45,099 nucleotides of DNA from an uncultured Rickettsiales bacterium (lineage in GTDB: Bacteria; Myxococcota_A; UBA796; UBA9615), in the NCBI GenBank assembly GCA_964596025.1, contig CAZQTQ010000001.1, forward strand, positions 1 to 45,099, in the 5' to 3' direction. The notes under the pieces were generated by a model. It ran no database searches. It worked only from the letters and a program-made list of their open reading frames with translations, and had not been told where the DNA came from. The translations under genes and the position numbers were made by a program. Positions 1 through 45,099 of the stretch are shown piece by piece (position 1 is the first letter of the stretch; every line of letters begins with the position of its first letter).

Positions 1-1
1 T

Positions 2-799
2 GTGGGCCTTGCGGTACCAGGGCACGAGATCGGGCACCTGGAGGTGAAAGTCGACCGGCGCATCGGCGGCGCGGCGTTTGAGGCCAGAGAGGTAGCCGGA
101 GTCAACTGCCGGTCCGACCAAATCCAAGACCACCCTGCGCCGGAGCCGCGCTGGAAGCCCCTTGACCGCCTCGATAGCAACGTGCTGACCCTTGCCCGGA
201 ATCATCCGAGCGGCGTAGAGCAAACGAATGGGGCCGTCGGCCGCGCTTCGGGGCAAGGGGGGAACCGAGGGGTCGGGCAGGAAACGAGTGGTGTCGACAC
301 CGGGCCAAGCCACCCGCAAGCGCGAGTGACGCACGCCGTTGTCTTCCAGTTGTTTGCGGGCGGCCTCGCTGGGGGCGAGGGCGATGCGCGCCGCCTGGAT
401 GCGGTCCCGCACCACCTTGTCCCGTACGGCTTGGAGGCGGTTCCAGTCCCGGGAGGAGGAGAAGGGATCGGCAAGCAGCGTCACCGTCGGGCGGAGGGAC
501 GTTGGCACCTCGGTTCCGTGCGCCAGCACAACCTCGGGCCGGAAGAGCAGCGCCGCCTTGCGCACCGCGAGATCGAGGCGAAAACGGGACTGCAGGGGGC
601 CAAAGGCCTGAATCTCGACCGCCTTGGCGGCGGAGGGCAGGAGCGAGGGATCCCGGGTCCAGCCGCAGACGAGCTCGACCTCGTGCTCCCGGCGAAGGCG
701 CTGCCACAGGTGGTGTAGGACGGTCGAAGCCGAACCGTAGGCATCCGGGGGAAAGGTCCGGCTGGCGATCAGAATCCGCACAGGCGCAAGGTACCCCAT
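2..799 (-). CDS. Glycosyltransferase, GT4/GT-B type; N-terminal ~266 codons only, 3' end runs off the left edge
   Basis: Not in the ORF track because there is no stop in the window. My translation of the minus strand from ATG 799 reads MGYLAPVRILIASRTFPPDAYGSASTVLHHLWQRLRREHEVELVCGW...LAPSEAARKQLEDNGVRHSRLRVAWPGVDTTRFLP...IRLLYAARMIPGKGQHVAIEAV.... This is the typical GT4 N-terminal domain followed by the start of the C-terminal Rossmann half. An in-frame stop lies upstream at 905-907. Confidence 0.7.
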   Translation of the reverse strand, partial: MGYLAPVRILIASRTFPPDAYGSASTVLHHLWQRLRREHEVELVCGWTRDPSLLPSAAKAVEIQAFGPLQSRFRLDLAVRKAALLFRPEVVLAHGTEVPTSLRPTVTLLADPFSSSRDWNRLQAVRDKVVRDRIQAARIALAPSEAARKQLEDNGVRHSRLRVAWPGVDTTRFLPDPSVPPLPRSAADGPIRLLYAARMIPGKGQHVAIEAVKGLPARLRRRVVLDLVGPAVDSGYLSGLKRRAADAPVDFHLQVPDLVPWYRKAH

Positions 800-906
800 C
801 GCCCACACCGCCCGGAAGCCCATCCGCCGGCCCAAGCCAACCGTCCCAGACAACCGGGGCGGAATAGCAGGCCAGGCGCGCCAGCATGCGGTAGCCTCAC
901 CGGCTC

Positions 907-2169
907 ATGGTCGAAGCCCCACCGCCCTCCGAACCGCGCACCCTTCCCCGCTGGCTGCCGCAGACCCTGACCGGGTGGATTGGGCTGGCGGTGGTGGTCG
1001 GCTTGCCTCTGGGCCTGTGGGCGCACTCCGACCCCGAGATCCGGTCGCTGGTCTCGCCGCTGGAGGGAGCCGGCGCGCTGTTCATCCGAGGCCTCAAGCT
1101 CCTCGTCATTCCCGTGATCGTCACGTCCCTGGTCGTTGGAGTGACCAGCATGGGGGACCTGACCAAAGTCAGCCAGCTCGGGGGGCGCGCACTGGCCTAC
1201 TACATGGCGACAACCGCACTTGCCGCAGTCGTCGGCCTGACGGTGGTCAACCTGATCCGACCAGGCATCGGCACCCAGCTCGCCCTCGGAGAGGTTCCCG
1301 ACAAGGCACTGACGGGCTCCGGCATGGGCGTAGGTGGAATGCTCAAGCGCGTCTTCGGAGAGACCCTGCTGGATCCCATCCACTCGCTGGCCCGGGGCGA
1401 CATCCTCACCATCATCGCGGCCTGCTTGCTGCTGGGGATGATCTTGATCGCAGTAGGCCGGGTGGGCGGACCCGTCGTGTCCTTCTTCCGGGTGGCGGAG
1501 CGCTGGGTCATGAGGGCGGTCGGGCTCTTCATGCTGGTGGCACCGCTGGGCGTCCTCGGCCTGCTCGTCTCCAGCCTGAGCGAAGGCGGTCTCGACGCTT
1601 TGACTGCGGTCGGGCGCTACGCGCTGTGTGTCGTACTCGCCCTGGCCATTCACGGGGCAGTGGTCTTGCCGTCGATTGTCGCCGTCGTTGGGCGGCGGAA
1701 GCCTCTCGAATGGCTCAGAGGGGCTCGACCCGCCCTGCTCGTCGCGTTTTCGACCTCGTCTTCGGCCGCTACCTTGCCCGTCACCATAGAGACCTGCGAA
1801 CAAGAGCTCGGGGTACCCAAGTCCGTCGCTTCCTTCGTCTTGCCGCTTGGAGCGACGATCAACATGGACGGCACCGCCTTGTACGAGGCCATCGCCGCCC
1901 TCTTCGTCGCGCAGGTGGTCGGCATCGATCTGGACGCAGGCCAGCAGATTGTCGTGGTGATTACGGCCATGGCAGCCTCGGTCGGGGCCGCCGGAATCCC
2001 CTCTGCCGGACTGGTCACTATGGCCATGGTCTTCGAGGCGGTCGGCCTCCCCCTGGAAGGAATCGGGCTCATCCTCGCCGTCGACCGCTTCCTGGACATG
2101 GGCCGGACAGCGGTCAACGTGCTGGGCGACACAGCCGGGGCGGTTGTCCTGAGCCGGTCAGTCCAGTGA
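907..2169 (+). CDS. Dicarboxylate/amino acid:cation symporter (DAACS/SLC1 family, GltP-like)
   Basis: 420-aa polytopic protein carrying the family signatures AFSTSSSAATLPVT (HP1 SSS motif) and GATINMDGTALYEAIAALFVAQ (NMDGT motif). Confidence 0.9.
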   Translation: MVEAPPPSEPRTLPRWLPQTLTGWIGLAVVVGLPLGLWAHSDPEIRSLVSPLEGAGALFIRGLKLLVIPVIVTSLVVGVTSMGDLTKVSQLGGRALAYYMATTALAAVVGLTVVNLIRPGIGTQLALGEVPDKALTGSGMGVGGMLKRVFGETLLDPIHSLARGDILTIIAACLLLGMILIAVGRVGGPVVSFFRVAERWVMRAVGLFMLVAPLGVLGLLVSSLSEGGLDALTAVGRYALCVVLALAIHGAVVLPSIVAVVGRRKPLEWLRGARPALLVAFSTSSSAATLPVTIETCEQELGVPKSVASFVLPLGATINMDGTALYEAIAALFVAQVVGIDLDAGQQIVVVITAMAASVGAAGIPSAGLVTMAMVFEAVGLPLEGIGLILAVDRFLDMGRTAVNVLGDTAGAVVLSRSVQ

Positions 2170-2357
2170 CCAGCTAAAGTGCCCGGCGGCGCTCGGTCCC
2201 GCCGAATCCGTTGAGAACTTGTTGCGAAGGCCTTGAGAGTTCTTCGGATCCCTCCCTCTACCGAGATCTCCCTAGGCAGCTTGCACTGCCTGTGTATCCT
2301 CGGATCGGTCGCACAAGTCTGCGCCCTCTCGTTCCCTAGCCCGGAGTCCGATTGTCG

Positions 2358-4511
2358 ATGGGTCGATTATGCCCCCAAGCCCTGCCCTCCCTTTTCGCCT
2401 TGCTCCTCTTGGCGGCTTCCATGGGAGCGCCTGCAGCGGCCCGGGCTGAGACCTGCGGGGTCCTTCCCTTCACTGTAGGGGCCGGGGTAACCCGGGGCGC
2501 AGCCGACAACATCGGCTCCCTCGTTTCGACCGAAGCCGACATCCGAGGCAACTTCGAACTCGTCCTCTCAGCCGACACGAGTGAGGTGGGAGAAGCCTGC
2601 GGCGAAGACAATACCTGCATCACGAACTACGCCAGGGGGAACCGCTTCCAGAAGGTCATCACCGGGCAGGTCAAGGGCATCGGAAAGGACCGCTACGCAC
2701 TGAGTGTGCAGCTGGTCAGCGGCGCCAACGCTCACGTCATCCGCGAGGTGAACCTCACCTTGGACCGTAGCCCCGATTCGCTTCTGGAGGAGATCCCCCT
2801 CCTGGTCGTCGAGCTGCTGACGGGCAAGCGACCGGTCGTCGAAGAGGAGCCCCCAGAACGCTCGAGTGGCCCGATGTTCGCCGACGACGACGACTTCGGC
2901 GATCTCGTGGAAGAAGAGAAGCGACCGGATTGGATGGAGCGAGACCGACACGGCCGGAAGATTCGGGACGCTGACGCCGACGACGATCCCCTGGGCCTGG
3001 ACGACTTGGATTCCGATCTGGACGAGATGGATCTCGACGAGATGGCGCCGGGGTCTCCGGCTGATCGGAAGAAGGCCCGGGCAAAACGAGAGGCAGCGGA
3101 TGCCGCGCGCAAGGCCGAGGAAGAGCGGCTCGCCCAAAAGGCCGCCGAGGAGCGACGGCGGCGAGAGCTGGAGCGCATGCGGGCCGACGAGGAACGGCGG
3201 GCCGAAGAGCATCGCATTCGGCAGGAGGAGGAGCGGCGTAACGAGGAGAACTACCGGGCCCAGGCTGCACAAGAGCGCCGGGAGCGGGAGCGCATTGAGA
3301 GGGAACGCATCGAGAAGGACCGTAAGCTCGAAGAGCAGCGCCGTGCCCGGCTTGCGGAAGAAGAGCGCGCAGAACAGGACCGTGAGCGGGAGCGCAGCCG
3401 GCAACGAGAGCGCGAGGACGATCGCCGACGGGCGGCGACCAGCCGAGAGCGGCAGGACGATCGCCGACGCGCTGCCAGGAGCCGCTACGCCAAGGAAGAA
3501 GAGGACCCCGGATTCGTCATGGAGGATGAGGACCCCGGATTCGTCATGGAGGATGAGGACCCCGGATTCGTCGTGGAGGATGAGGACCCCGGATTCGTCA
3601 TGGAGGACGAAGACCGGGCCGGAGACAACCGCTACAAGCGGGCGCATACGGCAAGTCGGTCCATCGAGCGCTACCCCTACCAGAAGGAAGAGAGGGGGGG
3701 CTACGGCCGGGCGGAGCCCGCAAGCAGCCGATCCTCTGGGGCCAGCGGAGGCCGATCCTATGGAGACGGTGAAGCCGTCGCTACCGCCCGCCCGCGAGGC
3801 GGGAGCCGATCGAACGACCGCAGCTCAAGCCGATCCTATGAGCCCGAGGCCCCCGTCAGCCGACGGGACGCCTACGAGATGGACTCCTACGACCCGGATG
3901 ACCTCAGCTCTTATGGGGCCGAGCGCTCCGGCGCCGGGGGCTACAGCGGCCGCAGCGGAAGCCGGAGCCAGACCTCACGGCCAGAGAAGGCGGGACGGCC
4001 GGGCTTCGCCATTCGCCTTCAAGGTGGCTTCACGCAGTACTACCTCAGCTTTGGCAAGGTCGGCCTCTCCGGCACGCTGCTTGTCATCCCCAACCTCGGC
4101 ATCGACTTCGACTTCGAGGTGTGGTCCTTCACCCTCATCGAGGAAGACGCCAACGGCGAGCAGCTGCGCACTGCGCGGGGCCTGCCGGCCTTCAACATCG
4201 GCGCGAGCTATCGCTTCTTGCCGAAAAAGCCCGCCTTTAGGCCCTACCTCGGCGGCTACGTAGGCGGCATCCACTACGCGCAGAGCACCATCGAGATGGC
4301 CGACGGGTCCACGCAGACAAAGCCGCTCTTCGGCATCCAGATTGCCGTCCGCGCCGGCTGCGACTTCATGCTGACCAAGTGGTTCGGCCTCAACGTCCAC
4401 CTCCAAGGGGGCGTCGCCTACTCCGAACAGGTCCAAGAGATGGTGCATCCCGAGTGGAGTCCCGTGACCGGCTTCTTGACCGCTGGCGGTGGGGTAGTCT
4501 TCAAGCTCTGA
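2358..4511 (+). CDS. Secreted mosaic protein with five parts: TolB-N/LpoB-like N-domain, long Glu/Arg-rich helix, acidic tandem repeats, Ser/Arg/Gly/Tyr-rich disordered region, and a C-terminal outer-membrane beta-barrel-like domain
   Basis: ATG at 2358 lies two codons inside the track ORF, which starts at TTG 2352. Signal peptide is MGRLCPQALPSLFALLLLAASMGAPAAARA. The N-domain begins CGVLPFTVGAG...NFELV. About 150 aa resemble ERRRRELERMRADEERRAEEHRIRQEEERR. EDEDPGFVM occurs 4 times. The C-terminal ~170 aa have alternating hydrophobic beta-strand patterning and end ...GGGVVFKL. Confidence 0.8.
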   Translation: MGRLCPQALPSLFALLLLAASMGAPAAARAETCGVLPFTVGAGVTRGAADNIGSLVSTEADIRGNFELVLSADTSEVGEACGEDNTCITNYARGNRFQKVITGQVKGIGKDRYALSVQLVSGANAHVIREVNLTLDRSPDSLLEEIPLLVVELLTGKRPVVEEEPPERSSGPMFADDDDFGDLVEEEKRPDWMERDRHGRKIRDADADDDPLGLDDLDSDLDEMDLDEMAPGSPADRKKARAKREAADAARKAEEERLAQKAAEERRRRELERMRADEERRAEEHRIRQEEERRNEENYRAQAAQERRERERIERERIEKDRKLEEQRRARLAEEERAEQDRERERSRQREREDDRRRAATSRERQDDRRRAARSRYAKEEEDPGFVMEDEDPGFVMEDEDPGFVVEDEDPGFVMEDEDRAGDNRYKRAHTASRSIERYPYQKEERGGYGRAEPASSRSSGASGGRSYGDGEAVATARPRGGSRSNDRSSSRSYEPEAPVSRRDAYEMDSYDPDDLSSYGAERSGAGGYSGRSGSRSQTSRPEKAGRPGFAIRLQGGFTQYYLSFGKVGLSGTLLVIPNLGIDFDFEVWSFTLIEEDANGEQLRTARGLPAFNIGASYRFLPKKPAFRPYLGGYVGGIHYAQSTIEMADGSTQTKPLFGIQIAVRAGCDFMLTKWFGLNVHLQGGVAYSEQVQEMVHPEWSPVTGFLTAGGGVVFKL
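3501..3608 (+). repeat. 27-bp tandem repeat x4, in frame (EDEDPGFVM units)
   Basis: The unit gaggaccccggattcgtcatggaggat occurs four times head-to-tail. Differences are one A>G (Met>Val) in unit 3 and one synonymous change at the end of unit 4. Confidence 0.95.
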
Positions 4512-5302
4512 GTTCCAGCGCTCCCTCCCCTACTCCCCTGCGCAACCTCCTGCTCTTGGGGGTCGCAGCGCTCGCATTAAGCGCCGCCTTGGCTTCCAGC
4601 CCCAGCTGCAGCCCCCCGAGCGCCGACGAGGCCGTCCAGCCGCTCGTTGAGAACGACATCCCAACCCCAACTCCGCAGCGAGCACCCCCAGCCCAGTTGG
4701 GCCAGACCAGGGTGCAAGGGGTACCCGTTCTTCTTCGGGTCCTGACCCCCAGCGAGGGAGCTGAACAAGCCAAGGCCGCCATTGCCGCGGGCCTGGCCGA
4801 GGCCAAGCGGGTCACTGGGCTGTCTGCTGCAGACCGGGCATCCCCAGAGCTAGAAGCGAGCCGCGGGAGCCTGCGAGCCTTGGCCGAGGCCGCCCAGCTT
4901 GCGGTATCCGAGCCGTCTCCTGGAATCTTGGTCGCCTACGCCGTCGACCGCAGCGCAGACGTCCTCCTCGCCCACGGAATGACCGACTTCCTCATCGATG
5001 CGGGGACGCTCTTGCGGGCCCACGGCTCCCAGGACGCACGGCACGGCCGAGGCTGGAAGGTGGGGACGGGCCCGCGCTCAGACAGAAGCAGCTCCGAAGC
5101 GAACTCCGTTGTCCTCCACAACCAGGCGCTCGCTCACCTGCCCGAGACGAGTCCACCGGGACGAGTAGCCGCAGCTCGTGCGCCGACGGCCGGCTTGGCC
5201 ACAGCAGCAGCCCTCCTCGCAAGCGCAGCGTCGAAGCCTCCGTGGCCTCACTGGTCGTCCCTCGGAGTAGAAGCAGTCGCTCGTATTGGCAGGGGCGAGT
5301 AG
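4454..5302 (+). CDS. Divergent/shortened ApbE-like (FAD:protein FMN transferase family) exported protein; start uncertain
   Basis: Hydrophobic leader is LRNLLLLGVAALALSAALASSPSC. Segments VQGVPVLLRVLTPSEGAEQAKAAIAAGLAEAKRV, ILVAYAVDRSADVLLAHGMTDFLIDAGTLLRAHG and GWKVGTGPR resemble ApbE blocks (GT.v.i.v, KGYAVDR...G, W.vgI.dP), but the middle of the family domain appears shortened. There is no in-frame ATG. Candidate starts are GTG 4379, GTG 4454 and TTG 4556. Confidence 0.5.
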   Translation: MESRDRLLDRWRWGSLQALSSSAPSPTPLRNLLLLGVAALALSAALASSPSCSPPSADEAVQPLVENDIPTPTPQRAPPAQLGQTRVQGVPVLLRVLTPSEGAEQAKAAIAAGLAEAKRVTGLSAADRASPELEASRGSLRALAEAAQLAVSEPSPGILVAYAVDRSADVLLAHGMTDFLIDAGTLLRAHGSQDARHGRGWKVGTGPRSDRSSSEANSVVLHNQALAHLPETSPPGRVAAARAPTAGLATAAALLASAASKPPWPHWSSLGVEAVARIGRGE

Positions 5303-5312
5303 AGTCTAGGCT

Positions 5313-6026
5313 ATGCCTCGCCTGCTCTCACTCCTCCTGCTGCTGAGCTTTCCGGTGGGACTCGCATCCTGCCTGCCGGGCCTCCCAATCGGCAACTCGG
5401 GCGGCGAACCTCAGGATGTGGACTTCGGCGACGACGACTCCTCTGGGGGCGACGACGACGACGCGAGCCAACTCTTCGAGGGCGACGAGCCCGGCGAGTG
5501 CGACGACGGAGCCGACAACGATCAGGATGGCCTGTTTGACTGCGACGACCCCGACTGCGCGGGTGCGCCGGTCTGCGATGAGGGAGACGACGACACCGGA
5601 GACGACGACACCGGAGACGACGACACCGGGGACGACGACACCGGAGACGACGACACCGGAGACGACGACACCGGAGACGACGACACCGGAGACGACGACG
5701 ACACTACATCCGCGGACCCCGGCCAGCCCGTAATTACCAGCCTCCTCGGCACCTGGGACTCTTCAGAGGCCCGCTTCGACTTCGAGATCTACGTACAAGA
5801 CAGCTACTGCGACCTGGGCCAACCGACGGTGCGCTGGTTCTTGGACGGCTTCGAGCAGGACACCATCCTCTACAGCGGCCCCGCTCTCACCTGCTCAGCA
5901 AGCCCGCTGAGCATCTGGATCGGCAGTGCATTCACAGCGGGAGTGTCCTACGCCTTCGGCTTCTCCGTCGAGGACTCGATCGGGCAGGTCTCAGAGCCCT
6001 ACAATCTGATCTTGAACGCCAGCTAA
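5313..6026 (+). CDS. Lipoprotein with an Asp/Cys-rich motif, a (DDDTG)n tandem-repeat linker and a small C-terminal beta-rich domain
   Basis: Signal peptide plus lipobox is MPRLLSLLLLLSFPVGLAS|C. It also carries CDDGADNDQDGLFDCDDPDCAGAPVC, seven DDDTG units, and a ~105-aa C-terminal domain. Confidence 0.8.
   Translation: MPRLLSLLLLLSFPVGLASCLPGLPIGNSGGEPQDVDFGDDDSSGGDDDDASQLFEGDEPGECDDGADNDQDGLFDCDDPDCAGAPVCDEGDDDTGDDDTGDDDTGDDDTGDDDTGDDDTGDDDTGDDDDTTSADPGQPVITSLLGTWDSSEARFDFEIYVQDSYCDLGQPTVRWFLDGFEQDTILYSGPALTCSASPLSIWIGSAFTAGVSYAFGFSVEDSIGQVSEPYNLILNAS
5586..5705 (+). repeat. 15-bp tandem repeat, 7 near-identical units plus 1 degenerate unit, in frame (DDDTG)n
   Basis: gacgacgacaccgga is repeated head-to-tail. 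Unit 3 ends ggg and the last unit is gacgacgacgacact. Confidence 0.95.
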
Positions 6027-6074
6027 GACGCAGGCGGCGCACCCAGGTCCCACGGGAACCCTGCGAGCCACTAG

Positions 6075-7055
6075 CTAGCGGCGAGCACGCCCCGCCAGCT
6101 CAACCTGCTCCTCCAGGTCTCGCGTTGTCCGCGCCCAGTAGTCCGGGCCACCAAAGTCGGGAAAACCCACCTGAAAGGCGGGATCGCTCCAGCGAAGGGC
6201 CAACCAGGCCGTGTAGTGGACGTAACGCATACCGCGAAGCAGCTCGATGAGGTGCAGGCTACTTCGGTCGAAGGAGGCCATGGACTCGTAGCCTTCGAGG
6301 ATGAGGTTCTGGCGCCGCTGCGCCCAGGCGTCGCGCCCACCGATCATCATCCAGAGATCCTGAACCGGCGGCCCCATGACCATGTCGTCGAAATCCAAGA
6401 GGACCAGGCCCCCGGGGCTGGAGATCAGGTTGCCCAGATGGACGTCCCCGTGAATTCGCTGCAACTCAAGGTCGACCCAGCGGGGTTCGCTCAGGGCCAG
6501 AAGGCGGTCTGTAGCCTGCATGTAGCGATCGCGCATCGCTGGGGGCAGGTGACCGCCCCGATCCAACAGATCGCGGTCTGCCCGGATGTAGGTCTCCGGA
6601 TCGAGGGACAGCCGGTGTTCGGCCTCGTCGGTACGGCCAACGGCGTGCATCCGCGCAACCACCCGGCCGAGTCGCCTGAGCTGATCGTCGTTCATATCGT
6701 CCGGAGCGCGGCCGCCAATGCGGGCGGCCACCGAAAAACGGATGCCTTCGACCGTACTAATCGTCTCGCCGTCCTCGAACTCTAGGGGGGCGGCGACGGG
6801 AACTTCGGCCTCTTCGAGGTCGATCTGGAAGTCGTGCTCATCCAGGATGGCAGCGTCGCTCCAGCGACCAGGTCGGTAGAACTTCGCCACCACGTAGCGC
6901 CCGTCGCTGAGCTCGAGCTGGTAGACGCGGTTCTCGTAAGAGTTCAGGACGATGAACCGGCCGGTGCAGCCCATGCCATCGACCTGCACCGCATCCAAGA
7001 CCCGGTCTGGAGTCAGGTCGTAGAAGAACTCGGTCCGGTCGTCGCGGCTCAGCAC
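6075..7055 (-). CDS. srkA: Stress-response Ser/Thr kinase SrkA (YihE/RdoA; aminoglycoside-phosphotransferase fold)
   Basis: Strong resemblance to E. coli YihE: NSYENRVYQLEL, VAKFYRPGRWS...ILDEHDF, VPVAAPLEF, HGDVHLGNL, LLDFDD. I place the start at GTG 7055, giving 326 aa, close to the ~330 aa I recall for E. coli SrkA. That start overlaps the upstream stop (GTGCTGA). The track ORF's extra 77 N-terminal residues are Arg/Gly/Pro junk. Confidence 0.85.
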   Translation of the reverse strand: MLSRDDRTEFFYDLTPDRVLDAVQVDGMGCTGRFIVLNSYENRVYQLELSDGRYVVAKFYRPGRWSDAAILDEHDFQIDLEEAEVPVAAPLEFEDGETISTVEGIRFSVAARIGGRAPDDMNDDQLRRLGRVVARMHAVGRTDEAEHRLSLDPETYIRADRDLLDRGGHLPPAMRDRYMQATDRLLALSEPRWVDLELQRIHGDVHLGNLISSPGGLVLLDFDDMVMGPPVQDLWMMIGGRDAWAQRRQNLILEGYESMASFDRSSLHLIELLRGMRYVHYTAWLALRWSDPAFQVGFPDFGGPDYWARTTRDLEEQVELAGRARR

Positions 7056-7843
7056 CGATCCGCCCCATCGTCCACTTGGAGAAGGGCGCGGAGGTCCCTC
7101 ATCGACGCCGTGTAGGTCCCCGCCCCGTCCCGTACGCAAAACGGCTCCGCTTCGGGCGCGACCGGGGGTTCCTCTTCGGCCCGAAGCGCCACGTAGCCAC
7201 GGAAGCGGGGCTTGAGGCCCTCGCGGGGCGTGAACACCAGCATCCGGCACAAGGCGAGGCCGGCGGCGTCGACGGCCCGCTGGCACCGGGCGTCTTGGCC
7301 GGCGTCCATGAGGAAGGAAGCTCTGCCTCCAGGGGCGAGGAGCGCTGCCGCCGCCTCTGCGTAGGCCTCGATCCCCCCGCGGGTCTCAAAGCGCGCCGCG
7401 TAGCGCTGGGGGTCCCGACTCGCCACGCCGCTGCCGAGAGGCATGAACGGGGGGATACCCGTGATGAGATCGAAGCCCGCAGTCCCCGCGGGCACCAGCT
7501 CCTCCGGCCGCTGCTGGCGAAGGTCGCCTTCCACGATACGTGCCCGCTCGTCGAGACGATTGAGGCAGAGGTTGCGGCGGGCCAGGTCGGCGGAAATGGC
7601 CTGCGCCTCCACTCCAATGAAAGAGGCTTCCGGAAGCAAGGTCGAGAGCAGAAGGGTTGCGGTGGCGTGGCCACAGCCCAGGTCCAGGACGGCGCGCGCG
7701 TGAGGCTGGGAGGTGTAGGCGAGCCAGACGGCCAAGAGGTCGTCGGTCGCGCTGCGGTGTCCTCGGCTGCGCTGCAGCACCACCCGCTCAGAGGCAAGGC
7801 GATCCAGACGCTCACCGTCGCGAGGCTGGACCTGCTCCTTCAT
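7049..7843 (-). CDS. Class I SAM-dependent methyltransferase, 'MTS'/TrmN6(YfiC)-like, with a non-canonical motif IV
   Basis: SAM motif I is VLDLGCGHATATLLLS. Motif IV region is FDLITGIPPF, where the family has (S/T)NPP(Y/F). ATG 7843 forms an ATGA overlap with the stop of the upstream kinase gene. Confidence 0.75.
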   Translation of the reverse strand: MKEQVQPRDGERLDRLASERVVLQRSRGHRSATDDLLAVWLAYTSQPHARAVLDLGCGHATATLLLSTLLPEASFIGVEAQAISADLARRNLCLNRLDERARIVEGDLRQQRPEELVPAGTAGFDLITGIPPFMPLGSGVASRDPQRYAARFETRGGIEAYAEAAAALLAPGGRASFLMDAGQDARCQRAVDAAGLALCRMLVFTPREGLKPRFRGYVALRAEEEPPVAPEAEPFCVRDGAGTYTASMRDLRALLQVDDGADRC

Positions 7844-10800
7844 CGGTGCAAGTCGAGCTGAGACGGGCTCCACCCCGTCCAGGTGACAACCTCTAGCCGG
7901 GGCGCAACGGCCACCCAGCGGCCCAGATGATCGGGGCTGAGCGTCCGGGCCTGGAGTTCGATGCACTCCACGGCCCGTTGTCTAGCTGCTGCGTACTCCA
8001 TGCGGTCTCCCCGCATCTCAGCGACCCTTCCGAGGGCGCAGTGGACTCGCTCTTGCTCCAAGAGGGTGCCGCCGGAGTGGGAGGATGCCGTCGAGGCGGC
8101 GGTCGCGTGGCGATAGGCCGCCTCGACGTCGCCGAGGCGCAAGGCGGTTTGTGCTGCCTCGGCGAGGCTCAAGGTGAGCGTCAGGCGCTGCTCCGTGGCC
8201 CGCAGGATGCGCTCGGCGCGCTCCAGGTGCTGTTGGGCCTCTTCCAGGCGATCGAGCCGCCGGCAGATGTGTCCGGTCACCGTCGAGGCGCGTCCAAGGA
8301 GACCGAGGGCACCGAGCTCAGAGGCCCGCTCTGCAACTGAGAGGCCGCCGGCCAAGCCCCGCTCGGGGTCGCCAGCAACCGCAGTCAGTCGTGCCAAGTG
8401 AAGATCGATCAGCAGAGCGGTCAGGGGATCGGTGTCCCCGTCCGATCGGTTGGCGGCATGTCGGTACCCATCGGCGGCGGCGGCAAACTCGCCCAGCTGG
8501 AGATCGGCTGAAGCAGCACCGGTCAGGGCTACGACCTGCCAGTGGACCAGACCCGAGGCCTGGGCCTGGGACGCAACCCCCAACCAGCGGTCCCGCGCTG
8601 CGATGAGGCTACCGGCCCGGAAGTCCACGCTGGCAATCAGATGGGACAAGCGCAGTAGGGTCGCCGGGGGCGCTTCCACCTGCAGGGCCAGGCGGAAGGC
8701 CTCCTCGACGGTCTCGATGACTCCCTCCTGGTCCTGGGTCTGCTGCTGCACGATCGCCCGCGCGGTCAGCACCTCGAGCATGCGTTCCGGCTCTCCATCC
8801 GCCAGGCTCGTCAGCGCCTGCAGATCGTCTTCGGCCCGGGACCACTCGCAGGCGGTCGTCGCCAGCGCGACCCGGGCTTCAAGGGCCTCGTGAAGAGCCG
8901 GGCTCTCAGTAATCCGAGCCGACTCGACCCACAGATCGGCCATGGCCAGGCCCGTCGCCGTCCGCCCCGAAGCCACCTCGTTCCGGGTGGCAACCGCCAA
9001 GAGTGGGATGGCCGACTCATGCATCCCAACCCGCAGGTAGGTCCGGGCGATCAGCGCGGGGCGCTCCCCGAGACCGACGGGGTGGTCGGCGTGGTCACGA
9101 GACAGGGCATGCGCACAACGGACCGCCGCATCGCTGCGCCGGTCTTCGTCCAGCAGATCCCAGGCAACCAAGCCGGCTTCCCGATCCACCAACTCCAAGC
9201 CCCAACCCGGACCCGACGGCACCTCCTGGAGGAGGCGACGGCGCACCAACATGTTGACCGCATCGACAATCTCGTCCTGCTCGACCGGCGTGTTGTCGAT
9301 AAACCACTCGAGCGAAACGGGCCGTCCGATGAGGCCAAAGTAACCCATGAACTCGACGGCGAGTGGGCTCAGCCCACTGGTGCGGACCTTCCAGCGCTGG
9401 CGTGGATCGCCTGAGGAGACGGCGAGCAGGTCGTCTTCGGTCGCCTCGCGGGCCATTCCGATCCCGGCGTCCTGCAAGAGGGCGGTGGTCCACTGCAAGA
9501 GACCCCGCGGCCACTCGTGGACCCGCTCGGCCGAGGCGCGCAGCGCAAGGCGAGTGGGCGGAACACTCCAGCCCAAAGCGGTCTGCAGGGTGATCGCAAC
9601 GTCCTCGTGGACCAGAGGAGGGATGAGAATTGGAGACCCCGCCCAGGCAGCAGAGGGGCCACTACCAGCCAGCGCAATGAGCTTGGGCCGCCCCCGACCA
9701 ACGGCATCGTCCGGCGGCTCACTCGCCAGGTGGCGAAGCAGGTCGAGGGAATCGGGGTCCATCCGATCCGCGTCGTCGAGTATGAGGGCAACTGGCGCAC
9801 CCCGGCTCAGCAACGAGAGGAGGCGCTCTGCAGCCTGGTAGCCCAAGACCCGCCGGGAGGCCGGCTCCGCCGGCCCCGCCTCGTCCACCGTGGACTCGAA
9901 GCGTTCACGGAGTTGCGGGTTGAGATCCAGAGCGGACGGAAGCGCCGGGCCCAGGAGATCCAACAGGACCGCGTTGGGGATCTTGCGGAGGTAGGCCCAA
10001 AGGGGGGCGAAGAGGCTCCGTGCGGCCGAGAAGCCAATCGCCGGATCGCTGCCGCGAGCCGTCAGCGTCACAACCCCCGTCTCAAATCGGAGGGTGTCAC
10101 GAATCTCGGCCAGCAGGCGGGTGCGACCACTGCCCGGCACCCCCTGGAACCAGTGGACCGCCGCACGCCGCTCGGAGCGTTGCAAAGCAGCAATTGAGTT
10201 ACTGACCAGAGCATCACGGCCACAGAACGCGGGCGCAAACAGCTCCGGCAAGTCGCTAAACTCCAGGGCGTCCTCTTCGGCATGCACAAAGACTGAGGGA
10301 TGGCTGCCTCCGTCCGTAATCAGGCCGTCGGAAGGCGAAGTGATGATGTCCATGCCCAGAGTGATGACCTCGGCATCCGCTTCGGCGTCCAGTCGCTCCT
10401 CCCCCTCGGTCCAAGGCGCCGCCATCGACTGCCCGTCCAACAGCTCGACGGACTCAGAGAGCGAGAGCTCGTCCAGCTCCAAGGAGATGTCGTCCAGCTC
10501 CAAGGAGATGTTGTCCGGCGGCGAGGCCTGCGGCATGGGCCGGGTGGGGGGGGGATCGCCCGGACGGCCACTCTTGTCCTCCTTCTTGCGCCGTTTCAGG
10601 ACCTCCACAATCCAATTCGGCAGCTCGTTGAGGCTGGCGTGCTTGTCGCTCCGGACCTGCAGACTTCCGTCGGGAGCCAGGTGGGAGAGGAGCTCCTCGC
10701 GCACAGCACCTGCATCAGGCGGGCGAGCGGAGGGCTCCTTTTCGAGCAGGTGATTGACCAAATCACAGAGCCCCCGGGGCAGGTGCGGCGCCAGCTCGGC

Positions 10801-11520
10801 GAGCCGAGGGGCCGGCTGGGTCACGTGGGCCATCAGGAGGTCGAAGAGCGAACCCTTGAGGAAGGGCGGCCGTCCGGAGAGCAACTCAAACAGGATGACC
10901 CCCAGGGAATAGAGGTCGGAGCGGCCGTCCAACGGGAGGTTTCTCGCCTGTTCGGGGCTCATGTAGCGGGCGGTACCCACGGTTTCGCCGACCGCGGTCA
11001 GAGGCACCATGGGATCGGCGGCCATGGGCTTGGCGATGCCGAAGTCCACCAGCCGAACCCGCCCGGACATGTCGACGAGGATGTTCTCGGGCTTGAGGTC
11101 CCGATGCAGCATGCGGTGTCCATGGAGGTAGGACAGCGCACTGCAGACCTGCACGCCCAGCGCGAGAACGGGCATGACCTCGTTTTCCGGTAAGGGCCGG
11201 GGCTCGGTACCGTGGCGAGCCTTGCGGCCGGCCACCTTCCAGAGGTCTCCGCCCGAGACCCACTCCATCACAAAGAACTCGCCGTGATCGCAGACGCCGT
11301 AGTTGTAGACCGTCACCACCCCGGGGTGGCGCATCCGGGAGATTGCGTTGAACTCGCGGCGAAACCGAAAGGCCGGCGCCACGCGACCCGCCTGCGTCCG
11401 GAGGAGCTTTACGGCGCGAAGTTCGCCGGTCTTGCAGTCGACAGCGCGGTAGACGGCCCCCATACCTCCGGCCCCCACGAGGACAAAGTCCTCCAGGCCA
11501 TCGATGGCTGGCGGAGTCAC
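7840..11520 (-). CDS. Ser/Thr protein kinase fused to an AAA_16/STAND-like ATPase and a TPR/helical-repeat region (PknK/MalT-like architecture), copy 1
   Basis: Kinase motifs are GAGGMGAVY, AVKLL, HRDLKPENIL, DFGIAK and GTARYMSPEQ. An acidic linker carries ISLELDD/ISLELDE. The P-loop is GVPGSGRT (Walker A Lys replaced by Arg, codon 10123-10125). Walker B is LILDDADR. A long helical-repeat C-terminus follows. Confidence 0.9.
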   Translation of the reverse strand: MTPPAIDGLEDFVLVGAGGMGAVYRAVDCKTGELRAVKLLRTQAGRVAPAFRFRREFNAISRMRHPGVVTVYNYGVCDHGEFFVMEWVSGGDLWKVAGRKARHGTEPRPLPENEVMPVLALGVQVCSALSYLHGHRMLHRDLKPENILVDMSGRVRLVDFGIAKPMAADPMVPLTAVGETVGTARYMSPEQARNLPLDGRSDLYSLGVILFELLSGRPPFLKGSLFDLLMAHVTQPAPRLAELAPHLPRGLCDLVNHLLEKEPSARPPDAGAVREELLSHLAPDGSLQVRSDKHASLNELPNWIVEVLKRRKKEDKSGRPGDPPPTRPMPQASPPDNISLELDDISLELDELSLSESVELLDGQSMAAPWTEGEERLDAEADAEVITLGMDIITSPSDGLITDGGSHPSVFVHAEEDALEFSDLPELFAPAFCGRDALVSNSIAALQRSERRAAVHWFQGVPGSGRTRLLAEIRDTLRFETGVVTLTARGSDPAIGFSAARSLFAPLWAYLRKIPNAVLLDLLGPALPSALDLNPQLRERFESTVDEAGPAEPASRRVLGYQAAERLLSLLSRGAPVALILDDADRMDPDSLDLLRHLASEPPDDAVGRGRPKLIALAGSGPSAAWAGSPILIPPLVHEDVAITLQTALGWSVPPTRLALRASAERVHEWPRGLLQWTTALLQDAGIGMAREATEDDLLAVSSGDPRQRWKVRTSGLSPLAVEFMGYFGLIGRPVSLEWFIDNTPVEQDEIVDAVNMLVRRRLLQEVPSGPGWGLELVDREAGLVAWDLLDEDRRSDAAVRCAHALSRDHADHPVGLGERPALIARTYLRVGMHESAIPLLAVATRNEVASGRTATGLAMADLWVESARITESPALHEALEARVALATTACEWSRAEDDLQALTSLADGEPERMLEVLTARAIVQQQTQDQEGVIETVEEAFRLALQVEAPPATLLRLSHLIASVDFRAGSLIAARDRWLGVASQAQASGLVHWQVVALTGAASADLQLGEFAAAADGYRHAANRSDGDTDPLTALLIDLHLARLTAVAGDPERGLAGGLSVAERASELGALGLLGRASTVTGHICRRLDRLEEAQQHLERAERILRATEQRLTLTLSLAEAAQTALRLGDVEAAYRHATAASTASSHSGGTLLEQERVHCALGRVAEMRGDRMEYAAARQRAVECIELQARTLSPDHLGRWVAVAPRLEVVTWTGWSPSQLDLHR
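10471..10512 (-). repeat. 21-bp tandem duplication inside the kinase-1 acidic linker (ISLELDD/ISLELDE)
   Basis: On the plus strand gtccagctccaaggagatgtc is followed immediately by gtccagctccaaggagatgtt. Confidence 0.85.
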
Positions 11521-11548
11521 GCTGGCGCCGTGCAGACCAGGCAGCGTT

Positions 11549-14500
11549 CTAGCCCCTTCTCCGCCCCGTCGTCGTCATCCGACGGCGCATGTCGGCCCGT
11601 AGGCCGTCCACCTGGGAGCGGAGCTGTACATCGCTGAGGGCCCGACTTGAGCGATCGAGCGAGGCCAAGAGCGGGGCCACGGCCAAGGGCGACTGACGCT
11701 GGAGGATTTCGGCGTCCTGAAGGAAGGAAGCAGCCCGGGCTTCCTCGCCGCTCCGGATCGCGAGCTCTGCACTCAACACGGCCCGAGCGACCCGGTTCTC
11801 GTGAGGCCCAGTAGGGGTCGCCATGCCCGTCTTTGCTTCGTCCAGGCGCCGGGCAGCATGCTCGAGATCGTCGCTCCCCAGAGCCATCGCCGCAATGGAG
11901 AGGAGGACGGGAACGTTGCTGACCTCCCTCTTGCGGCCGAGGATAAGCGCTGTGTCGTAGGCCCGCTGCGCGTGGTCGAGACGCCCATCGACCCGCTCGA
12001 CCTCAGCCCGGAAATACCACAGTCGCTGCAGATCCTGCCAAGAGGCGCGCTGCCGCAGCAACGTGCGAAGTCGCTCCAACTCCTTGCGAGCGCGGGGCAG
12101 ATCGTCGCTGGCCACAGCCAGCGGCAAGCTCGCTATCAGGGCCGCCATCACCAAGGCCTCGTCCTTGAGCTGGTGCGCCAGCTGCCCAGCGGCGGTGCTC
12201 CGCGTCTCGGCCTCGTCGAGGTCTCCAGCGAGATAGTAGAGCTCGGCCAGCTCGGTCAAGGCCCGGCACTGCCACGGCAGACTCTGGATCACGCGGGCCG
12301 TCTCCAGAGCGTGCTGAAGGGAATCAAGGGCCTCACGTGGGCGACCGGCACGACGCAGGGCTTCAGCGTGAAGGAGAAAGGCCCGGGTGCGTTCCACCGA
12401 CGCTGGACTGGCCAGCCAGAGCGGATGAAGCATGTCCAGCGAGGCCGCCAGAGACGAGGCACTGGCCGGGGGCTCCTGCACCTCGTGATCCAAGACGGCA
12501 GCGAGAACCTGGAGATCAGTCTCCTCCTCGCTCCGAAGCAGAGTCCCCGCCATCGACAAGCGTTCCAGCCCGCGATGGACCGCCTTCCAAGCCGAGCGCA
12601 GCTCCCAACGGTTCCTAAGAAGGTGAGCTGCCTCCAGGTCGTTCCGGACGCTGCGATCGTAATCGCCGCAGGCAGCCCGGCTGTCAGCAGCTTCGAGCAG
12701 TCGTTCCGCCCGACCGGGGCCCATACGCCCCGACTCCAAGACCTCGGCCCATGCGCGATGTAGCTCCACCCGCCGCTTGAGGTCGATGCCTTCACGGATG
12801 CTGTTGGCCAAAACGAGGTGGACCAGTCGAGGACCCTCATCCCTCACCTCGACCAGTGCCGACATCACCAAAGTGCTGAGTGCAGCCTCCACACGGTGGG
12901 CTGCCAGACCAATCCAAGAGGCCGCCGCCACGAGGTCTTCCTGGCGGGCCCTCTCCTTTACCAGGGACAGGAGCTCCAGGGTGCCTCGGGTGGCCTCGGA
13001 GTCGCGTGAATCTTGGATTGCGTCATTCGCCCTGGACTGGAGGATGGCGTCCAGCTTCAGGGCACCGGCAGTCGACGGTGTGTCCCCCCGGAGAACGTAG
13101 CCGTCCGGCCCCCAGCGGAGGCGTTGCGTCTCGTCCAGGGAGCGGGCGATCTGCTGGGCTGCGCGCGGATCACCCTTGGCCCAACGTGCGATCTCAAGCC
13201 CAAGCTCCGGCTGCGTGCCAGCCGTGTGCCCCAGGACCGCAGCCACCGCCGGATCGGCGAGCGGGCCCATGGGCAAGACCAAGGTCTCGGGCTGGGCATG
13301 AATCATCATCCAGCCTGGCGAACTCACGGTCTCGTCGTGGGCCAGCTCGTCACGAGCGGTCGCCACAACCGCAATCGGCAGGTCGTCTTCGGCGGCAAAG
13401 AGGGTTTGGAAGAAGACCAGCAGCGCTTCGTCGCGTCCGCGATCCATGTCCTCCAACCAGAGGAGGAGCGGGCGCCTCCGAGCCAAGACTCGAAGAAGCT
13501 CCACTGCAGTTGCTGCCTCCTCGCGTTGGCGGGGGCGCCGTCCACGGCCGGGCTCGAGTACCGAGAGCAGGCGGGGCACTAGGTCGGCATCGGGCGGATA
13601 GCCCGCTTCGGCCAGGACCCTGCGCACCCGCCCCTCACGCAGGTCCGAAGGAAGGGTGTGCAGACGAAGAATGCGGTGCAGAAGGCGTCTAAGTCCCCCG
13701 GCCCCGGAACCGTCGGCCCGAAAGCGCACATGGTGGGACCGAGCAACTCCGACCTCCTCAGCCACCGCAGCCAGTTCGCTGGCAAAGCGAGTCTTTCCGC
13801 GACCTGGAGGCCCCTCGATAACGACGAACACCGGGCGCCGGGCCCAAGATGCCTTGGCGATGTGCTCCCACGCCTTCGCCCACTCTTCCTCTCGGCCCTG
13901 CAGGGGGGCATCCCGCATGGACAAGAGGGCGTAGGAGACGGTGGGAACCGCTGGCCCGGACGGTTCCACGTCTGCGATCTTGGCCCGCCCTTCCTCCCAG
14001 GCCTCGTCCGGCGGTCGGTCCACAGCCCAAGAGGGAGGCAAGACGATCTCCCGGCTGGTTCCCGGCTTCAAATCGAGGGTGGACTCACATTCGATGATGT
14101 CGCTCATCGGCTCGATCGACGTCGGATCGGTATCTCGGTCTTCCGCCCCCTTGACCGACTCCATCATGAGGTCGGTACCCTCGGCACTGAGCGCGCGCGG
14201 GCCGGTGGTCAGATCCGCAGCGAAGTCCACCGGCAGACTGCGCCGCACGTCTGCGGCCCAACCAAAGCGATGGGCCGTGTCCGGTGCCAAGAGCCGGAGT
14301 AAGAAGCGACGCAGGGGTACCCCCAGCACCGTCAGAGGCTGGAGCGGCACCGCAAACTGAGAGGCAATCCGCTCCTTCCAGATCTCGTCGGAATGAGTTC
14401 CTGGGAAAGGCAAGACCCCAAGAAGCAGCTCCGCGATGACGACGCCCAAGGAGTAGAGATCTGTCCAGGGTCCGAGATCGCCACGCGGCCCCAGCGCCTG

Positions 14501-15130
14501 CTCAGGGGCCATGTAGTGCCGCGTCCCGGGGACAAGGCCGACCATGGGGGTGGTCATGGAGACCGCAGCCGGGGTCTCGTCGAGGGCGCGTGCTCCCGTG
14601 GTCCAGGTCGCGATTCCAAAGTCGAGAATGTGAACCCTGGGCTCGGCAGAGTCCTCGGACAAGAGGATATTCGAGGGCTTGAGGTCCATGTGGATGACGC
14701 CTTGCCCGTGGGCATAAGCCAGGGCCTCGAGAGCCTGGTCGGCGATCTTTCGTACCCAGAGCCACGGCCTTGGCCTCCCTGTCCAGTTGGACAGCGGCTT
14801 GCCCGGAACGAAGTCGAAGACCAGGGCCGGAACCGGATCCGTCACCGAGTCCAAACAGAGACGGGTACGATCCAGGAGGGCGACGAGGTTGGGATGGTTG
14901 AGCCGGGCGACGGTGTGTGCCTCGGCCACCAGCCAGCGCTCGGCATCCGAGACGCTGCCACCACCGCGAGGAAACTTCAGCGCGACCGAACGCTCGAGTG
15001 CGGTGTCTTCTGCCCGCCAGACCTCACCCATCCCGCCGCGTCCGAGGAACTCCACAAGCCGGTAGCGACCGTCCTCCGACGGAAGGCCCAACCAGCGGGT
15101 ATTGCCGGCTTCAGTGGGGTGTTCAGCCAC
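11549..15130 (-). CDS. Ser/Thr protein kinase fused to an AAA_16/STAND-like ATPase and a TPR/helical-repeat region, copy 2 (non-RD kinase)
   Basis: Kinase motifs are GRGGMGEVW, VALKF, HMDLKPSNILL (HRD Arg replaced by Met, codon 14687-14689), DFGIAT and GTRHYMAPEQ. The Walker A GPPGRGKT is canonical and Walker B is LLLWLEDMDR. GTG start 15130 is preceded by AAGGA. Confidence 0.9.
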   Translation of the reverse strand: MAEHPTEAGNTRWLGLPSEDGRYRLVEFLGRGGMGEVWRAEDTALERSVALKFPRGGGSVSDAERWLVAEAHTVARLNHPNLVALLDRTRLCLDSVTDPVPALVFDFVPGKPLSNWTGRPRPWLWVRKIADQALEALAYAHGQGVIHMDLKPSNILLSEDSAEPRVHILDFGIATWTTGARALDETPAAVSMTTPMVGLVPGTRHYMAPEQALGPRGDLGPWTDLYSLGVVIAELLLGVLPFPGTHSDEIWKERIASQFAVPLQPLTVLGVPLRRFLLRLLAPDTAHRFGWAADVRRSLPVDFAADLTTGPRALSAEGTDLMMESVKGAEDRDTDPTSIEPMSDIIECESTLDLKPGTSREIVLPPSWAVDRPPDEAWEEGRAKIADVEPSGPAVPTVSYALLSMRDAPLQGREEEWAKAWEHIAKASWARRPVFVVIEGPPGRGKTRFASELAAVAEEVGVARSHHVRFRADGSGAGGLRRLLHRILRLHTLPSDLREGRVRRVLAEAGYPPDADLVPRLLSVLEPGRGRRPRQREEAATAVELLRVLARRRPLLLWLEDMDRGRDEALLVFFQTLFAAEDDLPIAVVATARDELAHDETVSSPGWMMIHAQPETLVLPMGPLADPAVAAVLGHTAGTQPELGLEIARWAKGDPRAAQQIARSLDETQRLRWGPDGYVLRGDTPSTAGALKLDAILQSRANDAIQDSRDSEATRGTLELLSLVKERARQEDLVAAASWIGLAAHRVEAALSTLVMSALVEVRDEGPRLVHLVLANSIREGIDLKRRVELHRAWAEVLESGRMGPGRAERLLEAADSRAACGDYDRSVRNDLEAAHLLRNRWELRSAWKAVHRGLERLSMAGTLLRSEEETDLQVLAAVLDHEVQEPPASASSLAASLDMLHPLWLASPASVERTRAFLLHAEALRRAGRPREALDSLQHALETARVIQSLPWQCRALTELAELYYLAGDLDEAETRSTAAGQLAHQLKDEALVMAALIASLPLAVASDDLPRARKELERLRTLLRQRASWQDLQRLWYFRAEVERVDGRLDHAQRAYDTALILGRKREVSNVPVLLSIAAMALGSDDLEHAARRLDEAKTGMATPTGPHENRVARAVLSAELAIRSGEEARAASFLQDAEILQRQSPLAVAPLLASLDRSSRALSDVQLRSQVDGLRADMRRRMTTTGRRRG

Positions 15131-15170
15131 GGGATTTCATCCTTGGGGAAGCTGCCGAGAAGGAGAAGTA

Positions 15171-15186
15171 GGCTGGTATTCTGCCA
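15171..15186 (-). promoter_or_regulatory. Weak sigma54-like -24/-12 element upstream of the kinase operon
   Basis: The minus strand reads TGGCAGAATACCAGCC. GG/GC spacing is correct, but the -12 is CAGC rather than TTGC. It sits in the 61-bp divergent region between the kinase-2 and FHA-bEBP genes. Confidence 0.25.
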
Positions 15187-15191
15187 CTCGA

Positions 15192-16586
15192 ATGGCATCC
15201 GCGGCCAACCACACCAGCAAGACAGCTCTCGTCCCTGAAGGCCGAGGGGCTGGCACTGGGGGAGTCCTCCTTCGGGTCAACGCCACCGTGATCGACGGGC
15301 CAGACCTCGGCCTGACGGCCCCACTTACGGCAGAACCGGTGGTAATCGGCAAGTCGGACGGCTGCGACATCGTCCTGACCGACAGCGCGGTGTCCAAGCG
15401 CCACCTGGAGCTGAAGGTCGAGGGCTCCACACTGCGCATTCAGGATCTGGAGAGCACCAACGGCACCTTCATCGGGAAGAACCGCATCATCGAGAGCATC
15501 GTCCCGGTGGGCTCGGTCGTCACCCTGGGACGGACGCGCATCCACCTCCGCTCCGAGGACGACCCCCTCCTCCTGACGCCGTCTTCCGAGACGCAGTTCG
15601 GGGACCTGGTGGGCCAATCGGTGGCCATGAGGCAGGTCTTTGGCATCCTCGAGCGGGTCTCGGGGCGGGATGTCAGCGTCCTCCTCGACGGTGAGACCGG
15701 CACCGGCAAGGAGTTGGCCGCCCGCGCCATTCATGAACACTCGGGCCGAGCCCAGGGCCCCTTTGTCTGCCTGGATTGCTCGGCCGTCGCTCCAGAGTTG
15801 GTGGAGAGCCAGCTCTTTGGGCACCGCAAGGGGGCCTTTACCGGTGCCATGCAGGACCGCCAGGGGGTCTTCGAGAGCGCTGAGGGCGGCAGCATCTTCC
15901 TTGACGAGCTCGACTCCTTGCCCTTGGACCTGCAGCCCAAGCTCTTGCGGCTGCTCGAGACCCGTGAGGTAACACGCCTGGGAGAGTTCAAACCCCGCCC
16001 CATCGACGTCCGCATCGTGGCGGCCTGCGGCCGCTCGCCAGAAGACGCCGTTGCCCGGCGCGAGCTGCGCCGAGACCTCTACTTCCGCCTCGCCGTCGTT
16101 CGAGTCACCCTGCCCAGCCTTCGCGACCGCCTCGACGATCTTCCACTGCTCGTGAAGACGCTGTTGGAACGAATCGGCAAGCAGCCGCTCACGGTGGAGG
16201 AGGGCCCCGGCCTGAGCCGCCTGAGCCAGCATCCGTGGATGGGGAACGTCCGCGAACTGCGCAACGTCCTGGAGCGAGCCATCCTGCTGGCGCCGACGGG
16301 GGTCAAGGGCCTGGACGATCTGCCGCTGCGCTTAAGCCCCATCCTCAACGACGGAGCGGAGACTGTGAGCCAAGGGCTCGGTGCGGCCCAGCTGCGCCTG
16401 CCCTACAAGGAGGCCAAGGAAGAGGCGCTGGCCCGGTTCGAGCGGCAGTACCTGAGCGCGGCCTTGTCCCGCAACGGGGCCAATCTGAGCAAGACGGCCC
16501 GAGATGTGGGCTTGACGAGGCACCACCTCCGTAAGCTCCTGCGCCAACACCGACTGATCGCGGCGAGCGCCAAAGGCAAGACCTAA
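15192..16586 (+). CDS. Sigma54-dependent transcriptional activator (bEBP) with an N-terminal FHA domain and a C-terminal Fis-type HTH
   Basis: FHA domain: VVIGKSDGCDIVLTDSAVSKRHLELKVEGSTLRIQDLESTNGTFIG. AAA+ sigma54 module: GETGTGKELAARAIH, ESQLFGHRKGAFTGA, GSIFLDELD. HTH tail: NLSKTARDVGLTRHHLRKLL. I chose ATG 15192 because track start 15102 would overlap the divergent kinase gene. Confidence 0.9.
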   Translation: MASAANHTSKTALVPEGRGAGTGGVLLRVNATVIDGPDLGLTAPLTAEPVVIGKSDGCDIVLTDSAVSKRHLELKVEGSTLRIQDLESTNGTFIGKNRIIESIVPVGSVVTLGRTRIHLRSEDDPLLLTPSSETQFGDLVGQSVAMRQVFGILERVSGRDVSVLLDGETGTGKELAARAIHEHSGRAQGPFVCLDCSAVAPELVESQLFGHRKGAFTGAMQDRQGVFESAEGGSIFLDELDSLPLDLQPKLLRLLETREVTRLGEFKPRPIDVRIVAACGRSPEDAVARRELRRDLYFRLAVVRVTLPSLRDRLDDLPLLVKTLLERIGKQPLTVEEGPGLSRLSQHPWMGNVRELRNVLERAILLAPTGVKGLDDLPLRLSPILNDGAETVSQGLGAAQLRLPYKEAKEEALARFERQYLSAALSRNGANLSKTARDVGLTRHHLRKLLRQHRLIAASAKGKT

Positions 16587-16636
16587 GCAGCTTGCTGACC
16601 CTCGGCCGAGGCAACTCCGCTGCCCTCCGCCTGCGC

Positions 16637-19021
16637 CTACAGGAACAGGGTCCCCTCCCACTCGCCCTGTACGTTGCCCATGGGATCGTAGGCCGTAGCC
16701 CGAATCGCCCGCTCTCCGGAGCCGGGGACGAGAGCTTGCAGCTCGAAGTAGGGGCCAGGGGCATAGTCGAGACCTGTGACCATGTCGGCTACGACCTCCC
16801 CCTCCACCTCGATCACCACACGCTCGGTGCCAGCCGGGGCAGCCGCCGAGAAGTGAAACAGGGAAGCGCCGACCCGCTCCCAGCTCAGCTCGAGCTCAAG
16901 GCTGGGAACGATGAAGACCCCGCTCTGGGTGTCTACTAGAGTCCCACTGCTGCCGAAGGCCCGCACCTCCAGGTACTTCACACCCGAGGTCTCGAACCTG
17001 TAGTAGAGGAGGAACTCTGCGGGGTAGGCGCTGGTCGCGCCGGTCGCCAGATCCACCAACTGCTCCCCGTTGACCCAGTACTCGACCCAGGCCACCGACA
17101 GCTCCGCTTCCGTCCCGAAGCGCATGATTCGATCACCGATGCCCCAGCCCTCTGCGGCATGGATGGCGCCAGAAGTCGAAGCTCCCGCCGGCACGTCGAT
17201 GTAGGTGAAGCCCTCACCCACGAACTCACCTTCGGAATCGTAGGACCGAGCCACCAGGAGACGACCGTGGCCGGGAGAGTTGAAGCTGTAATCCAAGGAG
17301 TACGGCGCGCCGAAGGCTTTGTACTCCCCGGTATAGGAGTCGCTCAAGCCCCAGCCGTCCACCCAGTAGCGCAGGTAGGCGACATCTCCTGTCGTGCCTG
17401 CGGTGAAGCGCCAGGTGTTGCCTTCGAGGAGGAGACCCTGAGGTTGCACCGTCCCTTCGAGGTTGTGGACCTCGAAGCTGACGCTGTCCGTAGCCAAGAG
17501 CGTTCCGGCGACGCTGAGGTTCTTGGCGGTGACGGTATGCGTGCCAGGGGTGGAGAAGACGTAACCCATGTGGACCGGATTGGCCACGAGGTCGTAGGCA
17601 ATGCGAAGGGGTCCCGACCACAACTCGACGTGGTGTCCGCCAGTGCGGGCGATCCGCATCACCACCGGGTTGCCGACCTCTTCCCCACTGCGGGGGGTAT
17701 GGAAGGACACCGAGGCAACCGAGGGAAGACCCCAGGTCTCGCCAGACGCATCGGAGCCACCAGAGGAGGAGTCGTCACTGTCGGAGGAACCCGAACCACC
17801 ACCCCCTCCGGAGGTTGAATCGCCCGAACCCGAACCCGAATCCGAATCCGAACCCGAACCCGAACCGCCGCTACCACCCGAGGCAAGACCATCACCCGAG
17901 ACCAGGTCCTGAACCATGCCGAGGTACTGATCCCAGGGGAAGTGGGGGCCGGGGTCATAGCGGTAGGAACACGAGGCGGGCTGGATCTCGCCGTGCCCCA
18001 CGATGTGATCGCGATCGATCGGGATGCCATAGCTCTGTACCAGCCACGCCGTCAGCCGAGCCGAGGACTCCAGGAGCGACGGGGTCCAGGTCGAGGGGTT
18101 GCTTGCCGCACCTTCATGCTCGATGCCAACGGTGTCGTTGTTGTTGGAGCAAGCGTGCCACGCCTTCTTGCCCTCCTTGACCATCTGCGTTACTTCGCCA
18201 TCCGACTTGCGGAGGACGTAGTGCGCCGAGACCGAGGCACTCGGATTCTGGAACCAGGAGATGGCGCCGGCATAGCTTCCCTCGGTGGTGTGGAGGACAA
18301 CCCGACGGATGGTCCCGGATCGACTGCTGAAGTTGCTGCTGTGGGCGCCGACGAAACGAGCTGTACCGGGATAGTCACTCGAACCGCTGAATGAGCCGCT
18401 GTCGCTGCTGGGCGGGTAGATAAAGGGGACGTCGAGGAGGCCAGGCAGCTCGCGGGCTCCCACCTCGACCCAGTCTCCAGAGACCGTGGTGACGCGAAGA
18501 CCGCGCTGGAGTGTAGCGAAGACGTCCTTGGCAAAGTCATGTGCGAGCCATTCCGGCTCCATTTGTGCCCAAGCGACGACGACAGGCCACCAAGCGGCGT
18601 CGGCGTGCTGGCCATCGGCAAAGGGCGAGTGCGCGACTCGCAGGGCATCCAACAGGGCTGCGGCCGCGAAGATGTTCGCCTCGCGGTCGCTGCGGATCGC
18701 CTCTTCGTCCAGCCCGCAGAGAGCGGCCGCTTCAATGACTCGTTCCGGCGAGAGACCCATCCATCCGTGGGCGGGACGGTGCTCGTCGTGGTCGTGATCG
18801 CCCGGGGACAGGGAGGTCTCGTGCCAGCTCAGCGCAACGAGAAGGTCCCTTGGTACGCCGTAGTGAGCCCCAGCCGCAGCGAAGACATCCGTTGCCGGCG
18901 CGTCCCGCAGGGTGGGCTCGAAGAGCGCTCCATCAGGCCCAGAGGAAGGCGAAACGGGAAGACTGTGGCAAGCCGAGAGGCTCAGGAGGGCACAGAAGAA
19001 GGCCGTAAAAGATGTTCGCAT
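16637..19021 (-). CDS. Lipoprotein peptidoglycan hydrolase: SLT-like N-region, N-acetylmuramoyl-L-alanine amidase (Amidase_2/PGRP) domain, Gly/Ser/Asp linker and four Ig-like beta-sandwich repeats
   Basis: Lipobox is MRTSFTAFFCALLSLSA|C. The SLT-like region reads LVALSWHETSL...HGWMGLS. The amidase_2 core is VVLHTTEGSYAGAISWFQNP...SAHYVL...AWHA...VGIEHEG...IVGHGEI. The linker is GGSGGSGSGSDSDSGSGSGD.... Four ~85-aa modules each contain (Y/L)xYWV(D/N)G-like or related strands. Confidence 0.85.
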   Translation of the reverse strand: MRTSFTAFFCALLSLSACHSLPVSPSSGPDGALFEPTLRDAPATDVFAAAGAHYGVPRDLLVALSWHETSLSPGDHDHDEHRPAHGWMGLSPERVIEAAALCGLDEEAIRSDREANIFAAAALLDALRVAHSPFADGQHADAAWWPVVVAWAQMEPEWLAHDFAKDVFATLQRGLRVTTVSGDWVEVGARELPGLLDVPFIYPPSSDSGSFSGSSDYPGTARFVGAHSSNFSSRSGTIRRVVLHTTEGSYAGAISWFQNPSASVSAHYVLRKSDGEVTQMVKEGKKAWHACSNNNDTVGIEHEGAASNPSTWTPSLLESSARLTAWLVQSYGIPIDRDHIVGHGEIQPASCSYRYDPGPHFPWDQYLGMVQDLVSGDGLASGGSGGSGSGSDSDSGSGSGDSTSGGGGGSGSSDSDDSSSGGSDASGETWGLPSVASVSFHTPRSGEEVGNPVVMRIARTGGHHVELWSGPLRIAYDLVANPVHMGYVFSTPGTHTVTAKNLSVAGTLLATDSVSFEVHNLEGTVQPQGLLLEGNTWRFTAGTTGDVAYLRYWVDGWGLSDSYTGEYKAFGAPYSLDYSFNSPGHGRLLVARSYDSEGEFVGEGFTYIDVPAGASTSGAIHAAEGWGIGDRIMRFGTEAELSVAWVEYWVNGEQLVDLATGATSAYPAEFLLYYRFETSGVKYLEVRAFGSSGTLVDTQSGVFIVPSLELELSWERVGASLFHFSAAAPAGTERVVIEVEGEVVADMVTGLDYAPGPYFELQALVPGSGERAIRATAYDPMGNVQGEWEGTLFL
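17824..17866 (-). repeat. Hexanucleotide (ccgaaY) microsatellite-like run encoding the GS/DS linker of the amidase
   Basis: ccgaacccgaacccgaatccgaatccgaacccgaacccgaacc encodes GSGSGSDSDSGSGS on the minus strand. Confidence 0.8.
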
Positions 19022-19034
19022 GCCCTGTTTACAG

Positions 19035-19050
19035 AGCAGGGATCGTGCCA
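19035..19050 (-). promoter_or_regulatory. Candidate sigma54 (-24/-12) promoter of the peptidoglycan-hydrolase lipoprotein gene
   Basis: The minus strand reads TGGCACGATCCCTGCT against the consensus TGGCACG-N4-TTGCW. The GG and GC have exactly the canonical spacing, with one mismatch in the -12 TT. It is intergenic, with 13 nt between the motif and ATG 19021. Confidence 0.6.
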
Positions 19051-19135
19051 GCCTGAGGAGGAACGAAAAAGCTGTCTATTATCAGGAGCTTCCAGTCGAA
19101 AGCCCTGCTAAGCGCTGACACCAACCCCACGGGGG

Positions 19136-19154
19136 TGGTCACTCGATCGACCAG
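19136..19154. promoter_or_regulatory. Imperfect second copy of the dyad (TGGTCACTCGATCGACCAG)
   Basis: It shares TGGTCACTCGA and GACCAG with the perfect palindrome. The copies are offset by 42 bp (about four helical turns). It is centred ~120 bp upstream of the predicted sigma54 start. Confidence 0.4.
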
Positions 19155-19177
19155 TTTCCGGCGGGATTCTCGGGTTT

Positions 19178-19197
19178 CTGGTCACTCGAGTGACCAG
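19178..19197. promoter_or_regulatory. Perfect 20-bp palindrome CTGGTCACTCGAGTGACCAG; candidate enhancer (UAS) for a bEBP, and/or hairpin after the HDOD operon
   Basis: It is its own exact reverse complement. It is centred ~165 bp upstream of the predicted sigma54 start site and lies 10 nt downstream of the HDOD gene stop (19208). Confidence 0.5.
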
Positions 19198-19207
19198 CCA
19201 GACCTAG

Positions 19208-20539
19208 CTAGACCGAAGAGCCGACCGTATCCCACCAGGTCTGGGCCTCAGTAGCCGACCGCGTGAAGAGGGCCTCCTCGAGACCCAGGGCTGCGGCAGC
19301 CAGAGACATGTGAGGGCCCAGGTCATGCCCGCTCTTGTAGGCACACCCGTTGGCGACAACCGCAGCGTGCGCTGCACCGACGAGCCAGGAATGGCGGGCA
19401 ACCGGCGTCCCCTGCGGCAGGGTACTGGGTTCGTGGTGGGCAAAGGCGATGCTGCAAACCCCGGGCGCAAAGCCCCAGGACTTGAGAAGCATGGCCCCCA
19501 GTGGCCCATGGTGCCGATCCATGTCCCGCTTGAGTACCCCGTCGGCCAGACCACCGCTGGGCGGTGACCCCGAGTACTTACGCGCCAAGTCCACAACGAG
19601 AACCTCGCCTAGGTTGTGCAGCAGGGCCATGCTGTACAGCGCGCCGGGATTGGCGTCGCCCAAGCGCTCACCGAGAAGCCGCGCCGCGTAGGCCGCCTGA
19701 ACCGTCGCCTTCCACATGTTGCCGAGAAGACGGCTCCAGCCGCGGTCTATGCTGCTGTAGGCCCCTCTCATCGCTGCCATCTGGGCTACCTCGCCCAACC
19801 GCCGAACTCCCAGTCGAACCCCGGCGTGGTTGAGGTCCAGGATGCGAGGCATGCCGCGATAGGCGGCCGAATTTGACGCCCGCAGGACGGCAGCTGCGAG
19901 GTTGGGGTCTTGGGAGACCTTGGTCACGATCTGAGGAATGCTGGGCTTGTCCTGCACGCAGAGGGACTGGAGCTGGATGCCCACGGGCGAGATGTTCGAC
20001 ACCTCAGCCTCGCCTTTGCGCATCTTCTCGGCGAGCTCACGGATCTGCTCACGGATGGGACTGGCCGAGCGGGCGGGAGAGGCCTCATTTTCACCCTCTT
20101 CCGACCCCACATCCTCAGCGCCTTCAGCACCGTCCGTTCCCTCCGATGGATCGCTCGGAAGCACTGCTGGCGGCCCTAAGAGCAACTCCTGGACCGTCAC
20201 CTCCAACTCGGTCGGGGACAACGGCTCCAAGAGAACGATCTGCACTCCCTCCTCTAAGAGCTGCGGCCCACGGCCCACGGCCCGCTCGTTGCCGAAGACA
20301 ATGATCCGACAAGGAGAGTCCTTCTCGATGCAGTGGCTCAAGAACTCAACGCCCCCCTCCTGCCAGGCCTGAATGTTGAAGAGACAGACCTCCGGAAGCG
20401 GGCGGCCTCGCTTGGCGAGCCGAGCCGTAACGCTCGGCTCAGCTGAGCCGAGGTGTCCCAGTCGGTCCACGGTCCGCAGGAGCGAGGCCTGGCGGGTGGA
20501 GTTGGGGTCAATCACCAAGATTCGAGCTGGGGGATGCAT
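19208..20539 (-). CDS. HDOD-domain signalling protein with an N-terminal pseudo-receiver domain
   Basis: The REC-like N-terminus (RILVIDPNSTRQ...) has Asn where the phospho-acceptor Asp is expected (EVCLFNIQAW). The HDOD region reads PSIPQIVTKVSQDPNLAAAVLRASNSAAYRG...LGVRRLGEVA...LLHNLGEVLV. Its start overlaps the upstream stop by 1 nt (TGATG). Confidence 0.8.
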   Translation of the reverse strand: MHPPARILVIDPNSTRQASLLRTVDRLGHLGSAEPSVTARLAKRGRPLPEVCLFNIQAWQEGGVEFLSHCIEKDSPCRIIVFGNERAVGRGPQLLEEGVQIVLLEPLSPTELEVTVQELLLGPPAVLPSDPSEGTDGAEGAEDVGSEEGENEASPARSASPIREQIRELAEKMRKGEAEVSNISPVGIQLQSLCVQDKPSIPQIVTKVSQDPNLAAAVLRASNSAAYRGMPRILDLNHAGVRLGVRRLGEVAQMAAMRGAYSSIDRGWSRLLGNMWKATVQAAYAARLLGERLGDANPGALYSMALLHNLGEVLVVDLARKYSGSPPSGGLADGVLKRDMDRHHGPLGAMLLKSWGFAPGVCSIAFAHHEPSTLPQGTPVARHSWLVGAAHAAVVANGCAYKSGHDLGPHMSLAAAALGLEEALFTRSATEAQTWWDTVGSSV

Positions 20540-20958
20540 CAGATTCCCCCTGCTCGGTAGCGTCCGAGGAGGCGACGAACTGCAGCAAGCAGCTCTTCGG
20601 GACGAAGGGTCTTGCGGAGGACGTCGTCGGCCCCCAGGCGCAGCAAGGCAAGGATGTCTTCGGCCCCAGCGCCCTGAGAGAGAAAGAGGGCGGGCTGCTT
20701 GAAACCGCGGGCTCGCAGATCCCGCAACACCACAAAGCCGCTCGGGCCACTGCGGTACTCCAGATCCAACACAGCCAGCTCAAAGGAACCCTTTTGAAGC
20801 TGCTCTTCCGCCCTCGACGAGTCCGAGAGGGCCTCGACGACGTAGCCCGCGGACTTCAGGATGGTCGCGACCAGACGGCGGACGTCGCTCTCCCCGAGAA
20901 TCAGGAGGATGCGGGCCACGACAAAGCTGGGGCCGGTCTCGATCAGCTCGTCATCCAT
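20539..20958 (-). CDS. Single-domain response regulator (CheY-like receiver)
   Basis: Receiver motifs are RILLILGESD, ELAVLDLEY (acceptor Asp) and GADDVLRKTLRPEEL. ATG 20958 is preceded by GGAGGAG, whereas the track start at 20976 is TTG. Confidence 0.85.
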   Translation of the reverse strand: MDDELIETGPSFVVARILLILGESDVRRLVATILKSAGYVVEALSDSSRAEEQLQKGSFELAVLDLEYRSGPSGFVVLRDLRARGFKQPALFLSQGAGAEDILALLRLGADDVLRKTLRPEELLAAVRRLLGRYRAGGI

Positions 20959-21019
20959 GTGGCCCCACTCCTCCAAGATCCGTCTGGGGCGGGCATCGTA
21001 GCAGTCCCAAGGTACAGAA

Positions 21020-22450
21020 TCAGGCCAGTCCGAGCCTCCGCGCCGGGCTCAGGCCCGACCCCACCAGGGCTTCGATCGCTTCGCGGGCGCGCGGCAGAGC
21101 CGAGGACAGGACCTGCGGCCCATCGGGCCCGACCAGGACGTCGTCCTCGATTCGAACGCCTCCGAAGCCGATCCACTCCTCCGCGCGTGCCCAACGTACC
21201 GAATCCCCGTGACGATCCCGCTGGACTGGATCCCGGAGGACCGCCGGCACCACGTAGATTCCGGGCTCGATGGTCACCACCATCCCCGCCTCGAGGTCGC
21301 GGTCGAGGCGGAGGAAGCTGAGGCCAAATTGGCTGGCTCGCGAGCGACCCGCCGGGTAGCCAACGCGGTCGCCGAAGAGCTCCATGTCATGCACGTCAAG
21401 ACCCAAGAGGTGGCCGACGCCGTGGGGGAAGAAGACGGCATGGGCCCCCTGTTCCACCAGACCATCGACGTCCCCTTTCAAGAGTCCAAAGTCGCAGAGG
21501 CCTTGGGCAAGGATGCGCGCGGCGACCAGGTGCACTTCGCGGTAGCGAACCCCCACCTGGGTGGCGGCAATCGCCGCCTCCTGGGCCTCCAGCACACAGT
21601 CGTAGACCTCAGCTTGCCGCGGCGCGAACCGACCGGAGACCGGCCAGGTGCGGGTGATGTCGGCCGCGTAACCGCTGGGATCTTCGGCCCCCGCATCGAC
21701 CAACAGGAGATCCCCATCCCTCAGCACCTCTCCTTGGGCGTGGCCGTGGAGCACCTCGCCACGGGCGGTCACGATCGACTCGTAGGCCTTGGTCATCCCA
21801 CACGCGGCGAAGACCGCCTCAAGCAGGGCGTGAAGCTCCGAGTCGCGCACGCCCGGGTGCGTCGCTTGCATCGCCACACGGTGTGCTTGGACCGATGCGG
21901 CGATCGATCGACGGATGGCGGCGATCTCTTCGGCGTCGCGGCAGAGGCGCAGGGCAATGACGGCGTCCAGCAGGGCCTCATCGCATCCCGCGGTCCGCCC
22001 CGGCGACTTAGCGGCAGCCCCCTCCCCAGCGGCGGCACCGCAGAGCGAAACGCGCAGCCCTTCGGCCACCGGATCGACAACCGGCAGACTGGAATAGGGG
22101 CCGGGCCTCAGCTCGTCGCGGGGGCGAACGTGTTCGGCGCCGCAGCGCTGAGCCCAGCTCCCCCACGACGGCGACGGCCCATGCCACAGGACCTCGTCAG
22201 GACCGGCGGGAGGGAGGTAGAGGGTGGTCTCCCCGCCCGATTCCACAACTGCCACCGCATCGGGAATCGACAGCCCCAGGAAGTAGAGAAAGGTCGAATC
22301 CTGCCGAAAGGGATGAGCATTCGCCGCAAAATTGCGGGGAAGAACGGTGTGCCCCATCAGCAGGATAGGCACAGCACCGACAGCATCACTCAGGGCTATT
22401 CGTCGGCGGCGAAAGGTCTCCGGGCCTGAAGCGGTGGTCTCGGCGGACAC
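21020..22450 (-). CDS. pepP: Xaa-Pro aminopeptidase (M24B, PepP-like)
   Basis: AMP_N-like N-terminus plus the M24 metal-ligand blocks LLVDAGAE, HGVGHLLGLDVHD, VVTIEPGIY and VRIEDDVLV. Confidence 0.85.
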   Translation of the reverse strand: MSAETTASGPETFRRRRIALSDAVGAVPILLMGHTVLPRNFAANAHPFRQDSTFLYFLGLSIPDAVAVVESGGETTLYLPPAGPDEVLWHGPSPSWGSWAQRCGAEHVRPRDELRPGPYSSLPVVDPVAEGLRVSLCGAAAGEGAAAKSPGRTAGCDEALLDAVIALRLCRDAEEIAAIRRSIAASVQAHRVAMQATHPGVRDSELHALLEAVFAACGMTKAYESIVTARGEVLHGHAQGEVLRDGDLLLVDAGAEDPSGYAADITRTWPVSGRFAPRQAEVYDCVLEAQEAAIAATQVGVRYREVHLVAARILAQGLCDFGLLKGDVDGLVEQGAHAVFFPHGVGHLLGLDVHDMELFGDRVGYPAGRSRASQFGLSFLRLDRDLEAGMVVTIEPGIYVVPAVLRDPVQRDRHGDSVRWARAEEWIGFGGVRIEDDVLVGPDGPQVLSSALPRAREAIEALVGSGLSPARRLGLA

Positions 22451-22459
22451 CGGGCCATC

Positions 22460-22882
22460 CTACGGCAGACCGTGGACGTGAACCACGGCTTGTCGGGGAC
22501 CCGGCCGGCGCCGATGTTCCCACAGGTAGATGCCCTGCCAAGTGCCCAGCATTAGCCGTCCCACTCCCACGGGGATGGACAGGCTGCTCGCGGTCAAAGC
22601 CGTCTTGATGTGTGCCGGCATGTCGTCATCCCCTTCGGCGGTGTGGCGGTAGAGCGAATCGCCCTCGGGAACCAAGCGCCGGAGGAAGGCTTCGAGATCC
22701 TGCTGAACCGTGGGGTCGGCGTTCTCCTGAATGATCAGAGATGCGGAGGTGTGCCGAAGGAACACGGTAGCCAGTCCCGTACCCACGCCGGAAGCCGTCA
22801 CCACGGCCGCCACCTCCGAGGTGAAGTCGAACAGTCCAGCTCCTCGCGGGCGCAGGCTCAGAGTCTCTTGGTGCTGCGTCAT
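22460..22882 (-). CDS. yjbQ: YjbQ/UPF0047 family protein (secondary thiamine-phosphate synthase-like)
   Basis: The 140-aa product from ATG 22882 reads MTQHQETLSLRPRGAGLFDFTSEV...LRHTSASLIIQENADPTVQQDL...DDMPAHIKTALT...LGTWQGIYLWEHR. ATG 22882 forms an ATGA overlap with the malQ stop. The upstream part of the track ORF is non-coding-like. Confidence 0.85.
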   Translation of the reverse strand: MTQHQETLSLRPRGAGLFDFTSEVAAVVTASGVGTGLATVFLRHTSASLIIQENADPTVQQDLEAFLRRLVPEGDSLYRHTAEGDDDMPAHIKTALTASSLSIPVGVGRLMLGTWQGIYLWEHRRRPGPRQAVVHVHGLP

Positions 22883-24429
22883 CGTGGCCTTTCTCTCGCA
22901 AGGCGTCCGCTCTCTTCGCAGACGGCAAGGAGCCGAGCGCAAGCGGGCTCCAACTCGGACGGCAGCAGGCGCCAGTCCCAGTTTCCCTCCACCGTACCCG
23001 GCGTATTGATCCGGTGTTCGCTGCCCATCTCCAGAACATCCTGGAGGGGAAGAATGCAGAGCTCCGCTGCGGATGCCGCCACCCCGCGAACGATGGCATC
23101 GACCCACGACTCCCCGGAGCGACGGGGCAACGACTGGACCCGCCTAAGTTGCTCCGCTGTGGCGCCGTCGAGCCACCCCCGAGTCGTGTCGTTGTCGTGG
23201 GTGCCCGAGGTCACCAGCATCGCCGCTTCCACCCCAGCGGGGTGGTGGGGGTTGGCCGCCGAGCCGTCGAAGCCGAACTGCGCGACGCGAATACCGGGAA
23301 GCTGCAGCTCCTGGCGCAGGGCTTCCACGTCCTCGGTGATGAAGCCGAGGTCTTCGGCCACCAGTGGCAGCTGACCCGTGGGCCCCCTGGGAAGATCAAG
23401 TGCTCCCCCGCTCAGGACGGCGTCAAAGAAGGGCCGGCCTGGGCCTCGATGCCACTGACCCACCGTGCCATCGGGAGCTTCCGGTGGAATGGCCCAATAG
23501 TCCACCAGTCCACGAAAGTGATCGATTCGGACCCGATCGACGCGTTGAAACAAGACCGCTAAACGGTCGATCCACCATCCGTAGCCCTCGTCGGCACAGG
23601 CGTCCCAGCGGTAAAGCGGATTGCCCCACTTCTGGCCTTCGGGCTGGAAGGCATCGCCCGGCACACCCGCGACGGCGGTAGGCCTCCCCTCACCGTCCAG
23701 TTGGAAGAGTTCAGGACGCTGAACAACGTCCGCGCTGTCCAGCGCGACAAAGAGGGGCAGATCGCCGAGAAGTTCCATCCCGGCTTGGCGAAGTGCGCCT
23801 CGGAACGAAGTCCACTGGCGGTGGACGAGAAACTGAAGGGCCTCGTGCTTGGCTTCAAGCCCGGCGACGTCTTGGTCGTCCAAGTTCCAGCGCCACCAAG
23901 GCAGGCCCCGGTGGGCCTCCCTTCGAGCCGCAAACCAGGACCATGGCGCCAACCAGGCCTCAGCCCCTCGTTGGAAGGATGTGAACTCGTCCCGCAAAGC
24001 GGTATCGCCAGGCAGGGCGGCCAAGAGCCCGCGGGCAGCTTCCTCCACCACAGCGCCTCGCAGTTGGCGCTGCACCGGCCAGAGGATGCGCCGCGGATCG
24101 CCCGCCCTTGCAGCGCTCCTCAAGGCATCTAGGGCCCCGAAGTCCTGCGCAAGCCAGCCCTCTTGGACCAAGAGGGTCGGTGAGAGCAAGAGGGGATCCA
24201 GGGCAAAGGCCGAAGGACTCGCGTAGGGCGAACCGTGGGCGTCTGGTGGGTGGAGAGGGAGGATCTGCCAGGTGCGCTGCCCCGCATCATGGAGGGCACT
24301 GAGTGCGACGTGGGCCTCAGGACCCAAGTCCCCCAGCCCCCAGGGCCCGGGCAAGCTGGCAATGGGGAGAAGAACCCCGCTGCGGCGGCCCCACTGCGGC
24401 TGAGGCCCGTCGGACAGGGTGGCGGTCAT
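22879..24429 (-). CDS. malQ: 4-alpha-glucanotransferase (amylomaltase, GH77)
   Basis: GH77 motifs are GVLLPIASLPGPWGLGDLG, WQILPL, SPYASPSAFALDPLL, PLVAEDLGFIT and TSGTHDNDT. Confidence 0.9.
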   Translation of the reverse strand: MTATLSDGPQPQWGRRSGVLLPIASLPGPWGLGDLGPEAHVALSALHDAGQRTWQILPLHPPDAHGSPYASPSAFALDPLLLSPTLLVQEGWLAQDFGALDALRSAARAGDPRRILWPVQRQLRGAVVEEAARGLLAALPGDTALRDEFTSFQRGAEAWLAPWSWFAARREAHRGLPWWRWNLDDQDVAGLEAKHEALQFLVHRQWTSFRGALRQAGMELLGDLPLFVALDSADVVQRPELFQLDGEGRPTAVAGVPGDAFQPEGQKWGNPLYRWDACADEGYGWWIDRLAVLFQRVDRVRIDHFRGLVDYWAIPPEAPDGTVGQWHRGPGRPFFDAVLSGGALDLPRGPTGQLPLVAEDLGFITEDVEALRQELQLPGIRVAQFGFDGSAANPHHPAGVEAAMLVTSGTHDNDTTRGWLDGATAEQLRRVQSLPRRSGESWVDAIVRGVAASAAELCILPLQDVLEMGSEHRINTPGTVEGNWDWRLLPSELEPACARLLAVCEESGRLARERPR

Positions 24430-25727
24430 GGGGAGGAAGGAGCGCCGGGGACTACGACGTTTCCCGCCTCATCCCCGGGCTGGACGTTGTGCCACAGAAA
24501 CAGCCAGGTCGTCGTGGACTCGAGTCGCGGCTCGACAGCTTCAGCCAGCCCAACGGCTTGGGAGGCCCGACCCAGCCACAGGTAGCGGGCCAACTCGTCG
24601 ACTGCCGGCCCAAGGAGGGGGTATTCGAGGAGGCCGTGGCCATGAACCAAGAGGGCCGCGACCGACGCCGCTCTTCGGGCCCAATCCCCCTCCTTGCCAC
24701 GCGACCAGTCCGGGTCAGCAGAGTGGCCTTCGGCCAAGGCCTCCACACAACGACGTCCCCAAGAGAGGGCCGAGCGGAAGGGGGAGCCCTCGGGATGACA
24801 GGGACGGTACATCTTCTCGTAATCGGCAAGCCACTCCGCGGTCTGCACCAACCACTGGCGCGACGGCGGGCCAACCTCGGCAACCGACTCCCCCCGCAGC
24901 TGGCACCCGGCCCGAATCACTGCTTCTACCGGCTGGAAGCTGGTCTTGAGAGCAGCCACCGTTTCGCGCATCCACTCCACGTAGCGCCCGCGCTCCACGC
25001 GGAGCGCAGGGTCGACAGCGATGGACTCCGGAACGGTCCAGACGGTCTTCATCGTGGATCGCAGGGCGACCCAAGCATCCAAGTTGGCTTCGAGCGCCGC
25101 ACCCTCGATGGCGTTCCGAGCCATGCAGGCGCACTCGGGAAGCAGGCTTGCGTGCCATTCGTCGCCACAAAGGACCAGGTGGGCGGGGAAGGCCAAGCAC
25201 CGCTGCGGTTTGGCCAAGGAACCAAACTCCTCGTGGAGCCGGCACTGTCCCGAAGAAGGGGCGAAAAAGGCGCAGGATCCGCCGACGCTGACCACGTTGA
25301 GAGGGCCCGAAGCGAGGCCCTCGTACGCAGGGTAAAGGAGCTCCTCGGCGGGCAAGGGCAGGTCGCTGAGCTGGCGAGCAAAGCCAAGAATGCGCTCAGC
25401 CTCCAACGGAACCACCGGGATGTGGTGGTAGAGAGAGCAGCAGGCCCCCTCGCCGTCGCAGGCGGAACGCAGCATTGGGACGTGAAGAGGCAAGACGGCG
25501 TCCTCAGGACGCACCATGCGGCCGATGAGCTGGCCCCGACGCGGAGGGCCCGAGTCTGGCCCACCGTCCACCAAGAGGCTGGGGCCAGTCGATTCGGATT
25601 CCTGCCCGCCCTGCAGACCGCGCTCAACGGGGGGACCGCTCGGGGGATGGGCAAACTCGCGCAGACCCTGGGAATCCAGGGTGCGCCGAACCAAGACGAA
25701 TTCGCTGCCTGCCCGGAGTTTGGTCAC
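24426..25727 (-). CDS. YkgJ-family Cys-cluster (zinc/iron-chelating, UPF0153) protein with a long FliB-like extension
   Basis: Cys clusters are CDGEGACCSLYHHIPV...E and CAFFAPSSGQCRLHEEFGSLAKPQRCLAFP (family pattern C..C.iy..RP..Cr.fP). At 433 aa it is similar in size to FliB-type members. It forms an ATGA overlap with the malQ start. Confidence 0.6.
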   Translation of the reverse strand: MTKLRAGSEFVLVRRTLDSQGLREFAHPPSGPPVERGLQGGQESESTGPSLLVDGGPDSGPPRRGQLIGRMVRPEDAVLPLHVPMLRSACDGEGACCSLYHHIPVVPLEAERILGFARQLSDLPLPAEELLYPAYEGLASGPLNVVSVGGSCAFFAPSSGQCRLHEEFGSLAKPQRCLAFPAHLVLCGDEWHASLLPECACMARNAIEGAALEANLDAWVALRSTMKTVWTVPESIAVDPALRVERGRYVEWMRETVAALKTSFQPVEAVIRAGCQLRGESVAEVGPPSRQWLVQTAEWLADYEKMYRPCHPEGSPFRSALSWGRRCVEALAEGHSADPDWSRGKEGDWARRAASVAALLVHGHGLLEYPLLGPAVDELARYLWLGRASQAVGLAEAVEPRLESTTTWLFLWHNVQPGDEAGNVVVPGAPSSP

Positions 25728-25806
25728 CGGCCAGAGGATAGCGGAGCCCTCGGCCGGTAGCTTCGAGGCTTCCCTTCCGCTATGACAAGGCCCATCGGAG
25801 GGCAGC

Positions 25807-26985
25807 TTGGGCAGCTTGATCTGGTTCCTGTCGATGCTCCTGGTCCCCCTGCCTTACGTGGCCCTGCACGCCACCGGAGTGGGGGCGGATCTCAGTCCCA
25901 CGTCGACGGTGCTTTTGTGCTCTCTCGCCGTCCTTGGCTCCGCTTCCCTCCTGCTCTGGGCCGCCGAGTTGGCGGAAGAGTTCATCCCCCGCCCGGTCGT
26001 TCTGATACTCGTCGCCGCCGTCGCCGTACTGCCTGAAGCGTGTGTCGACCTCAGGCTCGCCTGGGTGGCCGGGCAGAACCCCGAGCTCCTCGCCTACACG
26101 CTCGCTAGCCTCTCCGGCTCCCAACGCCTCGTTCTGGGCTTGGGCGGACTCATGGTGCTGGGCCTCTGGTTCCTGCAAGACCGCGAGAGTTCAGTCGAGC
26201 TTCCCGTGGGCAACCGTCTCGGCATGGGCTTCCTCCTCCTGGCAACCGCCTACTCCTTCCTCCTGGCGCTCAAAGGAAGCCTGACATTGATCGACGCCGG
26301 CATTCTCCTGGGAATCTTCGCCGGCTACGTGGCCCGGTCGATGCGGAGGGCCCCGGAAGAACGGGAGCACAGGGGGCCCGTCGGCTGGCTCAAGGAACGC
26401 CTCCCCCGCCTGTCCCGCATGGCCCTGCTCCCCCTCCTCCTCGTTTACTCCGGAGCGACGGTCTGGCTCGCAACAGGGACCCTGACTGTGGGGCTCCTTT
26501 CCCTGAGCAGCACCATGGGCGCCGACGGGTTCCTGGTGCTTCACGGCGCGGTTCCACTCGCCGCTGAGTTGCCCCTCCTGAGCCTCGTTCTTCTCCTCGT
26601 GGCTCACCGAGAGGCCGCCCGAGCCGTCGACCTCCTGATCGCGGCTGCGCTTCACCAGTGGACCCTCGGGATCGCCGCCCTCCCCTGCGCCTACGCCCTC
26701 GCCACCGACGGGCTCGCGGGACTTCCGCTGACCAGCCGGCCACAAGAGACACTGCTGCTCTCCGCGGCCCAAGCCCTCTTCACCCTCGCCCTCTTCGCCA
26801 AGCTCCGCTTCGCCCTCTGGGAGGGAGCGCTCCTCGGGGGGCTCTACCTTCTCCCCTGGATCTTCCGCGACGCAGGACTGCAGTACATCGTGGCCGGTCT
26901 CTATTTTGTACTCGTCCTGGTCCTAGGGCTGAGTACGGCCGAGAGGCGGATGGCCGTAGGCAAGCTGCTCCGCTTCGGCGACTGA
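25807..26985 (+). CDS. Polytopic membrane protein with weak Ca2+/cation antiporter (Na_Ca_ex)-like motifs
   Basis: About 10 hydrophobic helices. VAAVAVLPEACVDLRLAW and AVPLAAELPLLSLV resemble degenerate alpha-repeat GTS(L)PE motifs of CaCA transporters. TTG start. Confidence 0.6.
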   Translation: MGSLIWFLSMLLVPLPYVALHATGVGADLSPTSTVLLCSLAVLGSASLLLWAAELAEEFIPRPVVLILVAAVAVLPEACVDLRLAWVAGQNPELLAYTLASLSGSQRLVLGLGGLMVLGLWFLQDRESSVELPVGNRLGMGFLLLATAYSFLLALKGSLTLIDAGILLGIFAGYVARSMRRAPEEREHRGPVGWLKERLPRLSRMALLPLLLVYSGATVWLATGTLTVGLLSLSSTMGADGFLVLHGAVPLAAELPLLSLVLLLVAHREAARAVDLLIAAALHQWTLGIAALPCAYALATDGLAGLPLTSRPQETLLLSAAQALFTLALFAKLRFALWEGALLGGLYLLPWIFRDAGLQYIVAGLYFVLVLVLGLSTAERRMAVGKLLRFGD

Positions 26986-27070
26986 GAAGCTCAGGCCTCT
27001 GCTCAAGCCACAGGATCCCGAAGCCAGCACATTGGACAGAGGGGAGGAGGGCGGGCGACAATCCGAAGGG

Positions 27071-27439
27071 ATGCGTTCAACCCGACCCCCCCTTGCCCTC
27101 GTCTTGCTGACGGGCGGCCTGCTCCTGAGCAGCCTCTTCGTCGCCTGCCCCTCCAAGCGCGCGGCCCCCGAAGCAACGCCCCCCGGTGAGGAGCCCAGCC
27201 CAGCCACCGAGGCACCAGCTCCCAGGAGCAAAGAGGCAAGACCACCGACTGACCTAAAGTCCGGCTGCTGCACTCAGTGCATCCAGGCGACTCAGAAGGA
27301 TCCCACCGGCCGAGACCTGTCGCTCCTTCCGTGCAGCGGCTACACCAACTCCCTGATCAACGGGACGCCCGCGCTCGATGCCACCTGCGAATCCTGGTTC
27401 GCGTCTCACCCGCTCCTGGTGCAGGACTGCCGCCCGTGA
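27071..27439 (+). CDS. Small Cys-rich lipoprotein (122 aa)
   Basis: ATG 27071 is preceded by GAAGGG. Signal peptide plus lipobox is MRSTRPPLALVLLTGGLLLSSLFVA|C. A Pro/Glu/Ala linker follows, then six Cys in SGCCTQCIQ...LLPCSGY...DATCESW...VQDC. Its stop overlaps the next gene's start (GTGA). Confidence 0.7.
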   Translation: MRSTRPPLALVLLTGGLLLSSLFVACPSKRAAPEATPPGEEPSPATEAPAPRSKEARPPTDLKSGCCTQCIQATQKDPTGRDLSLLPCSGYTNSLINGTPALDATCESWFASHPLLVQDCRP

Positions 27440-29334
27440 GCGGCCTTCGGCGGGCCGTCCTGCTCGCCGCGGTAGGCGGAACCCTCGTCCCCCTGGTCCT
27501 GTCCCTGAGCCTCGGGTGGTGGAATCCGCTGGCTGCTTTGGAACTCAGCGGTCTCCACTTCGCGCTGGCCCGGATGACACGTCCCCTGCTGGACACGCCC
27601 TTCGCCGAACATCCCCTCTTGGCCCTGGCCCTCGCCGCGGCACTGGGAGGGCTGCACTCCCTGGTGTCCCGGCGAGGTCTCTCTGGCCTCAGGTTCATCG
27701 AGTGGCCTCTCTGCATTTTGGCGGGCCTGGTTGGGCTGTGGGCCGCCCTCCTTCTGCTCGCACTCGACCCCTTGCTTTGCCTGCTCCTGGCGCTCGTCCT
27801 CGGCCTGCCCCCGGCCTACTGGCCCACGTCTGCCTCCCCGATCCCCACTCGGCAGCCCTCCTCCACCCTCCCCAGCCTGGGACTCGCCGCCAGCTGCGCT
27901 GCAATCCTGCTATCCGCCAGCCTGGCGTCTCTGGGCAGCCAGCACGACAGCCCCTTGAGGGCTCTGGACTGGCTCTGGGTCGAGGCGCTCGGTCGCTCCC
28001 CGGCACTGCATGCGCTGTTTTGGGGGGCGGTAGCAGCGGCAGCGGTCTGGCTCCGCTTTCGGCACCGGCTGCTCGAAGCGGTCCGAGGCGCTCCAGATCG
28101 ACGAAGCTGGGTCGGCCCGGGGCTAAGCGCCACCCTATTGGTTCTGGGCACCGCCGCCCGAGGACTCAGCGCAGGAAGCGGAATCTGGCTGCTCTCCGCC
28201 GCGGCCTTGTTGCTGTGGTGTCCCCCCTTACTCCGTCTGGCGAGGCAGCGCCGTCCGCGCCGGCCCCCCCTCGCGGCGCTGGGCCTCGGCGGGGCCCTGC
28301 TAGCCCTCTCGATCCTCCGCACGACCGCCATCCTCCAGTGGACTCCGGCGACCCTTCTTCCCCCGAGGGTGCAGGTTCTAAGCGATTCGGCGGGGTTCTT
28401 CGCCTTGGCTTGGGACGAAGCAAAGGGGCAGTTACTGACAACCCGCCGGGCCGAGAACCTCATCGAACTATGGGACCTCGGAGAGGCGGGAGCCAACCGC
28501 GTCCAGCAATGGCAGCCACAGTCGGGTTCGTCTTGGACGCCTGAAGACAGCGTAGAGGCGGTTTACGGACCAGCCGGGGGCCAGTTCTGGGTTGCAGTGG
28601 TCCAGGCCGACGGGGGCCATGGGCTGCTGGCGATCCACCCCATGGACGGCCCCGGGGCCTTCGTACAGCTCGGAAACTGCAACCCGACGAGCTGGCTCCT
28701 CCTACCGGATGCGGCGCTCGTCGCCGTCGGCGGCGCGGCCGGCGAGGTCTTGGTCGGCTGCGAATCCTCGGGCGCCGCCGTCCGATTCGCTCCCTCAACC
28801 GGCCGGGTCGTGGGGACAGTCCCCGTTCCGCGGGGCCTGGAAGATGCCGCCTTCTCCGAAGACGGCAGCCGGCTCTTCGGCCTGCAGCTCTGGGGTCATC
28901 CCTGGCTCGCCGCCTTCGCTTGGCCCACCGGGGAGGTTCGCGCGCGGCGACGGGTCGGTCCGCTCAGCTGGGGGCTGGAGCGAGAGAGGCTCCCCGCCCC
29001 CTCACCGGGCGAGACCGGCGGAAGTCGCCTATGGCTCGCGCGGTTCTTGGAAGGTGTGGTCCTCGGCATCGATCCGAAGGACCTCTCGATCAAGACCATG
29101 ATTCGCCTGTCTCCTGGCCTTCGCGACCTCCAGGTCGACGCAAAGCAGGGACTCCTTTGGGCTGCTGCCTCTCTGTCGGGGACCGTGTGGGAGGTTGCGA
29201 CCGATGGGTCCTCCGCACCCCGGGCCCACCCGGTTTGTGGCGCCCCCCGCCACCTCGTCTTGGATGCCATGGGGCGTGCACTGGTCGCTAGCGACTGCGG
29301 AATCTTCCGCATCACGCCAGGAGTCACGCGATGA
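27436..29334 (+). CDS. Polytopic membrane protein with a C-terminal beta-propeller-like domain (paralog A)
   Basis: GTG 27436 is in a GTGA overlap with the previous stop. About 320 aa contain many Leu/Ala-rich TM helices. About 310 aa are beta-rich repeats (LIELWDL, GLLAIHPMDG, RLFGLQLWG, LLWAAASLSGTVWEV, ALVASDCGIFRI). The first 53 codons of the track ORF overlap the upstream gene. Confidence 0.75.
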   Translation: MSGLRRAVLLAAVGGTLVPLVLSLSLGWWNPLAALELSGLHFALARMTRPLLDTPFAEHPLLALALAAALGGLHSLVSRRGLSGLRFIEWPLCILAGLVGLWAALLLLALDPLLCLLLALVLGLPPAYWPTSASPIPTRQPSSTLPSLGLAASCAAILLSASLASLGSQHDSPLRALDWLWVEALGRSPALHALFWGAVAAAAVWLRFRHRLLEAVRGAPDRRSWVGPGLSATLLVLGTAARGLSAGSGIWLLSAAALLLWCPPLLRLARQRRPRRPPLAALGLGGALLALSILRTTAILQWTPATLLPPRVQVLSDSAGFFALAWDEAKGQLLTTRRAENLIELWDLGEAGANRVQQWQPQSGSSWTPEDSVEAVYGPAGGQFWVAVVQADGGHGLLAIHPMDGPGAFVQLGNCNPTSWLLLPDAALVAVGGAAGEVLVGCESSGAAVRFAPSTGRVVGTVPVPRGLEDAAFSEDGSRLFGLQLWGHPWLAAFAWPTGEVRARRRVGPLSWGLERERLPAPSPGETGGSRLWLARFLEGVVLGIDPKDLSIKTMIRLSPGLRDLQVDAKQGLLWAAASLSGTVWEVATDGSSAPRAHPVCGAPRHLVLDAMGRALVASDCGIFRITPGVTR

Positions 29335-32300
29335 GCCGGCCGCGCGCCTGGGTTTGGCCCGCAGCCATCGCCGTGGCGGCTGCAGCCACCACCGCCCCCC
29401 TCTTCCGGAATGCCTCCGCCATTGTGCACCGAGACAGCTACCGAGCCTCGGACTGGCTTGAGGCCGCCAAGCACCACTGGTTTGCCCGGCAGCGTCTGCT
29501 CGAAGACGGCGTCCTTCCCTTGTGGAATCCCTTGCTCGAGGGAGGCCTCCCCGCCCTCGCCCACCCCAGCGACGGAACCCTCTCCCCCTTTTTCCTCCTG
29601 CCGCTCGCCCTGGGAGAAGCGGTGGGGATGAAGGCCAACATCCTCCTTCTCACGGTCCTCGGCGCGCTCGGGGTCTTCGCCCTGGGTCGGCGTTGGCTGA
29701 GGCTCTCTCTCGGCGCGGCTGCAGTCGCCGGACTGTCCTTCGCGGTCGCCGGATGGATGCCCTCCCGCGTCGCCGTCGGCTTCTACGAGAGCGCCTTCCT
29801 CGCCCCCCTACCCTGGGTCCTGGTCTGCGTGCACGAGGCGGCGGAGGCCGAAGATCGACGGCATGGCCTCCGGATCGCTGTCCTCGGAGCCTTTGCGCTG
29901 TGCTGCCTCGCAGCCCAGCTTCAGCTCGCCTTGGCCTTTGCCGCCCTCCAGATCCTCCTGTGGGCCGCAGTGGACAGCGGCCACCGGAGGCGCAGGCTGC
30001 AGGCAGCGGCCACGATCCTGGGGGCAACTGCGGCCCTGGGCGCGGTCAAATGGCTGCCTATGCTCGAGTTCGTCCGGGCCCGCGGCGGGCGAGCCGTGGG
30101 CCCCGAAGGCCCGCTAGCCCACCCGTTCGAGGCGCTCGAGGGGATCCTCCTGGGGATCTTCCAGATCGCGGAGCCGGTGGGTCGCTATACCGAAGACGGC
30201 CTTCCGCTGGTCCCCGAGTACGACGCCGTAGGTCTCCCCGCTGTGGTCGTCCTGTTGGCCGCAGTCGCTGCCTTCCGTTGGACGCGGGGGCGAGGACTGG
30301 TGGCCCTGCTCACCATCACCTTAGGCCTCGCCTGGATGCCCGGCGACGGCACCCAGGCCAGTCTCTTTGCGCTGCTCCGCCCCCTTCCCCTATTTGATTC
30401 CATGCGCGAGACGGCCCGCTACGTGGGCTACTTCGTCCTGCTCTGGACCTGCCTCCTCGGAGGATTGGGCGCCGAGGAGTTACTCAATCGATGGAAGCTG
30501 CGGGACCGCCTTCCAGACACTGCATTGGCCACTTTGGTCCTCCTCACTCTGCTTCCCAGCGCCCTGCGCTCGGGCCACCTCTACGGCGAGACCTTCGCGG
30601 CCGACGCTCCCCGAAGCACCGCCGGCCCCTTCCACCAGATCCGGCTCATCGGGCCGCCCCATCCCGGCGCCGACTCCTTCAACGTCGCCCGCTACACCAG
30701 CCCCATCGAGGGGGTGGGGGTGATCTACGATCCCGAAGACTTGCCACCCGAAGGGGGCATGCGGGCCGAGGGGGCCTTTCACGTACGGGCCAACGGCAGC
30801 CGGACCCTCAACCGCAGCTACCGCGGGGAGGTATGGATCGTGGGCGGCGCGGGCCGCGTGGGGCCACTCGAGGCCCTACCCAACCGCTTCCGCTTTCCCC
30901 TAGAGGTGGGGGAGGCCGCACGGGTCGTCGTCAATCAGAACTACGACCCCAACTGGGAGGTCGACTTGCCCCTTCAGTTCATCGAACACCAAGGCCTTCT
31001 CGCCATCGAGACCGACGGCGCCTGGGACACTCCAGTCGAACTCCGCTACCGGCCGCAGTCCCTGTGCTGGGGCTCGGCTCTCTCCGGCCTGGCCGCCCTC
31101 TTTGCCCTCTTCCTCCTCTGGCGCCCCCGGAGGCTCGCCCCTCCTTCCGCAGCCCTCGCGCTCCTCCTCTTGCTCTCTAGCTGCGCCGACGACCTCGAGC
31201 CCGTACCCGAGGTCCCGGTAGTCACCGTCCCCGGCACTGCTGCCAACGCCGGTGGAAGAGGGTCCCCAGCGACACCGACCGAAGCCTCAGCCCGAGCGCC
31301 GGGGACCGTCGACAGGCTCGGCGATACCATTCAGGTTTGCCTCCTCCTCCCGCAGACCGGCGAGGCAGCATCCGAAGGGGAGGCGATGCGACAGGGCACC
31401 ACCTTGGCCCGCGAACAGATCGACGGCGAGACCTGGCGGATCCGCCGCCTCCACTGGATTGAACAGGACTCGGCTTCCAGCGAAGAGGGGGCGGTCGCGG
31501 GCTGGCACAGGTGCTACGACGCCGGCGCTGGCATTGTCATCGGCCCCACCCACCCCGGAGCCGTCTCTGCCCTCATCCCGGTTGCTGCCGCCCACGAAGC
31601 CGTCCACATCGTCCCCGACCTGGGTGGGGCGGGAACCGAGGGATGGGGCAGCCTGCAGTTCGCTGTCAGCCCTCCGGCCACGTCGATGGCGGAAGAGGCA
31701 GCATCCCAGGCGCTGAGCGAAGGAGCGACCCGAGCCGCAGTTCTCCACATCGACGGGGCCTTCGGTCTCTCGTTGGCCTCGGCCTTCGAGGCCCGCTTCC
31801 GAGCCGCGGAAGGAGCGCAGGTCTCCCTCCACACAGCTCGGCCAGAGGCGCTCCAAAGCTGGACCGACGCGGTAGCGCAGATCGCCAGGAGCAGTCCCGA
31901 ACACCTCTTTGTCGTCGCACCGCCGGACGCGGCGCGAGTGAGCTTGGACGCGGTCCAGGCGAGCCCGGCCCTGGCCAAGACGCAGATCTGGCTGAGCGAT
32001 TGGTCGATGGACCGGAAGCAACTGGAAGGCAGGGAGGCCTTGGCCCCGCGACTCCAGTGGCTCAGCCGCGCCCCGGTTGCCGAGGCCTTCGCCACCCGCT
32101 TCGTCGAGCGATTTGGGCAGCCCCCGACCCCTGCGGCCGCCGCCGCCTACGATGCGGTCCTCCTAGCCGCCTCGGCCGCCCAGGGCTCTCCCAGCCCGGC
32201 GCCCAAGGACTTGGCGCAGGCGCTGCGCTCCACCCGCGGAATGCGCTCCGCCTTCGGGACCGCAGCCCTGGTAAGCGGCTTTGGCGTGGTCTACGAGAAC

Positions 32301-32369
32301 GTCGCCGGATACCGAAGGGTCCGCGTCGTTTCCGAGGGGACAGGGGGCCTCGACTTCGCCGGCTACTGA
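29331..32369 (+). CDS. YfhO-family (GT-C-like) membrane protein fused in frame to a type-I periplasmic binding protein (LivK/LpoA-like) domain
   Basis: ATGA overlap with the upstream stop. The N-terminal ~590 aa carry YfhO features: LPLWNPLLEGGLPALAHP near the N-terminus, many TM helices, and the C-terminal NYDPNWEVD...VELRYRPQSLCWGSALSGLAAL block. An internal RRLAPPSAALALLLLLSS|C follows. Then the PBP1 domain reads IQVCLLLPQTGEAASEGEAMRQGTTLAREQI...VIGPTHPGAVSALIPVAAAHEAVHIVP. Confidence 0.8.
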   Translation: MSRPRAWVWPAAIAVAAAATTAPLFRNASAIVHRDSYRASDWLEAAKHHWFARQRLLEDGVLPLWNPLLEGGLPALAHPSDGTLSPFFLLPLALGEAVGMKANILLLTVLGALGVFALGRRWLRLSLGAAAVAGLSFAVAGWMPSRVAVGFYESAFLAPLPWVLVCVHEAAEAEDRRHGLRIAVLGAFALCCLAAQLQLALAFAALQILLWAAVDSGHRRRRLQAAATILGATAALGAVKWLPMLEFVRARGGRAVGPEGPLAHPFEALEGILLGIFQIAEPVGRYTEDGLPLVPEYDAVGLPAVVVLLAAVAAFRWTRGRGLVALLTITLGLAWMPGDGTQASLFALLRPLPLFDSMRETARYVGYFVLLWTCLLGGLGAEELLNRWKLRDRLPDTALATLVLLTLLPSALRSGHLYGETFAADAPRSTAGPFHQIRLIGPPHPGADSFNVARYTSPIEGVGVIYDPEDLPPEGGMRAEGAFHVRANGSRTLNRSYRGEVWIVGGAGRVGPLEALPNRFRFPLEVGEAARVVVNQNYDPNWEVDLPLQFIEHQGLLAIETDGAWDTPVELRYRPQSLCWGSALSGLAALFALFLLWRPRRLAPPSAALALLLLLSSCADDLEPVPEVPVVTVPGTAANAGGRGSPATPTEASARAPGTVDRLGDTIQVCLLLPQTGEAASEGEAMRQGTTLAREQIDGETWRIRRLHWIEQDSASSEEGAVAGWHRCYDAGAGIVIGPTHPGAVSALIPVAAAHEAVHIVPDLGGAGTEGWGSLQFAVSPPATSMAEEAASQALSEGATRAAVLHIDGAFGLSLASAFEARFRAAEGAQVSLHTARPEALQSWTDAVAQIARSSPEHLFVVAPPDAARVSLDAVQASPALAKTQIWLSDWSMDRKQLEGREALAPRLQWLSRAPVAEAFATRFVERFGQPPTPAAAAAYDAVLLAASAAQGSPSPAPKDLAQALRSTRGMRSAFGTAALVSGFGVVYENVAGYRRVRVVSEGTGGLDFAGY

Positions 32370-34237
32370 TCGAGGTCTTCGAACAGCGCCTGTGCATCGA
32401 CACGGAAGGTCCCGTTGGGCCCGGCGAGGAGCAGCGTCGAGGAGTTCTCCGCCAGCAGCGACCGTACCTGGCCGCCCAAGCGCAGCCGCAAGACGGACTC
32501 GCCCGTGTCCAAGCGACGGAAGTTCACCGCTGGCTCGAGCAACGAGGCCGTCGCGAGCAGGTCCTGCCCCGGGAGAGAGAGCACTACGCCCGCCCGAACC
32601 CCAAAGCCAACCCGCCACAAGCCAAGCACCGACAGGCTGGCTGCGTCGAGGACCAGGATGGACGAACTTCGGGGACGGAAAGCCAGCAAGCGCTGGTTCA
32701 CCGAATCCAAGAGGAGAGAGGCTATCCCCGACCCCACCGCACGGTCCTCCCGAACCAGCCCGTTGCTGGGATCGATGGCGAGGAGCGAAGTCCCCCACTG
32801 CTCGTGCAGCGAGTAGAGGAGGTCTCCTTCCAACCACAGGCCAGGGGCCTCGTCCCAGCGATCGCCGAGCGGCGCCAAGGCAGTATCGAAGGCGAGGCCG
32901 AAGAGGTCCTCCACCGCACCACTGTGAAGGTCCAAGGCATAGACTCGGTGGCTGCCCTCGCAGTTCGCAAGCGCGCGGCCACGGCTTCGATCCTCCGCCA
33001 CGCCCCGGACCCGGCACGGGATCGGCGAGGGACCCGGGCGGATCTGACCGCTTCCGGTGTCGACGAGCAGCGGCTGGGTGTGGCTGGGATCCAGGCCCAT
33101 TGACCCGTCCGCCGCATCACCGGGCGCAAAAGCCCAGAAGCGCCCGCTCTGGGCGGTGGCGACGAGGAAGGAGGCGAGGCCATCGGTCGGAGGCGACCGC
33201 AGGGGGAAAGGCTCGCTCTCGGCGGCGTCCAGGGGATAGACCTCCACAAAGGGCGGATCCGGCTCAGTCAGAGCGAGCAAGCCCCCGGGGCCCAGGGCCA
33301 TCGTGGCCGGTGAGCAATGATCGGCCACAAGCTCTACTCCGGCAGCGTCCCGATCGGGGGCAGCTTGAAAGTCCGCGACGACGGCGAGCGAAAGGGCAGC
33401 AGCAGAGGCAAGACCGGCTGCCGCCCAAGACAGCCCCCCCGAGGCGAGCCCCTCGTCGAGGCGGGGAAGAGCGGGGAAGCTCAGGTCTCGCAGGCGCGCG
33501 ATTCCGGACAGGCCGAGGACAAGCAAGCCAGCCGAGGCCGCGCCCACCTCCCAGCCGAGCACAAGGCCCCGACCCATTCCAAGCAGTGCGGCGACCGACA
33601 GAAGGACGAGGACCCGTCGCCTGAGCCCGGAACGCAGGGCTTGGGCGGAGAGGAGGAGGCCGAGACAGCCCGCCAGCGGAAGTACGGCCCAGAGAACAAT
33701 CGGCGGTCCCGGAGGGCAATCTCCGGGGTACCAAGGAAGACTGTGCGCATCGCCGAAGAGAAACACACGCAGCAGCCATGGCAGGCCAAAGGCCGCGCCG
33801 ACCGTAGCTACGAGCCAGAGACGCTGCGAGCCTGAGTCGGGCCGGGTTGGCAGGGGGGAGACCCTGGGCCACAGAACGCCCAGGCCAAGCAGCACGATGA
33901 GCCACAGCGGCCGGATGAGAAGCCCGACTGCGACCAAGCCCAGGACGGACCCCCACTGCAGAGCGCCGAGCAAGCCGGAGCAGAGGCGGGAAAGGGGCTG
34001 AGCCCAGGGGGTCTCAGGGAGCCGTCGAGCACCAACTATGAGGCCGAGGACACAGGCGAGGAGGAGACCGGCCGAGACCACCGGCTGGTCGTCGATCTGC
34101 TGCGCCCAGTCGAGGACAGCCGTCCAGAGCCAGCCTTCGACCGTCGCCAAGCCGGGTTGAAAGCCAAGCCCGGCGCTGTGGCCCACAAGCGCAGCCGCCC
34201 CCGCGAGAAGGAGCAGTCGCAGCGGGCGGGGGTCCAT
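32363..34237 (-). CDS. Polytopic membrane protein with a C-terminal beta-propeller-like domain (paralog B)
   Basis: ATG 34237 lies 8 nt after the upstream stop, with GAGGG between them. The N-terminus is MDPRPLRLLLLAGAAALV, followed by ~300 aa of TM helices and then beta-rich repeats (SLLAIDPSNG, ILVLDAASL, LLLAGPNGTFRVD). The 55 N-terminal residues of the track ORF overlap the upstream gene. Confidence 0.75.
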   Translation of the reverse strand: MDPRPLRLLLLAGAAALVGHSAGLGFQPGLATVEGWLWTAVLDWAQQIDDQPVVSAGLLLACVLGLIVGARRLPETPWAQPLSRLCSGLLGALQWGSVLGLVAVGLLIRPLWLIVLLGLGVLWPRVSPLPTRPDSGSQRLWLVATVGAAFGLPWLLRVFLFGDAHSLPWYPGDCPPGPPIVLWAVLPLAGCLGLLLSAQALRSGLRRRVLVLLSVAALLGMGRGLVLGWEVGAASAGLLVLGLSGIARLRDLSFPALPRLDEGLASGGLSWAAAGLASAAALSLAVVADFQAAPDRDAAGVELVADHCSPATMALGPGGLLALTEPDPPFVEVYPLDAAESEPFPLRSPPTDGLASFLVATAQSGRFWAFAPGDAADGSMGLDPSHTQPLLVDTGSGQIRPGPSPIPCRVRGVAEDRSRGRALANCEGSHRVYALDLHSGAVEDLFGLAFDTALAPLGDRWDEAPGLWLEGDLLYSLHEQWGTSLLAIDPSNGLVREDRAVGSGIASLLLDSVNQRLLAFRPRSSSILVLDAASLSVLGLWRVGFGVRAGVVLSLPGQDLLATASLLEPAVNFRRLDTGESVLRLRLGGQVRSLLAENSSTLLLAGPNGTFRVDAQALFEDLDQ

Positions 34238-34245
34238 GCCTACCC

Positions 34246-36252
34246 TCACCGCCCTCTCCCTAGCCACGTCCCGAGATCCAGCCGCATCAAGCCGCACTGG
34301 CTCCAAAACACGGCCTGGCTTCGCCGCGGATCCACGGCGATGTCTTTGACGTGGCCACCGACATGAAGGGCCGCGACCTGCTCGTGCGTCTCCAAGTCCC
34401 AAGCCCGCAGTTGACCGTCATAGACACTGCTTCCCAAGAGGACGCCGTCGGAAGGGGCAAGGGCTACCGCTCGCGCCCCGAGCCCTGTGGGGAGGCTCCC
34501 CGTCTTGCGCAGCGTCTGAGCGTCCACCACGTGAATACGGGAGGCGTAGTAGGCCGGAACGTAGAGCAGTTCCCGATCGGCATCGAGAACCACGTCGTAG
34601 TTGAAGCCCCCCAACCGCACCGCCCCATCAACACTTCTGTCGGAGCGGCGCAGTCGGGTCAAGGCGTCGCTCTCCCACAGCGAGACCACATAGAAGCGGT
34701 CGCGCTCGGGCCGTGGATCCACCGCAATGCCCGAGATATCGCCCACGGCCTCGGGGACGGGCCACTGCTCCGTCGAATCGGGTCCCTCCCGCAGGGTGTT
34801 CAGGCCCGGTCGGTACTCCCAGCCCAAGAGGGCCTGCTGGCCGACCGGATCCCAGCCCAGACGCGAGACCCAGCACAACCCATCGAGTACGAAGGCCCGC
34901 TGAACCGCAGCGCCTTCGGCGTCGACTTCCACCACCACCGAGCCGAAGTCGCCCGCCTCCTCGCAGGCCCCAGCAGCCGAGAGGCCCCGCCCGCTGCCGT
35001 CGAAGTCCTGCGGGGTGACGAGGACGGCAAGGAAACGGTCCCGAACCGGGTCGTAGAGAATTTCTTCGGGAGGACCGAGCAGCTCGCTGGCCGGTCCCCC
35101 AGTCCCCCCAGGATGAGAGGCGGCGGGCCCCGGCGGAACCCGTTCCGCCTCGCCCACCGCCGGCTGCAAGCGAATCCGAGCCAACTCGGCGGTCTGCCGC
35201 AGCGAGAGAAGCGCGAGCCCGCCGTCCCGCCCCAGCTCCACCCGAAAGGCCTCGGGCACATTCGCGATGCGCTCCAAAGGACCCGCGGGGTCCAGCGGAG
35301 GACACAAGAGCATCCGACCGGCGTAGGCCTGGCCGATCAGAACCCCACCCAAGACCACTGGCAGGAGCGCAGCCCGGAGCGCGAACTGGCTGAGCGGATA
35401 GGGTCCCGACGGGCGGGCAAGGAGCCAGGGGCCCAGGACGTCGGCAGCGAGAGTCCCCAACGCCAAGACGGCAAGGGCGAGACCGACAGGAGCGTCGTCA
35501 CCCAAGAACAACCGCATTCCCAGGATCGCCGCCACGCCCAAGGAAAGAGCCGGCCCGACGGCCATGGCGAGCGCAGCCGGACCGCCGCGATGGCTCAGGC
35601 CCCGGCCCAGGAGGAGCGCGGCTCCAAGAAGAACTGTGGCGAAGAAGAGGACATTCAGGGGAAGGTGTCCGGCCCGCGTCCATCGCCCCAGAGCGGTCAG
35701 AAGCGGGTAGCCGGGCTCGGTCATGAGAAGAAGGTGGAGGTAGCGCAGGGCGACAATCAGCGCCGCGACCGAGGCGGACCACAGCACCATCCGCAGGCGG
35801 GGGCGCAAAGATGCCCAGAACCTCGGCAGAACCGAGCCACTGCGGCCAAGTACAAAGAAGGCGACGAGGAGGCCGGAGAAGGTCGCGCGCTCCATGAGGC
35901 CGCCGATCGCCAAGACCACCCCAAGCGGGAGAACGACCCCGGCAGCGAGCAGAACATCGACCAGTCGCTCGAGCCGCGCATCGCGGAGACCGAGCAGGGC
36001 CGCGACCCCAAGGATCAGAGGAGCCGCCACGACCGCTGGGTGACCCGCGTCGACCAGCAGCTTGGGCAGCATGGCCGCCTGGAAGGCCCACCACAGCAAC
36101 CGAGAGGCGCCAGGCAGGTCCCAGGCAAAAACGAGACCCCCCCCCAGCCACGCACAAATGGCGAGCGCGAGCCCGCCCAACGACCGCAGCCACCGGGGGC
36201 TCCGACCGCCTCGCTGTTCATCAAGCGCTGGCCTGTCCTGTCCCTCGTTCAC
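34246..36252 (-). CDS. Polytopic membrane protein with a C-terminal YVTN/YncE-like beta-propeller domain (paralog C); start uncertain
   Basis: TM-rich N-terminal half. C-terminal blades read FYVVSLWESD, LLYVPAYYASRIHVVDAQT, AVALAPSDGVLLGSSVYDGQLRAWDLET and VKDIAVDPRRSQAVFWS. I prefer GTG 36252 because TTG 36363 would overlap the divergent lipoprotein gene. Confidence 0.75.
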   Translation of the reverse strand: MNEGQDRPALDEQRGGRSPRWLRSLGGLALAICAWLGGGLVFAWDLPGASRLLWWAFQAAMLPKLLVDAGHPAVVAAPLILGVAALLGLRDARLERLVDVLLAAGVVLPLGVVLAIGGLMERATFSGLLVAFFVLGRSGSVLPRFWASLRPRLRMVLWSASVAALIVALRYLHLLLMTEPGYPLLTALGRWTRAGHLPLNVLFFATVLLGAALLLGRGLSHRGGPAALAMAVGPALSLGVAAILGMRLFLGDDAPVGLALAVLALGTLAADVLGPWLLARPSGPYPLSQFALRAALLPVVLGGVLIGQAYAGRMLLCPPLDPAGPLERIANVPEAFRVELGRDGGLALLSLRQTAELARIRLQPAVGEAERVPPGPAASHPGGTGGPASELLGPPEEILYDPVRDRFLAVLVTPQDFDGSGRGLSAAGACEEAGDFGSVVVEVDAEGAAVQRAFVLDGLCWVSRLGWDPVGQQALLGWEYRPGLNTLREGPDSTEQWPVPEAVGDISGIAVDPRPERDRFYVVSLWESDALTRLRRSDRSVDGAVRLGGFNYDVVLDADRELLYVPAYYASRIHVVDAQTLRKTGSLPTGLGARAVALAPSDGVLLGSSVYDGQLRAWDLETHEQVAALHVGGHVKDIAVDPRRSQAVFWSQCGLMRLDLGTWLGRGR

Positions 36253-36291
36253 ACAGGGTGAGGGTAGCAGTCTCTGCACTACGGACCTGGC

Positions 36292-36300
36292 TGCTATAGT
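36292..36300 (+). promoter_or_regulatory. Extended -10-like element TGCTATAGT upstream of the PBP lipoprotein gene
   Basis: An AT-rich 9-mer in a GC-rich 100-bp divergent intergenic region, ~53 nt before TTG 36353. There is no good -35. Confidence 0.3.
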
Positions 36301-36352
36301 TGGCCGATTCACCGGGCTGCCCGGGCCGGGCCCTCCCCCGAAGGCTCTCTCC

Positions 36353-37681
36353 TTGCCGACCAAACACCGCTGCTATTGGGTCCTTCTGCTCTTAGGGCTG
36401 GTCCTCGCGGGCTGTCCGCCCGACGAGGGGACCAGCCCGCCGCCCTTCCCGTCCCTCGATCCCGCACCCTCACCGTCCAATCCCGGCGGCACGCCCCCGC
36501 CGGCATCCGGAAGCACCGACTCCAGATCGGCCGCAGCCAGCGGCAGCCAGCCCGGAACTGCCAGCAACGGAGTCCAGTCCAGCGTAAGCTCGCCAACTCC
36601 CCTCCCTGCCGCAGCCCCCGCAACTCAAGAATTGGCACGGGTCTGCCTCATGCTTCCCTCGGCTGGAGCCGCCAAGGACGACGCAGCCGAGATGCGCCGC
36701 GGCATGGCCTTGGCTCAGGCCCGCATCGGACGGGAGAGCTGGCGGACCCGGCGGATCGAGTGGGTGGAACGAGACACACGGTCCACCGAAGCGGGTGCGG
36801 TCGCCGCCTACCACCGCTGCTTCAACGAAGGGTTCTCCATCCTCATCGGCCCGGTGCATCCGGCTGCCGTCACCGCCCTGATGCCGGTAGCTGCGGCCCA
36901 CGACGGCATTGTGCTGGTCCCTGACGTCGGCGCGGCCCTTCCTACCAGTTGGGGCGAGACAACATTTGCCGTAGCCCAACCCTCAACCGAGATGGGCCAC
37001 CTCGGCGCCCGCCACGCACGCATCGATCTCGGTCACGCCCGAGCCATCGTCCTGCACGTCGGCCACGTCTTTGGCGAGAGCCTGGCCCGCTCCTTCAAGA
37101 CCACCTTCGAAGCAGAAGGGGGCCGAGTCCTCTCAACCCGCCCCCTGAATCCCGACAAACCGCAGGCCTGGTCGCGAGCCGCCGAAGAGCTGGTCAAGGC
37201 GCACAAGGCCGACCACATCTTTGTCGTAGGCCCCGCTGCCCCAGCCGAGGCGGTCGCCGATCTCTTAGATCGCCAGTCCTTTGCCGCCGTTCACGTCACG
37301 TTTATCGACTGGGCAATGTTCCCGACCGTGATCCGGGCGGCAGGCCAGAGCAAGCACCGGGTCCACTGGGTCAACCGGCCGCCCCTCGCCGAGAACTTCG
37401 AAGGCCTCTTCCACGCCCGCTACCAAGCCCGGCCCCAGTTCGCAGCCGGGGTAGGCTACGACGCCGTCATCCTGGCGGCAGCAGCGATCGAGTCGGCCCC
37501 CACGCTCCGAAACGAGGACATCCGTCGCGCCCTGACGGGTCTCCGTGGCTTGGAAAGCGCCTTTGGCACCGGCGCAGTCGTCAACGACCGCAACATGGTC
37601 TGGCTCGACGTCGCCGGATTCCGCATAGTTCAGCCGATGCAGGAGCCCGAGTCCGAGACCTGGATCTTCGGAGGGTACTGA
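36353..37681 (+). CDS. Lipoprotein, type-I periplasmic binding protein fold (LivK/LpoA-like); paralog of the C-terminal domain of the 29331-32369 product
   Basis: TTG 36353 gives MPTKHRCYWVLLLLGLVLAG|C, followed by a Pro/Ser-rich linker. RVCLMLPSAGAAKDDAAEMRRGMALAQARIGRESWRTRRIEWVERD...LIGPVHPAAVTALMPVAAAHDGIVLVPD aligns by eye, block for block, with residues from 31330 onward of the fusion. Both proteins end ...GGY/AGY. Confidence 0.8.
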   Translation: MPTKHRCYWVLLLLGLVLAGCPPDEGTSPPPFPSLDPAPSPSNPGGTPPPASGSTDSRSAAASGSQPGTASNGVQSSVSSPTPLPAAAPATQELARVCLMLPSAGAAKDDAAEMRRGMALAQARIGRESWRTRRIEWVERDTRSTEAGAVAAYHRCFNEGFSILIGPVHPAAVTALMPVAAAHDGIVLVPDVGAALPTSWGETTFAVAQPSTEMGHLGARHARIDLGHARAIVLHVGHVFGESLARSFKTTFEAEGGRVLSTRPLNPDKPQAWSRAAEELVKAHKADHIFVVGPAAPAEAVADLLDRQSFAAVHVTFIDWAMFPTVIRAAGQSKHRVHWVNRPPLAENFEGLFHARYQARPQFAAGVGYDAVILAAAAIESAPTLRNEDIRRALTGLRGLESAFGTGAVVNDRNMVWLDVAGFRIVQPMQEPESETWIFGGY

Positions 37682-37751
37682 GCCAAGGAGGCAGCCCCCT
37701 CCCTGGGCTTCAGCCAAACCGACCAATCCCCCTACCGGCTATGCTCGTTCC

Positions 37752-39308
37752 GTGGGATCCCGAAGACCAGGACGCTGGGTGCGCGCCGCAGTGGACCGAC
37801 TGCGCGGAGCCGAGGAGCAACCTACACCCAAGGCGGCCGAAGCCCCCTCCCAAGCGGCGTCCATCTTTCTCGTCAAGACCCCGCCCTGGGACACTCGCCT
37901 GCCGCCCCTCGGCATCGGCTACCTCGCGTCCTATCTCAACCGAAATGGGCACAAAGCCACGGTCTGGGACTGCAACATCGACACCTTCCTCCGCTTCCGC
38001 ATGGACCAAGAGGACCTGTGGGATATGGAAGCAGCCGTCTTCTGGTTCACGGCGGACAAGGTGGCCGAGATCTTCAACCACGAATGTGACGTAGTCGCCC
38101 GACGCATCATCGAGGAGGACACGCCCTATGTCGGCTTCTCGCTGACGATGGAGGGCATCGCCTTCGCCAAGCTCGTCATCGACCGCCTACGCAGGGACGC
38201 TCCGGAGAAGATCGTGTTGGTCGGGGGACCCGGCGTGGCCTTCCCCGAGTTTCGGGCCCAGTTCCCCCGCGGCACGGTGGACCTCTTCGTCGTGGGAGCG
38301 GGGGAGGAGGCACTCCGACTGGTCCTCGACAATCGGATTACACCCGACACCCTCGACCGCAGGGACTTCCCCCAGAGCTTGAAGATCTGGAAAGACCGGG
38401 ATGCGGATCCGGACTGTCCTCCCTGCCTCAGCCACCCCGTCGGGCCCGACGAATTCGAACACCCGAGCTTTGAAGGCTACGATCTCTGCAAGTACCTCGG
38501 CCGCGATCACATCGCACTCATCATGGGACGGGGCTGCTTTCGGTCCTGCGCCTTCTGCTCGGACAAGCCCGACCAGGGAGCCTACCGGGCCCTCGGTTTC
38601 GAGAAAATGCTCCAAGCCATCGCCCTGTACAAGGAGCGCTACTGGATTGGGGGAATCACCTGGAACGATCTCATCCTCAACGGGGACCTCAAGCACCTCG
38701 ACGCGTTTTGCGACGTGTTGCTCGAGAACCAGGTCGAGCTGGTGTGGGACGGCCAGATGACCGCTCACCGGGTCATGAACAAGCGTCCCTGGTTGCTCGA
38801 CAAGATGGCCCGCGCCGGCTGCACGGACCTGACCTACGGCCTGGAGTCCTTCGACGACCAGGTCTTGGCGGTGATGCGCAAGGGCTACGGCCAGGACGTG
38901 GCCGTCGAGGCGCTTCGCATCACCAAGGCCGCGGGCATCACCACCGGCATCAACTTGATCTGCGGTTTCCCCGGCGAGACAGAGGAGCAGTTTCAGAAGA
39001 CCCTCGACGCCCTCGAGGAGCACCGTGCAGTCATCGACCGGGTGACCTCGCTGAGCATCTGTGCCGTGGTCCCAGGATCGCCTCTGTGGACCGAGCACAA
39101 GCGCTTCGGCATTACCCTTCCGCCCAACGGGCGCTTCCACGAATGGGAGACCACAGACGGAAGCAACACCTTGGCCCTGCGCATCGAGCGGCACGCCCGG
39201 ATGCAGGAGAAGGTTCAGGAGTTGGGAATGTCCGCCGTGGTGCAGGCCACCGACGAGTTCAAGCCGGAGGCGCGGGGCGAGGCAGCCGGGGGCGCTACTT
39301 CCGATTGA
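37752..39308 (+). CDS. B12-binding-domain radical SAM protein (class B-like)
   Basis: The N-terminal Rossmann-like B12-binding region reads IFLVKTPPWDTRLPPLGIGYLASYL...VGFSL...IVLVGGPG. The radical SAM cluster motif is GRGCFRSCAFCSD (CX3CX2C). Start could be GTG 37752 or GTG 37779 (AGGA upstream). Confidence 0.85.
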   Translation: MGSRRPGRWVRAAVDRLRGAEEQPTPKAAEAPSQAASIFLVKTPPWDTRLPPLGIGYLASYLNRNGHKATVWDCNIDTFLRFRMDQEDLWDMEAAVFWFTADKVAEIFNHECDVVARRIIEEDTPYVGFSLTMEGIAFAKLVIDRLRRDAPEKIVLVGGPGVAFPEFRAQFPRGTVDLFVVGAGEEALRLVLDNRITPDTLDRRDFPQSLKIWKDRDADPDCPPCLSHPVGPDEFEHPSFEGYDLCKYLGRDHIALIMGRGCFRSCAFCSDKPDQGAYRALGFEKMLQAIALYKERYWIGGITWNDLILNGDLKHLDAFCDVLLENQVELVWDGQMTAHRVMNKRPWLLDKMARAGCTDLTYGLESFDDQVLAVMRKGYGQDVAVEALRITKAAGITTGINLICGFPGETEEQFQKTLDALEEHRAVIDRVTSLSICAVVPGSPLWTEHKRFGITLPPNGRFHEWETTDGSNTLALRIERHARMQEKVQELGMSAVVQATDEFKPEARGEAAGGATSD

Positions 39309-39894
39309 GCTCCAGCTCAACCGTGATGTGCACCTCGTTCCCAACCACCAGTCCACCGGAATCCAGGGTCTTGCTGTAGCTCATCCCAAAATCGGTGCGG
39401 TCTACGACGAAGGTCGCCGAAGCGCCGCTCTTGAAGCCTCCCCAAGGGCTCGCTACCTCGGGCGCAGGGCCCTCGACAGCAGCGGTCACTTCCTTGGTCG
39501 TGCCGTGCAGACTCAGCTTGCCCACAAGTTCGAAGCCGCTACTGGTCACATTCTTCACGCCAGTCGACTCGAACCGCATAGTCGGGAACTGGGCCGCGTC
39601 AAAGAAGTCTTCCGCCAGCAGGTGCTTGTCCCGCTTTGCGTTGTGCGTCTGGATGCTGTCGACGGCGATCTCTATCGCGACCTTCGTGGCCTCCGGAGCC
39701 TTGGGATCGATGGACACCGTGCCGGAGATCGAGCCGAAGGTCCCTCGCACCCAGGACACCATCATGTGGCGGATCTTGAAGGCAACGACGCTGTGGGCTC
39801 CGTCCACACTGTAGTCGGCCGCGTGTGCCGCGGGCGTCGCGAGGAGAAGGCCAAGAGCCAAGGCGGAAAGAGCCCGGTAGGCGGATCGGAACAC
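39295..39894 (-). CDS. yceI: YceI-family periplasmic polyisoprenoid-binding protein
   Basis: YSVDGAHSVVAFKIRHMMVSWVRGTFGSISGTV...HNAKRDKHLLAEDFFDAAQFPTMRFES...GKLSLHGTTKEV is the classic YceI pattern. I chose GTG 39894 because GGAGG lies 5 nt upstream and it gives the signal peptide MFRSAYRALSALALGLLLATPAAHA. The track start is GTG 39915. The 3' end overlaps the convergent radical SAM gene by 14 nt. Confidence 0.85.
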   Translation of the reverse strand: MFRSAYRALSALALGLLLATPAAHAADYSVDGAHSVVAFKIRHMMVSWVRGTFGSISGTVSIDPKAPEATKVAIEIAVDSIQTHNAKRDKHLLAEDFFDAAQFPTMRFESTGVKNVTSSGFELVGKLSLHGTTKEVTAAVEGPAPEVASPWGGFKSGASATFVVDRTDFGMSYSKTLDSGGLVVGNEVHITVELELNRK

Positions 39895-39932
39895 AGAGAC
39901 CTCCGAGTGCAGCACAGGGGTAAGGGCGCCGG

Positions 39933-39941
39933 ACTATAGCA
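39933..39941 (-). promoter_or_regulatory. Extended -10-like element TGCTATAGT upstream of yceI
   Basis: The minus strand reads ACTTGCTATAGTCC, ~39 nt before GTG 39894, and lies within the epimerase relic. Confidence 0.3.
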
Positions 39942-40162
39942 AGTGCGCCAGGCCCTCTTCGGGCGAGGTCGAGGACCGCCAGCCCAGGAGCGATTCCACC
40001 TGCATGCGGTCCCCCGGCAGCCCACAGAGACCTTCGAGCCTCTCAGTGGAGCTCAAGCGACTGAGGTCGCACAAAACGACGTCGTCGTGCCCCTCCCCCA
40101 CCAAGGCCCGCACGAGGTGGGAACCTACAAAGCCGGCTCCCCACCACCACAACGCGGCTCAC
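39934..40162 (-). pseudogene. Relic of an NAD-dependent epimerase/dehydratase (SDR) gene, frameshifted and with most of the body deleted
   Basis: Minus strand from GTG 40162 (GTGA overlap with the upstream stop) reads MSRVVVVG, then shifts frame in a G-run (around 40139-40142) into GAGFVGSHLVRALVGEGHDDVVLCDLSRLSSTERLEGL (Rossmann GxxGxxG N-terminus). It then jumps directly to PGDRMQVESLLGWRSSTSPEEGLAHLL*, the typical extreme C-terminus of GalE/RmlB-like enzymes. Only ~75 codons remain, whereas typical family members have ~300 or more. Confidence 0.6.
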
Positions 40163-42534
40163 GGGGCCAACCACCCCAGGACCCGCTGCCAGCGGCAGTG
40201 GCGCATGTCCTCTTCGGCGGCCCGGAAGGCCGCGCCCAACATCTCCGGGCCAACCCGTCTTCGCCCCAGGCACCGCTGGCGCTCCTCAAGAGAGCTTCGG
40301 TAGCCCCGGGCCCCCGCAAGCAGCCCCTGGACCAGCGCGGTCGGGTGCCGCCCGTCGCGCAGGGCGCGGTAGAGATCGGCGGCAAGCTCTAGCGGCACGA
40401 GGTGTGCCGTCTCCTCCAGCACTTCCCTCGGCATCGACTTGAGGAGCAGGTGCACGCGCCCCTCGGCCCAGGCCCGAACCGCCTCCGCGCCCTCGCCCGG
40501 AGCCCGCTCGGCGAGCAGCGGCCAATCGGCGTCGACCTCAACCTGCGCCCCAGAACACAGCCCAGTGCCGTAACCGAGCAGCCGTCCGCGCAAGGCCAGA
40601 TCGGCCGCCGCCAGCTCGCCGGGAAGGCGGGGATCGAAGCCCGCCGCCTCTTCCAGAAGATCCCGACGGAACAGCCCGGCTGCAAGTGAGACGCCAAAGG
40701 GACCGAAGACTGCGGCGGCCGCGTCCTTGCCCGGCAGGACCCGCCCCCACCGCGCCATCGAGAGCGCCGAAGAACCCACCGGCCCACCCGAAGCGACCAA
40801 GGGGAAGGCCAAAGCCCCTGCCTGTGGGTGCTGTTCGACGGCCAAGGTGCTCGCCTTGAGCCAGCCGGTTTGTACTCGGGCTCCAGGCTGGAAGTAGGCA
40901 ATCCACGAGGCGGTACAGGCCTCGGGAACGGCGTTGGCATAACGCGCAAAGGACGCGCCCGGCTGGGCATCGACGAGAGTGGCCCATGAGCAGGCCCGGG
41001 CGGCGGACGGCGCGAGCTCGGAATCGCTTGCATCGGCCACCACCACGATCTCCCGGGGCGGTCCGTCCTCCGCAACAAGGCGGCAAAGGGCCTCCTCGAG
41101 CCAGGCGCCGCTTCCAGCCGGCGCCAGGAGGGCCGCACACAGGCCTGCGCCGCCGATCTCCGAGACGGGAATTCGCGGAGCTGCGGTCGTCGGGCGTTCC
41201 CGGGTCTCCCAGCGCCGGTGCACTCCATGCACGAAGGACACAATCTGCTCAGCGTCCAGCGCCGCGGTGCTGACGACACCCGTGCGGTAGCCGTCGAGAT
41301 CTGAGAAGTCGATGTCGTCCAGCCTCCCGTCCTGCTCCAACTCCTCGTGCAGACGGCTCCCGGGGAAGGGGACGGCGACCGTAAACTGAGCAGAATCGGG
41401 GTCCAACTCGTAGGCCAGATCCAGGGTTCGCTGCATCGTCTCCAGAGTCTCTCCCGGCAGGCCGAACATAAAGGTGAGGTGCACCTTGATGCCCAGGTCT
41501 TGAGCCGTCGCCACCGACCGCCGCACCTTGTCCACGTCCAGGTTCTTCCCGATTTGCTTCAGGCGAGCCGTGTCCGCGCTCTCGACCCCAAACTTCACCG
41601 CCTGCAGACCGGTAGCCCGCAGATCTGCGAGCTGGGCGGGGTCACAGGTGTCCGCGCGCCCCATGAAGGCCCAGGGAAGGTCAACACCCCGCTTGGAAAA
41701 GGCCTTGGCGATGGCTGCGGTCCGCCCCTTCCCCAGGTTGAAGGTGTCGTCGTCGAAGTAGACCGATTCGTAGCCTTGCTCTGCCATGGCGAGCATTTCG
41801 TCTGCCACTGCCAGGGGTCTGCGCGTGCGGTAGAGGTTGTCGGCGTAGAGGATCTGCGGCCAAGCGCAGAAGCTGCACGTAAAGGAGCAGCCCCGACTCG
41901 CCCACATCTGCACCGAAGGGGCGGGGATCCCGCCCGGCAGGTCGTGGTAGCAGTCCATGGGAAAGAGGTGACGGGCCGGCCAGGGCAGAGAGTCCAAGCC
42001 CTGCTGGGACTTCTTGCGGCCCCCGTCAAGGACGGCATCGCCGCGCCGGAGGATGAGCCCTGGAACCGCCTCATCGGGCGCGCCGCCCGAACGAACGAAC
42101 GAGCGGAGCGTCTCCTCATATTCACCGACCAAGGTGCCGTCGATCTCCGGGTGTCGGGCAAGGAAGCCCGGCCCGAACAGCGGCTTGTGGAGCCCAGCCA
42201 AGAGGAGCTGCCCCTGGTAGCCGGCGGAGCGCAGGGCCGAGACGGTCTGTAGATCTTCACTCATTGACGGGGTGCTGACCTCGAGTACGCAGATGGCGGG
42301 CGCCTGCGACGCAAAGCGCTCGACAAAGGCTGCCCGGTCCATGCGTTCGGCGCAGGCGTCGATCACCCCCACCTCGACCCCGTCCTCTTCGAGTACGGCA
42401 GCGGCGTAGCCCATGAGGAAGGGGAAGGGCATGTAGGGCGACTCGCTGCGCTCCATGTGAGGCCAGCGGGACCCCGCGCGGACTCCATACCACCCCGATC
42501 GCAGCCAGGGCGGATTCGCCAAAAGCACCTTCAT
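40159..42534 (-). CDS. B12-binding-domain radical SAM protein fused to a C-terminal GT2-like (glycosyltransferase family 2 fold) domain with degenerate catalytic motifs
   Basis: The N-terminus MKVLLANPPW...GVIDACAE...ICVLEVSTPS is B12-binding-like. The radical SAM motif is SRGCSFTCSFCAW (CX3CX2C). The C-terminal ~320 aa read EIVVVADASDSE..., GLFRRDLLEEAAGFDPRLPGELAAADLALRGRLLGYG, matching the GT2 pattern (eiivvDn.S.D ... GGFDe.f..y.ED.DL..R....G) with acidic residues replaced. Confidence 0.8.
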   Translation of the reverse strand: MKVLLANPPWLRSGWYGVRAGSRWPHMERSESPYMPFPFLMGYAAAVLEEDGVEVGVIDACAERMDRAAFVERFASQAPAICVLEVSTPSMSEDLQTVSALRSAGYQGQLLLAGLHKPLFGPGFLARHPEIDGTLVGEYEETLRSFVRSGGAPDEAVPGLILRRGDAVLDGGRKKSQQGLDSLPWPARHLFPMDCYHDLPGGIPAPSVQMWASRGCSFTCSFCAWPQILYADNLYRTRRPLAVADEMLAMAEQGYESVYFDDDTFNLGKGRTAAIAKAFSKRGVDLPWAFMGRADTCDPAQLADLRATGLQAVKFGVESADTARLKQIGKNLDVDKVRRSVATAQDLGIKVHLTFMFGLPGETLETMQRTLDLAYELDPDSAQFTVAVPFPGSRLHEELEQDGRLDDIDFSDLDGYRTGVVSTAALDAEQIVSFVHGVHRRWETRERPTTAAPRIPVSEIGGAGLCAALLAPAGSGAWLEEALCRLVAEDGPPREIVVVADASDSELAPSAARACSWATLVDAQPGASFARYANAVPEACTASWIAYFQPGARVQTGWLKASTLAVEQHPQAGALAFPLVASGGPVGSSALSMARWGRVLPGKDAAAAVFGPFGVSLAAGLFRRDLLEEAAGFDPRLPGELAAADLALRGRLLGYGTGLCSGAQVEVDADWPLLAERAPGEGAEAVRAWAEGRVHLLLKSMPREVLEETAHLVPLELAADLYRALRDGRHPTALVQGLLAGARGYRSSLEERQRCLGRRRVGPEMLGAAFRAAEEDMRHCRWQRVLGWLAP

Positions 42535-42615
42535 GGGAACACCGACCTCGCATTGTAGCCGGTGAGAAACGGCGAGACCTGCGCCCTTCTTTGTCTGTTG
42601 GGAGCGAGAATTGCG

Positions 42616-42624
42616 TGCTATAGG
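42616..42624 (+). promoter_or_regulatory. Extended -10-like element TGCTATAGG upstream of the acidic-repeat lipoprotein gene
   Basis: Located in the 155-bp divergent intergenic region, ~66 nt before ATG 42690. Confidence 0.3.
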
Positions 42625-42689
42625 CTGCGCCGGCCCTATCTTTGGCTTAGCTCCGGATGTCCAAGACGAACCCTCAGGAAACCGACCGC

Positions 42690-43547
42690 ATGAAGCTCTC
42701 GACGACGATCGCGCTCCTCTCGGCCCTACTCCAGCTCGCCACCGGCTGCAACAGCCGGGGGAGACTCAGCAGCGACGACGACGACGACGACTCCACCGCG
42801 GGAGACGACGATGCGGCAGGTGACGACGACGCAGCCGGTGACGACGACGCCGCCGGTGACGACGACGCGACCGGGGACGACGACGCGACCGGGGACGACG
42901 ACACCACCGGAGATGACGACGACACCGCCGGAGATGACGACGACACCGCCGGAGATGACGACGACACCGCCGGAGATGACGACGACACCGGGGGCGAGGA
43001 TCCGGGCGATGCCTTCGTCGGCGAGAGCTACTGCCTCGACTGGACTACCGCCAACATCGTCGACCCCTCCAACCTCGAGAGCCTGCTTTCCATGATCGGC
43101 ATCACCCTGGGCGAACAGCCGCTGCTGCTGAACCCCACCGCCATCAGCTTGGGGGCCAACGAAATCCTGATGCTGCTGGGGGTCGCGGTCGACGACACCT
43201 GCGTGCAAGACATGACCGCCCCCACCGTCAACATGACCGAGACCACCGCCGGTACCTACGTTCCACCACACTTCGACGTCGGTCCGGCCGACATTTCGGT
43301 GTCGGTCACCGACGGCACGATGGCGGCAGAAGAGGCCATCCTCGGCGGCGACTTCACCGGCGACGCTCAGCAGGTCATCAACGGTACCTTTGTGGGTGCG
43401 CTCGACGTCACCGCCTACAGCTCCTACTGCGGTTTCGTCCTGAGCTGCTTTGTCTGTCCCAGCGGGACCGGCGACTGCATCAACGTAGAGATCCAGGACA
43501 TGGTCTGGAACATCACCACCAACGGCAACCTGGTTGAAGTTCCCTAG
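42690..43547 (+). CDS. Lipoprotein with a long GDDDxx tandem-repeat acidic linker and a Cys-containing C-terminal domain
   Basis: ATG 42690 (AGGAAA upstream) gives MKLSTTIALLSALLQLATG|C. The linker is SSDDDDDDSTA(GDDDAA)x3(GDDDAT)x2 GDDDTT (GDDDDTA)x3 GDDDDTG. The ~185-aa C-terminal domain contains CLDW...DDTCVQD...YCGFVLSCFVCPSGTGDC. Confidence 0.8.
   Translation: MKLSTTIALLSALLQLATGCNSRGRLSSDDDDDDSTAGDDDAAGDDDAAGDDDAAGDDDATGDDDATGDDDTTGDDDDTAGDDDDTAGDDDDTAGDDDDTGGEDPGDAFVGESYCLDWTTANIVDPSNLESLLSMIGITLGEQPLLLNPTAISLGANEILMLLGVAVDDTCVQDMTAPTVNMTETTAGTYVPPHFDVGPADISVSVTDGTMAAEEAILGGDFTGDAQQVINGTFVGALDVTAYSSYCGFVLSCFVCPSGTGDCINVEIQDMVWNITTNGNLVEVP
42801..42992 (+). repeat. Compound in-frame tandem repeat: six 18-bp units followed by four 21-bp units (GDDDxx / GDDDDTx)
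   Basis: The 18-bp units ggWgaYgacgaYgcNgcN shift stepwise (AA, AA, AA, AT, AT, TT). The unit ggagatgacgacgacaccgcc then occurs 3 times identically, plus one variant. Confidence 0.9.
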
Positions 43548-43550
43548 CTC

Positions 43551-45097
43551 CTAGTCGCTGAGGTAACCCAAGCCGCGTAGCTGCTCTTCGAGGCCCCTGG
43601 GGTCTGAACCCGACGCTGCAGTCCGGTCCGCCCCGTCCGAGTCCGCCGCCCAAGGCTCCCGCCAGGGTAGATCGTCCGTCCAAGCCACCTCGCAGGACAA
43701 GAGCGCCTCCATGGGCCTGCCGTCCAGCCCCCGCGGCACCTCCATGCCCAGCAGGGCCAGGCTTGTGGGGCACAGATCCAAGAGCCGCTGGATCGGCAGG
43801 CCCTCATGTGCGCCAATGCCGGGGCCACCCGCGACCACGATGCCGTTCATGCGGTGGTTGCCGGTGTGGTCCACCGCTGGTGGCGCCACCAGCACCCCAG
43901 GCGGGCCGATCTCGCATCCGGCCCGCGTCATCCAGCGGTACTCATGGGGTACGACGATGAGGTCCGGGGCTTGTTCGGCCTGAGCTCCCCAGAAGAGCTG
44001 GTCGCCCCGCAGCACAGAGTCGATGAGCTGAGTCCGGCCGTCCCGCGGATCCCGCAGGGCCAGCAGGCCTTGGGTAATCGCAGCCAGCAGGGCCTCCGCC
44101 TCCGGGCCAGGCTCGACTTGTCCCAAAGGCTCCCGCCCCCGCAAGTTAAGCCAGATGTTTCCCAGAAGACCGCGGGAGTAAGCCCGGGTCTCTTCCCAGA
44201 CGATGTCACCGAAGATGGCCGCAGGCACATCGGCGGAGCGAGGGGCCGGCCGGAGACCGCCCCGCGAGAGGCGTCGACGGAGCCCCGACAGGAGTCCCCA
44301 CAGTCCACCGTGACTGACTTCCGGAGCGACCCCTGGCGGACGATCCACCGTGAGCAATCCCAGGTCCTCGAGCACCGCGTTGAGGTAGAGGTCGCCATCC
44401 AAGTCGCCGAAGCCGTGATCCGAAACGACGACGACCGTAGCCTCGGAACCGGCGACGTGCACCAGCCGGCCCAGCGCTTCGTCGAGCTTCTGGTACACGG
44501 CCTTCACCGCATCGGAGAAGCGCCACTTTGCGCGGCCGGGGTCCTCCCAGGGGAAGGCACTCTGCTTCCAGAAGGCATGCTGTGCTCGATCGGGCGCGAC
44601 AAAGACCCCGACGAACAGGTCCGGTTTCTCGCGGCGAAGCAAGACCTCAGCCACCCGGGCTCGCGCATCGACCATGGCCAAAGTGGCATCGAGAAAGGCC
44701 TGGGGCTCCGCAAACTCGTAGGCGTTGACGTCGATACGGTAGGACGGCACCTCACGCTGCAAGAGCGGTCCAAGGCTGGCGGGATGGCAGCCCTTCTCGA
44801 GCGAGGAAGCTCCCAGTCCCGGCACGAAAACGCAGCCAGGAACTGCGAGCGAAGGATGGGTCAGCGGCACGTTGAGAACCACGGAGCGCAGGCCCCCCTC
44901 GGCGGCAATGTCCCAGAGCGTGGCCCCGTGGCGACGGCAGGCGTCGGTCATCTCGACCCGGTAGGTACCGGGCACACGGTGTCCGAAGTCCCAGATCCCG
45001 TGGCGCCCCGGGTTCAGGCCGGTAAATGCGGAGGTCCAAGCGGCCGGAGAGAGAGGGGGAAGTGTGCTGCGCAGAGGTGCGTAGCAGCCCCGCGCCT
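43551..45097 (-). CDS. Alkaline phosphatase superfamily protein (nucleotide pyrophosphatase/phosphodiesterase-type); 5' end runs off the right edge
   Basis: The track starts this ORF at GTG 44975, but the frame stays open to the window edge. There it encodes ...LPPLSPAAWTSAFTGLNPGRHGIWDF, the family T.P..S..W.s..TG..P..HGI motif. Downstream lie VVVVSDHGFG and HTGNHRMNGIVV (metal-ligand blocks). Confidence 0.8.
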   Translation of the reverse strand, partial: ARGCYAPLRSTLPPLSPAAWTSAFTGLNPGRHGIWDFGHRVPGTYRVEMTDACRRHGATLWDIAAEGGLRSVVLNVPLTHPSLAVPGCVFVPGLGASSLEKGCHPASLGPLLQREVPSYRIDVNAYEFAEPQAFLDATLAMVDARARVAEVLLRREKPDLFVGVFVAPDRAQHAFWKQSAFPWEDPGRAKWRFSDAVKAVYQKLDEALGRLVHVAGSEATVVVVSDHGFGDLDGDLYLNAVLEDLGLLTVDRPPGVAPEVSHGGLWGLLSGLRRRLSRGGLRPAPRSADVPAAIFGDIVWEETRAYSRGLLGNIWLNLRGREPLGQVEPGPEAEALLAAITQGLLALRDPRDGRTQLIDSVLRGDQLFWGAQAEQAPDLIVVPHEYRWMTRAGCEIGPPGVLVAPPAVDHTGNHRMNGIVVAGGPGIGAHEGLPIQRLLDLCPTSLALLGMEVPRGLDGRPMEALLSCEVAWTDDLPWREPWAADSDGADRTAASGSDPRGLEEQLRGLGYLSD

Positions 45098-45099
45098 TC

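Follow-up and report, generated by a model that had tools for sequence, protein, structure and literature searches.

Putative sigma-54 enhancer-dependent control of a lipoprotein peptidoglycan hydrolase gene, with a predicted leaderless start, in an uncultured marine bacterial lineage

We found that positions 19022-19207 of a DNA stretch from an uncultured marine bacterial lineage (45,099 nt in length, referred to in full as the window) very probably form the enhancer-dependent control region of a gene for a lipoprotein peptidoglycan hydrolase. A predicted sigma-54 type -24/-12 promoter lies immediately in front of the start codon, two dyads resembling activator-binding sites lie further upstream, and both are retained in all 13 orthologous loci compared (the window, L001, L002, L003, L005, L006, L007, L008, L010, L011, L020, L091 and L092). 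The gene for an FHA-domain activator, most probably the cognate one, is the convergent neighbour of the hydrolase gene (Table 1).

Table 1. Positions of the features of the predicted control region and of the neighbouring genes in the window
Feature	Position	Strand	Remarks
-24/-12 promoter, TGGCACGATCCCTGCT	19035-19050	minus	GG at 19048-19049, GC at 19036-19037; consensus match and conservation
Distal UAS dyad, perfect 20-bp palindrome CTGGTCACTCGAGTGACCAG	19178-19197		Centre 166.5 bp upstream of the A of the ATG
Proximal UAS dyad, imperfect, CTGGTCGATCGAGTGACCAC on the minus strand	19135-19154		Centre 123.5 bp upstream of the ATG
A/T-rich patch including a weak IHF-like match	19064-19092		Bend or IHF site possible; not a conserved element
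Predicted transcription start zone	19021-19024	minus	5' UTR of 0-3 nt, deduced from promoter geometry
Target gene, 794-aa lipoprotein	16637-19021	minus	SLT-like N-terminal domain, Amidase_2 (residues 236-359), Ig-like C-terminal repeats
Candidate cognate activator gene	15192-16586	plus	Domains: FHA, AAA+ for sigma-54 interaction (GAFTGA), Fis-type HTH; adjacent and convergent to the target gene
Ser/Thr protein kinase gene, with AAA_16 and TPR	11549-15130	minus	Divergent from the activator gene; exact start codon uncertain

The target ORF begins with MRTSFTAFFCALLSLSAC, a lipoprotein signal with a lipobox, and its product matched PF01510 (Amidase_2) with an E value of 1.6e-28. Conserved His, Glu and Cys columns were observed in the alignment of the amidase family, whose profile matched AmpD (E = 2.9e-12), AmpDh2, AmiD and a bacterial Ig domain among PDB entries; Pfam SLT was matched in nine of 30 family members and Big_7 in two. 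We assign the product to the Amidase_2 peptidoglycan amidases of the AmpD/AmiD class, with a predicted activity. The ATG at 19021 is the first start codon after an in-frame stop, and the equivalent ATG opens a lipoprotein signal in every orthologue; the starts given further upstream by the gene caller for L004/L089 (802 aa) were rejected, since such reading frames would run through the promoter and the dyads. The gap of 186 bp at 19022-19207 is bounded upstream by an HDOD stop codon at 19208, the upstream RR-HDOD operon being co-directional. The orthologues came from marine metagenomes and shared 39-57% protein identity with the window, and even the closest relative of the hydrolase protein did not exceed about 57%. 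The nearest named homologues were found in Myxococcota or Deltaproteobacteria MAGs; the lineage of the window is probably Myxococcota.

An earlier sequence-only reading had placed a -24/-12 promoter 13 nt before the ATG, and we located it exactly there, with 13 nt between TGGCACGATCCCTGCT and the ATG at 19021. Fifteen of 16 positions agreed with YTGGCACGrNNNTTGCW, and the GG and GC doublets were exactly 10 bp apart. Taken alone, this match is not significant, a single match at no more than one mismatch being the chance level in 45 kb (0.88 expected), as it should be if the similarity were fortuitous and the gene used an unrecognised sigma-70 or ECF promoter. The significance proper derives from conservation in relatives. 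That reading had proposed the conservation of these motifs in orthologous intergenic regions as a check, and both the -24/-12 element and the dyads proved to be kept in the 13 loci. The GG-N10-GC spacing was exact in all of them, and in 12 the element lay at the same offset amid otherwise unalignable DNA, with L092 carrying it at a different offset. Across the upstream regions of the 11 loci that were aligned, the only invariant blocks were the two dyads, GG..C......TGC and C-ATG, and the intergenic DNA outside them could not be aligned; within the promoter, the GG, the C three bases after it and the TGC were invariant between unalignable flanks. Several -24 hexamers depart from TGGCAC (TGGACC, TGGTCC, TGGCCC and TGGTAC), the GG and the TGC being constant throughout. 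The upstream regions of L091 and L092, including the promoter element, fitted the same pattern.

By a rough estimate of about 0.03 per locus, the probability of such a coincidence would fall far below 1e-8 for five independent lineages. In addition, sigma-54-type promoters preceded the more distant homologues in L036, L037, L039/40, L041, L044 and L055, and no sigma-70-like promoter was found, all of which makes a chance resemblance extremely improbable. In the orthologue lineage of L013/L027, only one dyad is present, at -54, and the -24 element is broken (TGTGACC). The 45-kb window does not contain an rpoN gene; the presence of an activator with GAFTGA suggests that sigma-54 is encoded in the genome.

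Tandem dyads upstream of the promoter had likewise been proposed, and both were located, the distal one being perfect; the pair stands, whereas the spacing of 42 bp assigned to it does not, since the start-to-start distance is 43 bp. The proximal dyad is 108.5 bp from the C of the -12 GC. Two dyads of the form TGGTCAC-N4-GTGACCr were present in 13 of 13 orthologous loci, 43-45 bp apart in each, and such a pair at an enhancer-like distance from the promoter is what is expected of a UAS (at least two sites, at roughly 80-200 bp). In the window, the dyad pattern had five matches against 0.29 expected, a number reached by none of 100 shuffles. The dyad-like sites at 1129, 2154 and 17031 were discounted, as they are located within coding sequence or at its end, and the one at 2154 has no GG-N10-GC downstream. 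In 807 kb of fetched DNA, 28 of the 41 matches at no more than one mismatch were upstream of amidase genes, and every one inspected among the remaining 13 fell in coding sequence. For example, matches in L014 and L018 were coding coincidences arising from VT..VT in signal peptides, and one in L006 arose from the C-terminal VVIHVTG of the ORF that immediately precedes an M24 gene. No regulon was definable from the DNA examined.

Palindromes of this kind could also be hairpins in RNA or DNA, acting as a terminator or attenuator of the HDOD operon or representing a repetitive extragenic palindrome. The distal dyad starts 11 bp past the HDOD stop codon, the two dyads can pair with each other (22-nt arms, 86% complementary), and a weak Rfam match of hairpin type, sub-threshold with 25 bits (gathering score 83), covers 19132-19200. 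However, no covariation or compensatory changes were observed, departures from symmetry were one-sided, and pair counts on the dyads equalled those of shuffled controls; what is conserved is the sequence and not merely the pairing. No U-tract follows the dyads, no terminator-like site was found on the minus strand, and the element was not dispersed in the 807 kb examined. Furthermore, the dyads accompany the amidase gene even in loci with another upstream gene, which encodes a CPBP protease in L005-L007 and a basic protein in L008 and L010, and their phase relative to the promoter is conserved. We consider a hairpin function very improbable and rejected the dyads as an RNA element; their pattern of conservation indicates that they are protein-binding sites.

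The distance from the proximal dyad to the -12 element was 64.5 bp in one locus, 76.5 bp in two, 87.5 bp in three, 97.5-101.5 bp in five, and 108.5 and 110.5 bp in one each, giving classes about 11.3 bp apart (64.5, 76.5, 87.5, about 99 and about 110 bp). When periods from 10 to 12 bp were scanned, the best was 11.3-11.4 bp (R = 0.84), with p = 5e-5 for the 13 loci and p = 0.002 for nine conservative lineages. For example, the sister loci L001 and L002 differ in this distance by exactly 11 bp. Such phased distances fit the face-of-helix dependence expected for DNA looping, which is itself predicted, and the phasing of about 11.3 bp over natural variants may represent an evolutionary record of looping constraints and of the helical repeat in vivo. 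Helical phasing was not among the predictions of the sequence-only reading, yet is consistent with its enhancer model.

Between the dyads and the promoter, the 20 nt at 19064-19083 contain 70% A+T compared with 33% for the window overall, a level that none of 300 random segments reached. Besides the window, L003, L005, L006 and L011 have a significant A/T-rich patch; that of L007 is borderline, and five of the 11 orthologues (L001, L002, L008, L010 and L020) have none at all. The putative IHF site at 19080-19092, TATCAGgagcTTC (TATCAGGAGCTTC on the plus strand), had been credited with a 12/13 match to the consensus; it has two mismatches to WATCAANNNNTTR and agrees at seven of nine informative positions, a match equalled or bettered by 6% of random window segments of the same length. 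The site was not conserved across the 11 loci, of which L005 and L020 alone beat the 5% background. On account of the weak match and its lack of conservation, we rejected an IHF-assisted promoter.

As had been stated of the window, the gene with FHA, Sigma54_activat and HTH_8 domains is the sole activator gene among the ORFs scanned and is convergent with the amidase gene. Its product matched PF00158 (Sigma54_activat) with E = 9e-61, the GAFTGA motif is visible in the alignment, and the HTH, NGANLS.T.RDVGLTRHHLRKLLR, is invariant among the aligned activators. Genes for this activator and for the divergent Ser/Thr kinase are linked to the hydrolase gene in eight of 12 distinct loci; the linked activators are 66-67% identical and lie downstream on the opposite strand, usually as the next gene. 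The divergent pairing of kinase and activator is kept in L005-L008, L010, L020/21, L087 and L091. For a 62%-identical activator paralogue in L087, the sequence ends too near the gene to inform on linkage.

The promoter and the dyads may nevertheless be real while the dyads are bound by another protein, such as an activator encoded elsewhere, a repressor or a factor that is not an activator, with the FHA activator controlling something else. In four distinct loci the dyads are retained although the flanks seen do not encode the activator, namely L002 and L004/L089 (6 kb) and L090, at the same place as L011, and L092 (4.5 kb), indicating that adjacency is not required and that the cognate factor could be a different protein. 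Genomes of the group also appear to hold many FHA-type activators, and 4486 homologues of the activator were counted database-wide at E <= 1e-60. Against another binder stand the linkage in eight distinct loci, which, together with an HTH that is invariant where the dyad is invariant, makes the neighbouring activator the likely partner, as the sequence-only reading had suggested. Two further loci are informative: in L084, the dyad is found again ahead of an operon (with CCGGTCACGTCGGTGACCGG and TTGGCACGGCGTATGCT upstream) whose third gene encodes a paralogue 59% identical to the activator. In L085, where the paralogue has an altered recognition helix (RMHLRT), the dyads of the sigma-54 promoter that it faces are different ones, TGGCAA..TTGCCA. 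In addition, positions near -100 and -145 and helical phasing suit an enhancer and not an operator. We therefore regard another binder as unlikely, and the FHA activator most probably binds the dyads. Through the FHA domain, the kinase is a probable upstream signal input. To our knowledge, few FHA-type activators have a defined DNA site, and the motif defined here by phylogenetic footprinting, together with the invariant recognition helix that goes with it, offers a candidate site.

A near-leaderless start had also been proposed for the hydrolase gene and is upheld as a prediction from promoter geometry. In 12 of the 13 orthologues, the end of the promoter is 12-13 nt from the invariant C-ATG (13-14 nt from the C of -12 to the A of the ATG), and all 12 lack a Shine-Dalgarno sequence. 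In the window, AGGG is the sole purine run ahead of the ATG and stops 1 nt short of it, leaving the gene without a usable Shine-Dalgarno sequence. A pyrimidine/purine context is generally preferred at transcription start sites, and the C-A step at the start provides one. A spacing of 12 nt recurs at unrelated sigma-54-type promoters in L084, L018 and L041. A conserved TATTCT, similar to a -10 element, lies 9 nt upstream of the ATG of the activator gene, and several window genes lack a Shine-Dalgarno sequence and have TAnnnT 6-9 nt ahead of the start codon, suggesting that leaderless starts are common in the lineage.

Alternatively, the mRNA may not be leaderless, either because transcription starts further upstream, by read-through from RR-HDOD or from another promoter, or because a longer leader is translated without a Shine-Dalgarno sequence, the spacing being fixed for another cause. 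No terminator was present between the HDOD stop and the amidase gene, and the more distant orthologue in L092 has a promoter-ATG gap of 32 nt plus GGAG, showing that leaderless initiation is not obligatory for the hydrolase family. Furthermore, the rule by which transcription starts 19 bp downstream of the motif centre (PMC4591121) gives a UTR of 2-3 nt for the window, not 0. An mRNA of this predicted kind would count as leaderless under a definition that allows a 5' UTR of up to 5 nt (PMC12754779, after Beck and Moll 2018), and a UTR of 2-3 nt instead of 0 is associated with poor leaderless translation in E. coli according to a reference within PMC3616915. The fixed spacing and invariant C in the 12 orthologues, their lack of Shine-Dalgarno sequences, the C-A step, the recurrence of the spacing at unrelated promoters and the short upstream distances at the activator and other window genes all speak against these alternatives, which we consider rather unlikely.

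The conserved predicted sigma-54 leaderless start is the only unusual part of the region, the rest being an ordinary bacterial switch. We tentatively extend it to the lineage, as a possibility that falls a little short of even chances: enhancer-dependent sigma-54 promoters may be routinely fused to the start codon, at the hydrolase gene and at least three others (the lipoprotein operon of L084, the MBL-fold gene of L018 and the distant homologue of L041), so that transcripts would begin at the AUG or 1-3 nt before it and need no Shine-Dalgarno sequence for translation. Translation would then be confined to activator-triggered transcripts, with read-through from the co-directional upstream operon remaining silent, which, if true, would provide a two-layer off state for a potentially lytic hydrolase. 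We found no description of a sigma-54-dependent leaderless mRNA in the literature searched; should the start map to the AUG, the region would represent a conserved link from sigma-54 transcription to leaderless translation and would account simply for how a dangerous enzyme stays silent.

For the best explanation of these data we infer activator binding to the dyads, sigma-54 dependence, the transcription start, kinase input and the physiological role of the hydrolase. Sigma-54 RNA polymerase would form a closed complex on TGGCACGATCCCTGCT, and the two TGGTCAC-N4-GTGACCA dyads, about four helical turns apart, would be occupied by NtrC-class activator dimers, the activator most probably being the FHA-domain protein encoded next to the hydrolase. 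The bound dimers would assemble into an active ring and contact the polymerase through a DNA loop of about 100 bp, a bend that the A/T-rich patch may ease in the genome of the window, and promoter opening would be driven by ATP hydrolysis. Transcription would start 0-3 nt before the ATG, yielding an mRNA without a Shine-Dalgarno sequence to be translated in the leaderless mode. The activity of the activator would probably be set by phospho-threonine signalling from the divergent Ser/Thr kinase to the FHA domain. The region would thus supply this uncultured marine lineage with a signal-to-output module running from Ser/Thr kinase to FHA activator, dyad, sigma-54 promoter and predicted bifunctional lipoprotein hydrolase.

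The sequence-only reading had held that sigma-54 control of a cell-wall hydrolase would be notable; this is too strong, as such control has already been predicted for enzymes of the cell envelope, lytic transglycosylases of Myxococcia among them (PMC12316311; PMC4551910). The hydrolase finding fits this known link between sigma-54 and the cell envelope. The closest parallel in architecture is PexR of Myxococcus xanthus, probably of the same phylum as the window, for which tandem interrupted palindromes upstream of a sigma-54 promoter have been shown experimentally (PMC12754779). Like the window, the katB and ahpC promoters of that system combine such palindromes with a -24/-12 element in an architecture conserved in relatives, and the proposed leaderless start of the PexR gene itself, from a sigma-A promoter, resembles the TATTCT-N9-ATG of the window's activator gene. 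However, PexR senses through a GAF domain and not an FHA domain, its repeat is CACCG-N6-CGGTG in three or more copies compared with two dyads of the TGGTCAC-N4-GTGACCA type, its targets are peroxide-defence genes and not a cell-wall hydrolase gene, and its sigma-54 transcripts were not reported to be leaderless (PMC12754779).

NtrC at glnAp2 likewise has two dyad sites about 100-150 bp upstream, loops to a closed sigma-54 complex and combines a GAFTGA-containing AAA+ domain with a Fis-type HTH (textbook; PMC7057263). The input of NtrC is a receiver phosphorylated by a histidine kinase, whereas that of the window's activator is an FHA domain, probably fed by a Ser/Thr kinase; the half-site sequence also differs, and in the window the target is a cell-wall hydrolase and essentially no 5' leader is predicted. 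FHA-domain enhancer-binding proteins are a family typical of Myxococcota and presumed to be coupled to Ser/Thr kinases. For those of M. xanthus, we are aware of neither a defined DNA site nor a hydrolase target; in work by Jelsbak, Givskov and Kaiser (PNAS, 2005; ref. 91 of PMC12288465), they reportedly have the order FHA, sigma-54 AAA+ and HTH seen in the window's activator. The closest named Myxococcota homologues of the latter are only 45-50% identical.

With respect to the hydrolase, AmiD of E. coli and AmpDh2 of P. aeruginosa also carry a lipoprotein signal peptide, and we know of no sigma-54 control of either. They share the Amidase_2 domain (PDB 2bh7 and 4bpa; E = 1e-5 to 6e-5 to the family profile), whereas the window's hydrolase is three times longer and adds an SLT-like N-terminal domain and Ig-like repeats. 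Finally, sigma-54 promoters are described as encoding insulation against read-through, with CT-rich motifs associated with lower expression of the downstream gene (bioRxiv 10.1101/086108). Our proposal has in common with that report a promoter region that would keep read-through transcripts untranslated, and differs in the means proposed, which are the absence of a Shine-Dalgarno sequence and a 5'-terminal AUG in the window instead of CT-rich motifs.

The promoter, palindromes and A/T-rich stretch listed in an earlier sequence-only reading were all present in the gap between the HDOD-domain gene and the hydrolase gene. Both palindromes stood as described, with their separation corrected from 42 to 43 bp, and the G+C content of the stretch between the dyads and the promoter was 0.51, compared with approximately 0.65 in its surroundings in the window. 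Within the 45 kb, the promoter consensus alone was matched once with 0.88 matches expected, which is the chance level; the dyad pattern was over-represented (five matches versus 0.29 expected). A dyad-like sequence with two mismatches, CCGGTCAGTCCAGTGACCAG (2154-2173), spans the TGA stop of the sodium:dicarboxylate symporter gene, and no GG-N10-GC promoter was found between it and the next ORF at 2352.

Features of the control region in the window, and sigma-54-type promoters of distant hydrolase homologues in their own loci
Feature	Position	Strand	Remarks
Intergenic gap	19022-19207	minus	186 bp, from the HDOD-gene stop codon to ATG 19021
HDOD-domain gene	19208-20539	minus	upstream of the hydrolase gene
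-24/-12 element TGGCACGATCCCTGCT	19035-19050	minus	followed by 13 nt (ctgtaaacagggc) and then ATG
Perfect palindrome CTGGTCACTCGAGTGACCAG	19178-19197
Second palindrome copy	19135-19154		89% identical, 43 bp from the perfect palindrome
Promoters of distant homologues	L036 ~225; L037 ~5886; L039 ~5950; L041 5982; L044 ~430; L055 5899

Homologous loci were taken from species-representative genomes (L001-L003), metagenomes (L004-L083) and an exact-protein look-up (L089-L092), with true start codons set by the lipoprotein signal. The hydrolase protein has no close relative; its best full-length matches were 51-53% identical, with local tblastn segments of up to 57-61%. Besides the window, the orthologous loci were L001, L002, L003, L005, L006, L007, L008, L010, L011, L020 and L091 (47-57% identity), and L092, the most distant one counted (39%). 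We found a GG-N10-GC element in every orthologous locus, for example CGGCACGGATGCTGCG, TGGTACGTTTCCTGCT, TGGACCGCTTCTTGCG and TGGCACTGATGTTGCG, with two TGGTCAC-N4-GTGACCr dyads upstream in all, and the proposed check of motif conservation in orthologous intergenic regions came out in favour of the -24/-12 promoter and the tandem dyads. Aligning 11 of the upstream regions with MAFFT (alignment A2) gave invariant columns only in the two dyads, GG..C......TGC and C-ATG, and the remainder was unalignable. Across the 807 kb of fetched DNA there were 41 dyad matches with at most one mismatch; 28 of these precede the amidase genes, and those read among the other 13 were coding coincidences. L003 has a third dyad, GTGGACAGTGCTGTGACCAG (5622-5641), some 248 bp ahead of the ATG, and in L001 and L002 a weaker third copy falls within the last part of the HDOD-like gene upstream. 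The promoter may have decayed in the ortholog lineage of L013 (730-820) and L027 (2350-2436), which has a single dyad at -54, a disrupted -24 element (TGTGACC) and shortened spacing; this lineage has been moved beside a different upstream gene, an ORF ending ...HYHIPLLLSPYGYSTYRGS that reads as hydroxyisourate hydrolase-like from its sequence. Those homologues that carry a name are MAGs of Myxococcota or Deltaproteobacteria, at odds with the titles of the genome records, and the lineage assignment is tentative.

A reading of the dyads as RNA stems was rejected because departures from symmetry are one-sided and covariation is no higher than in shuffled controls; on the same grounds, the dyads are best regarded as DNA sites for a protein. 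The centre-to-centre distance of the two dyads is 43-45 bp in all loci; measured from the centre of the proximal dyad, the C of the -12 GC lies 64.5, 76.5 (n = 2), 87.5 (n = 3), 97.5-101.5 (n = 5), 108.5 or 110.5 bp away. These distances show phasing that is best described by a period of 11.3-11.4 bp (scanned over 10-12 bp; R = 0.84, 13 loci), with a simulated p of 5e-5 for the 13 loci and 0.002 for nine conservatively independent lineages, indicating that insertions and deletions between enhancer and promoter have been accepted only as whole helical turns. In the sister loci L001 and L002, the dyad-promoter distance differs by exactly 11 bp. Such whole-turn changes are what activation by DNA looping would predict, and the in vivo helical repeat in ara and lac looping experiments is likewise reported to be about 11 bp.

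The FHA-type activator gene was confirmed as the convergent neighbour of the hydrolase gene, the two being linked in eight distinct loci including the window. Its start was placed at ATG 15192 by alignment of orthologues, and its domain order is FHA, Sigma54_activat and HTH_8. Orthologues 66-67% identical lie on the opposite strand downstream of the amidase gene in L005, L006, L007, L008, L010, L020/21 and L091, and a divergent Pkinase-AAA_16 gene follows each linked orthologue. The dyads are retained in four distinct loci where no activator gene was found within 4.5-6 kb: L002, L004/L089, L090 (corresponding to L011) and L092. The GAFTGA loop is intact, and all seven activator sequences compared share an identical helix-turn-helix, NGANLS.T.RDVGLTRHHLRKLLR; the invariant helix-turn-helix of this candidate activator matches the invariant dyad half-site. 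In L084, an operon that follows CCGGTCACGTCGGTGACCGG and TTGGCACGGCGTATGCT has as its third gene a 59%-identical paralogue (helix GLSRPHLRKLLR). The L085 paralogue is 55% identical and its recognition helix is RMHLRT; the gene convergent with it is VldE-like and is preceded by a sigma-54 promoter, TGGCACGCTCGTTGCT, and a 32-nt gap with GGAG (11200-11360, minus), and the dyads of that gene, TGGCAAGTCGACTTGCCA and TGGCAACTCCCCTTGCCA, differ from those of the window. These few cases of helix-site covariation point in the right direction. FHA-type activators were reportedly described in M. xanthus by Jelsbak et al. in 2005 (cited in PMC12288465); in the light of this known biology, the FHA domain, together with the conservation of the divergent kinase gene, suggests phospho-threonine control of the activator. 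In the window, two tandem large Ser/Thr kinase genes with AAA_16 (7840-15130, minus) adjoin the activator gene, the activator-proximal one also carrying TPR repeats; the pair is conserved in L087, and an APH-family gene is close by both there and in the window.

The near-leaderless geometry was also upheld. The -12 C and the A of the ATG are separated by 13 or 14 nt in 12 of the 13 orthologues, in which a C always precedes the ATG and no Shine-Dalgarno sequence was found before it. By the rule of PMC4591121, which puts the start 19 bp past the motif centre, transcription in the window would begin at approximately 19023-19024. For the 12-nt spacing class, the predicted start is 1-2 nt ahead of the ATG. 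Since C-A is the pyrimidine/purine step preferred at start sites, the A of the ATG itself may be +1, and the predicted 5' UTR is 0-3 nt. PMC12754779 quotes a limit of 5 nt or less for leaderless mRNAs, under which the hydrolase mRNA is predicted to be leaderless. L092, with dyads and promoter kept, has a 32-nt promoter-ATG gap containing GGAG, indicating that the predicted leaderless form is a conserved variant and not a requirement. No terminator was found between the co-directional RR-HDOD operon and the hydrolase gene; since the Shine-Dalgarno sequence is missing, read-through transcripts would be untranslatable, which may insulate the gene from read-through.

The 12-nt spacing also occurs at strong sigma-54-type matches before unrelated genes, namely the L084 operon, the putative MBL-fold gene of L018 and, in L041, a distant homologue of the amidase. 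In L018, a different activator gene (1422-2276) is flanked by TTGGCACGATCCGTGCC (1310-1340, minus), 12 nt before the ATG of the divergent gene, whose product starts MIFRQLFDRESCTYTYLLGD and was judged MBL-fold by reading its sequence, and by two CCAGATG-N3-CATCTGG palindromes (2349-2475, spaced by about 105 bp), which lie upstream of an amidase homologue. A -10-like TATTCT (TATTGT in L007) ends 9 nt before the activator ATG 15192 (15160-15194, plus) and is conserved in seven loci (the window, L005, L006, L007, L008, L010 and L020). No Shine-Dalgarno sequence was found before this ATG in the window or at the same place in six loci, and the activator mRNA is probably leaderless from a sigma-70-type promoter. 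TAnnnT was found 6-9 nt before putative start codons without Shine-Dalgarno sequences at 5313 (+), 22450 (-), 25727 (-), 37752 (+) and 907 (+) in the window, and the operon-internal genes (HDOD 20539, 29331 and 25807) carry GGAG-type sites, a pattern suggesting that leaderless mRNAs are frequent in this genome or lineage.

The IHF site did not hold as part of the layout. Its claimed 12/13 match was overstated, with two mismatches and agreement at seven of nine informative positions. A significant A/T-rich patch occurs in the window, L003, L005, L006 and L011; the patch is borderline in L007 and absent from L001, L002, L008, L010 and L020. Only L005 and L020 come near the IHF consensus, and the window does so weakly. 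Given this patchy occurrence, an IHF site is not a conserved element of the control region; in some genomes, a bend, whether intrinsic or induced by a protein, may help.

The hydrolase ORF (794 aa) begins MRTSFTAFFCALLSLSAC, a lipoprotein signal, and contains an Amidase_2 domain whose core resembles AmpD, AmpDh2 and AmiD; Ig-like repeats occupy its C-terminal half. Pfam SLT was matched in the N-terminal domain by 9 of 30 family members (best E = 2.9e-6), the window protein giving only E = 0.3, and the product is thus a lipoprotein that combines an amidase domain and Ig-like repeats with a probable lytic transglycosylase domain. Distant homologues (35-40% identical) in L036, L037, L039/40, L041, L044 and L055 also have GG-N10-GC promoters, 12 nt from the start in L041 and about 28-40 nt in the others (with GAGGAG in L037), but carry TGCGAC-N6-GTCGCA-type repeats upstream, unlike the window dyads. 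Sigma-54 control thus appears to be an old trait of the family, exerted by different activators. No sigma-54 element was found before the 1133-aa paralogues (L012, L014 and L017), which have another motif in common. The motif TTGAGAA(G/C)TTGTGGAG, which may be an alternative-sigma promoter, lies 10-90 nt upstream of distant amidase homologues, most without dyads (L012, L014, L016, L017, L018, L019 and L026), and a similar one, GTTGAGAACTTGTTGCGAAGG, follows the symporter gene in the window (2205-2225).

The locus fits, with good support, an established kind of sigma-54 enhancer. Tandem palindromes with a -24/-12 promoter are the established layout of NtrC at glnAp2, which the window shares. 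Tandem interrupted palindromes with such a promoter are likewise the layout of PexR in M. xanthus (PMC12754779). PMC4551910 already links sigma-54 to the cell envelope, and PMC12316311 predicted sigma-54 control ahead of lytic transglycosylase genes in Myxococcia. In the literature searched, we found no description of sigma-54 transcription giving a leaderless mRNA, the arrangement predicted here.
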